From the NCBI GenBank assembly GCA_946965045.2, contig OX337236.1:3534001-3598000 (forward strand): a stretch of DNA of 64,000 nucleotides. The letters are read 5' to 3'. The DNA comes from Epithemia pelagica. Lineage: Eukaryota > Protista > Bacillariophyta. Positions 1 through 64,000 of this stretch are shown piece after piece. Position numbers and translations under genes: made by a program. How positions within the stretch are numbered: position 1 is the first letter of the stretch; each line of letters opens with the position of its first letter. Under the pieces are notes generated by a model, which was not told where the DNA came from, ran no database searches, and saw only the letters and a program-made list of their open reading frames with translations.

Positions 1-1356
1 ACTGTCCGCAAAGTTCTCGTCAGGGTTGACGAACATGATGCACTTCCATTTCGTCATACTAAGAGGGATCCATGTCATGTTGCGAGACACAACCAAACGT
101 GACACCCCACTCCTAGGGAACGCAAATTTCCATTTGCACGGATTGTGGCAGTGTTTCCAGTGGTGGAAGATTGTTGTTTGGGTGGTCCGTATGTACGAAT
201 CATCGATTTGGTTGGCACGACAACTTTGCGCAAACGGTTGTCTCGAACGGTACAAATGACATCTTGTCGTTGGTGCAACTCTGCGGTAGACGCAGTAGTA
301 TTGTGGAATCCTGTCTAGTGATAGACACCGGTATCCTCGTCGGGTTGCCACACAAGATAGTGTGCTTCTGCTGCTTCGGGTGGATCTGGTGGTTGTGGTT
401 GCTCCTCAGTGTTGTCGTCCCACGAAGATCGAATGCTGACACCTGGACGAATACTGGTGGGCGGTGGACAGTGTTAAGGGGCACACGAGATCCATTCTTC
501 CTTGTCGTTTCCAGCAAACAATTGAATCGACAAGTGTGTTTTCAATCGGTACGACACGAATTGGTGCCGTGACCTGTAAGCCTGGATGACGGATGCGAAA
601 GGCCTGAAATTGTTCCGCAAAGGACTTGTCGGCGGTGTCGGTGGCCTGTGCACAGGTGGAGGCCAAGCGCAACCAGAACAAGAACGACCCGAACCAGGAG
701 TACCCACGAATCGTGGCAACGGGCTTGGGACAATGCTTCATCACCACCATTCTATGCTGCGTTCCCTTGTCTTTCTTGGTTGGAACGAGACTGCCACGCC
801 CCCACAGTCAATTCGAAACAACAACCACAAGAAGAAGACAATGATGGTGATAATGACGATGATGCCAGACAGTGTTTGGCTGCATCACTTGGTTCCATTT
901 CATTCCAGGTTTGGTTTCTTTCTCTGGTTCGTGGTAAGCCCATCGAGAAACGAGACGACATCCTCCCCAACCTTTGCTATTGCCCTTACAATTGCCTGTT
1001 TCAATGACTGGTGGGGAGAGGAAGATGACTGAGTTTTCACAAGATCACTTGTCCGTGACTGGTTGGGAAAGGTGCCAGAGATTCGGAAGAAGACAAATTA
1101 CAGATAGTGAGTGCTCACAACTGAACCGTGGATCTTCACCGCTGGGGATAAGTCCGAACCCATCAGCAATCACAAACGCCCACGATACTCCCAAGAAGGA
1201 TGCATGGTCTTCTTCATCGCGTTGCTACGGTCACGATTTGTCTCGTAACCCATCCATTTCGTCAAGATAGTCGTCGTGCTTCCAGTCCACACCCATCAAC
1301 ATCACAACGAAAGGAGCAGAGCAAACCTACGTGCGTCAAGACAGTGTCTCGATCCC

Positions 1357-1371
1357 CATAAATTCTGCAGT
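1357..1371 (+). promoter_or_regulatory. Conserved CATAAATTCTGCAGT motif upstream of Kelch starts
   Basis: The motif or a close variant lies ~30 nt before the ATG of K1, K2, K3, K4, K6, K7, K8, K9 and K10. It is not in frame with the ATG in K1 or K2, so it is non-coding. K5, K11 and K12 use a different upstream sequence. Confidence 0.55.
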
Positions 1372-1385
1372 CATTGTTTAGAACC

Positions 1386-2576
1386 ATGACCACGACACTG
1401 AAAGAACAAGCACGACAGTCGGGCCTTGTCTTATCGGACGAGCCACCTGAATGGAATTTCGAGGACTGGCCTCCTCTTGAGGGTGGATGGCGTGTAGAGC
1501 ATAGTTCGGTCGTACTGAGTCATCCCGATAACAACCAAGAACAAACCGTCGTCGTGTTGGGTGGATATCGAACAGGTCAAGGCGAGCTAGATTCCATTCT
1601 TGTATTAAACTTGGCAGAATCGAACAAGCAGTGGCGAGAAGGGCCACGCATGAACCAGAAGCGTGATAGACATGCCGCTGTTGTGTGCAATGGAGGCATT
1701 TACGTGCTGGGAGGAGACAATGGAGGTTCAGATTTGAATTGCATGGAACGAATCGACGCCAATGATTTGCTTCGATCATCTTTGACAACCACCACCACGC
1801 ATGAGAGCAGTTGGACGGCATTGACATGTCGCTTATCAACGCATCGATTTGGATGTTGTGCTGTTGCGGTTCACAACCGATACATCGTTGTAATGGGTGG
1901 CCATAACAACGATGGTTATTTGTCGTCGGTGGATATTATAGATACAAACAACCACACTGTCACTGCGGGACCATCCATGACTGTTCCACGACAATTTTGT
2001 GCCAGTGCGGTCATTGGCCACCGCATTTTTGTCGTTGGGGGGCAAAACGATGATGGCCATCTTGACTCTGTGGAGTATTTGGACTTTGCAGAGGAGAGAA
2101 AAGATGACACTTTGTCTACAGTCATTCCCTTTTCGTCTAGTTGGATCACTCATTCGGAGTTGAGGCTTTCCGAACTTCGAGGTTCCTGTGCAATGGTTGC
2201 TGTGGGATCGTGTCTGGTGGTGGCGGGTGGACAAGGCCATTCAACCGTGGAAGTCTTGGATACGCGCCGCAACCGCGTTTGGAATCTCCCACCATTCGGA
2301 AATCGCCGCGATGACTTCAGTATGGCGACTGTTGCCAATCAAGTTGCCGTGATAAGTGGTTTTGGCAGTCCTACCTGTGCGACATTACCACCACTTGACA
2401 AGCATACGTGGTGTTTTCAACGACTCTGTGAGCAGCAGCCCAACAGATGGTGTCTTTTTGGGGAAGGAATGAATATCCAACATGCTGATATTTCACCCTT
2501 CTCCACCTCGACATCAGCTCATAAACGCGCAAGGCCCAATACACGCCGTGGTGATGAAGGGAAGGATGGAACTTGA
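1386..2576 (+). CDS. Kelch-repeat beta-propeller protein K1 (intact, 396 aa)
   Basis: Open intronless ORF. Six Kelch-like blades (R-x-x-H/C...V-x-GG...S/T-V-E/D, e.g. KRDRHAAVVCNGGIYVLGG, PRQFCASAVIGHRIFVVGG). ATG 1386 aligns with the MTTTLKE start shared by all paralogs. Confidence 0.9.
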   Translation: MTTTLKEQARQSGLVLSDEPPEWNFEDWPPLEGGWRVEHSSVVLSHPDNNQEQTVVVLGGYRTGQGELDSILVLNLAESNKQWREGPRMNQKRDRHAAVVCNGGIYVLGGDNGGSDLNCMERIDANDLLRSSLTTTTTHESSWTALTCRLSTHRFGCCAVAVHNRYIVVMGGHNNDGYLSSVDIIDTNNHTVTAGPSMTVPRQFCASAVIGHRIFVVGGQNDDGHLDSVEYLDFAEERKDDTLSTVIPFSSSWITHSELRLSELRGSCAMVAVGSCLVVAGGQGHSTVEVLDTRRNRVWNLPPFGNRRDDFSMATVANQVAVISGFGSPTCATLPPLDKHTWCFQRLCEQQPNRWCLFGEGMNIQHADISPFSTSTSAHKRARPNTRRGDEGKDGT

Positions 2577-5500
2577 AATTTGCAACGTATTGCATGTATG
2601 TCCTAACAATAGCGGAACTTTAGCATTATCATTTTACTTTCAAACAGTAGTTGGATTGTTTTCTTTATGACATTGCGACCTATAGAGATATAATGTACAC
2701 TGTTACTAGTAGAAAACGAAAGTTACACTATCCTGCATTACACCGCAAACAGGAGTGGAGCCAGGCCTTGGATATAGATGCCCATGGTACCATGCCTCTC
2801 TGCTGGTGAATGAGTCGAGTTATCTTGCTGTGGAAGATTATGGTTGCGTGCCTGAAACACTTGGGCGCAGCGACTCGTTTGGACGGTCGTCTTCGTTCCG
2901 ACCATGCGTTCAATTGTGGGGCCCGGTCCTTCTATGGCGAACGCCTGCGTGAGAGGACAGTACCCCGTCTCTCGGTGCTTGTGGTTTCGGGTGACAGGAC
3001 ATTTACGATTCCTTTGGATTTTGTGACACCGTCGTGTGTTCGATATTTTCTCCAATTCGGCAATTTGCTTGCGTCGATCCAGCAATCAGTCTCTCCGTAG
3101 TGGCTCGTTGACAGTCCATGGGTATCGGTCCATGGGGATCCACAAGAACAATCGTAGTGTGCAAAGTTATGTCTTGCCCCTCAATGCCAGTTCCGCCGAA
3201 ACCTTGTTGCACGATTACAACACTGTCGAACAGCAGTGTTCGACATTGACCAGTACATCGTTTGTGCCTCGTACAACACCCACACAACCACGACCCGCGC
3301 CGATCATGTCATGCCTATCGTCTCACAGCAGTGTTGGACCTCGATCACTACCACATTTGAGCCTCGTACCGAACTCAGCGGTACCAACAACAAAACCACG
3401 ACTACGAATGGCGCCGATCATGTCTTGGCTGTAGTCTACTAGAATTTGTGGTTGTTGTTGTTGTTTTTCTTCTTCTTCGTTGGATTCTAATTGGTGTTGC
3501 TGCCTTGTCGTTCCGCACCAACACCAAGCTTGAATCTTCGTACGTATTAGACTTGAAAGGGCGATGCGATCCTTTCCATAACCAGTTCTCCACTACTCCA
3601 ATCGGACGCATCGGGAGGAGTTGAATAAGGGTCCATCCTTCAATCCGTAGTACTGCACTCCTCGTCACGGTGGTCCGACTTTGAGCATTCGTTGCAAACA
3701 TACGACGTTTCCATTCAGAGCTGTCGTCATAAGTTTTATACCAGTTGCTGTAAAGCTCCGTACTTTTTTCGAGCCTCCACATTTTTATGTACTTCCAATG
3801 GGGCGACTTTGTTATCGATTCAGCACAGGTCCTTATGGTGTCATGTCGAGAAAGAGTCCACATATAATTGTCGACCAGACTGCCATGCGGTGCCACAACA
3901 CAAAGAGATTTGCGTGGTCTTGTAGTATGGTGTTCTTTTTTCGTCCAGTGTGACAACGACAAATGCGGTTTGGTTGTTGTACTTTTGCTATGGGATTCCA
4001 TCGTGGTTTCTTTCCTGGCTTGCGCTGTTGCGGCGACACTGGGCTGTAGGAGCACTTCCCACATACAAGTCCAACGCCAAAAGAGAGACATGTCTCCACA
4101 CCGTCGTCAGATCGGTCCATGGAGATCCACAATAGCAGTTTGCAGAGTACAAAGTATAGCCACTTTCCCATGGCACTATCACGGTTGAAGGAAAAAAAGA
4201 CCATGGCAGTGCTGCGGCATCCCCACCCACCACCTCGTGTCCAAGTATGGCTTGCTGGATTGTCCATGCGAGCAAACAAACGGCAAACATCTGGATTCTA
4301 AATGACAGCACTTGTAGTGCATACATGAGTATAACACTTTGGTACTCTACGTTGCACGTCCAGTGGAGGAGGACACAAGAATGGCCGTGCTGATCTTTTT
4401 TTGTCGTTTCAGTAGCGGCGCGCGTGCGGCAGCTGGAAGAATAGACTATTCCCTTTGTTTTTTGTCGTTATAATAGATCTTCCCCCAAACTGTGATGTGG
4501 AGTCCCCCCCCCGAAGTCTGTGGAGTCCCTTCCAAATCTTGGTCGCGGAATGAGGACAGGAATGGCTCGCAGGCGCGCCGACCGAGACGAGCCCTTTCAC
4601 TCTAAAATATCGATTGATGTCGTCGCCAAAAGACGACCACTCTAATAGAATCTACTGCTACACTCAATGGGAAACAAGGCATCTACGGTATCATCCCAAC
4701 GGCAACGGCGTTCGATCCACGGCCATGGCAACCAAAGAATGATCATCCCAATTGGCAGTCTAAACTCATGGCAGGTATTCCTTGGGGAACATCCAACCAC
4801 ACTCCCACTAGCGCAGCAGACGGACCCATAGTATGCATAGCGCAACCTGCCCGTGCTTTTTGTAAAAGACGCCTAGCCAGGTTGCCAAGGTCGACAGTTT
4901 GCAAGCACCGTATCTAGTCATGTCAGCAGCAAGTGGCCTTGGCCTTTTCATCCGTTGTATTACTGGGGTTCTTCGCGAGAGACACCACGACCCATGGCAA
5001 AAATTGCAGGATGACGAAACTGACCTGAGCCAGTACCATGACAACGACCGGTACCATCGACCAGCAGCAGAAGAAGTAGCAGGATGGAACAAGAGCAGTG
5101 CCAACAACAACAGCTCGGTCGACGAAACAACAACAGCTCGGTCGAACCAAGTTCCTTCCCAGACGACTCGCATCACTGCCCAGGTCTCCATCCACGGCCT
5201 GTGCGCAGTGTCGTTGCTTCTCGGTCGACTGGGTATTCGTTGATGGGAACCAACAACCAGACAGACTGTGAAGCCTTCATTGCATTGTTGGGTATTCCAT
5301 GGCATTGTGATTGGGATGTATGGAAATGCCAAACAAAACCCGACCATACTGTACTCCACCACCCATTGCAAGTGACATCCGCAACAACCACAAAAGATCT
5401 GACACGAATCCACACGACCTTCATGGCTGTTACGGGCATTCTCCGTTGACGCTTCATGGCCTGCAGCTATAACTTTCTTCTTGTTCGGTACTAAAGGGAC

Positions 5501-6585
5501 TCTTCTTGTCGCCACCAGAAATGATCCACTCAATTCCCAATGTCGACCTTTTCTTGTTGGGACCCACCAACAAATTCTTATTCTGCTACTAGAGGGGATT
5601 GGAAACAAGCCTTGGTTGCCGGCAATGAGCATTCTACCATTCTTGTGGTGCGAGTCGAGAGGATGACGGAGGAGCGCATGTCCAATCGGTATACTGCTAG
5701 TTCCCATGGGCGCTTCGCAAAGCTCGGACATTGGCGGAAACGAGAGACGACGGAATGACGAACATGTGCACAATCAGTGCAGTGCAGTAATTCGTGTAGC
5801 AGCGGCAGCACCGAGGATGCAGAACCGTTGACGATTCGTCATTCCTCATCCACAAAACTCCCTCTGTAAGCTTGCTCCTACGGCTAAAAAGCTTCGAGAT
5901 GGTCTGCCCAAGCCCGTGGGCAATCATGGTCTGCAATGAGACTCTCGATCGATTAAGTGTTCCCAGCAGTTGGTCGTCTTCCCCACAACATCCTAACGCA
6001 AGATGAGCAACAACATCAGGAGGTATCCATCGGGCCAAAACATGCATGGAGGAAGCGAATCTCTTCTGATTTACCGCTTTCATCCTCAGAGTGAGGGAGG
6101 ATCCGCAATGAGGGGCACATGGAATCTCTTGTTTCGTGTAATGTACATCACCATCTCATGGGTCCCTCCGTAAGAAGAGAAGTTGTGGTTATCAAAAGCA
6201 GAGACTCGGATTGCAAAGAGATCCTCTAGTCATGAGCGCCCACGAAGAACCTATGGATGCAACACAAGGAGACAGAGAAATGGATAGGAGCCATACATAT
6301 CAGTGGTTGTCTGTCTCACCATGAGGTTAATTTTGGTACCCAAAAACTTCCACGGTACTCCAAACAAGAATGAACAAGAATGCGTGGTCTTCTTCATTGC
6401 GTGGCTTCGGTCACGATTTGTCTCGTGACGAATAAAAGCTACCCATCTTTGGTCCATCCATTTCGTGAAGTCAGTCGTGCTTCCAGTCCGGAAACATCAG
6501 AATCCTAGGAGCAAAGCAAAACCACTAACCACGTATAATACAGTGTCTCGATCCTCATAAATTCTGCAGTTAATATTTTGGAACC

Positions 6586-7737
6586 ATGACACTAAAAGAA
6601 CAAGCATGGCAGTCGGGCCTTGTCCTTCTCGGCAAGACACCTGAATGGAATGAAAACGACTGGCCTCCTCTTCAGGGTGGATGGCGTCATCGTCATGCTA
6701 TGGTTGTACTAAATCATCCCGATAAGACCGACTACAACAACGACAAGGCCCAAGCAGTCTTTGTGATGGGAGGATGGGACAAAGGTTGGAATACTACCAA
6801 TTCCGTTCTTCTACTGGATTGAGCAGCGCCGGACAAGCACTGGCGAGAAGGGCCATCAATGAACAAGAGACGTCGAGGACATGCCGCTGTTGTGTGCAAT
6901 GACGGCGTCTACGTGATGGGCGGATTCAATCAAGGTCCATTGGATTCTATCGAACGAATTGACTTCAATGATTTGCTGCAATCACCTTTAACAACAAGCA
7001 ACAAACATGAGAGTCATTGGACGACATTGACATGTCGCTTATCAACGAGACGATCAGGATGTTGTGCTGTTGCGGTTCACAACCGATACATTGTTGTGAT
7101 GGGTGGCTACAACGGTAGCTTTTTGTCGTCGGTAGATATTATTGATACCAGGAACCACACTGTCACTCCGGGGCCAAGCATGGCTGTTCCTCGATCATTT
7201 TGTGCCAGTGCGGTCATTGGACACCGCATCTTTGTCGTTGCAGGCCAAAACGAGAGTGGCTATCTTGACTCGGTGGAGTATTTGGACTTCGCAAGGCCAT
7301 GTGATCATGAACAAACAAAGAAGGACATGGCTACCACATCGATTCCCTTCTTTTCCACTTGGATCACTCATTCTCATTTGGTACTTTCCAATGCACCATA
7401 TTCTTGTACAGTGGTTGCCGTGGGATCTTGTCTGGTGGTGGCAGGAGGACGAACCGTGGAAGTCTTGGATACGCACTTCAACCGCATGTGGAATCTCCCT
7501 GGACTGCAAGAAGAACGATGGGGCTGCAGTATGGTCACTGTTACCAATCACGTTGCCGTGATCGGCGGATGGTACAATCCGACCTGCGCGACATTGCCAC
7601 TAATGGACAAGAATTCGTGGTGTTTTCGTCGACTCTGTGAGCAGCAGCCCAACGGATGGTTCCAGTTCCGGGATGGAATGGATATCCGACATGTTCCTAT
7701 TTCACCCTTCTCCACCTCGACATCAGCTCATAAATGA
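6586..7737 (+). pseudogene. Kelch protein K2 with in-frame nonsense codon
   Basis: ORFs 6586-6822 and 6859-7737 are in one frame, separated by TGA 6820-6822 at a position that is Leu/Val in paralogs. A second stop (CGA>TGA, 7735) shortens the tail. Confidence 0.85.
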
Positions 7738-9335
7738 GCAAGGCCCGATACACGCCATGGTGATGAAGGCAAGGATGAAACTTGAAGTGGGCATCACGTT
7801 GCGTTAATGTCCTACAATGACGAAACTTTCGAATAATCATTTCGATCTCAAATAGTTTTCTTAGTGTTTGCTACCTGTGGTTTTATCATGTGAGTCCTTA
7901 TAGTAGAAATGAAATTATAAATCATGTCAATGGCGTGTCCGGGAGAACGAGACGGTTCCGAAACGACAAAACACTGTCATGGATTATGCAGAGTTTTGCT
8001 CTGTGTTGAGTGCTAGTGTCATATTCTTGAGTCCTTTGGCAGTCCCTGAAGTATTTCTCCGTGACAAGTCAAACTCCCTCGCACCATCCGTTTCCATCCT
8101 CGGAATGCATAGTCTCCTTGTTCACATGACAGGGAGACACTCTCGTGACTGTGGAGACAGACAGAAGCGCGCTATCGGAGCTTACTGATCTAACCAAGCA
8201 TCCATGACGGTGAGCGTTTGCTGTAGCTACGGTTGATTGTTTTCTTGCCGTGAGGAGAAAGTGGTGGTCGGAACAGGGGTCGATGGTTGGGACGTCAATT
8301 GCAAAAAGGGTTGTGGGCAAGTAAAAGTCTGGGAAACCTTGTGTGTGGGACTGCCTGATCAACCAGCAGAATGTCCCCGAGCAAGTGGAATTCAACACCC
8401 ACCAAGAATCGGACATGTGCACCACGGCCAAATCGGACGTCATGTCAGCGAGACGCTTTACCTGGAACACGGCAAACTCAAAGGTTAAGTGATGATTGTC
8501 CGTCAGAACACCAAACCGCGCGGTGGAACCTGACCAATTCGACTACGCAATGTGAGATATTGGCCATCTTGCTTCTTCTGGGCGATAAAGAGAGCGGCGT
8601 AGCATCCCAATTCCCGACTGTCGCAAGGTCTTGAGTGGCATTCAATCGTGCCACAATGTGGGACGTTGAGACTTTGTCATTGTCTCTTCAAGGTCCTGCT
8701 GCTATTGTCTTGAGGCAGAGCCGCAGTCGTCATCATCCTGCTAGTCATCATGGTTGCTTGATGAAGCCAGGGAAGAGCTTGGCTCGTGGTGGCCGTTGTA
8801 GGGAGGGGAGGTGTCTTGTTGGTGTGTGGTTATTGGTGAAAGCAACCTCACCACTCGTTGTTCTGCCACAGCTGAGTGACCGTTGACCAAACTCGAGGCC
8901 TGTTCCACTCCTGTACATTCCTGACCCATCCGCAGATGGACCCGTCCACAATTGGATTTGTTCATTGCAAAGGCTGGTTTCTCTAAATTGTTGTGACAGT
9001 GGGGTCCTCATCTGGTTTGGCTCTATAAAAGGCTGTGGGTCGTTTTGACATGAGAATGTTTCGACGGTTTGTTCTTGTGGATGTTGTCCATCGTTTGGTT
9101 TTGGGAACAGATCTGGATTCGCGCATCTTTTGTGGGGAAAGATACGCTCTGCTTGCTGTGGTCGTGTCATGAAGTCTTTGTGCGATATCGTACATGCGAC
9201 AGACGCTCTTTGTGGGTCCAAAGCTTCCACGTGTATTCTAAGAGAGTCCTCGTCGTGCTTCCATCCATACAAATCAGACTCGCAACAGCCGCAAACGCAC
9301 TCCACATAAATTCTGCAGTCAAAACGTTTCGAAGC

Positions 9336-9841
9336 ATGCCCACGACATTGAAAGAAGCCTGGCAGTCGGGCCTTGTCCTTTCAGACGGGACAGCAGAATG
9401 GAATGAAAACGACTGGCCTCCTCTTATGGGTGGATGGCGTTATCGTCATGCTACGGTTGTACTAGATCATCCCGATACGGACGGCAACGACAACAACCCG
9501 AAGAGACAAACGGTCGTCGTGATGGGAGGACGTCAACAAGGCGAATATGTCACCAATTCCGTTCTTGTATTGAACTTGGCAAACCCAAACAAACAGTGGC
9601 GAGAAGGGCCACCCATGAACAAGAGTCGTCGAGGACATGCCGCTGTTGTGTGCAACAGAGCCGTCTACGTGATGGGAGGATATGCTGACAATTCAATGTT
9701 CGATTGCATGGAACGCATTGATGCCAATGATTTGCTGCAATCATCTTCGTCATCAAGCAGTTCAAAGAAGAGCCATTGGACGACATTGAATTGTCGATTA
9801 TCAGTGGAACGATTTGGATGTTGTGCTGTTGCGGTTCACAA
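9336..9841 (+). pseudogene. Kelch protein K3, 5' part (interrupted by hAT element)
   Basis: MPTTLKEAWQSG...CCAVAVH breaks off at GTTCACAA, followed directly by the hAT TIR. Confidence 0.9.
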
Positions 9842-10378
9842 CAGGGTTGTTAATTACCGCACAATCACTTAATAATGGAATTTTATAGTTTATTACTCCT
9901 TGTATTCTCTCTTTAATTTAATATCAAAATTAATTTAACCCTAATATAATTAAGAATATAATTATTGAAGTAACAAATCCACTCAATTGTCTTTGAATTG
10001 AATTATTGTAATTTTCCCAATCGCTTGTCCGTTTGAATTAATTTATAAAAATTACCATAATTTCCTTCTCACACACTTTGCCTTGGAATTGGTCCGTTTC
10101 AATAACAATATTCAACGCACCACCTAGAATTCATTTTTAAGAATTATTAAATTACCACACCAATGAGTAATTGAATAAATTTCCATTATATTACCCAACT
10201 AATTACCAAATTATCATAATTTTTTACGCTTCCATGCAGTTCACAGTGTTGATTAGTGCGTAGTGCTCAGTACTCAGTGCTCAGAATTCGTGCTCCCAGA
10301 GGTCATGTGTTCTGTGTTCATTCGTTGTTCGTTGTACCTCTACTGCTTGTCCTGTTGACTTCTTCACAATAACCAATA

Positions 10379-12202
10379 ATGAACAAGGAACTTCCATCAC
10401 TTCAATTCCAATCTTTCTGCAGACCAATGAACATCATGCATTGCAACTTGGAGTTATTTGCCATCTGGTCCAACGTTGGTACAACAACAAGTACCTCATC
10501 CAGAATTGAGATGCTGAAATCCATTGAACAAGCAACAATCAATTGGCTACTCTCAGTGGACGGTCATATCTCCTACCAAACCCACAATACCACTGGATCT
10601 GCCTCTCATGACTGCCGAGTAGATCTGCTTTCATTTTCTGCGCAAGTTGAATTGATTTCAGCAATCGTTCTCCAAACCATATTGGAAGACTACAATACTA
10701 CAGAAGTTTCCAGTCCCTGGCAACATCAACACTTCCATTTTGTTGATCAACCCCCTGGTAGTACAACAATCATCCTTCATGTTCATTGCAAACCACATTT
10801 CAAACTCGTACACAATCAACAGTCCCTTGAATGCTTTTCCTCCATCGAACAAGAGCATGCAAACGAACAACCACTACAGTCTTCCATTCAGTCAATGGCT
10901 CTTTCGTGGATATTATCCACGGACACAACTATATATTGCAAGCAATCCCCACAGAAGATGACCACCGACTGTTTCCTAGAACCATGTTCTTCTTTATCCA
11001 AATCATCATGTTCTGTGTATATACCAAGAAACATTTCACTGTACCTGCAATGTATCAGGGATGAATATTCCAACCTGCTTACAAAACCATCCCAAAAAGC
11101 AGTCCCCGAGTCTCCAGAAACTTGTATTACCACTGATCCAACGTCTGAATCTAACACTCCCACCGATACTCCACCAGATTCTCCAAATCAGACACTGTTG
11201 AAGCGGAAATCTCCTTCACATTCACCCAGAAAAGCACACCCCATCCATCGACAGGCTTGTCACTTATATCCAACTCGTGCCCGAAATCAAGAAATGTCCA
11301 ACTTTCTCAAATCGTTGTCGCGATCCAAAAAAACAATCCAATATTGCACAAAGGAAAAGCGCCGCATTATGCCTCACGTCCCACCAATGCTAAAAAAAGT
11401 ATTTGACAAACCTCCATACCTTCCTATTTTCTGTCCCATTCAGACTTTGATTTGGAAGTTCGACCTTATTGCTCTGTTGTCTGTCCACGAAAAGGCCAAG
11501 TCCATGGGAATAATCTCCCCAAGAGACAATTGGGAAGAATGGATTGACGCATCAATTCGAAAAGATGACCGACAGGCAGACAGGGCCTTCATGTTCCTCA
11601 TGACTATCTGTATGTCATCGAGCACTTCGAATTCTCAACTTAGCCGAGTCATGCCACGTATATTTTCTTTTGGGATCACGTCTTCAAGAGCTGTGATCGA
11701 TGCCAGCGATCAATTCGGACCTGATGCAATCTGCTCCATGTTCTCGGAACCGGGTTGGTATTACCAGAACACCGAACGAATAGTTAATGCAGCAAACTAC
11801 TTTATGAAGCATTATGGTGGGCGATTTCCTTCCAACATCACGATCGAAGAACTGTCTACCCTCACTGGTATTGGATACAAAACCGCCGCGATTATTGTCG
11901 AGTCATCATTTGGTCGATCGGATGGTATTCCTTCTGATATTCACGTGATCAGATGGACCCAATTTTTGGGTTGGGTACCGAAGGATACAGGTGGATATTT
12001 AACATCCAAGTATCTTGAATCATGGGTTCATCCCGCTGACTGGTCATCTATTAACCCAATGTTTGGATCATTGAGTCAAAGTGCAGTGTCGGAGAATAGA
12101 CACAAGCTGCAATCCATCATTGCCGAATCCAAAATGAGTGACAAATTAAAAGACAGAGTCCAACAACTCGTTCGAAAATACGGTAGTTATAAACGATTAT
12201 AG
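10379..12202 (+). CDS. Endonuclease III (Nth)-like HhH-GPD DNA glycosylase/AP lyase with ~350-aa unknown N-terminal extension
   Basis: Open 607-aa ORF. The C-terminal half has Nth-like motifs in order: FMFLMTICMSSSTSN, GWYYQNTERI, YGGRFP, HhH LTGIGYKTA (catalytic Lys), GIPSDIHV (catalytic Asp), LESWVHPADWSSINPMFG. No C-terminal 4Fe-4S cysteine motif. Confidence 0.85.
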   Translation: MNKELPSLQFQSFCRPMNIMHCNLELFAIWSNVGTTTSTSSRIEMLKSIEQATINWLLSVDGHISYQTHNTTGSASHDCRVDLLSFSAQVELISAIVLQTILEDYNTTEVSSPWQHQHFHFVDQPPGSTTIILHVHCKPHFKLVHNQQSLECFSSIEQEHANEQPLQSSIQSMALSWILSTDTTIYCKQSPQKMTTDCFLEPCSSLSKSSCSVYIPRNISLYLQCIRDEYSNLLTKPSQKAVPESPETCITTDPTSESNTPTDTPPDSPNQTLLKRKSPSHSPRKAHPIHRQACHLYPTRARNQEMSNFLKSLSRSKKTIQYCTKEKRRIMPHVPPMLKKVFDKPPYLPIFCPIQTLIWKFDLIALLSVHEKAKSMGIISPRDNWEEWIDASIRKDDRQADRAFMFLMTICMSSSTSNSQLSRVMPRIFSFGITSSRAVIDASDQFGPDAICSMFSEPGWYYQNTERIVNAANYFMKHYGGRFPSNITIEELSTLTGIGYKTAAIIVESSFGRSDGIPSDIHVIRWTQFLGWVPKDTGGYLTSKYLESWVHPADWSSINPMFGSLSQSAVSENRHKLQSIIAESKMSDKLKDRVQQLVRKYGSYKRL

Positions 12203-12256
12203 ATAGTAAACTAATCATGTATCATGTAATGTGTTCTTCGTAGGTCTCCTACAATT

Positions 12257-15200
12257 TTACTCGTTCTCATCGTCACCCTCCACATCACCCTCCTCATCAC
12301 CCTCCTCATCACTCTCGTCACACTCATCACCCTCATCAACGGCAAAGTCTTCTTCCTGCTCCTCCATAGATTCTCCTACATCATTCTCGTTGTTACTATC
12401 ACATTCATCACCTTCGTCGCCATTGATCTCTTCTACATCCACCCCTTCATGCCCATCTTGATTTCTCTCTTCGTCGTCTTCGAAATCGTTGTTGTCTTTA
12501 TCCGTTCCATGATTGTTATGTGGATCACCGGGTGTGTCTTCCTCGACCACACTATGGGCGTCTTCTTTGGACTGGGTGATTTCTTTGGACTTTCCACGTG
12601 TTTTTTTGCTTTGTTCTTACTTCCACTTCCTTTGGCTGCATCCGAACGCACTAGCTTTGCCGATGGGGGTGTATTGCGTGACTTTTCTTTTGCACGCCTC
12701 GGTGGCGATGTCCGTACCGCTACAGTCATAGTAGTTTGTTTCGCCTTTTGCTTCTTCCGAGATTGTTTGGAATCTGAACTGACTGTCTTTCTCTTCTCTC
12801 CCCCCTTTGACTCATTCACTACCTCAACTTCTAAGGGAATCTCGTCAGAATTTCCTGCAAGTGACTCAAGTACAACAACCTGTTCGGGATTTTTGACTAT
12901 GTCACGGACAACTTGATTCATAGCGCAGTCACTGTCTTCATCCATACTTTCAGCAGTTCCTAAGGAATAGATGACTGAGTCCGCGTCATCTAATGTTGGC
13001 TTACCACTGACTTGTGTGTAAACGACTCTGTTCCACTGCTTAGGTTTTGCCGGTGCTTCATTGTTTGCTTTCTTGTTGATTGCCGGTGGTTTGCCATCGG
13101 CTTCCTCTGTTGTAGGTGATCTCTGTCCTTTCTTTCCACTAGCAGTGGCTCTTTGTTTCCCATCTGGCTCGTCGTCATCGGACAGTGGATAATACGTCAT
13201 CTCTAACGTTGGATCTTCGGAAACCTTGGAGATTGGACCAGACTCAGGGAACTTTGCCGCTCGAACATATTAAAACCTTCAGTGGCAGTTTGAATGGACT
13301 TTGTCCTAACGGCCGTCTTTTGTTGAGAGGCACTTTCTTCATTCAAGGTCTCATCTGCTTTTTCCACAACTTCAATCTCTTTGTCAGCAGCACCATCACC
13401 TTTCTCACTTTCTAGACAACGCTTATCAACAGACTTGGACAGAGTGGAGCCTTTTGTCTTGTTCCTCTTTGCAGCTTCCAATTCGGATTCCCGTTGCTGG
13501 ATTTCTCGTCTCAGCTCCCTTGTTAGGCAGTCCATGGTCCTCATTTCGAAATGTTTTTTCAAGAGATTAGACATCAGCTTATTTTGTGAAAACCACGTTC
13601 CCAAAGAGAAGATGCGTTCCTGGAAGGCGTTTGTAGCGGGCTTAGTGAGCCAGATGATTGCGCTTACAAAGACATAGGGATAATCACCTTTGTTATCATC
13701 CCACCATTTCATCACGTCAAAGTATTTGCCAACCTTCAGGAAGTTGTGTTCCGAACAGTATTGGAGGAACTCGTTTGTCTCATCGTCTGTCCACTTCTCT
13801 GAATCTTTATCCAACTGCTTTGTGGGATAATTCTGTATAACAGTATCCCACTGATGTTCCACCTTCTTCGAACACATGGAACGGTATTTGTTGAATGCTT
13901 CAGTGCATACTTTCCGCAATGCCGCAACGATTTCTGCTTCTTGACCGCCCATTACAGCCGTCCCACTCAATTGTAGTCGTGCCTGTTTTTTCAACTCCCT
14001 CGATCTTCGAATTTTCTCAAATGGATTGAGTGGAACATAGGTATCAGAATCGGAATCGGAATCGTCGTTTGCAGTGGCTTTCCCGCCCGTGGTCGCGTTG
14101 GAAGCAGTTGTATGAGCCGTACGAGCCGTACTTGTAGTAGCGGTAGCGGTGTTCTTGTTCGACACTGCCATGTTTCCTTGTTTGGCAATCAAAGCACCAA
14201 TTTGTGAGACTTTCTTGTTTGTGAATTGTTTCACCATGTCTTCGATAAAAAGCCGCCTTATTTCTTTTACTTCATCTTCATTGTAGGCTCCTAATTCGAC
14301 GAGATGTTCTTCATACACATTCACAAGTAGGGGGTTGGCACACATGGCCTTGAGACCGTCTTCGTCCTTGTTGGTTAAGTATGAATCGTATTCCTTGAGT
14401 ATGCGACGGATTAGGTCTCGAGGTCCTTTCTCGAGTTTCTCAAACTTGACCTTTTTCCTTTTTTTTGATCGAGCTCCTTCATTGTGATGCTGGCGTCCCA
14501 CTGTTGACCATAGTTTAGATTGGTAGGAAGACAACCATCAATACCTGTTCGCATGTGTTTAATAAGGAATCGACATGTATAGATTTCCAACAGGGAAGCC
14601 GATCCAGAACCTGGGTCATCAGTTTGCAATGATAGCGAGACTCCACGAAGCGGATGGAGAATTCCTTCAAACTGCGAGATCAATGTCCAGTCGATCTTGT
14701 TGAAGAGGGTAATAAAGTGAGGATCCGACTCAACGGCTTTAGAGGCATACTCCTTCATTGGATACAATATGCGGAGAAGCGTCTCCATGGATAACACACA
14801 GCCGCCCACTTGAGTATCGTTGGGGAGTGGGATGGACACAACAACCCAACCAAGAGATGAGACAACAGACTTGAATTTTTCAAATCGGTGCTTGCTTTTC
14901 TGGAACAGAGGTACGAAGCAAACTCCTTAGCAACCTGCCAAGCGTCGACAAATGCTGGAAAGGAATCGATCAAAGTCTTGTTTTGATAACGCTTAATCAA
15001 ACCAGTAGCATGCTTGAGCACCAATTCTGCACGGTGCATGTCACATTTGCCCTTACTGGCATGCTCTCCAACAATGTACTTTCCCGCTAGCACTGCTGCG
15101 GAAGTATTATCGTTCACTGTAGCACAAAGGTCAGATGGACGAAATCCCACGGCTTTAAGAAGAGAATGCGTTAGGGCAGCAACGTCAACAGCAGCATGTC

Positions 15201-16287
15201 CTTGTGTTTCTGCCAGACCGATTGGTATGCGATAGATGACGCAGTTGCGTGGGTCACATAACATGATAGTTACTCCCAGCACGTCGTGTTTCCGTGCTTG
15301 CCAAATGTCGTGGCACACTGTGGCGAATGGGACTTCATGTTAACAAAGGCAACGGTATTCACCTCGGACTTTTCGTGCAAGATCGGAAACAACATCAATG
15401 AACTCCTGGTACGACGATACCCGTATCTGAGTGATTTCCCGTCGGCTCATGGCTTCAGCTCGAGAGTCTTTTAACTGGGTACCGTTGTCAAAGGCATATT
15501 TCAACAAAGCACGGAACTGGGGCTTCTCGACTGTTACTGCTGGAAGACAACAGTCATTGATGAACTAATACATGAGGCGTTGGAGTTCTTTGGTGGCTTG
15601 TTTGCGGGGTTGGACTGGCGCTTTGAATCCTGATAGCGTCTTTTGGTTAGACGGTGGGGGTTTCGGATTCGGCCCCAATATACTTCCACCAGCCTGTATA
15701 GTGTCATAGAGATCTTTGTGATGCCCTTTAATGTGTTGGTAGATATTTGAAGCCTTGTCGTGTGAACAGACCATAACAGAATCACACAGAGGCTGTGACT
15801 TGTTTTTGAAGCATCTAGGACAGATGAGAACACGTCGGGACATTTTCCAAAACTTGTCTCTCAGATCAGGAGGCGACAAAGTCTTGGTCTTCTCTTCATC
15901 GATGACAACTAAGGAATCGAAGAGTTTGATTATTTTGTGGATTCCGGGGTATAAAGAAGACTCGAGTTCTTCTCTATTGTTTGAGACGAGTTTCTCGAAT
16001 TCAATCCAGTTGATATGAATTGACCAATCCCAATATTGTGAAGAGGATTTGGTACCAAAAAAGAGAGTAGGAATGTTTGGGTACACAGGGAGAACATCTT
16101 TCTCCATTTGGTTCACGTCTTTGGTTGCCTGTACATCCTCACCAAAATCCTTCTCGATCAAAGCTTGTTGAGCCTCTAAAGCAGAAGGCTTCTTTTTGTT
16201 GGGAGCGCTTTTCTTCTTGGTGCTGGAGGACTGTTTCTTCTTCGGTGGTGGTTTGGGTTTCTTCTTCGGTAATGAAGGGGGAGCCAT
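12257..16287 (-). pseudogene. hAT transposase, disabled (BED-like Zn finger, DDE core, hATC, long acidic tail)
   Basis: Joined fragments give BED-like CPRC...HIKGHH, first Asp VCHDIWQ, second Asp VNDNTSAA, CxxH KCDMH, PNDTQVGG and hATC PATNAFQERIFS. In-frame stops at 15565-15567 and 15340-15342; frameshifts near 14897 and 14455, and probably near 13260 and 12550. Confidence 0.85.
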
Positions 16288-16843
16288 GTTGCACTAGGTG
16301 TATCAATAATAACTTGCAACAAATGGAAAGAAGTATGAGGATGGAGGGGGAAAAGAGTCTGAGTGTTGTTGAAGAGAGGGAGAGAAACGGATCTGCACAA
16401 ACGCAAATGAGTGGTGGTGGTGGAGGTGCATGGTACATGGTGTGTTCTTTCATTCACCATTCCTCATCTGTTGTTGTAACGAATGAGCAAAGAAAACTCT
16501 ATAGAAGTTCATTATTATTCGACCTAATTACAGAAATACATGTGGATAGGGAGTGATTTGATAATTCAATGGGGGGTATGATGTGTAATTGGGGACTAAT
16601 TATATGGATCGTGAGAGGGGGGAAATGGAATAAGGGTCTCAATTACATGGAGCTAGGAGACTAGAATTGAATATAGTAATTTGCTCTATGGTGGGAAACA
16701 TATGGAAGATGATTAGGTTATTTATTCAAATGCGATGGGGATTGTGGAAGATAAGATGAATTGGTGATGTTAGGGTAATTTTATAATAATTCTTGGAATT
16801 GTGCTAAAATGGGTAATTTGTAATTCACAACCCTGGTTCACAA

Positions 16844-17417
16844 CCGATACATCGTTGTAATTGGTGGTTATGACAGTAGTCGAACGTTGCCGTCGGTGGA
16901 TATTATTGATACCAGGCACCACACTGTCACTGCGGGACCAAGCATGAATATTCCTCGATCATATTGTGCTAGTGTGGTCATTGGTAGCCGCATCTTCTCC
17001 GTTGGAGGCTACAGAGGACGCTCGGTGGAGTATTTGGAATTTTCAAAGCCTGGTGACAATGAAGAGACAAAGAAGCAGACTGGCTTGACATTGAGTTCTT
17101 TCTCGTCCCCTTGGATGACTCTCTCTGATCTGGTCCTTTCCAATGCACGAACTACTCGTGCAGTGGTTGCCATGGGTTCTTGTCTGGTGGTGGCGGGAGG
17201 ATGGGGCAATTCAACGGTGGAAGTCTTGGATACGCACTTCAACCGCGTGTGGAATCTTCCACCATGCGGAAATCACCGTGCTGGCTGCAATATGGTGACT
17301 GTTGCCAATCAAGTTGCCGTGATTGGTGGTGTGTACAATCCTACCTGTGCGACATTACCACTAATCGACAAGAATACATGGTGCTTTCGTCGACTCTGTG
17401 AGCACCAATCGAACTGA
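16844..17417 (+). pseudogene. Kelch protein K3, 3' part
   Basis: Resumes after the TSD with RYIVVIGGYDSSRTLPSVDIID...CATLPLIDKNTWCFRRLCEHQSN*. The 506-nt 5' part plus this 574-nt part give 360 codons in frame. Confidence 0.9.
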
Positions 17418-18129
17418 TAGTATCATTCTCTTGAAGGTATGCGTATCCGAGATTATGATATCTCACCCTTGTCCACATCGACATTAGCTTGTGAACGAGC
17501 AAGGTCCAATACTCACCGTGGTGATGAGGGGAAGGATGAAGCCTAGACGTTTGTTTTCAAGTCATTGACATGTTTTCCACGTTCAATTGCAATCCTAGAA
17601 CCTAGTAAGTGGTTACTCAAAAATAGAAACAATATGTTGCAAGCTAGGAGGTACTTCTTTGTTGTCAAAGGCTGGAAGGAACGATCCGGCTTGTGTAAGG
17701 ACGCGACAAGAATCTGGTGCTTTGTCGTGGCATCGTGGCACTTTACACGACACAAAGTCGTCGTTCATGGATTGGTAGCTGTGGCAGCTAGGGCAAGAAC
17801 CGACAGTGGTGCATTCCCAAAAGAAAGAGTTTCGTCCAACCTCTCGATTTGGCTTTGGTTTTGGTTCATGGTATCGTGTTTGATGAATCCGACAAAATGA
17901 CGAAACGGGTGGATCCAAAGGTCCAATGATGAGAGGAGCAGGAGCAGAAACACGACAAGGTGAAACCTTGTTAAACCTGATGTTCCGCTTCTGATGCTTG
18001 TTCCTCGAAATTTGACAATGGGTCGACTTTTGGATGGAAGTAAGGAGGACCGTTTCATGTCTTATTCAGTTTGTCCCTCTCAGAGGAGTCACCGCGTTCC
18101 AATCGCAAATGACTTCCTCTACCTGCTGT

Positions 18130-18478
18130 TGCATGTGAATCGCAATTCCTTGTTGCACTTGATATGTTATGCCAAGCCAGAATGGCCCAATGAAGATGAT
18201 CATCATGACGACGATGACAATACACACGGCCGGCTGTCCAACCACCAACCACGGAGGAGACGGCCGAGGATGGCGATGTCGCCTCGTCCTTGGCAGTGGT
18301 ACGATTGTTGGTGGAATTGGCCCCTCAATTGCCGCACCAGGGCAATACTCATGGGAGTTTGCCGATTCAGTTGGCCTGTCAAGCCCATATGACCGAATGT
18401 GTTCGATTCTTGTTCAAATTTCCTTCTCTCATGGAAGAACTTGATGACCAGGGACGTACACCGCATCTATTTTTGTAA
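18130..18478 (+). pseudogene. Decayed ankyrin-repeat gene fragment
   Basis: Frameshifted reading NRNSLLHLICY...NTHGRL...SLAVVRLLVELAPQLPHQGNTHGSLPIQLACQAHMTECVRFLFKFPSLMEELDDQGRTPHL fits the ankyrin consensus G-x-L/T-P-L/I-H-x-A. Confidence 0.6.
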
Positions 18479-21188
18479 TGCCCTCTTGGCTACGATATCT
18501 TGCAAGTTGAACAGGCCACGATACAAACCCCTGCAACATCGTCATCGTCGTGGTTGAGATTTCATCTCGTCAGGAGGACATTTGCGACAGTCAAGTTCCT
18601 CCAGAACAAAGCCAAGAAAAACCCACCAAATCCAACTGAAGGTCGTGCCAGTTGTCGCAATTGACCAGCAGAACGACTACAAGGAATCGAGTCTTGTCGT
18701 TGTCACACCACAACCTCCCGAACTACCAACATAGCCACAAAAGAAGAAGGCCCTCTTCCTGACGTACCGCAATTGGACGAAACCATCTTGGAAGTGAGCA
18801 TTGATGAAGACGACAACGAGCCAGGAAACTTCCACCACCACTACATGCCTGGAAACAAACTCCTCCTCATCGCGATGTCGTGCCCCTCGATGCCAGTTCC
18901 GCTGAAACCTTGTTGCACGATACAACACTGTCGTACAAGAGTACTCTACCTCCACTTTGTGCCTCGCACTGAACTCAGCAGCACAAACAAGAAAACCACG
19001 ACCACGAATGCGGCCGATCATGTCTTGGCCGTCTTGGAAGCCTAGCCACCCACACCGTATGAATGATTGGTCGTGTTGGAACAGTGGTCGCCCGAGGCGG
19101 TCGTGCCTGAATGGTTCTGTTCGTCGCTGTCGGAATGGCGCAATTCGCGTGTCTGTTTCTTGTTTATTGTGGACAGGATCGGATCTCGCAGAATGCAGAT
19201 TGGGGACTGGAGGAAGGACGATTTGGTGAGAAAGAAACAGAGGGGATCCAAAGCATGGTTCCTTGTAAACTTATAGAGATCGAGTCATATTTGCCTTCGC
19301 AATTGCCATGGATTATGTTTGTCGTTTGTCTGGATGGTCCATGTTCCTTTGCGTCTTTCTTCGTGCCCGTGGATTGCCATGCCACCACGTTGGTCATGGT
19401 ATCGCACCGTTGCTCTTTTTGCCCTTCTCCTGCATACAAAATAAATAGTCATACTGCGGTGTTTCATTGGTTCAAGTCGACAGTTTGAGCATACTTTTGG
19501 CCAACTCGGTATACCAAACGACAACATGCGCTTGAGAGTATTGGAAAGTTTGACTGGTAGCTTCTATGATGCATCCTTTCTCTCTATACGTGCGCTTCGA
19601 ATCTGGATAGCATTGTGTTTCTTATGAGTGAATCGGCCATTTTCAAAAGGCGTCTACCGAGGTCGACAACGCTTAAGGACACAAAGTCACCACGAAAGCT
19701 CATGACTGTTGGACCATGCGGAATAGCCAGTTCGAGACATGAATAAAGAAAGTGCAAATCTCTGCAGTTTTCTTGTGCGACTCGTTAGTTCTGATTTGTT
19801 TGATATTGCCTCCCAATCGCGAACCACCTGTGATCGTGATACTATGATTCCCTTCTTGTATGCTTTGGTGGCTTGTGGCCGAAGACACATCATTGTTGGT
19901 GACAGACATACCATCTGGTACCAACCAAAAGTTGAGGCCATGTTGCTGCAAGGCGGAAGAGGAACATGGTTCCATGTGGTGGTGGGAGTCATTGGTTCGG
20001 TGCAACAGTGCCACTTGCAAGTGTCAGAGTGGGGGTGTGGGTGTTGCCGGTTGCCAGTTGTTGTGGTTTGGGTGGTTGAGACTTTGTCCTTGTGTCTCAA
20101 TGGTCCTGCTACTTTTGTCTGGTGGCAGGGCCATTGTCGTCGTGCTTGTTGTTATGGTTGCTTGATGCAGCCAGGGAAGCGCTTGACTCATGTTGGCCGT
20201 TGTAGGGAGGTGTCTTGTTGGTGTGACGTTATTGGTGGAAGCAACATCCCCACTCGTTGTTCTACCACAGCCGAGTGACCGTTAAAAAACTCGAGGCTTG
20301 TTCCAATCCTGTACATTCTCCTGACCCATGCTGTCAACCACATGAATCATGGTTGTGACGGACAGTGACATCAAAAAGGGTCGCTCTCGTCCTTGTGTTC
20401 TTCTCTTGCGGTTCTTGTGGGTTGTTTCCAAGGTCTAGTGGGGGATGGTGAAGAGACTTCTTGCAATGACTGCCGCTCACATATACAGGTCGATGATCAG
20501 GGGAGGAGGAGGACGATAACGAACTTTGCGCCGCCGTATTACGAGATAAAAGAATGGGGAAGATTGAGACCGAGGAACAGCAGAAAAGACTGCCAGAAGG
20601 CGCGAAAAGGTCAATCTCCGGAGCAAAAGACGGCGACAGCGACAGCGACACATTGTGGTGGAGGTATCTTTTTCCTGTCGTTTCGATTTTCGATGGATCT
20701 TCCCCCCCAAAGCTGGTGTGGAGTCCCCCTCCCCAAAGTCTGTAAAGTCCATTCCAAATCTTGGTCGCAGAATGAGGACAGGAATGGCTCGCGGGCACGC
20801 CGACCGAGACGAGCATTGTCACTCTATCGTATATCCAATTCGAATCGACAGAGGCTCTCGTCGCCAAAAGACGACCACTCTAATAGCATCCACTGCTACA
20901 CTCGATGGGAAACCATGGAATTGCAACTTTTGAGACTCTGGTAGTGACGAGGCATCTACTTGTCTTCTTCCTTTTCTTGGTGACAGACTACGAGAGTATA
21001 TTCAAGAGTATCAACGAGATTGTCACAAAGATTGGCTGGACGGGAAAAACGAGAAGGCGCTTCGACAACGACCATTCCACAACAGAGGCACCGAGATGGT
21101 CGACGGCCGCATGGTACTAGAATGACTCCCCCCAAAGCCACATGGTGGCCATCTTTTCGTGGGACCCACCAATACATTGATGTTCTGC

Positions 21189-21294
21189 TACTAGAGGGGA
21201 TTGAAAACAACAGACAATGAGCGCATCCTGCCATTCTTGTTTACTAGAGGGGATTGAAAACAACAGACAATGAGCGCATCCTGCCATTCTTGTT
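21189..21294 (+). repeat. Perfect 53-bp tandem duplication
   Basis: TACTAGAGGGGATTGAAAACAACAGACAATGAGCGCATCCTGCCATTCTTGTT at 21189 and again at 21242. The paralogous spacer near 5588-5645 has a single unit. Confidence 0.9.
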
Positions 21295-22119
21295 ATACGA
21301 CTCGAGAGGATAACGGAGGAGCACATTCCAATCGATATACTGCTACTTCCCATTGGCGCTTGGCAAAGCTCGAACAATGGCGGAAACTAGAGACGACGGA
21401 ATGACGAACATGTCCGCAATCAATGCAGCCGCAGTAATGGGTGTAGCAGCGGCAGCACCGAAGATGCAGAAACGTTGCGATGCGTCATTCCTCATCCACA
21501 AAACTTCCCTTATAAGCTTGCTCCTACGGCTAAAAAGCTTCGAGATGGTCTGCCCAAGCCCGTGGGCAATCATGGTTTGCAATAAGACTCTCGATCGATT
21601 AAGTGGTCCCAGCAGTTGGTCGTCTTCCCCACAACATCCTAACATTCATCCTCAGAGTGAGGGAAGATCCGCAATGAGGGGTACATGGAATCTCTTGTTT
21701 CGTGTAATGCACATCACCATCTCATGTGTGTGGTTGTCGAAAGCAAAGGCTCGGATTGCAAGGAGATCCTCTTGTCATGAGCTCCCACGAAGAACCTATG
21801 GATACAACACAGGGAAAGAGAGAAATAGATGGAAACCATAAATATCAGTGGTTGTCTTTCTAGCCATGAGGATTATTTCGATATCCAAAACTTTTATGGA
21901 ACTCCAAACAAGAATGCGTGATCTTCTTCATTGCGTGTCTACGGTCACGATTTGGCTCGTGGCGAAAGCTCTTACCCCTCTTTGGTCCATCCATTTCGTG
22001 CAGTCAATCGTGCTTCCAGTCCGCACCCATCAGCATCACAACAACAGAGCAAAACCACTAACCACTTAGCATACAGTGTCTCGATCCCCATAAATTCTGC
22101 AGTGGAAACGTTTGCAACC

Positions 22120-23344
22120 ATGGCCACCACACTGAAAGAACAAGCATGGCACTCGGGCCTTGTCCTTTCGGATTGGGCACCTCAATGGAATGAAAATGAT
22201 TGGCCTCCTCTTGAGGGTGGATGGCGCAACGAACATGCTACAGTCGTACTAGATCATCCCGATACGGACAACGAAAACAACAACAAGAGACAAACCGTCG
22301 TCGTGTTGGGTGGATACCAAGCAGGTCAGGGCAGTCTCGATTCCATTCTTGTATTGAAGGTGGCAGCGCCGGACAAGCACTGGCGAGAAGGGCCATCAAT
22401 GAACAAGAGTCGTCGAGGACATGCCGCTGTTGGGTGCAACGGAGGCGTCTATGTGATAGGAGGAAACAATGGAAGATCACATTTAGATTGTATCGAACGA
22501 ATTGACATAAAGAATTTGCTGCATTCACGTAAAGGATTTGCTGCGATCATCTTCGACATCCAGCACCACACAGGAGAGCCCTTGGACGACATTGACATGT
22601 CGATTATCAACGGGACGGTTTGGATGTTGTGCTGCTGTGGTTCACAACCGATATATCGTTGTAATGGGTGGCTCTTACAACCATCGCTATTTGTCGTCGG
22701 TGGATATTATCGATACCAGCAATGACGCTGTCATTGCGGGACCATCAATGACTGCTCCACGACAATGGTGTGCCAGTGCCGTTATTGGCCACCGCATCTT
22801 TGTCGTTGGAGGCCGTAACGAGAACGGCCAACTTGACTCGGTGGAGTATTTGAACTTTACAGAGGAGAGAAAAGACGACTCTTTGTCTACAGTCATTTCC
22901 TTCTCGTCCAGTTGGATCACTCATTCTGATTTGGTGCTTCCCATCCCTCGAGCTTATTTTGCAATGGTAGCCGTGGTATCCTGTCTTATTGTGGGCGGAG
23001 GAAGCCATCAAACCGTCGAAGTCTTGGATACGCACCACGACCGCGTTTGGAATCTCCCACCACTCGTAAATCACCGTGAGGACTGTACTATGGTGACTGT
23101 TGCCAATCAAGTTGCCGTGATTGGTGGATGGCAAATTCCTTCCTGTGCGACATTGCCACTAATCGACAAGAATACATGGTGCTTTCGTCGACTCTGTGAG
23201 CAGCAGCCCAATCGATGGTATCATTCTCTTGAAGGTTTGGGTATCCGAGATTATGATATCTCACCCTTCTCCACATCGAAATTAGCTTGTAAACGCGCAA
23301 GGTCCGATACTCACCATGGTGATGAAGGGACGGATGAAACCTAG
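22120..23344 (+). pseudogene. Kelch protein K4 with frameshift
   Basis: The Kelch frame switches between ORFs 21931-22725 and 22538-23344 because of a 22-nt tandem duplication (22506-22527 / 22528-22549, 18/22 identical). Confidence 0.85.
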
Positions 23345-25030
23345 ACGTTTTGTTATAAGTCATTGACTTGTTTTCTATGTTCGATTGCAATCCTAGAACC
23401 TAGTTAGTGTTTACTCAAAAGTAGAAAGAACATGTTGCAAGATAGAATGTGCTTGTTTGTTGTCAAAGGCATGGAAGGAACGATCCGACTTGCGCGTGTC
23501 TACTAGTGGTACTACGCCTTGGCCATGACCTTGTGGTGGTATCATGGCACTTCTTTACACGGCACAACGTCATCGATTGGTAACTGTGGTAGCTAGGGCA
23601 AGAACCGACTGTGCTATATTCCAAAAAAGTTCTCAAATTGGCTTTGTTTCAATTTTCTAGAGTTTGATGAATCCGACAAAAGGACGAAACAGGTGGATCC
23701 AAAAGTCCGATGATGAGAGGATCAGGAGCAGAAGCACGACAAGGCAAAACTTTGTTGGACCGGATGAGGTCCGCTTCTGATGGTTCGATTTTTGGATGGA
23801 AGCAAGGAGGGAGGACCGTGTCATGTCCAATCCCGACACGATAACCAAGAACAGTGTCCCTTTCGGAGGAGTCACCATGCGACCGAATGTGTTCGATTCT
23901 TCACCATCAAGTTTCCTGCTCCCATGTTAGAACGGCGGAACCCTACGTCCAGAGACGCATACCGCAACCCTTTTTGCAAGACCCTCTTGGCTACGATCGA
24001 ACAGCCCACGTTGTCTCCTGCGAATGGAATTTCGTCTCGTCAGGAGGACAGATGCAACAAGGACAGTGAAGTCCCTCCAGAACAAATCCAAGAGGAACCC
24101 ACCAATTGCCAGTTGTCGCAATGGACCAGCACGACAACAAGGAATCGAGCCTTATCGTTGACACACCACAACCTCCCGAACTACCAACGCAGCGACAAAG
24201 AAGAAGACCCTCATTGTTCTTCCTCCAATTGAACGAAACTGATGGTATCATTGTCGTGGAACCAACTGTGTTGAACTCCGTCTTGGAAGTTGGACTTTGT
24301 GGGCACTTTCGTGCCATTGACGACGACGAGTCAGTAAACCTCCACCATTACTATTTCCTGTCGCAACATTGCTCGTTCAATTGCTCATGCCTGGAAACAA
24401 GCTCCTCCTCATCGCGATGTCGTGCCCCTCGATGACAGTTCCGCCGAAACCTTCTTGCACGATTACAACACTGTCGCACAAGAGTACTCTACCTCCACTT
24501 TGTGCCTCGCACTGACCTATTCATCATACAAAAGGACCTCTTCATCATCACAAATAATGCTGTCGCTCTCTCCCTCTCGTCGTCGACCGAAAGATACTTT
24601 TCTTGGGGCCTGTCATGAAATCTATGTGCGATTGATTGTCCTTCACCATCGTACGCAGGACAGGCACACCTTTTCTGTCTCCATAAAAAACACACCGCGG
24701 TCTCCACGCAAAAAAGCAAAGCTTCCACGCGTTGCTGTATTATTATTACAAAAATACCCTCTGTCAACGTATTAGTAAAGCGCCGTGACCATGACAACGA
24801 CACTGAAAGAAGAAGCATGGCAGTCGGGCCTTGTCCTGTTAGACGAGACACATGAATGGAATTTCGAGGACTGGCCTTCTCTTGAGGGAGAAGGGCCTTA
24901 TCGTCATGCTTCGGTCGTACTGAATCATACCGATAACAACCAAGAACAAACCGTCGTCGTGTTCGGTGGATATCGAACAGGTCAAGGCGAGCTAGATTCC
25001 ATTCTTGTATTAAACTTGGCAGAATCAAAC
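23090..25030 (+). repeat. Segmental duplicate of ~43425-45350 (K4 3' end + spacer + K5 5' end versus K10 3' end + spacer + K11 5' end)
   Basis: Long colinear near-identity by eye, e.g. CCTAGTTAGTGTTTACTCAAAAGTAGAAAG and CAAAAAAGCAAAGCTTCCACGCGTTGCTGTATTATTATTACAAAAATACCCTC in both. Boundaries approximate. Confidence 0.8.
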
Positions 25031-25987
25031 AAGCAGTGGCGAGAAGGACCACCCATGAACAGGGGACGTTCTGGACATGCCGCTGTTGTGTGCAATGGCG
25101 GCATTTACGTGATGGGAGGAGACACTGGAGCACCTTTGGATTGTATCGAACAAATTGATGCCAATTATTTGCTGCAATCATCTTTGACAACCAGCATCAC
25201 ACACGAGATGAACTGGACGACATTGACATGTCGATTATCAACGGGCCGAGATGGATGTTGTGCTGTTGCGGTGCACAACCGATATATTGTTGTAATGGGT
25301 GGCTACAGCGATCATTATTTGTCGTCGGTGGATATTATTGATACCAGGAACCACACTGTCTCTGTGGGACCATCCATGAATGTTCCTCGATTTTGTTGTG
25401 CCAGTGTTGTTATTGGACACCGCATCTTTGTCGTTGGAGGTTGGAACGAGCATGGTCGTGTTGACAAGGTGGAGTATTTGTACTATGCAACACCCTGTGA
25501 CAGTGATGTGACAAAAAAGGAGATAGGCTTGACATTCATTTCTTTCTCACCCACCTGGACCACTCATTTGGAGTTGAGGCTTTCCAATGCACGAAGATCT
25601 TGTGCAGTGGTTGCCGTGGGATCTTGTCTGGTGGTGGCGGGACGACCCAGTCGAACCGTGGAAGTGTTGGATACGAACCGCAACCTCGTATGGAATCTTC
25701 CACCATTCGGGAATCACCGCGATGGCTGCAGTATGGTGACTGTTGCCGACCATGTTGCCGTGATTGGTGGATGGGAGAATCCTTCCTGTGCGACATTACC
25801 ACTAATGGATAGGAATTCATGGTGTTTTCGTCGACTTTGTGAGCAGCAATCGAACGGATGGTATCATTCTCTTGAAGGTGTGGGTATCCAAGATGATGAT
25901 ATCTCACCCTTCTCCACATCGACATCAGCTCGTAAACATGCAAGGCCCAATACGCACCGTGGTGATGAAGGGAAGGATGGAACTTGA
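24791..25987 (+). CDS. Kelch-repeat protein K5 (intact)
   Basis: Open ORF with six blades and the full tail (...RKHARPNTHRGDEGKDGT*). Confidence 0.9.
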   Translation: MTTTLKEEAWQSGLVLLDETHEWNFEDWPSLEGEGPYRHASVVLNHTDNNQEQTVVVFGGYRTGQGELDSILVLNLAESNKQWREGPPMNRGRSGHAAVVCNGGIYVMGGDTGAPLDCIEQIDANYLLQSSLTTSITHEMNWTTLTCRLSTGRDGCCAVAVHNRYIVVMGGYSDHYLSSVDIIDTRNHTVSVGPSMNVPRFCCASVVIGHRIFVVGGWNEHGRVDKVEYLYYATPCDSDVTKKEIGLTFISFSPTWTTHLELRLSNARRSCAVVAVGSCLVVAGRPSRTVEVLDTNRNLVWNLPPFGNHRDGCSMVTVADHVAVIGGWENPSCATLPLMDRNSWCFRRLCEQQSNGWYHSLEGVGIQDDDISPFSTSTSARKHARPNTHRGDEGKDGT

Positions 25988-26990
25988 AATTTGCAACGTA
26001 TAGCATGTATGTCCTAACATTGGCGGAACTATAGCATTCTCATTTTATTCTCAAACAGTTGTTGCATTGTTTTCTTCTTGGCATTGCGACCTATAGAGAT
26101 ACCATGTACTTCGTTGTACTACCTAGTAGAGAACGAAAGTTACAACATCCGGCATGACACCGCAAACAGGAGTGGAGCCAGGCCTTGGGTAGATGTCTAT
26201 GGTACCATGTCTCTCTGCTGTTGAATGGGTCGAGTTATCTTCCTGTGGAAGATTATGGTTGCGTACGTGAAACACTAAGCTCAGCGACTCGTTTGGACGG
26301 TCGTCTTCGTTCCGACCATGCGTTCAATTGTCCTTTTATGGCCCATGCCTGTGTGAGAGGACAGTACGCCGTCTCTTGACGCTTGTGGTTGCGGGTGACA
26401 GGACATTTGCGAATCCTTTGGAATTTGTGACACCGTCGTGTTCGATATTTTCTCCAAATACAGCAACGATACTTTATCATGAGGTGGGCAATTTGATTGC
26501 ATCGATCCAGCAATCAGTCTCTCCGTAGTGGCTCGTTAACAGTCCATGGTTATCGGTCCATGGGGATCAACAAGAACAATCGCAGTGTGCAAAGTTATGT
26601 CTTGCCCCTCAATGCCAGTTCCACCGAAACCTTGTTGCACGATTAGCACCAACAAAACCACGACCCGCGCAGATCATGTCTTGGCTGTCGTCTAACAGCA
26701 GTGTTGGACCTCGATCACTACCACATTTGCGTCTCGTACCGAACTCAGCAGTACCAACAACAAAACCACGACCACGAATGGCGCCGATCATGTCTTGGCT
26801 GTAGCCTTATAGAACTTGTTGTTGTTGTTCTTCTTCTTGTTCGTTGGATTCTGGTTGGCGTTGGCTTGAATATTCATATGTAGACTTGAAAGGGCGATGC
26901 GACCCTTTCCCATAATCAATTCTTCTCTACTCCAATCGGACGCGTCGGGAGGGAGTTGAATAGCGTGCCATACTTCAATCCGTAGTACTG
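25988..26990 (+). repeat. Spacer module duplicated from ~2577-3640 (downstream of K1)
   Basis: Colinear similarity, e.g. CCGCAAACAGGAGTGGAGCCAGGCCTTGG, CAGCAATCAGTCTCTCCGTAGTGGCTCG and TTCAATCCGTAGTACTGCACTCCTCGTCAC in both. A more diverged copy follows K12 (~49700-50200). Confidence 0.8.
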
Positions 26991-28628
26991 CACTCCTCGT
27001 CACCGGCGCAACTACCCTCTTGGTCCGACTTTGAGCATTCGTTGCAAACATGATGTTTCCATTCATAGCTGTCGTCATATCCTCGTAAGTACCGACCAAA
27101 GGAGAATACATGGTTGTACTCCTAGTAGTGCCTAGAGGGATGTAGACAACCGGCAACCTCCCACCACAGGGTCGGGTCGACTCGTCCTGATGCGCATATG
27201 CTGGAACCACACAAGACGAAGAAACGTGTCGGTCGCGTTCTTGTGGGCCAGAATGGACAGCAGTGTGGGCGACAACCAGGAAGGTACTGCTTGCCACCCA
27301 ACCTGTTTCAAGCAGTTGTTGTGACACTGTACATTGTCGAACGTGTGTATCGTATGCTTGTGTGTTGGAGTTCCGGACCAACACTTTTTGTGCGCAGGAG
27401 GAGTATTCGACGGGCAAGATGTGGCATCCCTCTAGTATTTTAGTGGCTTTCCCTGGACAGCCTGAAACCAACAGTCACTCCGCATGGCGCAAGAATAGCG
27501 CCAGCGTCATCGTCCAATTCCAACCACACCAGGAGCCCATGTCCTTGACACTGGAACACAGTGTTGTGCGTCCACTCTCACTACCAACGGTTGAAAATCT
27601 TCTCAAAACGCGTTTGTTTCTGGTTCTCCCAGAGATTGCGAGTCTTCCACGGTTGCAGCAGCCAATCGGGATGGATGCGGTGCGCAAGAGTCGTCGACAC
27701 TCTTGTCCTACCACCAAGAGCAGTCTCGCAAGGCTCGTTTCACAGACCAAGCTCGTTCGGGTGGTGGTTGGCGCATACCAATCACAAATCCGTGGGCACC
27801 GAAAATATCCCAAAGACATTAGCTTTCCGCACGTATAGGAGGAGCCTGTTTCAAGAAATGATACCAAATGGTCTTGTTGAAGTCATGAATTGTATCACTC
27901 TCCGTTTGTCGAATTCCAATTCCTGATTGTGTGGATTGGAGGATCCCATGATTTTGGGAGGAGGCGTAATGATGGATTCCACCATTAGGGATGACAGATA
28001 CTCGTCACGTGACACTGTGTCATGAGACACCAAGCTTCCATGGCTTGTATGGGTAAGCCGACTACCAAAGGAGAACGAGTAGTGTAGTAGTTGTTGATAA
28101 GGAGGATGTTTTTGTTGTTGCCGAATAGGAAATAGAGGTGGTTGCCCTTTTGTCGTCCGTCAATCAGGATCTCAGCCGTTTTGCTGCTCATAGACGACCG
28201 GAAACAAGACGAGCAAACGGAGAAGGATAACCACGCGAACGTTTCATGACACGGAATGGATTCGAATCCCTTGCAGAGACCACGTTGTGTTGGTAGTGTT
28301 GTTGCTCCTGCCGTCCTTCATTCTCTCTTTCGAAGAGAACAGCACCACTCCCATAGCTCGAATTCGGTACACTTGGTCAACGAAGAAAATATGATGATCA
28401 TGCGCCGTCTTGTCCATCTTTCTTGTTTTGCTGGATCTATGAATTCGAATCTGCTGTTTTGTTCTGTCATGCATTATATGTGCGACCCACTCTTGCCCAA
28501 GATTGCGTACCTACGACAGACATTCTGGCTCAAATGCTTCCACGCGTAGTTCAGAAAATTTTGAGTTGATGTTCCATCAGTCCGCATCCATCAGCATCAA
28601 AACTGATGCCTTTCGGTCCTCCTCAGGC

Positions 28629-28843
28629 AGGTTCGGTCTTGTGGGAGCGTGATATTTTCTCATATCATAATTTTTGCGCGCTGAAAGACATTCTCCAGCG
28701 TGATAGGATGATAAGGATGAATATCATGCGTCAAAAATTTGCGCATGATATTCATCCTTATCATCTTGTCACGCTGCCATGTCAGGACACGCGCGCAAAA
28801 ATTATGATATGAGAAAATATCACGCTCCCATAAAACCGAACCT
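28629..28843. mobile_element. 215-bp foldback / MITE-like palindrome in the K6 promoter
   Basis: Outer arms AGGTTCGGTCTTGTGGGAGCGTGATATTTTCTCATATCATAATTTTTGCGCGC and its reverse complement (2 mismatches). Inner arms 28696-28730 / 28742-28776 (2 mismatches), 11-nt loop. It interrupts the upstream sequence conserved in paralogs. No clear TSD. Confidence 0.75.
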
Positions 28844-28874
28844 CATAAATTCGCTGCTGTCATTGTGTGTAACC

Positions 28875-29933
28875 ATGACCACGGCACTGAAAGAACAAGC
28901 CAGGCAGTCGGGCCTTGTCCTTTCAGACGGGACAGCAGAATGGAATGAGAACAACTGGCCTCCTCTTATGGGTGCATGGCGTTATCGTCATGCTACGGTT
29001 GTACTAAATCATCCCGATACGGACGGCAACGACAACAACCCGAAGAGACAAACCGTCGTGGTGTTGGGAGGACATCAACAAGGTCAAGGCTATACCAAGT
29101 CCGTGCTTGTATTGAATTTAGCAGACCCAAACAAACAGTGGCGAGAAGGGCCATCCATGAACAAGGCACGTTATGGACATGCAAGTGTTGTGTGCAATGG
29201 AGGTGTCTACGTGATGGGAGGAAACGCCGGCTATTCAAGGTGGGATTGCATGGAACAAATAAATGCCACCGATTTGCTCCAACCATCTTCGACATCAAGC
29301 AGCTCGAAGAAGAGCCATTGGACAACATTGACATGTCGCTTATCAACGAGACGATCAGGATGTTGTGCTGTTGCGGTTCACAACCGATACATCGTTGTAA
29401 TGGGTGGCTACAACGATCGTTATTTGCCGTCGGTGGATATTATTGATACAAACAACCACATAGTCACTGCGGGACCATCCATGACTGTTCCACGATCATA
29501 TTGTGCTGGTGTGGTCATTGGTCACCGCATCTTTGTCGTTGGAGGCCGTAACGAGAACGGCCAACTTGACTCGGTGGAGTATTTGAACTTTGCAGAGGAG
29601 AGAAAAGACGACTCTTTGTCTACAGTCATTTCCTTCTCGTCCAGTTGGATCACTCATTCTCATTTGGTACTTTCCAATGCACCATATTCTTGTACAGTGG
29701 TTGCCGTGGGATCTTGTCTGGTGGTGGCAGGAGGACGAACCGTGGAAGTCTTGGATACGCACTTCAACCGCGTGTGGAATCTACCTGGACTGCAAGAACA
29801 ACGATGGGGCTGCGGTATGGTGACTGTTGCCAATCAGGTTGCCGTGATTGGTGGAGAGCTCAATCCTACCTGTGCGACATTGCCACTCGTGGACAAGAAT
29901 ACGTGGTGTTTTCGTCGTCTCTGTGAACAGTAG
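28875..29933 (+). CDS. Kelch-repeat protein K6 (propeller intact, tail truncated)
   Basis: Open from MTTALKEQ to RRLCEQ*. The stop is CAG>TAG relative to paralogs and lies after the last blade. Confidence 0.85.
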   Translation: MTTALKEQARQSGLVLSDGTAEWNENNWPPLMGAWRYRHATVVLNHPDTDGNDNNPKRQTVVVLGGHQQGQGYTKSVLVLNLADPNKQWREGPSMNKARYGHASVVCNGGVYVMGGNAGYSRWDCMEQINATDLLQPSSTSSSSKKSHWTTLTCRLSTRRSGCCAVAVHNRYIVVMGGYNDRYLPSVDIIDTNNHIVTAGPSMTVPRSYCAGVVIGHRIFVVGGRNENGQLDSVEYLNFAEERKDDSLSTVISFSSSWITHSHLVLSNAPYSCTVVAVGSCLVVAGGRTVEVLDTHFNRVWNLPGLQEQRWGCGMVTVANQVAVIGGELNPTCATLPLVDKNTWCFRRLCEQ

Positions 29934-29989
29934 CCCAACGGATGGTACCAGTTCCGGGAAAGAATAGATATCCGACATGTTCATATTTC

Positions 29990-30905
29990 ACTAACAAGGC
30001 ATGATACACGCCGTGGTGATGAAGGGACGGATGAAACTTGAAGTGGGCATCACGTTGCTTTAATGTCCTAGAATGGTGAAGCTATCTAATAATCATTTTG
30101 ATCTCAAACATGTTGATCTCAAACAGTTTTCGTAGTGTCCGCTGCCTGCGGAGTTCTCATGTGAATCCTTATTGTAAAAATGAAATCATCAATCATGTCA
30201 TACGACGTGTCCGGGATAACGCGACTGTTCCGAAACGACAAAACAATGTCATGGATTCTGCAGAGTTTTGCTCTGTGTTGAGTGCTACTGTCGTATTGTT
30301 GAGTACTTTGGCAGTCCCTGAAGTATTTCTCCGTGGCAAGTAATACTCCCTCGCACCACCCGTTTCCATCCTCGGAATGCATAGGCTAGTCTCCTTGTCC
30401 ACATAACAGGGAGACACTCTCGTGACTGTGGAGACTGACCGAGACGCGCTATTGGAGCTACCTTGATCTAACCAAGCATCAATGACGGTGTGCATTTGCT
30501 CTGGCTACGGTTGATTGTTTTCTTGCCTTGAAAAAGTTGTGGTCGGAGCAGGGGTCCATGGTTCGGACGTCAATGACAAAAAGGGTTGTGGGGAAGCAAA
30601 AGTCTGGGAAAGCTTGTAGTGTGGGACTGCCTGAACAACCACTATGTCGCCGAACGAGTGGAATTCAACACCAACCAAGAATCGGACATGTGCACGTCAG
30701 GTAAGCGAGACGTTTTACCTGGAACACGGCAAACTCGAACGGTTGGGTCATGATTGTCCGTCAGAACACAAAAACGCGCGGTGGAACCATACCAATTCGA
30801 CCTGTACCCAATGTGAGATAGTGTCCATCTTGCTTCTGGGCGGTAAAGAGAGCGGCGTAGCATCCCAAATTTCGAGTGCCGCAAGGTCTTCAATGGCATT
30901 CCATC
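29990..30905 (+). repeat. Spacer module duplicated from ~7740-8640 (downstream of K2); part repeated again at ~31150-31450
   Basis: Shared GAAACTTGAAGTGGGCATCACGTTGC, GCAGAGTTTTGCTCTGTGTTGAGTGCTA and AAGAATCGGACATGTG motifs, colinear. Confidence 0.75.
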
Positions 30906-31624
30906 GTGCCATATTTCGCGGCGAATATACGGCACCAGGGTTTAAAAGTCGCTGCTGGCACAAGATCGTGTGGAGCCGACAAACACGATAGGCATCCAAA
31001 CGCGCAGCGTCGTCTTGGAAGACGATCAATGGTAGAAAGAGATACCGTCAAAGAAAAACCAAGGTCACGCCCGTCCAACGAGCAAGGGGAGATTGAGAGG
31101 TTACTATTGAATGACCGCTCCGACCTCACTGAAAGAAAATTCATGCCTTTGGTGTGGGACTGCCTCAACAACCACTATGTCCCCGAGCGAGTGGAGTTCA
31201 ACACCAACCAAGAATCGGACATGTGGACCATGGCCAAATCGGATGTCAGGTCAGCGAAACGTTTCACCTGGAGCACGACAAACTCAAAAGGTTTGGTGAT
31301 GATTGTCAGTTAGAACCCAAAAACGCGCGGTGGAATTTGACCAATTCGACTAGTACCCGATGTGAGATACTGTCCATCTTGCTTCTGGGCGGTAAAGAGA
31401 GCGGCATGGCATCCCAATTCCAGAGTGTCACAAGGTCTTCAGTGGCATTCAATCATAGGGTTTGGAAGTCGCTGCTGGCATCAAGTTGACTTATCTAATC
31501 CTTTCCATATTCGCACAAGAGAGTGTGGAAGCGGCGAACACGATATGCATCCAAACGCTGACCAACGTCACGCCCGTCCAACGAGCAAGGGTAGCTTGAG
31601 AGGTCACTATTGCATTACCATTGG

Positions 31625-32425
31625 TTGAAGTCAACAGTTTGAGCATTGTTTTGCCAACTCGGTATACCAAACGACAGGTGCGCTTGAGAGTAAATGACAT
31701 TTTGGGTGGCAGCTTCTAGGATGCATCCTTTCTCTCCCTACGTGCGCTTCGAATATGGATAGCATTGATTCTTTTGAGGTGAGTGAATCAGCTATTTCCA
31801 AAAGGCGTCTACCAAGGTCGACAACGCTTAAGGACACACAGTCGCCACGAAAGCTCATGACTGTTGGACCATACGGAATAGCCAGTTTGAGACAGGAATC
31901 AAGAAGGTGCAAATCTCTGCAGTTTTCTTGTGCGACACGTTAGTTCTGAGTTGTTTGATATTGCCTCCCAATCGCGAACCACTTGTGATCGTGGTACTAT
32001 GATTTCCTTCTGGTATGCTTTGGTGGCCGAAGACACACCATTTATGGTGAAGGACACATCGTCTGGTACCAACTAGAAGTTGGGGTCATGTTGCTGCAAG
32101 GCGGAAGAGGAACATGGTTCCATGTGGTGGTGGGAGTCATTGGTTCGGTGCAACAGTGCCACTTGCAAGTACCAGAGTGTTGGTGTGGATGTTGCCGGTT
32201 GCCAGTTGTTGTGGTTTGGGTGTTGAGACTTTGTCGTTGTATCTCAAATGGTCCTGCTATAATTGTCTGGTGGCTGGGCCATCGTCGTCGTGCTAGTTGT
32301 TATGGTTGCTTGATGTAGCCAGGGAAGAGCTTGACTCGTGGTGGCCGTTGTAGGTAGGTGCCTTGTTGGTGTGGTTGTTCATGTCTGGTGATTGGTGGAA
32401 GCAACATCCCCACTCGTTGTTCTAC
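31625..32425 (+). repeat. Spacer module duplicated from ~19470-20300
   Basis: Colinear, e.g. CCAACTCGGTATACCAAACGACA and GGCGGAAGAGGAACATGGTTCCATGTGGTGGTGGGAGTCATTGGTTCGGTGCAACAGTGCCACTTGCAAGT. Confidence 0.8.
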
Positions 32426-32431
32426 ATTCCT

Positions 32432-33429
32432 GACATGTGCACCACGGCCAAATCGGACGTCAGGTCAGCGAGACGTTTTACCTGGAACACGGCAAACTCA
32501 AAGGTTAAGTGATGATTGTCCGTCAGAACACCAAACCGCGCGGTGGAACCTGACCAATTCGACTACGCAATGTGAGATATTGGCCATCTTGCTTCTTCTG
32601 GGCGATAAAGAGAGCGGCGTAGCATCCCAATTCCCGACTGTCGCAAGGTCTTGAGTGGCATTCAATCGTGCCACAATGTGGAACGTTGAGACTTTGTTAT
32701 TGTCTCTTCAAGGTCCTGCTGCTATTGTCTTGAGGCAGAGCCGCAGTCGTCATCATCCTGCTAGTCATCATGGTTGCTTGATGAAGCCAGGGAAGAGCTT
32801 GGCTCGTGGTGGTCGTTGTAGGGAGGGGAGGTGTCTTGTTGGTGTGTGGTTATTGGTGAAAGCAACCTCACCACTCGTTGTTCTGCCACAGCTGAGTGAC
32901 CGTTGACCAAACTCGAGGCCTGTTCCACTCCTGTACATTCCTGACACATCCGCAGATGGACCCGTCCACAATTGGATTTGTTCATTCCAAAGGCTGGTTT
33001 CTCTACATTGTCGTGACAGTGGGGTCCTCATCTGGTTTGGCTCTATAAAAGGCTGTGGGTTGTTTTGACATGAGAATGTTTCGACGGTTTGTTCTTGTGG
33101 ATGTTGTCCATCGTTTGGTTTTGGGAACAGATCTGGATTCGCGCATCTTTTGTGGGGAAAGATACGCTCTGCTTGCTGTGGTCGTGTCATGAAGTCTATG
33201 TGCGATATCGTACATGCGACAGACGCTCTTTGTGGGTCCAAAGCTTCCACGTGTATTCTAAGAGAGTCCTCGTCGTGCTTCCATCCATACAAATCAGACT
33301 CGCAACAGCCGCGAACGCACTCCACATAAATTCTGCAGTCAAATCGTTTCGAAGCATGCCCACGGCATTGAAAGAAGAAGCCTGGCAGTCGGGCCTTGTC
33401 CTTTCAGACGGGACAGCAGAATGGAATGA
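32432..33429 (+). repeat. Near-identical duplicate of 8412-9408 (K3 upstream region and start)
   Basis: About 1 kb with only scattered substitutions. ORFs 8635-8886/32655-32906, 8748-9305/32768-33325 and 9069/33089 translate almost identically. Confidence 0.9.
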
Positions 33430-33430
33430 G
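33356..33430 (+). pseudogene. Kelch K7, 5' stub only
   Basis: MPTALKEEAWQSGLVLSDGTAEWNE, then an abrupt junction into the K8 upstream sequence (CATAACCGCAGAGCAAACC). Confidence 0.8.
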
Positions 33431-33516
33431 TATCATAACCGCAGAGCAAACCTACGTGTCTCTTACAAGACAGTGTCGTGATCCCCATAAATTATGCAGT
33501 GGAAACGTTTGGAACC

Positions 33517-34731
33517 ATGAGCATGACACTGAAAGAACAAGCATGGCAGTCGGGCCTTGTCTTATCGGACGAGACAACAGAGTGGAATGAAAACGATTGG
33601 CCTCCTCTCGAGAGTGGATGGCGTGACGAACATGCTACGGTCGTACTTGATCATCCCGATAAAGACAATAAAAACAACAAGAGACACACGGTCGTCGTGC
33701 TGGGAGGATATCAACAAAGCCAACGATATGTCAATTCCGTTCTCGTATTGAATCTTGCAGACCCAAACAAGCAGTGGCGAGAAGGGCCATCCATGAACAA
33801 GGCACGTTCTGGACATGCTGCTGTTGTGTGCAATGGCGGCGTCTACGTCATGGGTGGGAGCAATGCAGGTTCAAGTTTTGATCATATCGAACAAATTGAT
33901 TCCAATGATTTGCTTCGATCATACTTAACAACCACCACCACTCAGGATAGTCATTGGACAACATTGACATGTCGCTTATCAATGGGACGATCAGGATGTT
34001 GTGCTGCCGCGGTTCACAACCGATACATCGTTGTAATCGGTGGCTACAATGATCGTTTTTTGTCGTCGGTGGATATTTTTGATGCCGCAAACCACACTGT
34101 CACTGCGGGACCAAGCTTGACTGTGAACCGACAATTTTGTTCCAGTGCGGTCGTTGGACACCAAATCTTTGTCGTTGGAGGCCGAAACGAGGACGGAAAT
34201 CTTGACTCGGTGGAGTACATAGACTTTGAAACACCCTGTGACAGTGATGCGACAAAAAAGGAGACTTGTTCGACATTCATTTCTCTCTCGTCCACATGGA
34301 TTACTCACTCTGCTTTGGTGCTTTCCAACCCTAGAGATTGCTGTGCAATGGTAGCCATGGGATCTTGTCTGGTGGTGACGGGAGGATGGGACAATTCAAC
34401 CGTGGAAGTCTTGGATACGAACCGCAACCTTGTGTGGAATCTTCCGCTATTGGAAAATCCCCGCGATGGCTGCAGCATAGTGACTGTTGCCAATCAAGTT
34501 GCCGTGATTGGTGGAGGGCGAAATTCTACCTGTGCAACATTACCACTAATGGATAGGAATTCGTGGTGTTTTCGTCGACTCTGTGAGCAGCAATCGAACG
34601 GATGGTATCATTCGCTTCAAGGTATGGGTATCCGAGATGCTGATATCTCACCCTTCTCCACATCGACATCAGCTCGTAAACGAGCAAGGCAGAATACGCG
34701 CCAATATAAGAAAGGGTCTGATGAAACATAA
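33517..34731 (+). CDS. Kelch-repeat protein K8 (intact)
   Basis: Open ORF MSMTLKEQAWQSG...RKRARQNTRQYKKGSDET*. Confidence 0.9.
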   Translation: MSMTLKEQAWQSGLVLSDETTEWNENDWPPLESGWRDEHATVVLDHPDKDNKNNKRHTVVVLGGYQQSQRYVNSVLVLNLADPNKQWREGPSMNKARSGHAAVVCNGGVYVMGGSNAGSSFDHIEQIDSNDLLRSYLTTTTTQDSHWTTLTCRLSMGRSGCCAAAVHNRYIVVIGGYNDRFLSSVDIFDAANHTVTAGPSLTVNRQFCSSAVVGHQIFVVGGRNEDGNLDSVEYIDFETPCDSDATKKETCSTFISLSSTWITHSALVLSNPRDCCAMVAMGSCLVVTGGWDNSTVEVLDTNRNLVWNLPLLENPRDGCSIVTVANQVAVIGGGRNSTCATLPLMDRNSWCFRRLCEQQSNGWYHSLQGMGIRDADISPFSTSTSARKRARQNTRQYKKGSDET

Positions 34732-35391
34732 CGATTTTGTTCTCGAGTGGTTGACTTGTTTTCTACATTCAATTCTAATCCTAGGACTTAGTAAGTGTTT
34801 ACACGAAAGTAGAAAGAACACGTTGCAAGATAGGAGGTACTTCTTTGTTGTCAAAGGCTGGAAGGAACGATCCGACTTGTGTAATGACGCGACAAGAATC
34901 TGGTGCTTTGTCGTGGCATCGTGGCACTGTACACGATACAAAATCGTCGTCCATGGATTGGTAGTTGTGGCAGCTAGGGCAAGAACCGACAGTGGTATAT
35001 TCCAAAAAGGAAGAGTTTCGTCCAACCTCTCGATTTGGCTTTGGTTTATGGTCTCGTGTTGATGAATCCGACAAAAGGACGAAACGGATGGATCCAAAGG
35101 TCCAATGATGAGAGGAGCAGGAGCAGAAACACGACAAGACGAAACCTTGTTAGAACTGATGTTGTCCGCTTCTGAGGGTTCTTTCTCGAAATTTGACAAT
35201 ATGTCGACTTTGGATGAAAGTAAGGAAGACCGTGTCATGTCTAATTCCGACATGATAACCAAGAACAGTTTGTCCCTCTCAGAGGAGTCACCGCGCTCCA
35301 ATCGCAAATGCCTTCCTCTACCTGCTGTTGCATGTGAATCGCAATACCTTGTTGCACTTGGCCCAATGAAGATGATGACGACGACGACGAC

Positions 35392-35660
35392 AAATACACA
35401 CGGTCGGCTGTCCATCCACCAACCACGGAGGAGACGGCCGAGGATGGCGATGTCGCCTCGTCGTTGGCCGTGGTATGATTGTTGGTGGAATAGGCCCCTG
35501 AATTGTCGCAGCAACGCAATACTCATGGGAGTTTGCCGATTCATTTGGCCTGTCAAGCCCATACGACCGAAGGTGTTCGATTCTTGTTCAAGTTTCCTTC
35601 TCTCATGGAGGAACTTGATGACCAGGGACGTACACCGCATCTCTTTTGCAAGACTCTTGG
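35392..35660 (+). pseudogene. Decayed ankyrin-repeat gene fragment (paralog of 18130-18478)
   Basis: SSLAVV*LLVE*APELSQQRNTHGSLPIHLACQAHTTEGVRFLFKFPSLMEELDDQGRTPHLF, with in-frame stops. Confidence 0.6.
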
Positions 35661-36371
35661 CTACGATACCTTGCAAGTTGAACAGGCCACGATACAAACC
35701 CCTGCAACATTGTCATCGTCGTGGTTGAGATTTCATCTCGTCAGGCGGACAGTTGCAACAAGGACAGTATCCCTCCAGAACAAGCCCGAGAAGAACCCAT
35801 CAAATCGGATCCAGGATCGTGACAGTTGTCGCAATAACGACAACAAGGAATCGAGTCTTGCCGTTGCCACACCACAACCTCCCCGACAACCAACGAAGCC
35901 ACAAAAGAAGAAGGCCGTCCTCTTTCATCCTTCTGGCATATCTCTTTCCCGCGGCATTGACGACGACGAGTCAGGAAACCTCCACCACCACTACTTTCAA
36001 TGTCAGTTCCACCGAAACCTTGTTGCACGACAACAACACTGTCGAACAGCATCAGTGTTGGACCTCGACCACTACATCCTTTGTGCTTCTTACCGAACTC
36101 AGCAGCAGCACCAACAACACAACCACGACAACGAACGCCGCCGGTCATGTCTTGGCCATTATGGAAGCCTTGCCACCCACACCGTATGAATGGTTATTGG
36201 TGTTGGAACACGAGTCGCCCGAGGCGGTTGTGGTCGAATGGTTTTGCTCGTCGGTGTCGGAATGGCGAAATTCGTGTATCTGTTTCTTGGTTGTCGTGGA
36301 ATCGCCCGATCGTCTGGCTCGCTTATCACACCGATTGGGTGGAGTGTGGGTCGCTTCGACCTTTGGTGCAA

Positions 36372-37070
36372 TCACCACAACGCTGTTTCTGCCGTCACTC
36401 CAATTTCTTCTTGTTGATGATTCTCTAGAAGAAAGGGTAGGTGCTTTATGAGGTCAGGTTTGTCGCCATGCTTGGACGGAAACCAAAGCACCAACGAGTT
36501 CCAATCCTTCACCAACCGTTGGAGGATGGCAGGACCAACCTTGAGCCATGGCCCAAGTTGTTCGTGATATCTCAGATGTAAAACAAACCGTTCCCAGCTT
36601 GGTGACGTTTTTAGTAGATTGGCGAGCATTTCAACTCCTTGGTCTGGAGTGCCAATAGGGAGACTCAAAACAAAATATTTCCAATAGGTTTGTCGACGGA
36701 GAGCCTTGGTCAGTATGTCGACATGTTTTGTCGTTTCTAAAACCAGATCAAACACTCGCCAGACTGTATTGCCATGCAGTGAGTGGGCAACGGATCCCAG
36801 TCCTCCATAAAAATTAGATGGACATCTATAGTGAAACGATTCCCAGCATTGATTGCAACACAAGGCACATGACAATTCTACCAATTCACAGTCGTCGAAC
36901 AGAGCTGGCTTATCAAAAAACCATGCTGAGCCCCGAAGTTGGAATGATTTCCATGTTTTGTTGACACTCAAGGCTTCACCCAAGGCTTTGACTCCATTCA
37001 CAGAAGAAAACTGCACCTTATAGAGCTGGAAGTTGGTCCATTGAGTATTTTGCTGCAGTGCTTTTGCTGT
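36372..37070 (-). pseudogene. RNI/LRR-like repeat protein fragment or terminal exon
   Basis: 233 open codons with six ~28-aa repeats: ALQQNTQWTNFQL, ALSVNKTWKSFQL, ALCCNQCWESFHY, SLHGNTVWRVFDL, ALRRQTYWKYFVL, LLKTSPSWERFVL. They resemble the RI-type AL..N.TL..L.L pattern. No initiating ATG; a possible acceptor TTTTGAACAG lies near 37070. Confidence 0.55.
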
Positions 37071-37636
37071 TCAAAAGATCTACGTAATCGTCCGGGAATG
37101 GACCCGGGACTCACATTCGGAAGTAGGAGATCGGCCGAAGAAAAGATGAGCATCATTCATCTTGAGAATTTGTCCCTCAAAGGACAAGAACGACGGGCAT
37201 CCAAACAAGATGCTCACGAACGATACAACAAAGACAACGCGTCATCGTCATGAGCGTTTAGAAGTGACAAACCGGCCCAATTCAACTGATACAGGCCAAA
37301 AGAATAACTGGCATTGCCTAAAAGGAACAACGGCCAAGAACGGGCAGGAGACACCCATTTAGGAAAACAAGATCGATGGACGATTGAACTATCGCCCAAC
37401 CATCGACTCAACGCATCAAAAGAAAAGACCTCAACGCCTTAGGCTGCAACACGCTAGATTAACCAAATAAACTCACAACTTAACTTCGTTTACACGGGTT
37501 GAGCTCTTTCTCTTTTACCTACGGTAGGGAGAAAACAACAGGTCGAAAATCGTCGTTGTCATCGTTTTATAATGGGTTTGATCCAGCATGTCTGCACAGA
37601 GCGAGAGCAAAAAATGATCTTCGTTGTGCCGCAGTT

Positions 37637-37782
37637 CCACCTCGGCGGAGATCATGTGAGTGCGTACAATCTTTTCTAGTCGGAAGTGTATGCGAAGCGC
37701 GAGGAACCATCCCACCTCGGCGGGGAACATGTGAGTCCGTACAATCTTCTCTATCCTGAAGTGTATGCGAAGCGCGAGGAAC
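37637..37782 (+). repeat. 75-bp diverged tandem duplication
   Basis: CCACCTCGGCGG...GTACAATCTT...GAAGTGTATGCGAAGCGCGAGGAAC at 37637 and 37712. Confidence 0.8.
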
Positions 37783-38634
37783 TCAATCGCAAGTCGCAAC
37801 AAAAGTCGCAACCTCCTGCAAGGGGGTTCGGATTTTCAATTCTCAGACAGACAGTGTCAGTTCTGTGTCGTCATCTACAGCATCCCATCATACAGACAGT
37901 GATACTTACTCGTACATGTGACATGTGGACATGTGACACAACACGAGACGAAAAGAAGAGAAAGAAGGACGAACTACGGTGACTGTTCGACGGCCAGACG
38001 ACGTCGGCCCCGTGTCGTCGACACATATCGTCATGACAATGGACGAGATGGACCGACTGTCGGTGTGTTCCACAGTTGGAAGCTTTTCAACCCCATCAGA
38101 TGAAGAATTGCGCAACTCTACAGCAATCGTTCCGCCGTCCTTACCTGCATCATGCTCGTTTGTCTTTACTTGTCGGTGTTTTTCTTAAAAGACGCCGAAC
38201 TCAACTGTTCACTGTTTGTCTGTACCGCACCAAGCCATGTCAGCAGCACATGGTCTTGGTCTTTTGGTCCTTTGTATTGCTGCGGTTCTTCGCAAGAGGC
38301 ACCACGAAGATGTATTCCGAAAGTTATACATGGCGATGAAACTGACCTGAGCCAGTAATAGCAGTATGGAACAACAACATGAAGTTTCTTCCGGTATCAA
38401 AAACACTTCCACGGTACTCCGAACAAGAATGCGTGATCTTCGTCATTGCGTGGCTACGGTCACGATTTGTCTTGTGACGAAAGCTCCTACCCCTCTTTGG
38501 TCCATCCATTTCATCAAGTCAGTCGTGCTTCCAGTCCGCACCCATCAACACCACAACCGCAGAGCAAACCTACGTGCCTGTTACAAGACAGTACCTCGAT
38601 CCCCATAAATTCTGCAGTGGAAACGTTTGCAACC

Positions 38635-39804
38635 ATGGCCACCACACTGAAAGAACAAGCATGGCAGTCGGGCCTTGTCCTGTTGGACGAGACACCTGAA
38701 TGGAATTTCGAGGACTGGCCTCCTCTCGAGGGTGGATGGCGTTATCGTCATGCTACGGTTGTACTAGATCATCCCGATACGGACGGCAACGACAACAACC
38801 CGAAGAGACAAACGGTCGTCGTGATGGGAGGACGTCAACAAGGCGAATATGTCACCAATTCCGTTCTTGTATTGAACTTGGCCAACCCAAACAAACAGTG
38901 GCGAGAAGGGCCACCTATGAACAAGAGTCGTCGAGGACATGCCGCTGTTGTGTGCAACAGAGCCGTCTACGTGATGGGAGGATATGCTGACAATTCAATG
39001 TTCGATTGCATGGAACGCATTGATGCCAATGATTTGCTGCAATCATCTTCGACATCAAGCAGTTCAAAGAAGAGCCATTTGACGACATTGAATTGTCGAT
39101 TATCAACGGGTCGATGTGGATGTTGTGCTGTTGCGGTTCACAACCGATACATCGTTGTAATTGGTGGTTATGACGGTAGTCGAACGTTTTCGTCGGTGGA
39201 TATTATTGATACCAGGCACCACACTGTCACTGCGGGGCCAAGCATGACTGTTCCACGACGATTTTGTACCAGCGCGGTTATTGGTCACCGCATCTTTGTC
39301 GTTGGAAGCCATGGTGAGCATGGCAATGTTGACTCGGTGGAGTACTTGGACTATGCAACACCCTGGGACAATCATGAGACAAAGGAGCAAACTGGCTCGA
39401 CATTCATTTCTTTCTCACCCACCTGGACCACTCAGTCGGAGTTGAGGCTTTCCAATGCACGAAGTTGTTATGCAATGGTTGCCGTGGGATCTTGTCTAGT
39501 GGTGACTGGAGGATACGAATCATCCGTGGAGGTCTTGGATACGCATCACAACTGCATGTGGAATCTCCCACCATTCGGAAATGACCGCATTGGCTGCAGT
39601 ATGGTGACTGTTGCAAATCAAGTTGCCGTGATTGGTGGATGGATAAATCCTTCATGTGCAACATTACCACTAATGGATAGGAATTCGTGGTGTTTTCGTC
39701 GACTCTGTGAGCAGCCTCGGAACGAATGGTACGAGTTTCGGGATGGAATGGGTATCCGAAAGAACCAAGGACCACGTGAAGCCCAACACATGTCATTACG
39801 ATAG
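38635..39804 (+). CDS. Kelch-repeat protein K9 (propeller intact, tail replaced)
   Basis: Open ORF MATTLKEQ...RRLCEQPRNEWYEFRDGMGIRKNQGPREAQHMSLR*. Sequence departs from paralogs after ~39760. Confidence 0.88.
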   Translation: MATTLKEQAWQSGLVLLDETPEWNFEDWPPLEGGWRYRHATVVLDHPDTDGNDNNPKRQTVVVMGGRQQGEYVTNSVLVLNLANPNKQWREGPPMNKSRRGHAAVVCNRAVYVMGGYADNSMFDCMERIDANDLLQSSSTSSSSKKSHLTTLNCRLSTGRCGCCAVAVHNRYIVVIGGYDGSRTFSSVDIIDTRHHTVTAGPSMTVPRRFCTSAVIGHRIFVVGSHGEHGNVDSVEYLDYATPWDNHETKEQTGSTFISFSPTWTTQSELRLSNARSCYAMVAVGSCLVVTGGYESSVEVLDTHHNCMWNLPPFGNDRIGCSMVTVANQVAVIGGWINPSCATLPLMDRNSWCFRRLCEQPRNEWYEFRDGMGIRKNQGPREAQHMSLR

Positions 39805-42458
39805 AGGACAGGATGAGACACAGAAGTTTTGTCCTTTAACCGTCGTCTTGTTTTCTACATTCAATTGGAATCCTAGTAACTAATGGTAACTCATAAGTAG
39901 ACAGAACATGTTGCCAGAGATAGAAGGTAGTCTGATGCGATTGCAGCATTGTAGATTGCACTTACTGGTGTCTTTGTTTGCTTGTTCTTGTCCACAACGT
40001 AGGGTTCCATTGTGCCTTGTTTCTTTCGTTTGTGTTTCTGCTATGAAACTTTTGCTGCGAACCGCGACCTTTCGTAGACCTGCTGGTTAATCCTATCGCC
40101 TATCCATGCCGTGTTCTGGCTGCGCCGCCGTACCACTTGTCTTGGGTGGTGGGACACTTGTCTTGGTTTTTGTGCCGAATCAGCAATCGACCTTGGAGTA
40201 TCGTTTTGATGAGCATCGAGCAGTCACAGTACGCAAAGCAACAACAGTACCATCACTGTTGGACGAATACTCTCACGGCCATTGTACATGCGAACGAATT
40301 ATGCAGCAGTAGAGTAGAGTCCACAAGGAAGAAAATGTGAATCACGTCATGGCCGTTTTGGAATCATTGTCGCTGACACCACATGATATGAATCCTACAA
40401 AGACGATTCGACAGAGGACGATCCACGGACAACTATCCACACAACGTTGAAGAAAGAGAGATTCGTGGTTTCAGAATAAGAGATTGAATCGAGACTTGGT
40501 CCACGCGTTCATTGGCCGTCGTCAACATCCGTTGTTGCAGTTGAAGCAAGGTTGGTAGGGCATGCCGATAGGCGGGTACACACCAAACCGCCGTTCCGAC
40601 AAGAACAGTTCCATGGTTGCGCGAAGCAACCGATGCAGCACGGAGTATATGACTTTCCCTTGTCTATGACTGATGAGAAACCATTGTCCGCCATTTCCTT
40701 GTTGTTGCAAAAATCGAGCGGGCTCCCCTGTTTGTTGTGAATGCCGTAATGCCTGGTAAATCGAGCGAGCCACTGCACCATGTGCCGTTCACAGGAGCGT
40801 TATGGGTGTTGACAAAGGCTTTAGACTGTGTCGATTCAAACGACATGACAAAATTCAAAATTGCCAGAATGACCCTTGTGCATCAAATCCTTGACAAGGC
40901 CCGAATAGTGCGATTCACTCAACCGGTTCGCAATGTTGAGTTGCCCACATATACTGATGCGCCGCGAGTAAAATCCCACATCGACCAACGAGGCTATCGC
41001 AGTGGCACGGATCCAGAAATCAGAACGGCAACGGCACGGAGCAGCCACCATCCACCACAGTGTCGATTCGAACTTGAGGGTCCATACAAAACCTCTCGCG
41101 AATGACTTGCGCTCCTTGATCTGTGACTTGAGTGTTGATCAATCTTGGCAACCGCAATTCAACTGTCACGGATTGGACGAGGCCACTTGATGGTTGTTGT
41201 TATCTGTCATCGTTTCCGGACGAGACATGTGGGTCAAATTGCTCGATGAGAGGTCAAGTCGTCCTCGTCATCGCCGTCATCGTCTCGTCGATGTTATGGA
41301 GTAAAGTCCCCAGCGGGGGTGAGGAGTCGGGTCGCATGTGTGTCGTGCTTGTGGTGTTCAAACTACTCTCATTCACTAATCCTCATGACTCAACTCCCAT
41401 GGGTCGACGTGCTGTACGTCGAATATTTTGTAGAGTAAAAAATATTTCAAACGCTAGGATTGTTCCGTGGCGTCGACGACAATGGACGATGTGTGGAATG
41501 TGGGCAACCCAACACTGCGCAACCTTACAGCATTCGTATTACCGCCACACATCATGGATGCCATGACTTTGGACGCTTGTCCGTCTCAACCCGCCGATGC
41601 CGTGTAGTACTGTCCTGTCATTCAAACAACTTTCTTCCCAGAGGATTCGGAAGCCCACCCATGTCTCCATCCACGGCCTGTGGGCAGTTTCGTTTCATCT
41701 CGTCGACTCGGAATGCGTAAGAAACCAACAACCAGACAGACTGGAGCCTTCATTGCATGTTTGTACATTCCAACAACAACAACAACAACACATCACCTTC
41801 ATCACTGTTACGGGCATTCTGCGCTTACGCTTCAAGGCCGGCAGCAACTGGATTTTCCTGTTTTGTCAAGTTTCTTCCTCTTCTTGGAAACGAATTTTAA
41901 AAGGACTCTAGACTTGTCTCGACCAGAATTGTTCCACTTGGTCCTCAAAGCCACATGGTGGCCACCTCTTCTTGCTGGCACCCACCAACAAATTGTTGTT
42001 CTACTACTAGAGGGGGATGGGAAACAAACTTTGGTTGTAGGCAATGGGCATCCCCAGTGGTGTTCTGCAAATCGAGAGAATGACAGAGGAGCACGCACAT
42101 GCCCTACTGTTGTAATATGCTAGTTCCCAAGGGCGTTTGGCAAAGCTCCGACAATGACGGAAACGAGAGACGTATTGCTGGGATTCTTTGCGAGAGGCAC
42201 CACGATGCACTGTGAACTACTCGGACGACGCATTCCAAAACTTCCACGGTACTCAGAACAGGAATGGGTGATCTTTTTCATTGCGTGGCTACGGTCACGA
42301 TTTGTCTCGTGCCGAAAGCTCCTGTCCATCCATTTCGTCAAGTCAGTCGTGCTTCCAGTCCGCACCCATCACAATCACAACAGCAGAGCAAACCTACCTG
42401 CCTCTTACAAGACAGTGTCTCGATCATCATAAATTCTGTAGTCGAAACGTTTGCAACC

Positions 42459-43679
42459 ATGACCACAACACTGAAAGAACGAGCATGGCTGTCAGGCCTT
42501 GTCCTTTCCGACAAGACACCCGAGTGGAATTTCGAGGACTTGCCTCCGCTTGAGGGTGGATGGCGAGAGTATCATACATCGGTCGTGCTAAATCATCTCG
42601 GTGCGGACAACAACAGACAAACCATTGTCGTGTTGGGTGGATGCCGAGCAGGTCAAGGCGAGCTCGATTCAGTTCTTGTACTGAATTTAGCAGACCCAAA
42701 GAAGCAGTGGCGAGAAGGGCTATCCATGAACAAGGCACGTTATAAACATGCTGCTGTTGTGTGCAATAGAGGGGTCTACGTGATGGGAGGATACACTAAT
42801 AGATATTCAAGTTTGGATTGTATCGAACAAATTAATGCCACCGATTTGCTCCAACCATCTTCGACATCAAGCAGTTCGAAGAAGAGCCATTGGACGACAT
42901 TGACATGCCGGTTATCAGTGGAACGATCAGGATGTTGTGCTGTCGCGGTTGACAATCGATATATTGTTGTTATGGGTGGCTATTACAACGATCGCTATTT
43001 GTCGTCAGTGGATATTATTGATACCAACAATCACATTGTCACTGCTGGACCATCTATGAATCTTCCACGAGCATGCTGTTCCAGTGCGGTCATTGGGCAC
43101 CGTATCTTTGTCGTTGGAGGACGTAATGAGCATGGCAATCTTGACTCGGTAGAGTATTTGGACGACACAACACCCTGTGACAGTGTTGAGACAAAAAAGG
43201 AAACTGGCTTGACGTTCATTTCTTTCTCACCCACCTGGACCACTCATTCGGAGTTGGGGCTTTCCAATGCACGATTATCTTGTGCAATGGTTGCGATGGG
43301 ATCCTGTCTGGTTGTGACGGGAGGATTCGAATCATCTGTGGAAGTGTTGGATACGCGCCGCAACCGTGTGTGGAATCTCCCTGGACTGCAAGAAGATCGT
43401 TGGGGCTGCAGTATGGTGTCTGTTGCTAATCAAGTTGCCGTGATTGGTGGATGGCAAATTCCTTCCTGTGCGACATTGCCACTAATCGACAAGAATACAT
43501 GGTGCTTTCGTCGACTCTGTGAGCAGCAGCCCAATCGATGGTATCATTCTCTTGAAGGTTTGGGTATGCGAGATGATGATATCTCACCCTTCTCCACATC
43601 GACATTAGCTTGTAAACGCGCAAGGTCCGATACTCACCGTGGTGATGAAGGGACGGATGAAAACCTAGACGTTTTGTAA
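42459..43679 (+). CDS. Kelch-repeat protein K10 (intact)
   Basis: Open ORF MTTTLKERAWLSG...CKRARSDTHRGDEGTDENLDVL*. Confidence 0.9.
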   Translation: MTTTLKERAWLSGLVLSDKTPEWNFEDLPPLEGGWREYHTSVVLNHLGADNNRQTIVVLGGCRAGQGELDSVLVLNLADPKKQWREGLSMNKARYKHAAVVCNRGVYVMGGYTNRYSSLDCIEQINATDLLQPSSTSSSSKKSHWTTLTCRLSVERSGCCAVAVDNRYIVVMGGYYNDRYLSSVDIIDTNNHIVTAGPSMNLPRACCSSAVIGHRIFVVGGRNEHGNLDSVEYLDDTTPCDSVETKKETGLTFISFSPTWTTHSELGLSNARLSCAMVAMGSCLVVTGGFESSVEVLDTRRNRVWNLPGLQEDRWGCSMVSVANQVAVIGGWQIPSCATLPLIDKNTWCFRRLCEQQPNRWYHSLEGLGMRDDDISPFSTSTLACKRARSDTHRGDEGTDENLDVL

Positions 43680-45115
43680 TAAGTCATTGACTTGTTTTCT
43701 ATGTTCGATTGCAAAACCTAGTTAGTGTTTACTCAAAAGTAGAAAGAACCTGTTGCAAGATAGAATGTGCTTGTTTGTTGTCAAAGGCATGGAAGGAACG
43801 ATCCGACTTGTGTGTGTCTACGAGTGGTACTACGCCTTGGCCATGACCTTGTGGTGGTATCATGGCACTTCTTTACACGGCAAACCGTCATCGATTGGTA
43901 ACTGTGGTAGCTACGGCAAGAACCGACTGTGTTGTATTCCAAAAAAGTTCTCAAATTGGCTTTGTTTCAATTTTCTAGAGTTTGATGAATCCGACAAAAG
44001 GACGAAACAGGTGGATCCAAAAGTCCGATGATGAGAGGATCAGGAGCAGAAGCACGACAAGGCAACACTTTGTTGGACCGGATGAGGCCCGCTTCTGATG
44101 GTTTGATTTTTGGATGGAAGCAAGGAGGGAGGACCGTGTCATGTCCAATCCCGACACGATAACCAAGAACAGTGTCCCTTTCGGAGGAGTCACCATGCGA
44201 CCGAATGTGTTCGATTCTTCACCATCAAGTTTCCTGCTTCCATGGTGGATCGGCGGAACCCTACGTCCAGAGACGTATACCGCAACCGTTTTTGCAAGAC
44301 CCTCTTGGCTACGATCGAACAGCCCACGTTGTCTCCTGCGAATGGAATTTCGTCTCGTCAGGAGGACAGTTGCAACAAGGACAGTAAAGTCCCTCCAGAA
44401 CAAATCCAAGAGGAACCCACCAAATCGGATCGGTCGTGCCAGTTGTCGTAATGGACCAGCACGACAACAGGGAATCCAGCCTTGTCGTTGACACACCACA
44501 ACCTCCCGAACTACCAACGCAGCAACAAAGAAGAAGGCCCTCATTGTTCTTCCTCCAATTGAACGAAATGGACGGTATCATTGTCGTGGAACCAACTGTG
44601 TTGAACTCCGTCTTGGAAGTTGGAATTTGTGGGCACTTTCGTGCCATGGACGACGACGAGTCAGGAAACATCCACCACCACTATTTCCTGTCGCAGCATG
44701 GCTCGTTCGATCGATCATGCCTGGAAACAAGCTCCTCCTCATCGCGATGTCGTGCCCCTCAATGCCAGATCCGCCGAAACCTTCTTGCACGATTACAACA
44801 CTGTCGTACAAGAGTACTCTACCTCCACTTTGTGCCTCGCACTGACCTATTCATCATACAAAAGGACCTCTTCATCCCAAATAATGTTGTCGCTCTCTCT
44901 CTCGTCGTCGACCAAAAGATACTTTTCTTGGGGCTTGTCATGAAATCTATGTGCGATTGATTGTCCTTCACCATCGTACGCAGGACAGGCACACCTTTTC
45001 TGTCTCCATAAAAAACACACCGCGGTCTCCACGCAAAAAAGCAAAGCTTCCACGCGTTGCTGTATTATTATTACAAAAATACCCTCTGTCAACGTATTAG
45101 TAAAGCGCCGTGACC

Positions 45116-46255
45116 ATGACAACGATACTGAAAGAAGAAGCATGGCAGTCGGGCCTTGTCCTGTTAGACGAGACACCTGAATGGAATTTCGAGGACTGGC
45201 CTCCTCTTGTGGGTGGATGGCGTGCAGGTCATGCTTCGGTCGTACTGAATCATACCGATAACAACCAAGAACAAACGGTCGTCGTGTTGGGTGGATATCC
45301 ACCAGGTCAAGGCGAGCTAGATTCCATTCTTGTCTTAAACTTGGCAGAATCAAACAAGCAGTGGCGAGAAGGGCCACCCATGAACAAGAAACGTGCTGGA
45401 CATGCCGCTGCTGTGTGCAATGGAGGCATTTACGTGATGGGAGGAGACAATGGAGGTTCAGATTTGAATTGCATGGAACGAATCGACGCCAATGATTTGC
45501 TTCGATCATCCTTAACAACCACCACCACGCAGGATAGTCATTGGACAACATTGAATTGTCGCTTATCAACGCCACGATGGGGATGTGGTGCAGTCGCGGT
45601 TCACAACAGATACATCGTTGTAATGGGTGGCTACAACGATCGTTATTTGTCGTCGGTGGATATTATAGATACAAACAACCACACTGTCACTGCGGGACCA
45701 TCCATGACTGTTCCACGACAACTTTGTGGCAGTGCGGTGATTGGCCACCGCATCTTTGTCGTTGGAGGTTGGAACGGTAATGAATATCTTGACTCGGTGA
45801 AGTATTTGGACTATGCAACACCCTTTGACAATGATGAGACAGAAAAGGAGATAGGCTCGACGTTCATGTCTTTCTCGTCCACTTGGATCACTCAGTCGGA
45901 GTTGAGGCTTTCCAATCCACGAAGTTGTTATGCAATGGTTGCCGTGGGATCTTGTCTAGTGGTGACTGGAGGATACGAATCATCCGTGGAGGTCTTGGAT
46001 ACGAACCGCAACTGCGTGTGGAATCTTCCACCATTCGCATATCACCGCGATGGCTGCAGTATGGTGACTGTTGCCAATCAAGTTGCCGTGATTGGTGGAC
46101 TCCGCAATCCTTCCTGTGCAACATTACCACTTCTGGATAGAAATTCATGGTGTTTTTGTCGACTCTGTGAGCAGCAACCGAACGGATGGCATCATTCTCT
46201 TGAACGTGTGGGTATCCGAGATGATGATATCTCACCCTTCTTCACCTCGGCATGA
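45116..46255 (+). CDS. Kelch-repeat protein K11 (tail truncated)
   Basis: Open through all blades; TCA>TGA stop just before the KRAR tail. Confidence 0.88.
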   Translation: MTTILKEEAWQSGLVLLDETPEWNFEDWPPLVGGWRAGHASVVLNHTDNNQEQTVVVLGGYPPGQGELDSILVLNLAESNKQWREGPPMNKKRAGHAAAVCNGGIYVMGGDNGGSDLNCMERIDANDLLRSSLTTTTTQDSHWTTLNCRLSTPRWGCGAVAVHNRYIVVMGGYNDRYLSSVDIIDTNNHTVTAGPSMTVPRQLCGSAVIGHRIFVVGGWNGNEYLDSVKYLDYATPFDNDETEKEIGSTFMSFSSTWITQSELRLSNPRSCYAMVAVGSCLVVTGGYESSVEVLDTNRNCVWNLPPFAYHRDGCSMVTVANQVAVIGGLRNPSCATLPLLDRNSWCFCRLCEQQPNGWHHSLERVGIRDDDISPFFTSA

Positions 46256-48560
46256 GCTCGTAAACGAGCAAGGCCCAATACATGCCAGAATGATAGAGGG
46301 AATGATGAAGCCTAGCCGTTTATTTCTCGAGTGGTTGACTTGTTTTCTACATTCGATTGCAATCTTAGAACCTAGTAGGTAGTTACTCAAAAGTAGAAAG
46401 AACATGTTGCAAGAAAGAGGGTGCTTGTTTGTTGTCAAAGATGTGGAAAGAACGACCAATTTTTTGTCTCTTAAAGTGGTAGTGCCAGGGCTTTGTGGTG
46501 GCATCTTGACACTTTGTAGGACACAGAGACATGGTCCATGGATCGGCAGCCGTCAAGGGACGCCGGAAGCCGACAGTGGTGCACTCCAGAAAGGACGAGT
46601 TTCGCATCGATTTCGTAGCCAAGGGCAATACGGTTGGTCGCCATTTTGTGTCCACTACTATTGAGTAGTGTAGAGTACTCTTAGTGTTCGTGACCGGGCA
46701 AATTCAGGCATGTATTTTTGACATTGTGGTTGCCGTGACTGTCAAGGGTGCGCCATCTTGTCGTTTCTTGGCTTGGGATGCTGTTGCTACGACACCATTT
46801 TGCTGTGGACCACCACCATTGGCGGATCATCTGTTACCATCCAAACAATACCTGAAGAACACCGATGGAGACTCTCCGCAGTAATCGGTTGTGATATTGG
46901 TGGACTTCTTGTCTGGTTTGAGTAAAGAAGCATGTGTAGTCCTGGCGGTTCTTGCCGCATCGGCTTGTTCCTCTTGTGGTTGGTTCCTCCTTGTTGGAGC
47001 GACAAATCACTCGACGCGGTGAAGGTAGTGGTGGTGCTACTGTGTCAGTCGTTTCAGTCTGGGGTGCTGGTGGAACGTGTTCCAAAATAACCAACTTGTC
47101 GTGGTTGTCGTTACTTGGTCCACACCAATTGCCGATGATCGATCGAAACCAATCATTCAGTACTATTGGATATTGCGAGAAGGAGGACAAAACGGGATGC
47201 CTGTTGTGCATCCTACGATTGTTGTTGTTGCTGTTTTGGTCCTGTTGGTGGATCGGGAATCATGATTTTTCTTTTCTTGTCATGCTCCTTGATGAAAGAG
47301 CAGGATGGTTGTCGTCATCATATCGTAGTACAATCAAGTGACTGCATTGTCTTTGCTCCTTTCCTCCACGAACCATGAGTTTCGACATATGGTCGTGCTC
47401 CATGTTTTGGCTTGGTTCATGGTCGTGGTCGATGAATCCGACAAAAGGACGAAAAGGAAGAGTAAAAGCACGAATGGAGAAACCTTGTGGACCCTGTAGC
47501 CCGCTTCTCTGATGGTTCTTTTTTAGAAATCGAGCATAATTGGTTGCTGCTGCTCTACATTCCTCGTCGTCATGTGAAGAACGAATCATTGTTGATTGAG
47601 CAAAGACGGAATGGAACTGTCGTTGAGAAGCAAGGGGAAGCAACCAGTCTCTCGACTGGCACTACCAGGTCGACAGTTGTTCAATGGAACTTGGTGTGGG
47701 TGCCTCTTGTCGTCTGTTGTTGGTTCAAAAAACATCGCGGTACCCTATTCTGGCCTTTGGAGGAACGGGAAGCAACACTGCAAGAAGCGCCTGAAACGTT
47801 CTTGCAATTGGACTGTTAATCTTGGTCATCCGTTCGTCGGAGCTACTATCTTCATTTTTGTCAGTGTCCTTCTCTTCGTCCTGTTTGCCGTGTTCCGACT
47901 GGCTAGCATGTATGATGGTACTGCATCGTTTGTTTTGGGGGATCTGATGTCTAGTCATTCGAGATCTGCAATGGGAACCGCCAATTTGCTCATTCTTGAG
48001 AATTTGCGATTCTTGTCGCCGTCTTGTCTTATGAGTTCAGTCACTCCATCTTGTCGATGAACGGTCTTCTCTTCAGGCTCGATACTAACATATATACTCT
48101 TGTTTGTGCTCTTACTGCCTTGTCTCCTCGAATGCAGGCGTCTGCTGCTGTTGCAACAAGGAAAGCGACTCAAAATGGGATAAATGGCATGTTCCTTCTG
48201 GTCCATCATGTCGTCGAATTCTCGTCTCTGTGTAGTTGTGCTTGTGACCTTGTTTCCGTCACAAAGTGATGCCCATTCGAAGTCAAGAAGACCACTCTCT
48301 GTTGTTGTTGTTGTGAGCAGTCTGTATGGACGAGATGACTCAGAAATTAGGGATTGTTGATCTGTGGATGTTGGATTACCAATCTGTGGACCTCTTCGTC
48401 ACATATTAGGATGTCGCTCTCTCGTCGTCGTATTATATCAGAGCGAAAGATACTTTTGGGGGCTTGTCATGTAATCTATGTGCGATTGACTGCCATTCAT
48501 CGTACCGTCTCCACGCGTTGCTTTGTTACAAATATCGACGTTGTAGAGCGCCCCGTGACC

Positions 48561-49637
48561 ATGACAACGACTCTGCAAAAGCAAGCATGGCAGTCGGGCC
48601 TTCTCCTTTCGGAAAAGACACCAGAGTGGAATGAAGACGACTGGCCTCTTCTTTATGGTGGATGGCGTTTGTTTCATGCTTCGGTCGGACTCGATCATCC
48701 CGATGAAGACGACAATAACAACAACAAGGGACAAACGGTCGTCGTGTTGGGAGGTTTTCAACAAGGTCAAGGCCATGTCAAGTCGGTGCTTGTATTGTAT
48801 CTGGCAGACCCAGACAAGCAATGGCGAGAAGGGCCACCCATGAACCAGAAACGTGCTGGACATGGCGCTGTTGTGTGCAACGGAGCCGTCTACGTGATGG
48901 GTGGAAGCAATGCAGGTTCAAGTTTTGATTGCATAGAACGAATTGGCTCCACTGATTTGCTGCAACCATCTTCGACTTCAAGCATCACGCGTAAAAGCAG
49001 TTGGGTGACATTGACATGTCGTTTATCAACGGGCCGATGTGGATGTTGTGCTGTTGTGGTTCACAACCGATACATCGTTGTAATGGGTGGCTGGAACAGG
49101 GGTACATTGTGGTCGGTGGATATTATTGATACAAACAACCATACTGTCATTGCAGGACCAAGCATGACTGTTCCTCGACAATTGTGTGTCAGTGCGGTCA
49201 TTGGTAACCGCATCTTTGTTGTTGGAGGCTGTAACGAGGACGGCAATCTTGACTCAGTGGAGTATTTGGACTTCGCAAGGCCATGTGATCATGAAAAGAC
49301 AAACAAGGACACGGCTACCACATTGATTCCCTTCTCATCCACTTGGATTACTCATTCTCACTTGGTGCTTTCTAATGCACGAAGTTCTTGCGCAGTGGTT
49401 GCGATGGGCTCTTGTCTGGTGGTGGCGGGAGGACGAGGCAATTCAACTGTGGAAGTCTTGGATACGCACCGCAACCGTGTGTGGAATCTCTCGCTGTTGG
49501 GAAATGGCCGTGAGGGGTGCAGTCTAGTGACTATTGCCAATCAAATCACCATGATTGGTGGATGTGAGAATCGTACCAGTGCGACATTTTCATTAGTGGA
49601 CAAGCATACGTGGTGTTTTCGACGATTATGTGGGTAG
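48561..49637 (+). CDS. Kelch-repeat protein K12 (tail truncated)
   Basis: Open through all blades; CAG>TAG stop at 49635 after RRLCG. Confidence 0.85.
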   Translation: MTTTLQKQAWQSGLLLSEKTPEWNEDDWPLLYGGWRLFHASVGLDHPDEDDNNNNKGQTVVVLGGFQQGQGHVKSVLVLYLADPDKQWREGPPMNQKRAGHGAVVCNGAVYVMGGSNAGSSFDCIERIGSTDLLQPSSTSSITRKSSWVTLTCRLSTGRCGCCAVVVHNRYIVVMGGWNRGTLWSVDIIDTNNHTVIAGPSMTVPRQLCVSAVIGNRIFVVGGCNEDGNLDSVEYLDFARPCDHEKTNKDTATTLIPFSSTWITHSHLVLSNARSSCAVVAMGSCLVVAGGRGNSTVEVLDTHRNRVWNLSLLGNGREGCSLVTIANQITMIGGCENRTSATFSLVDKHTWCFRRLCG

Positions 49638-51312
49638 CAGCCCAGCGTATGGTATCATTCTGATATCCCACCGTTCTCCACCTTGATATAAGCTCATAAA
49701 CGAGCAAGGCCCACTACGCACCGTGGTGATGAAGGGCAGGATATATCATGAATTGTGCAACACGTTGCATTGATCTCCTACACTAGTGGAACTATAGAAT
49801 AATGATTTTGTTGCCAAACACTCTTCTTGCTTCCTATGACATTGCTATCTATTGAGATACCATGAACGCCGCTTTACTAGTTAAATGAGACGATACAGTG
49901 CCGTCTGGCATGACATCGCTGTTCCCCCCAAAAAGGAGTGGAGCCAGGCTAATGGATGCATACACAATGGTACCAGGCGTCTCTCCTGTTGAATGGGTGG
50001 AGTGATCTGGCTGTTGAAGATGATGGTTGTGCGCCTGAAACACCTAGTCGGAACCATCAATACCAAACAATGGCAACATATACAAACATGCCAGCGACAC
50101 GCACGCTTCTCCTCTGCGGTTGTAAAGAAGGCAGAGCGACTCGTCGGACGATGGTCTTGGATTCGGCCATGCGTCAGTTTGTAGGTCCGGTCATTCTATG
50201 ACGCGTGCCTCTTGATGCTCGTGTTTTCGGGTGGCAGTCGTTGTTAGGAAATTTGTCTTTAGAATTTTTGCACGACCATGGCAGTGCTGCGACATGCCCA
50301 CCCACCACCTCGTGTCCAAGTATGGCTCTCTTCAGTGTGTCCACACTTTCAACCAGACGGCTTTTCCCTTGCAACGTGTTCTTCTTCCTTGTTGGATTCT
50401 GGTTGGTTTTGTTCGTTCATTTTCCACAGCAACACACGTCTACGATCATCATGGACGGAAGGATATTTGTATTGCCATTCCGTCGTTGCCGGTAAAGTAC
50501 CAGTGATGGTTGATGTGCGACGGACGGATCATTACCACTGAACTTTTGGTTTGTTTGTTGTTGTTTTTGGAGCTTGTCCTGGTAACGTTCGGGCCACACG
50601 AAGCTCTCTCTTCCTCTTTCTTGGTTTTTTCAATGCAGAACAAAGGATTACGGTCGTGGTTCCTCAGCCTAGGGTGCTTCATTGTCCTCGTTTCCTTCTC
50701 TTTGCTCTTGTTGTTGTAGCAGAGTGCCTCCAGGGACTTGAGACTTGCCTTGGTGCGAATGCAATCGGGTGGCTTGATCATGTGTGATGCTTGTTGGAGA
50801 TCTTGTGCTTCTTGCTTTTCAATACAGAAGTTGCCCTTTCCACTTGAACTTGCGGGTCCACGCAAACTCTCTTGCGCTCCTCGATCCTCGATCGGTCCCT
50901 TTTTGGTGCTGATCAATTTTGGCAACCCCATCTCGTCGTTGATGTCAAATCGTCGTGTCGTCTCTCGTTGTCATGCAAAAAGACTTCTCAGCGGTGGACT
51001 CGTGAAAGACTTTTCAATCTTGTGAAAAGAAAGTGGGGTCGTATGTGATGATCTGGAAAGGTATCTTTTGATGCCGAATGCCTTCCACGTGGCGTGTGGA
51101 GACAGAGCTGAATCTTTTGTGAAGAAGAAACAGAGAAGAAGAGAAGAAAAGAAGAAAAGAGGGCGTCTACTATCATTGTGAAGGCGTTTTCCGTTCCACC
51201 CGATGAGTTGTTCGTAGAATGTCCGAATGAGGCGGCCGTTCCGTTGAGGGAGGTTCCCATGGTCATTCGGAGGAGTTCCGGTTTGCAGTCTGTGGATACT
51301 GCTAGGGACCAA

Positions 51313-54300
51313 TGTAAACTGTAGTGCAGATTTTGTTACTTCTCAAATTATGGCTAGTTACTAAGTTGGGTGTAGTGTGAGATCGATATTTTTTGAGTGT
51401 GTGTGCTGAAGGGACATGGTGGAGGCGCATGACCGCTGATACTCGCCCTTGATCGAGGGCTACCAACCCATAATTTTCTTGCGGGCTGTTTCAAAAGGCA
51501 CCGTGTCAAGTGGCTTGGTGAAGGTGTCGCCAAGTTGGTCGGTTGTGGCAATGGCCTTCATGAAGATACCATTGGGATCAGAGCTGTTGGGTGAACTGAG
51601 ATGTGAGCGAAACCAGTGATATTTGATGCCGATGTGTTTGCTGCGTGGTGTCATACGTGGGGGATCTTTTGTGGCCAGTTGTAAGGCGGCTTGGTTGTCC
51701 TCCCAGACGGTACAGACGAAGCTGGGACCAGCTGCATTGAGGTGCAAGTGCTTGATGATTTTGGCCAATTGATTCCGTAGAGGCAGTAGGGTACGCATAC
51801 TTGTTGAAGCAGCAATATATTCGGCCTCCATGGTGGAGAGGGCGATCTCTGTTTGAAGTTTACTGCTCCAAGTGATAGGAGATTGTCCAATAGTGATGAT
51901 GAATCCGGTTCTGGAACGTACAGAGGTGGGATCGTCGGAGTTTTCGTTGCTCCAGAGACCAGCGAAATCGGCGTCCACGTAGCAGTGTAAACTCAGGTCT
52001 TTGGAGGGTTGTAGAATGAGTCCTCGTTTGGCGGTTCCCATTAGGTAGCGACCGATTCGTTTGAGTGCTTCGCCGTGCAATGCTGTGGGATTATTGCTAA
52101 ATCGCGCTGTCTGGTTAATTGCGAAAGCACAGTCAGGTCGTGTATTGTTGCCAAGGTAGAGGAGCATTCCTACAACCGATCGGTAATTGTAGGTAGCGTT
52201 GAGTGGCTCACCATCGTTTTGGTTGCGGGTGTTGGTTTGGGATTAGATTTCTCCAGACCCAATGTGTTGATGATGCTGCGTGTGAGATGAGGTTGTCGTA
52301 GTTCGACGGTTCCGTTATCGTGGTGTTTGATCTCGACACCGAGGTACGTTGGGAGGTCACCGAGATGTTCGTAGTCCATCTTCAGTTTTGTGAGGCCTTC
52401 AAGGATCCGGTTGACACTCGCTTCGTCATGCCCACAGATCACTGCGTCATCCACATAGGTGATCATGACACATCCTAGTCCGATGAACAAGCAGGGATCT
52501 GATCCATCGGGCTTAAGCCCAATTTGCTCCAATTTCTCCCGGAGGTAGTCATACCACAAGCGTGGCGCACGACAGTCTCCATACAGACTCTTCGTAACTT
52601 CCAGCACCTTATCGCGTTGTCCGGTGCCATACCCTTGGGGCAAGTTGACGTAGAATGGTTCTGGGAGATCCGACTGCACGAATGCGTTTTTGAAGTCGAT
52701 TGACACAGTGTGTAGCTTGTGTTGTATCGACAAGTTCAGTAGGAGACGAACCGTTGGCCAATCAATCACTGGGGCGAAGGTATTGTCGCGGCTGAAAGAG
52801 GCCTTCTGTTGGTCGCCTCGGACGACCAGTCTGGCTTTGTAGCGTGATATCGTTCCATCGGGTTTACGTTTTCGTACGAACGTCCACATGACGTCAACAA
52901 TCTCTTTACCATTTGCCTTGGATCGTGGAACAAGCTTGAAGGTTTGCTTTGCTTCTAGTTCGTTGAGTTCCTTGTCCATGGCGGCGATCCATTTGTCTTG
53001 TTCCTCACGTGAAAGCATTCGGATGTCGAAGTAGGACGGTGCATCCTCATTGATGGCCTTGGCGTTGAAAAACAATGGATGCCAATCGTCGATGATTCCC
53101 AGTGGTGACTGGATCTGGGCGAGCAAGTGTGAATCGAAGGTTGAGGATAACTTGTCTGGGTGCAGAGACGTTGGAAAGTCCCATTGGAGGGAGTTAGCGT
53201 AGTGTCCGAATGCCACAGGGTCGTCGTTGATGGCAGACATTGAAAAGCATCGGTCTTGGGAGCTAACATGTGTCCAGACACTGTCTTGAGTGCCATGGTC
53301 CTTGTCTGGGAATCGTGTGGGAGCGCGACGTTGTCGTTGAGGACGTGCTGCTGGTGGTGGTACAGACTCACCCAGTGTCGATCCAACTGGTGATCCGTCG
53401 ACCTCGCCCGATTTTGAAGATGGTAATGGAGTCGGTAGTTCCTCGTCCAAGTTCAATGGAGGTGGGTCGATATCGTCGTCAAGGGGGTCGAAAGAATCGG
53501 AAGCTTCGGCCGTCTCGTGGAGTGGTGAGAGAGGAGTGTGATCGTCCAGCTGGAGGGGTGACTGTGAATCAAGGGTCGTCCGGCGATGATTACGACCAAG
53601 AGCTAACGGTGTACTAGGTGTTGTAGGACTGTCGTGTGACGGTGGCTGTGCCTGCTCGCCCTCGGGGACACTCGGGACTGGAAGGGACGGAGTGTCATCG
53701 AAGGAAACGGTAGGGGAAGACCAAATCGAATCTAAGTCGGGCATAGGCCCATCGCGTACCGGGTCGTGGTCATCCAAGTAGTGGTCACGGGTAAAGAAAT
53801 CCGGCAAACTGTTATCGGAAGGGAAAGACCATGTACTGTTGACAGACATGAATAGTTCATCATAAACCACGTGGAACTGAGGTGAAATGTGGCCAGTATC
53901 CAGGTTCCGAATCATTCCAACCAAGCTTGAATGCTGTGAAGAAAAACCAAGGAACTGACCACGTCGCGAGCAACGGGCCCACTTGGGAAGTTTCTTACCA
54001 TCTTGTAGTTTAGGATCTAAAACGTAACTAGGACAGCCCCAAACACGAACGCGACGTAACAGCGTGCAGTCAATCTTGGATCCAGAGAAAACTTCCATCG
54101 GTGACAGATTCGTATCTTCATGAGGAACGTGGTTGTAAATCCATGTGGCGTACTCAACAGCCATGGGCCACAAGGACGGACAGAAAGCGGACGGCCATCG
54201 GATGTGGCAGTGAATCATCATGGCCCGTGCCATGTAGGTGACAGTCTGTATTGCCCGTTCAGCTCCGGCATTTTCATGATGGGCACCAACGCCAGACAAT

Positions 54301-55805
54301 GTGCTTGTTGGAGACGGAAATGTGTTACGGTCAGCCTTGATAGATTCCTGAAAGGCATCAGAAGTAAAGACGCCATTGTCGGAATGGTAGCGATGAACCT
54401 GTCGTCCAACTTGGAGAAGAGAAGTTTCGAACTGGTTCTTTGAAATGATAGTGTCGCTACTACCAAGTGAGACTTGAGGGTAACAGAAGATCGCCTTTGA
54501 GCCGTGATCAAAGAAGATTGTACCTCCTACGAAGCGATGCTGTGGTCGTTCTCGACCTCGAGTATGCCACAAGCGTCCACGAACGGTAGATTCGAAATGA
54601 TCCATGGAAACCAATTCACCTGGAAGGAGTTTTCGATCGGTTGGCGTCAGGTGACCGGCCTGGGGATGCGGAACGTTGGCTTTTGTTTGCGTTGGACGTC
54701 GTCGAGCCTTCGCGTATAAACATGCCAAACATTTGGGAGCTTCACAGGTGCCACTGCTCTTGAAAGTGGCAGGAAGGCATGATGGTGTCATGTCGTCGGA
54801 ATCAGAAGTCGAACTGTCTCGGTACAAACGCTGGATGCGACGCATATGGACGTGACCCAAACGTTGATGATCCAACAAAAGCTGCTTTTGAGGTCGACTC
54901 AGATTGCGATTGGATGCATCCAAAGGATTGTCTTCGTGTTCGGATAAGAATTGGTGCAAGGTTGGTGGTGATTCGACCAATGCTCTGTCTTCTAAATGGC
55001 AACGACACCACTGATTGGACCCACAACAACAATCAACCGGTCGGTGTTGAGGCGTTGTATGACTGGCGGCCTTGATATTCTTGACACGAACGATTGGAAG
55101 GTTGCTTGAGTAGTCGATGGGAACGGTGATGCGGCGTTCACTGTTCTTGTCAAGCATGATGCTTGCGAAGGACTGATTGCTTACGAAGGTTGGAAATCGC
55201 TGATCCTGTCGGAGATATGAGGCATTAATTTGAGGGGAACATAGTCGTGTTCCAGCGGCCTTGCAAAGATTGGCAGGATAAACCCATCGACGTATGGAAC
55301 CGTCCTCATGAATAGCGTCATATCCAACAATCCCTGTGCCAATAATGGGAAATCGGTTGTCACTTGCGGCAGTTGACATGGAGCCGTAGTTTCCATACTC
55401 CAACTCGACAAAGTCATCTTCGTTCATGGTTAAACCGGTTGAGGCGCCAGTGTCGAGGATAATTGGCACCACAGGATCTGTTGAAGCATCGCTTGTTGTT
55501 GTTTGGTAAACGGTCATGGTAGAGTCAATATGATGCATGGCATATCGGTACGTGTATCAAGGTGTATTGCTGTTGGCACGCAAAAGGTTGCTAAAATCCG
55601 GACCAAGTCGGTAAATGTGAGGATCATTGGACAAAGGTAAAAGGGTGTCTCGTGGCAAAAGGCGACGTTGATGTCCATTGTAACAATCAACCGTGGTGTC
55701 GTAGCGGCGTAGAGCACGCATTATCGGCCATGTATTCCAATCCGCTTCGTGTCGTGAATCACGCCATGTCTTGGTTCTTGCTCGTGCTTTCGTAGTATGC
55801 TCGCC
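51313..55805 (-). mobile_element. Ty1/copia (CoDi-like) LTR retrotransposon, 5'-truncated
   Basis: Domain order PR-IN-RT-RH. PPT-like AAGGGCGAG (51450-51442) follows the RNase H stop, then a candidate short 3' LTR (~51441-51313; end uncertain because no partner LTR is present). The element stops at CCTAAGG 55806. Confidence 0.85.
51460..55538 (-). pseudogene. copia pol polyprotein with frameshifting deletion near 52215
   Basis: Protease IILDTGAS; HHCC HQRLGH...CLAC; integrase SMDHF / YHSDNG / GAERAIQ; RT YKARLVVRG, DFKNAF, SLYG, YVDD; RNase H YVDADFAG, EAEY, WEDN, FTKPL. DGEPLNATYNYRSVVGML is in a different frame from the upstream PTPATKT. Confidence 0.9.
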
Positions 55806-56756
55806 CCTAAGGGTTTTGCTAGAAATCGACCTTTTTGTCGTGCGCACTAAGTTCATTCTGTAGAATCACATGCGCGACCACAAAAAGGTCAATTTTGAAT
55901 CACTGTATTGTTGCGTGCGAAATTTTAGTGCGACCACAAAAAGGTCGATTTCGACCACAAGAAGGTCGATTTGCAAACCTACATTAACTCTCCATAGTAA
56001 ACCATATTCCTTCTTGTCGCTCAAAGATTTTGAGGTGAATGATCTCTGGTGTTAGGGCCTTTTCAGTTTTTGAGGTGAATGACCCTCTTTAGGGCCTCTT
56101 TTTTGGCTGCAAAGGGTCATACCTCCCAAACCTATTTTGACCATAGGAACGACAACAGCCACCATGGAGTTTGACGATTACTTGGGGCTTGTGGACTTTG
56201 CCACACCCTGTGGTTTGGTCTGTAAGCTCTGTGGTGGTGGTTTCCGAGCAAACATGAAGTGTCTTGCCCGCCACGCCAAGACCTGCTCCAAAATTCATGG
56301 GGTGTCCTTTCGCTTTCCTGGGAGACATCTTGGTAACAAAATACACACTCTTGTGGAGAATGCCAACAACCAACCATTTGATTGTTTCATTCATGAGTCA
56401 AATGATACAAGAATCAAGTATTTCTGTAGTGACTGTGACAAGATGTTTCATGTGAAGCTTTTGTGCAAGAAGCACGTTGCTGGTTGTTGCGCTAGTGCCA
56501 AAGTCATTGCCAAGACTTTCCTCAAGCTGAAGTGTGGATGCTTCATGCCAAGGCCCCAAAGAGAAACCATGCAGCAAGAAACCAACTGGACCCCAATAAT
56601 TCAAGTTGAGAATTCAATATTCACCATGCCGCTGCCCTGCAGTAGGTTACCCAACGAGTTTGCAAGTTCGATTGAACCATTATTGCATCCAAGCGACACT
56701 TTGGGAAGGTGGCCCGATGTACTGAGTAATATGATTCCTGGCACGTTGGAGAATGC
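55806..56756 (+). mobile_element. CCTAAGG-led segment E1 (family member A): left end and truncated ORF
   Basis: Begins CCTAAGGGTTTTGC at the point where the copia stops. Carries CGACC-N7-GGTCG boxes; the ORF from 56164 is cut at the next CCTAAGG. Confidence 0.7.
56164..56756 (+). pseudogene. N-terminal Zn-finger region of recombinase-helicase protein, member A (truncated)
   Basis: TPCGLVCKLC...RH, YFCSDCDKMF...KKH, KCG and IEPLLHP align with member B (TPFGMGCGIC...RH, YSCRC...RH, SCG, FVPLFHP). Confidence 0.65.
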
Positions 56757-59700
56757 CCTAAGGATATTTGCCTTTTTTGGGTGTCTTTAGTACTAGAGAC
56801 CGTAGGATTTGAACGTGTGCATATGAGCACAAGGGGCTATAGTATCTGTGCATATGAGCACTGATATAAATGCCTTTTGTTGCAAAAGAGCACTGCCCCT
56901 TGTGCAGATGAGCACAGAATGTCTACGCCCCGCTCAAGTCTAATTTCTAAGCACTCATATTCAATATGAGTCATTAATTTCATTCATTACTAACCATTAC
57001 CGCACTCTTAGTTGTTCCCCCGTTCTTTTGGCGCGAAAAGCTTGCCTGCGTGCCCCTTCGCGCCCAACATCTTCACCTGAAAACCTCAATAGGCCCAACA
57101 TCTTCACCTGAAAACCTCAATTGGCCCAACAAAAGGTCATTGTTGTTTCATGAATTATGACTCTTGCAAAGAGGCCCATCCTTGCCTTTGCTTGAGAGTC
57201 GGCTGGTTATGTCTCTTCCTCTGTTCCATGCACACGAGGAAACCAGCAATGGCTACCAACAATGGGCCTGGAACGCCATCTCCATCCCGGAGACGGCCTG
57301 TGAAGAAGATCCGTTCCGATCAGGGCATTGGCTTGTCATGTTTAGATGCTACAATTGTGACACCCTTTGGTATGGGATGCGGCATATGCAAGAAATCATT
57401 CGGAGAAAGTCTTTGGTCCATGTAGCGGCATCTAAATCAACATGGAGTCTGTGTCTCAGCAACTGACAACCGACTCCTTGTTGCAAGAAAACAGTCCCTT
57501 AAGCAAATTTTGCAAGAAGACCCTCATACCGCAAAAAACTTCTTCACGGGGAGGTCTGTTCTTGGATATTCCTGCAGGTGTCTTGTTGGTTGGACAAGAC
57601 TCAGCAATGTTATGCGTCATCTCTCCTCGCCTAACTCCTGTGGAGCCATTGGGCCTGAGAGGGAACAATTACAGGTCACTTCTTGTGGGAGGCTGGTATC
57701 TATGACTGCTGTCAGTATGAAATATTCCCAAGAGGATCCAATCTTGAAAACAAAGAGAGCGGTCACCCAAACTTTCCATATGGTATCTGAGGAGATGGTT
57801 GATTGTTTTGTTCCTTTGTTTCATCCATTGGCTCAGGAGGAACACTACTCTTCCAAGCCAGATGGAGCAACCTTTCAAGAACGGATGGAAAATTTGCTTT
57901 CTCTGACAACCACTACCAGCAAAGATGAAGTCAACAAACCCATACTCAAGTTTTTCTATGATTTTGGAGAGAAGTGGTTGTTGCATGGCGCTCCAATTCA
58001 TGTGAAAATGGTCCCAGCAAATTTTCGGTCGAAGCTTTTGGTATTTGATGGTACAAGGGAAAGTGGGTCACATGCTGGCGCAAATACGACCTACACATTC
58101 ACCAAGTTTCCAAACGGACTTGTTCCAGAGCTCAAGAAATTGTTGTGCTTCATCCACAAGCAGCAGCCATCCATTATGAAGAGAGAATGTGACTTACAGT
58201 CATTACTTGTTGATCTGTGTCTCGAGACACCTGACTCTGTCAGGCACCATACTATGCTCATGACTTATGCGGTTGGCCGGACTTTGCGGCATAAGGACAC
58301 CACAGGGTCATTGTCCGTACTGGGCCCATCACATATCGCAACAATGTATTCCGCTCTGCTCACCATTCTAAGGGCGAGTATATGTTCCTTGATCTACAAA
58401 ATGGACAAAGATTATTCTCAACAGGCCTTGACTCTAGTAAAACGGGCACAGGAATCCATAACAATCAATTTCTTGGCAAGTTCCATTCGACGCATGCGCG
58501 AAAAAGAAGCACTTATGCCATCTTCCCGGAAAGTGTCCATTCGAACCACAAAAGATATATTGGTTGACAACTTCCTTTTTAAATTTGATATTTGGAGGAA
58601 TGTTGTACCATGTATTGAAGAAAAGTGTATTTCATCTTTCAGAACTCTTCTGGTTGGTGACCAATGGACTGATTTCCTCAACCTAAATTTGCACTTGTAC
58701 GTCAATTTGGTTCCATCTTCTGGATTGGTGTCTCTTCAGGTCGAGAAAGAATCTTCTATCATAACATCTGAAGTGATTCAAGTGCACCATGCCTTCAATG
58801 CAACATCTGTTGATATTCTGGTATCATTCTTGGAACTTGCATTCCACGGAACAGGGTTGGGCTCCATGCGATATGCAGAAATTGAAAGGTGTCTGTTTAG
58901 TAGCATTCGTTGGCATGGCCAACAATGCTACTATTACAGTCACACCGAGAAAGTATACACTGCACTCAACAACAAACCTGGAAAGCTTGTTGAACACAAG
59001 CTACCCAAGTCACTTGGACGCATATTTTTGGTCTTCAGAGTTGTATGTCAACACCTTCAGTCACAGCTGAAGCATGACTTGCGGAGACTTGTACCAGTGA
59101 GAAATATCAGGGTACACGAGATGACCGATGCTGTGGCAACAATCTTTGGCTTCGAAAACCAACCGGATTGCACCCAAGTAAGGCACTTGTGGACATCAAT
59201 CTCTAATATTCTTTTCCCGGAGTTTGATGAAATGTCGATCCAGAATCAGTACACAACCAAGACTGTGGCTGAACAGTCAGGTCACAGCCTCATAACACAT
59301 CGTGACCATTATGGGTCAAGCAATGTAGCTGCAAAAGAAGACTTGTTCGAGACATATCATAAAGCACTGGGTGAAAAGTCTGTTGGGAAAGAATCAGTGA
59401 CCATGAAACAAGACTTGACGGATGGGGAGATATTGAGGACATTGCACAAACTCTTTGGGCCTAGTGCCACATACACGTGTTCTGAACAACACGCCATGTT
59501 GGCTTTTGCATTGAGAGAAAGCACATGTCATGGACACTATGGTTTACCATGTGGAGGTGGCAAGTCACTATCATGGTTAGTCCCGGTGGTAGGAGCCAAG
59601 CTACATCACTTGGCTCCCAAGACCTATATGGTAGTCGTGCCCTACAAATTTTTATCTGGTTACCATGAAGAACAAGTATCACGCAACTTGCCATCAGGTG

Positions 59701-59973
59701 TGGAAGTGTCTTCCATGACAGTTTTGGGCAATCAAGTTACAGCAAACCGACTGCCTGATGGTCTCCATGACTTCAAAATGTCGCCAGACATTGTTTTCTT
59801 CAGTCTCGAGGCCATATGGATGTTGGAGAAATATCATTCCTCTACTATAGAAGAGTGGGTGGAGAAGTCAGCTTTGGTCAAAATCATAATTGATGAGGTT
59901 CACACAATTTACTCGGAGCTTTCCTTTCGGTCCAAATTTGATTGCCTTCCACGTCTTGTTCGCTACGGAGTGC
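56757..59973 (+). mobile_element. CCTAAGG-led segment E2 (member B), longest copy
   Basis: Begins CCTAAGGATATTTGCC; the same ~490-bp left end recurs at 61786 and 62341. Ends at CCTAAGG 59974. Confidence 0.75.
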
Positions 59974-59978
59974 CCTAA
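57249..59978 (+). pseudogene. Zn-finger + tyrosine-recombinase-like + RecQ-like SF2 helicase protein (nonsense at 57423, truncated after helicase motif II)
   Basis: Recombinase-like residues GSMRYAE (R ~58869), TEK, QVRH (59175-59186) and AEQSGHSLITHRDHYG (H...Y). Helicase: Q-motif-like TYTCSEQ, Walker A LPCGGGKS, motif Ia VVVPYKFL, DEVH (59892-59903). TAG 57423 is CAG in the paralog at 63006. Confidence 0.8.
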
Positions 59979-60595
59979 GGATATTTCACTTTTTTGGGAG
60001 CTTCTAGTACAAGAGACCGTAGAATTTGAACGTGTGCATATGAGCACAAAATCCTATAGTGCCTGTTGCATATGAGCAAGGATTTGTTGCGGATGAGCTG
60101 CAATTTGTTATGCTTTTGTTGCGATTGAGCAGTGGCCTTGTCTATGCCCCTTTGACCACTCCCCAAAAGCTGTCATATTCAATATGCTCTATACTGGCCA
60201 AATACTTTTCAGAGCTCTGCCAGTTAGGTTTTTGTCTTGCCCTACTCTACATAGAAGAATCAAGGTAAGATTGAATTTCCTTTGATTTGCTGTACAAAAT
60301 TTCCTTGTTACTACAAACCAGCTAATATGTGTGTACGAGTGACATATATTTGTAAACACAAATGACCAACTAACTTTTTTGTACAATCTTTTTCCCCGCC
60401 GAATGACGCTGGCATTTCAAAGAAAAATCTCATTTCACCCATCACTAGTTCTCATCAAAATCCCATTTTGACCATTCCTAGTTTATGCCTCTAGGAGTAG
60501 GTCTTTGTACCTACCCATCATTCGTCCAGTAAATTGGGCCCAATGCAATTCTGCAAAGGGTCATCACTCCCTTTCTTTGTTTTGTGTGAAATGAC
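59974..60595 (+). mobile_element. CCTAAGG-led segment E3 (diverged B-like left end)
   Basis: CCTAAGGATATTTCACTTTTTTGGGAG...GAGACCGTAGAATTTGAACGTGTGCATATGAGCACAA is a diverged version of the E2 end. No ORF is reached before the next CCTAAGG. Confidence 0.7.
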
Positions 60596-60984
60596 CCTAA
60601 GGGTTTTGCTATGTCGTGCGCACTAAGTTCATTCTGTAGAATCACATGCGCGACCACAAAAAGGTCAATTTTGAATCACTGTGTATTGTTGCGTGCAAAA
60701 TTTTAGTGCGACCACAAAAAGGTTGATTTCGACCACAAGAAGGTCGATTTGCAAACCTACATTAACTCTCCATAGTAAACCATATTCCTTCTTGTCGCTC
60801 AAAGATTTTGAGGTGAATGATCTCTGGTGTTAGGGCCTTTTCAGTTTTTGAGGTGAATGACCCTCTTTAGAGCCTCTTTTTTGGCTGCAAAGGGTCATAC
60901 GTCCCAAACCTATTTTGACCATAGGAACGACAACAGCCACCATGGAGTTTGACGGTTACTTGGGGCTTGTGGACTTTGCCACAC
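60596..60984 (+). mobile_element. CCTAAGG-led segment E4 (second copy of member A end)
   Basis: Near-identical to 55806-56207 apart from a 14-nt deletion and a GT insertion. The ORF from 60942 is cut at ACAC|CCT, where E1 continues CCTGTGG. Confidence 0.8.
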
Positions 60985-61785
60985 CCTAAGGAAATTTAGG
61001 TCTAGATTCTAGTTTTTGTACCAGAGCCCGTAGCTTTCTACAGGTTGCACTTGAGCTGCATATTTTGCATATGAGCTCCCATAGGTACAGCTAGGTATGG
61101 CCCTTTTTGCACTTGAGCTTTGGTTTTGATATGCCACTTTGCACTTGAGCTCCAAAACCAATTAAGCCGGGCTTCAATATGACCATTGTAACATGACAAC
61201 CTGGATAGGGACTAACGCTAAAGGAGTTTTGTCTCAATGATAATCATTAGGTCCTTTTTCACAGCCAGACATTCTAGTGCTAAGGGCCTCATTCGTTGCC
61301 AGATTTGTAGTGAATGACCTTGCTTAGGGCCTCTTTCACATGGAGATAGTGAGTGAATGACCTTGCGTTGTACCTGGTTTCTTTTGTGAACCGTCACATC
61401 GAAAAGACTCTTGTTGACAATGGCTCCCATTTCTACAGTTGGGCCGGGGACCCCATCTCCTTCAAGGAGAAGGCCCATGAAAAAAATAAGACTCTGCAAT
61501 GGTGGAGGAATGAGCAATGTTGGATTGTCGTGTGAAGAAATGACCTTGATGACTCCCTTTGGTTTTGGATGTCGGGTCTGTGACAAACCATGCGGGGCTT
61601 CGTTGTGGTCCATGCAACGACACTTCAACTCCCATGGAATCACAGTTTCCATGGGAGAGAATTTGAGACTGCAGAGCATGAGAAAGAATAAAGAGGACCA
61701 AGTGAGACAGAATTTTTCATCCGTTGTGCAGTGTCTTACAGATGAGAAATTGGCAGGATATTCGTGCAAGTGCATTGTTGGGTCT
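60985..61785 (+). mobile_element. CCTAAGG-led segment E5 (member C) with truncated ORF 61420-61785
   Basis: The ORF MAPISTVGPGTPSPSRRRPMKKIR...TPFGFGCRVCDKPCGASLWSMQRHFNSHG...GYSCKCIVG is clearly paralogous to member B. Confidence 0.8.
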
Positions 61786-62340
61786 CCCTAAGGATATTTG
61801 CCTTTTTTGGGTGTCTTTAGTACTAGAGACCGTAGGATTTGAACGTGTGCATACGAGCACAAGGGGCTATAGTATCTGTGCATATGAGCACTGATATAAA
61901 TGCCTTTTGTTGCAAAAGAGCACTGCCCCTTGTGCAGATGAGCACAGAATGTCTACGCCCCGCTCAAGTCTAATTTCTAAGCACTCATATTCAATATGAG
62001 TCCTTAATTTCATTCATTACTAACCATTACCGCACTCTTAGTTGTTCCCCCGTTCTTTTGGCGCGAAAAGCTTGCCTGCGTGCCCCTTCGCGCCCAACAT
62101 CTTCACCTGAAAACCTCAATAGGCCCAACATCTTCACCTGAAAACCTCAATTGGCCCAACAAAAGGTCATTGTTGTTTCATGAATTATGACTCTTGCAAA
62201 GAGGCCCATCCTTGCCTTTGCTTGAGAGTCGGCTGGTTATGTCTCTTCCTCTGTTCCATGCACACGAGGAAACCAGCAATGGCTACCAACAATGGGCCTG
62301 GAACGCCATCTCCATCCCGGAGACGGCCTGTGAAGAAGAT
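61786..62340 (+). mobile_element. CCTAAGG-led segment E6 (member B copy, cut after 20 codons)
   Basis: Near-identical to 56757-57310. ATG at 62279; cut at GAAGAT|CC. Confidence 0.85.
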
Positions 62341-63452
62341 CCTAAGGATATTTGCCTTTTTTGGGTGTCTTTAGTACTAGACACCGTAGGATTTGAACGT
62401 GTGCATATGAGCACAAGGGGCTATAGTATCTGTGCATATGAGCACTGATATAAATGCCTTTTGTTGCAAAAGAGCACTGCCCCTTGTGCAGATGAGCACA
62501 GAATGTCTATGCCCCGCTCAAGTCTAATTTCTAAGCACTCATATTCAATATGAGTCCTTAATTTCATTCATTACTAACCATTACCGCACTCTTAGTTGTT
62601 CCCCCATTCTTTGGCGCGAAAAGCTCGCCTGCGTGCCCCTTCGCGCCAAACATCTTCACCTGAAAACCTCAATTGGCCCAACATCTTCACCTGAAAACCT
62701 CAATTGGCCCAACTAAAGGTCATTGTTGTTTCATGAATTATGACTCTTGCAAAGAGGCCCATCCTTGCTTTTGCTTGAGAGTCGGCTGGTTATGTCTCTT
62801 CCTCTGCTCCATGCACACGAGGAAACCAGCAATGGCTACCAACAATGGGCCTGGAACGGCATCTCCATCCCGGAGACGGCCTGTGAAGAAGATCCGTTCC
62901 GATCAGGGCATTGGCTTGTCATGTTTAGATGCTACAATTGTGACACCCTTTGGTATGGGATGCGGCATATGCAAAAAATCATTCGGAGAAAGTCTTTGGT
63001 CCATGCAGCGGCATCTAAATCAACATGGAGTCTGTGTCTCAGCAACTGACAACCGACTCCTTGTTGCAAGAAAATAGTCCCGTGAGCAAATTTTGCAAGA
63101 AGACCCTCATACCACAAAAAACTTCTTCACGGGGAGGTCTGTTCTTGGATATTCCTGCAGGTGTCTTGTTGGTTGGACAAGACTCAGCAATGTTATGCGT
63201 CATCTCTCCTCGCCTAACTCCTGTGGAGCCATTGGGCCTGAGAGGGAACAATTGCAGGTCCCTTCTTGTGGGAGGCTGGTATCTATGACTGCTGTCAGTA
63301 TGAAATATTCCCAAGAGGATCCAATCTTGAAAACAAAGAGAGCGGTCACCCAAACTTTCCATATGGTATCTGAGGAGATGGTTGATTGTTTTGTTCCTTT
63401 GTTCCATCCATTGGCTCAGGAGGAACACTACTCTTCCAAGCCAGATGGAGCA
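62341..63452 (+). mobile_element. CCTAAGG-led segment E7 (member B copy, ORF 62832-63452)
   Basis: Near-identical to 56757-~57871. It has its own CAG>TAG at 63075 and is cut at GGAGCA|. Confidence 0.85.
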
Positions 63453-64000
63453 CCTAAGGAGAAAGTGCCCCCTAGCGTACACCCCACGTAATCTTGGTAT
63501 TGCACGTAGTGTCTCAGTTATGCATGTTAGCATAGCCCTAGTGTCTTAGCATTGCATGTAAACAAAGCCACTTGTGTCTCAGCATTGCACGTAAGCAAAG
63601 CCCCTTGTGTCCCAGTGTTGCATGTCCTATAAGCCTATTCTCCAAGCCGCATACTCTTTTCAGATATAGTGAATACACATGCCTCATCATATTCCTAGCG
63701 TGCCATGACAGACTCATTGCTAACAGGTCTATTATTTCATTAGGACCTATACAATGTCTCCATAGGGTATGAATTGGGGTCATCTCGTTTGAAATTTTGA
63801 AGATTTCCTGTGAATGACCTGCATTGGGCCTTTTTGTCTTGAAGATTTCCTGTGAATGACCCTGCATTGGGCCTTTTTGTCTTGCCCATTTCGACCATCC
63901 AGCTGCAAACCGACAATGGCAGCAAATCCTACTGCTGATCCTAAGATGGAGCTGTTTGATCCCTTAAGTGGGAAGGCCTTTCGGGGTCATCATGGTCTCC
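63453..64000 (+). mobile_element. CCTAAGG-led segment E8 (member D); ORF starts 63916 and runs off the window
   Basis: Begins CCTAAGGAGAAAG. A 42/43-bp tandem containing GTGAATGACC...GGGCC (63799-63883), as in members A and C, precedes MAANPTADPKMELFDPLSGKAFRGHHGL. Confidence 0.6.

Follow-up and report, generated by a model that had tools for sequence, protein, structure and literature searches.

The window (the whole stretch of 64,000 nucleotides of Epithemia pelagica DNA that was analysed) reaches into the distal subtelomere of contig C9, where eight distally truncated elements of the telomere-linked helicase (TLH) type lie head-to-tail on a truncated copia retrotransposon and are capped by a telomere (Table 1). 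These eight stumps represent at least four families and form the last 8.4 kb ahead of the telomere, all units pointing one way. Chromosome-specific sequence stops with the truncated copia, onto which the first graft would have been made; in a second copia copy (C10:380859-381107) identity runs through CCT (window position 55808), with divergence after it. The contig stops 1,190 bp beyond the window, in genuine (TTAGGG)n telomere. Joints were read from the assembly contig, as short-read unitigs break at repeats.

Table 1. Features at the distal end of the window (positions counted from its first letter)
Feature	Position	Strand	Description
Copia-type retrotransposon, 5'-truncated	52170..55805	-	pol ORF 52170-55538, 1122 aa
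Stump 1, family A, 951 bp	55806..56756	+	CCTAAGG tip, repeats, Zn-finger ORF start (ATG 56164), cut at 56756
Stump 2, family B, 3217 bp	56757..59973	+	tip, repeats, ORF from 57150
Tyrosine-recombinase-like domain of stump 2	57912..59444	+	B protein residues 255-765
Candidate catalytic codons, stump 2	R 58869-58871, K 58950-58952, R 59181-59183, H 59283-59285, Y 59310-59312	+	
RecQ-type helicase, N-terminal part, stump 2	59445..59973	+	Walker A GGGKS 59553-59567, DEVH box
Stump 3, family B' (B-like), 622 bp	59974..60595	+	left end alone, non-coding
Stump 4, family A, 389 bp	60596..60984	+	30-bp deletion near tip; cut 23 codons into ORF
Stump 5, family C, 802 bp	60985..61786	+	tip, four TTGCAyTTGAGCT repeats, Zn-finger ORF start (ATG 61420), then cut
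Stump 6, family B, 554 bp	61787..62340	+	cut 30 codons past ATG opening MATNNGPG
Stump 7, family B, 1112 bp	62341..63452	+	cut within N-terminal region
Stump 8, family D, 722 bp total	63453..64000, +175 bp beyond window	+	ends at (TTAGGG)6

A search of the window found CCTAAGG on the plus strand at the first base of every stump (start positions in Table 1). Seven of these positions had been noted exactly and the eighth, given as 61786, lies one base further on at 61787; besides the additional copy already noticed at 12959 (plus strand), one at 37437 (minus strand) had been overlooked. The ten matches compare with 2.65 +/- 1.71 expected, a count that none of 100 shuffles reached, and eight of them crowd into 8.2 kb on a single strand. 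All eight stack sites open an element left end, and to the left of each the preceding unit breaks off mid-element, so the description of these sites as breakpoints holds throughout. From base 1 onward, seven of the eight segments run collinear with longer copies found at other chromosome ends (94-99.6% identity), while the D tip has no second copy among the sampled chromosome ends. The five tip families that had been distinguished (A, B, B-like, C and D) all exist, and at least five more occur elsewhere in the genome.

Stump 1 is collinear, at 98.8%, with the opening 951 bp of a 3.1-kb A copy on C4; its leader carries three 25-nt subterminal direct repeats and a pair of approximately 40-bp repeats with TTAGGGCC. 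Stump 2, 98.7% collinear with a 3.3-kb B copy, has four leader repeats of the TGCAnATGAGCAC type and an ORF with an in-frame stop (57423-57425), and the next graft truncates it within the helicase, past motif II (DEVH). Stump 3 is collinear, at 96.9%, with the opening ~600 bp of a 4.4-kb B' copy on C7, stump 4 is 98.1% identical to stump 1, stump 5 is 93.8% identical to a 1.85-kb C copy on C5, stump 6 is 99.6% identical to stump 2 and stump 7 is 98.3% identical to a B copy on C5.

The same organisation recurs at other chromosome ends. A set of 20 chromosome-end pieces contained 71 joints of the same type; the donor breakpoint falls on the same base, the ORF is telomere-directed and one CCCTAA-like unit is present in all 71. 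B-type left ends are almost confined to contig ends, where they lie on the minus strand if the contig starts there and on the plus strand if it ends there, and the element-bearing contig ends carry about 500 bp of telomere repeats. Stacks reach eight stumps here and 20 on C1. A complete ORF is absent from every stump, and full-length ORFs occur only beside telomeres; one intact B ORF of 1357 aa lies at C7 (L005:702-4772, minus strand). As element copies are 97-100% alike and this ORF is intact, activity is taken to be recent. At no fewer than ten ends telomere repeats directly abut cut elements, so that truncation followed by healing is common. One stump end (j10) is continued by three different families and another (j18) by two.

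Every joint interrupts the element on its left, as would be expected if complete elements had been inserted inside one another, up to eight deep, leaving their remainders downstream in reverse order. However, what follows position 64000 is 175 bp of the D stump, (TTAGGG)6, a captured, unrelated 430-bp fragment (matching an internal stretch of the C13 subtelomere at 99% identity) and the terminal telomere of at least 558 bp. The remainders that nesting predicts are absent there, unless the contig end is misassembled, and likewise at the other chromosome ends examined. We therefore regard nested insertion as almost certainly wrong. The alternative offered with it, one-ended transposition of truncated copies, came nearer the truth, except that no rolling-circle Rep is present and that the elements are found only at chromosome ends, pointing outward.

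Each element consists of a leader of about 400 bp with family-specific subterminal direct repeats, followed by one long telomere-directed ORF. This encodes two C2H2 fingers (C77, C80, H94 and C144, H157 are invariant), a domain with a tyrosine-recombinase fold, a RecQ-type helicase and C-terminal Cys/His clusters. The helicase profile matches RECQL5, BLM and RECQ1 (E 1e-10 to 1e-7), and Pfam recognises only DEAD and Helicase_C in intact copies. The conserved domain of about 500 aa lies immediately upstream of the helicase. Among 43 sequences with 20-35% identity, R574, K601, R678 and H712 never vary and Y721 is retained in at least 90%; within the domain, conservation is highest at these five positions. 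From the alignment, R-K-R-H-Y is a candidate catalytic set of the tyrosine recombinase/topoisomerase IB superfamily. Its GHS...Y spacing is that of XerD-type recombinases, and the second His of the recombinase pentad (HxxR) was not found in the domain in the same comparison. The structural model (pLDDT 90.4, pTM 0.81) predicts the two-domain arrangement of tyrosine recombinases, core-binding plus catalytic. Nearly all of the best 35 Foldseek matches are Cre, XerA or XerH, and VIA, aligning ~270-296 residues, gives Z scores of 11-12.5 for Cre, IntI and XerH and of 8-9.5 for topoisomerase IB, with unrelated rows at 4.5 or below. The nearest Atlas clusters are fungal (score 0.95-0.97); those at 0.97 are DEAD/Helicase_C proteins of 1212-1736 aa, one set with a C2H2 OrsD domain. 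The model can be aligned with an Ascomycota DEAD-helicase cluster along 327 residues, and the weak feature matches include a ResT/TelK cluster (0.86). As had been predicted, the copies belong to a recombinase-helicase element in which the CCTAAGG-bearing left end is fixed while the right end varies; they share one orientation, and neither a TIR nor an LTR is present. A Helitron-like rolling-circle element was rejected: Pfam finds no HUH Rep endonuclease in the elements, their helicase is SF2 RecQ-type, whereas Helitron helicases are of the Pif1 type, and the other domain has a tyrosine-recombinase fold.

On the centromere side each element ends in one telomere unit whose orientation is opposite to that of the true telomere (CCC|TAAGG). 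For 29 joints a parent copy survives; the target contains CC in 28 of them and CCC in 24. By position, the parent base is C in 24 at -1, in 28 at 0 and in all 29 at +1, while at +2 T occurs in 13 parents and A in 10; no further conservation was found around the target in the 29 parents. This places the crossover within the C-run of the telomere-like unit. Within the window, the parent reads CCTGTGG against CCTAAGG in joint j4 (stump 4), and CCGTTCC at j6 (stump 6); j7 (63453), with ACCTTT, is the sole window joint lacking CC in the parent. The suggestion that CCTAAGG is the palindromic core of a directional recombinase is weakened by these data. Variant tips (CCTAAGT.., CCTAATAG..) retain CCTAA without the palindrome, and tip and targets have only CC(C) in common; the site is therefore better read as an inverted telomere unit.

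We consider it probable that an element-encoded recombinase makes these joints, transferring an element and all sequence beyond it on the telomere side to CCC sites in a terminal stump and so building the stack on the truncated copia. The terminal element would be shortened repeatedly by terminal deletion and healed by telomerase. The recombinase would then cut a donor element at its tip and exchange strands with a bare CCC(T/A) site of the resident terminal stump, so that the donor element and its distal sequence, telomere included, would replace the distal part of the resident. The helicase may open duplexes or ends for the exchange. One stump would be left per event as the cycle repeats. 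Several points count against such grafting. The second His of the pentad was not found; a classical tyrosine recombinase requires a binding site on each of the two DNAs, but the targets show CCC only; CC is lacking in the parent of joint 63453; some joints are non-canonical; and host microhomology-mediated joining could also yield three shared bases at a constant donor end.

In host repair, a resected or eroded chromosome end would use its CCC to anneal to a linear element copy that ends in GGG-3', or would invade a donor end, and MMEJ or break-induced replication (ALT-like) would complete the joint; the recombinase-like domain would be otherwise employed or only make the donor end. The common sequence of merely 2-5 nt is typical of microhomology joining. 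Multi-stump blocks are moreover tandemly duplicated (a 5.4-kb unit on C1) and common to several ends, as from recombination or break-induced replication. There are also non-canonical joints (a stump followed by (TTAGGG)2-6 and an internal fragment, a tipless joint between B and D, a 5-nt filler), which indicate that other processes are at work at these ends too, and some of which clearly show telomerase healing and internal-fragment capture. However, a donor breakpoint that does not shift by a single base among all 71 joints, from at least ten diverged families, calls for a site-specific cut or a defined molecular end; the microhomology is fixed on one trinucleotide and does not vary in position; and the conserved catalytic set of the encoded protein would lack an explanation. 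We think that host repair is an unlikely source of the joints, if still one to be taken seriously.

Far less probable is terminal addition by copying. A de-capped 3' end in CCC would prime on single-stranded DNA or antisense RNA ending in ...TTAGGG, by a telomerase-like or HeT-A-like logic, and copies, often incomplete, would be truncated at birth and healed by telomerase. Drosophila HeT-A, TART and TAHRE and telomeric Penelope-like elements form terminal head-to-tail retroelement arrays with centromere-directed ORFs, and can replace or supplement telomerase. The diatom arrays resemble HeT-A/TART/TAHRE in their fixed centromere-side end and variable telomere-side truncation, the combination typical of Drosophila telomeric retrotransposon arrays; many terminal copies are truncated and capped directly, and the tip is complementary to a C-run, as expected of a primer-alignment site. 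But Pfam finds no reverse transcriptase or polymerase domain in the elements, and their ORFs point outward, opposite to sense-RNA-templated arrays; on the same two grounds a telomeric non-LTR or Penelope-like retrotransposon was rejected. In addition, natural chromosome 3' ends are G-rich and unable to pair with TTAGGG, so copying would require erosion to exactly CCC for each event.

The gene architecture is that of the published TLH family, and calling the element uncharacterised was for this reason only half right. TLH genes occur in many fungi and a choanoflagellate, where they stand singly or in arrays as full-size or shortened copies; single telomere repeats mark their borders, and terminal truncation is frequent (PMC1635262; bioRxiv 10.1101/2024.02.27.582403). 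Their proteins contain two N-terminal C2H2 motifs, the TLH domain and a RecQ-type helicase, in this order (bioRxiv 10.1101/2024.02.27.582403). Both sources give the function of the genes as unknown, and neither a function of the TLH domain nor recombinase mobility is proposed (PMC1635262; bioRxiv 10.1101/2024.02.27.582403); our literature search found no statement naming the TLH domain a recombinase. Like the fungal and Monosiga TLH genes, the diatom genes are repeated and telomere-adjacent at many chromosome ends. Their protein has the C2H2-TLH domain-RecQ order, a likeness drawn from the published architecture, and their arrays combine full and truncated units with single telomere repeats at the borders, although the cited publications do not give the polarity of the fungal repeats. 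Unlike the TLH genes described so far, they reside in a non-fungal host, a diatom, with at least ten diverged tip families coexisting. The exact tip, its inverted polarity and the CCC target rule are defined here.

Other systems share part of these features. Saccharomyces Y' elements are subtelomeric helicase-encoding tandem repeats that are amplified on telomere failure; their copies are full-length units with normal-orientation telomere tracts between them, spread by homologous recombination, and we know of no recombinase domain in them. The diatom elements are likewise arrayed subtelomeric helicase-encoding repeats, but they form stumps with a recombinase-like domain. Crypton insertions are complete units with two defined ends, scattered over dispersed sites, and Cryptons are not known to carry a helicase. 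They are eukaryotic tyrosine-recombinase DNA transposons without TIRs and with a target identity of a few bases at the joints (PMC3212892). A tyrosine-recombinase-type domain, absence of TIRs and a few-base target match are found in the diatom elements as well; however, these have one defined end, replace all distal sequence and are strictly terminal. With only the left end defined, no remainders or right-end joints and a strictly subtelomeric location, a Crypton was rejected. Endogenous nimaviruses use telomere-repeat-specific tyrosine recombinases, and their whole genomes integrate into (TAACC)n (PMC10871703). ResT and TelK are hairpin-telomere resolvases that turn palindromic sites into hairpin ends, and ResT also unwinds DNA (PMC5388405). 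Tyrosine-recombinase chemistry on telomere sequence is predicted for the diatom elements too, but these leave one-sided stacks, which neither nimaviruses nor ResT/TelK do.

Three leads emerge: a domain in the TLH position with the predicted fold and the conserved candidate catalytic residues of a tyrosine recombinase, one exact joint base in a telomere-like tip, and CCC as the only target requirement. With 545 cluster representatives in a library of 1.8 billion proteins the family is widespread, which makes the lead general, and the modelled recombinase domain could explain the spread of chromosome-end TLH genes. If the enzyme makes the joints, TLH elements would represent a novel type of mobile DNA in eukaryotes, moving via chromosome-end exchange, and a possible telomerase backup. 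It is tempting to go further, and we do so tentatively: TLH genes from diatoms to fungi and choanoflagellates may be autonomous DNA elements of a previously unrecognised class, in which a tyrosine recombinase-RecQ helicase fusion cuts a single inverted telomere unit and grafts the element, its distal sequence and the telomere onto any CCC near a chromosome end. If true, this would provide a DNA-based, telomerase-independent re-capping of chromosome ends, and would account for the telomere linkage of TLH and Y'-like helicase genes everywhere.

The stack of elements in the window sits at a telomere rather than being nested. The window occupies C9:3534001-3598000 in a 60.5-Mb assembly of 23 contigs, and this contig (C9) ends 1,190 bp farther on. 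Nested insertion of the elements into one another, as first proposed, predicted their remainders beyond position 64000; none of them is present at the contig end, and this explanation is therefore excluded. The end of D is followed there by telomere repeats and by a 430-bp fragment, which matches an internal part of the subtelomere of another contig, C13, at 99% identity. The array in the window is distal subtelomere.

CCTAAGG has 10 matches in the window against 2.65 ± 1.71 expected, a number reached by none of 100 shuffles, and eight of them lie on the plus strand between 55806 and 63453. A sequence search placed the junctions exactly as first noted except for the sixth, which is at 61787 and not 61786, and returned two non-junction matches in ordinary sequence (12959, plus strand; 37437, minus strand), of which just the former had been noticed. 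Sequence and ORF reading agree with the claim that each of the eight sites is a breakpoint: the unit on the left stops abruptly, and the expected non-coding left end, a leader of ~360-490 bp, is followed on the right by an ORF with Zn-finger motifs at its start. Longer copies at other chromosome ends align collinearly with seven of the eight segments, beginning at the first base of each (94-99.6% identity), and the copies are recent; the eighth, of family D, has a tip (the CCTAAGG-bearing, centromere-side left end) unique in the sample. Short-read unitigs break at every repeat joint, intact parents (uninterrupted copies of a cut sequence) appear as loose ends, and none of the listed joints is bridged. 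The original prediction was partly right as an interpretation, its recombinase-helicase element with one fixed end being borne out.

Features of the stack, in order toward the contig end, and ~40-bp repeat pairs in the window
Feature	Position	Length
copia
A unit		951 bp
B unit		3217 bp
B' unit		622 bp
A unit		389 bp
C unit		802 bp
B unit		554 bp
B unit		1112 bp
D unit		722 bp
Last part of D	beyond window	175 bp
(TTAGGG)6	beyond window
Subtelomeric fragment	beyond window	430 bp
(TTAGGG)n	beyond window	at least 558 bp
~40-bp repeat pair	56025-56100
~40-bp repeat pair	61278-61363
~40-bp repeat pair	63797-63892

Location at chromosome ends and uniform polarity characterize these elements in the rest of the assembly. 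Copies of the B left end are almost confined to contig ends, with minus-strand copies at starts and plus-strand copies at ends, and nearly all large contigs begin with ~500 bp of (CCCTAA)n. We took a census of joints, the junctions of a stump (a distally cut copy) with the next element's tip, in 20 end pieces oriented toward their own telomere, of 46 ends; most right-hand ends lie outside this sample (32 loci read). It comprises 71 CCTAAGG element joints, all of a single polarity with the ORF reading outward, and at least 10 tip families that diverge right after CCTAAGG. No stump in the end pieces read contains a complete ORF. The complete or longest copies adjoin telomeres; among them is contig C7's intact B ORF of 1357 aa. 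Since cut elements are joined directly to telomere repeats at no fewer than 10 ends, terminal truncation followed by telomerase healing is routine here. This frequent process probably explains why stumps are mostly short, about half being below 1 kb by our own reading of lengths in the 20 end pieces.

Other arrangements were also observed at these ends. On C1:1-20000 (loci L003 and L031), a 5.4-kb unit of five stumps (B' 2849, B 1009, F 356, E 173 and B 1009 bp; E and F are further families) forms at least 3.5 head-to-tail repeats, so whole multi-stump blocks were amplified after forming. (TTAGGG)n and (CCCTAA)n tracts face each other across 200 N at C4:17986-19206 (L006:3987-5207); contig C4 is a scaffold that joins a separate chromosome-end piece to a true chromosome start. 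A satellite of 178-bp period, ~2.7-3.4 kb long, separates the outermost element from the telomere at two ends (C4:~18,710-21,400 and C9:~520-4,000; L006, L002). Telomere-adjacent variant repeats consist of alternating TTAGGA/TTAGGG on C6:1-10000 (L015) and of TTCGGG among TTAGGG on C17:1-10000 (L024). Healing and then capture of internal fragments also occurs: at a non-canonical joint on the left end of C3 (L007:~4100-4115), ~2.7 normally oriented telomere repeats come after an A stump and lead into the interior of a B element (from B ~935), a B(3672)/B(1928) joint lying farther out. At C16:3181677-3182054 (L004:6678-7055), an 872-bp B stump runs directly, with no CCTAAGG tip between, into the interior of a D-type leader (from D ~348), the only other D sequence in the sample.

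At the joints, everything distal is replaced, starting from a fixed donor base and at a CCC target. The target rule was derived from 29 joints with a parent in the data. Parent position +1 is C in all 29, position 0 in 28 and position -1 in 24; position +2 is T in 13 and A in 10, and other positions are not conserved. The copia joint at 55805 obeys this rule; on C10, a sister copy of the copia matches it through CCT. Where the parental -1 is not C the stump's base is retained, and +2 is always the element's T, which places the crossover within CC(C). The element's contribution begins no later than TAAGG. Altered tips at further joints (CCTAAGT.., CCTAAG-TTTTGC, CCTAATAG.. and one with a 5-nt filler) reduce the constant part to CCTAA. 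The palindrome CCT-A-AGG, earlier put forward as a directional core, is not supported in that role, as variant tips break it yet keep CCTAA. A resemblance to a poxvirus topoisomerase IB site was given no weight: most tips reverse-complement to YCCTT, but the A2 variant (CCTAATAG) lacks it. On the strand leading to the chromosome end, the tip reads CCCTAA+GG, which corresponds to a single telomere unit running opposite to the actual telomere. A given stump end can precede more than one family (three at joint j10, two at joint j18), so that either hot CCC sites were used repeatedly or exchange took place precisely at joints already present. In the main rival to an element-encoded reaction, host repair would form the joints by microhomology joining, or by break-induced replication from a donor whose end is defined. 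Such repair would account for the short identity and for other, messier joints, but the constant donor breakpoint across ten diverged families would be left unexplained, and we consider this rival rather unlikely.

Each leader contains three or four direct repeats of 16-33 nt that are specific to the family, lie 50-180 bp from the tip, often ~31-33 bp apart, and look like protein-binding sites. Just upstream of the ORF ATG, every family carries two ~40-bp tandem repeats that include GTGAATGACC...TTAGGGCC (TTAGGGCC is telomere-like; TTGGGCC in D), possibly promoter or telomere-protein binding sites. The encoded protein consists of two C2H2-type fingers, a middle domain of ~500 aa, an SF2 helicase and C-terminal Cys/His clusters. 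A profile search of PDB sequences with the whole protein gave helicases only (RECQL5, BLM and RECQ1 as best solved relatives, E 1e-10 to 1e-7), and a Pfam scan returned DEAD and Helicase_C, with no family for that domain. Template-primed terminal copying is far less likely than host repair, because the elements encode no polymerase, their polarity does not suit a sense RNA and 3' ends are naturally G-rich.

The family defined by the middle domain has 545 cluster representatives in a library of 1.84 billion proteins, and most of them come from short metagenome contigs. Among 43 aligned members (20-35% identity), only R574, K601, R678 and H712 (B protein numbering) are invariant, and Y721 is conserved in at least 90%; the GHS-x7-Y spacing fits Xer-type recombinases. 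An AlphaFold model built on this alignment (pLDDT 90.4) gave Foldseek top matches that are almost all Cre, XerA or XerH. VIA-align scored it at Z 11-12.5 over 267-296 residues to Cre, integron integrase and XerH, 8-9.5 to bacterial, poxviral and human topoisomerase IB and 6 to Flp, unrelated folds reaching at most 4.5. The elements encode a recombinase-fold domain with conserved catalytic residues; as modelled, its fold and residue set are those of a tyrosine recombinase, and catalysis is predicted.

Telomere-linked helicase (TLH) proteins carry two C2H2 motifs at the N terminus and a conserved 'TLH domain' that precedes a RecQ-type helicase (bioRxiv 10.1101/2024.02.27.582403), and their function is stated as unknown (PMC1635262; bioRxiv 10.1101/2024.02.27.582403). 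Their architecture and habit are those of the window elements. In the Atlas, the whole protein lies closest to clusters of fungal DEAD/Helicase_C proteins 1212-1736 aa long, of which one set carries a C2H2 OrsD domain (0.97), against 0.77-0.79 for ordinary RecQ clusters; the clusters nearest to the middle domain alone are fungal too. Because of this shared architecture and habit and these fungal clusters, we file the elements as a non-fungal member of the TLH kind, set against published TLH proteins by architecture, habit and cluster likeness. Word searches for named fungal TLH proteins yielded just metagenome proteins that were either unnamed or labelled 'RecQ helicase'. No clear left boundary was found in metagenomic homologue contigs (L011/12, L033/34, L035/36, L037). 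A 1440-aa homologue from marine metagenomes (one Tara) has TTAGGG tracts and degenerate GGTTAGAATGAG repeats ~1.5 kb downstream of its ORF (L035:7970-8605, L036:6890-7549), the same outward polarity in another organism. Parts of the elements occur at 97% identity or more in two 2025 biofilm metagenome runs (X4, X5), which indicates that biofilms harbour a close relative of the organism.

In the favoured reading, the subterminal repeats of a donor element would bind the recombinase, which would cleave at the tip and exchange strands with a CCC site; this site would lie in the terminal stump of a sister end or of a different one. Their short identity would then serve as a homology check beside the cleavage site; some recombinases (CTnDOT-type integrases) need only ~2 bp of identity. 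The new chromosome end would consist of the donor element, its distal DNA and the telomere. A search of the literature for 'telomere-linked helicase' together with 'tyrosine recombinase' found no paper linking both. The lead that the TLH domain is a tyrosine recombinase, together with the exact tip and the CCC rule, thus appears unpublished in the searchable literature, and it is directly testable.
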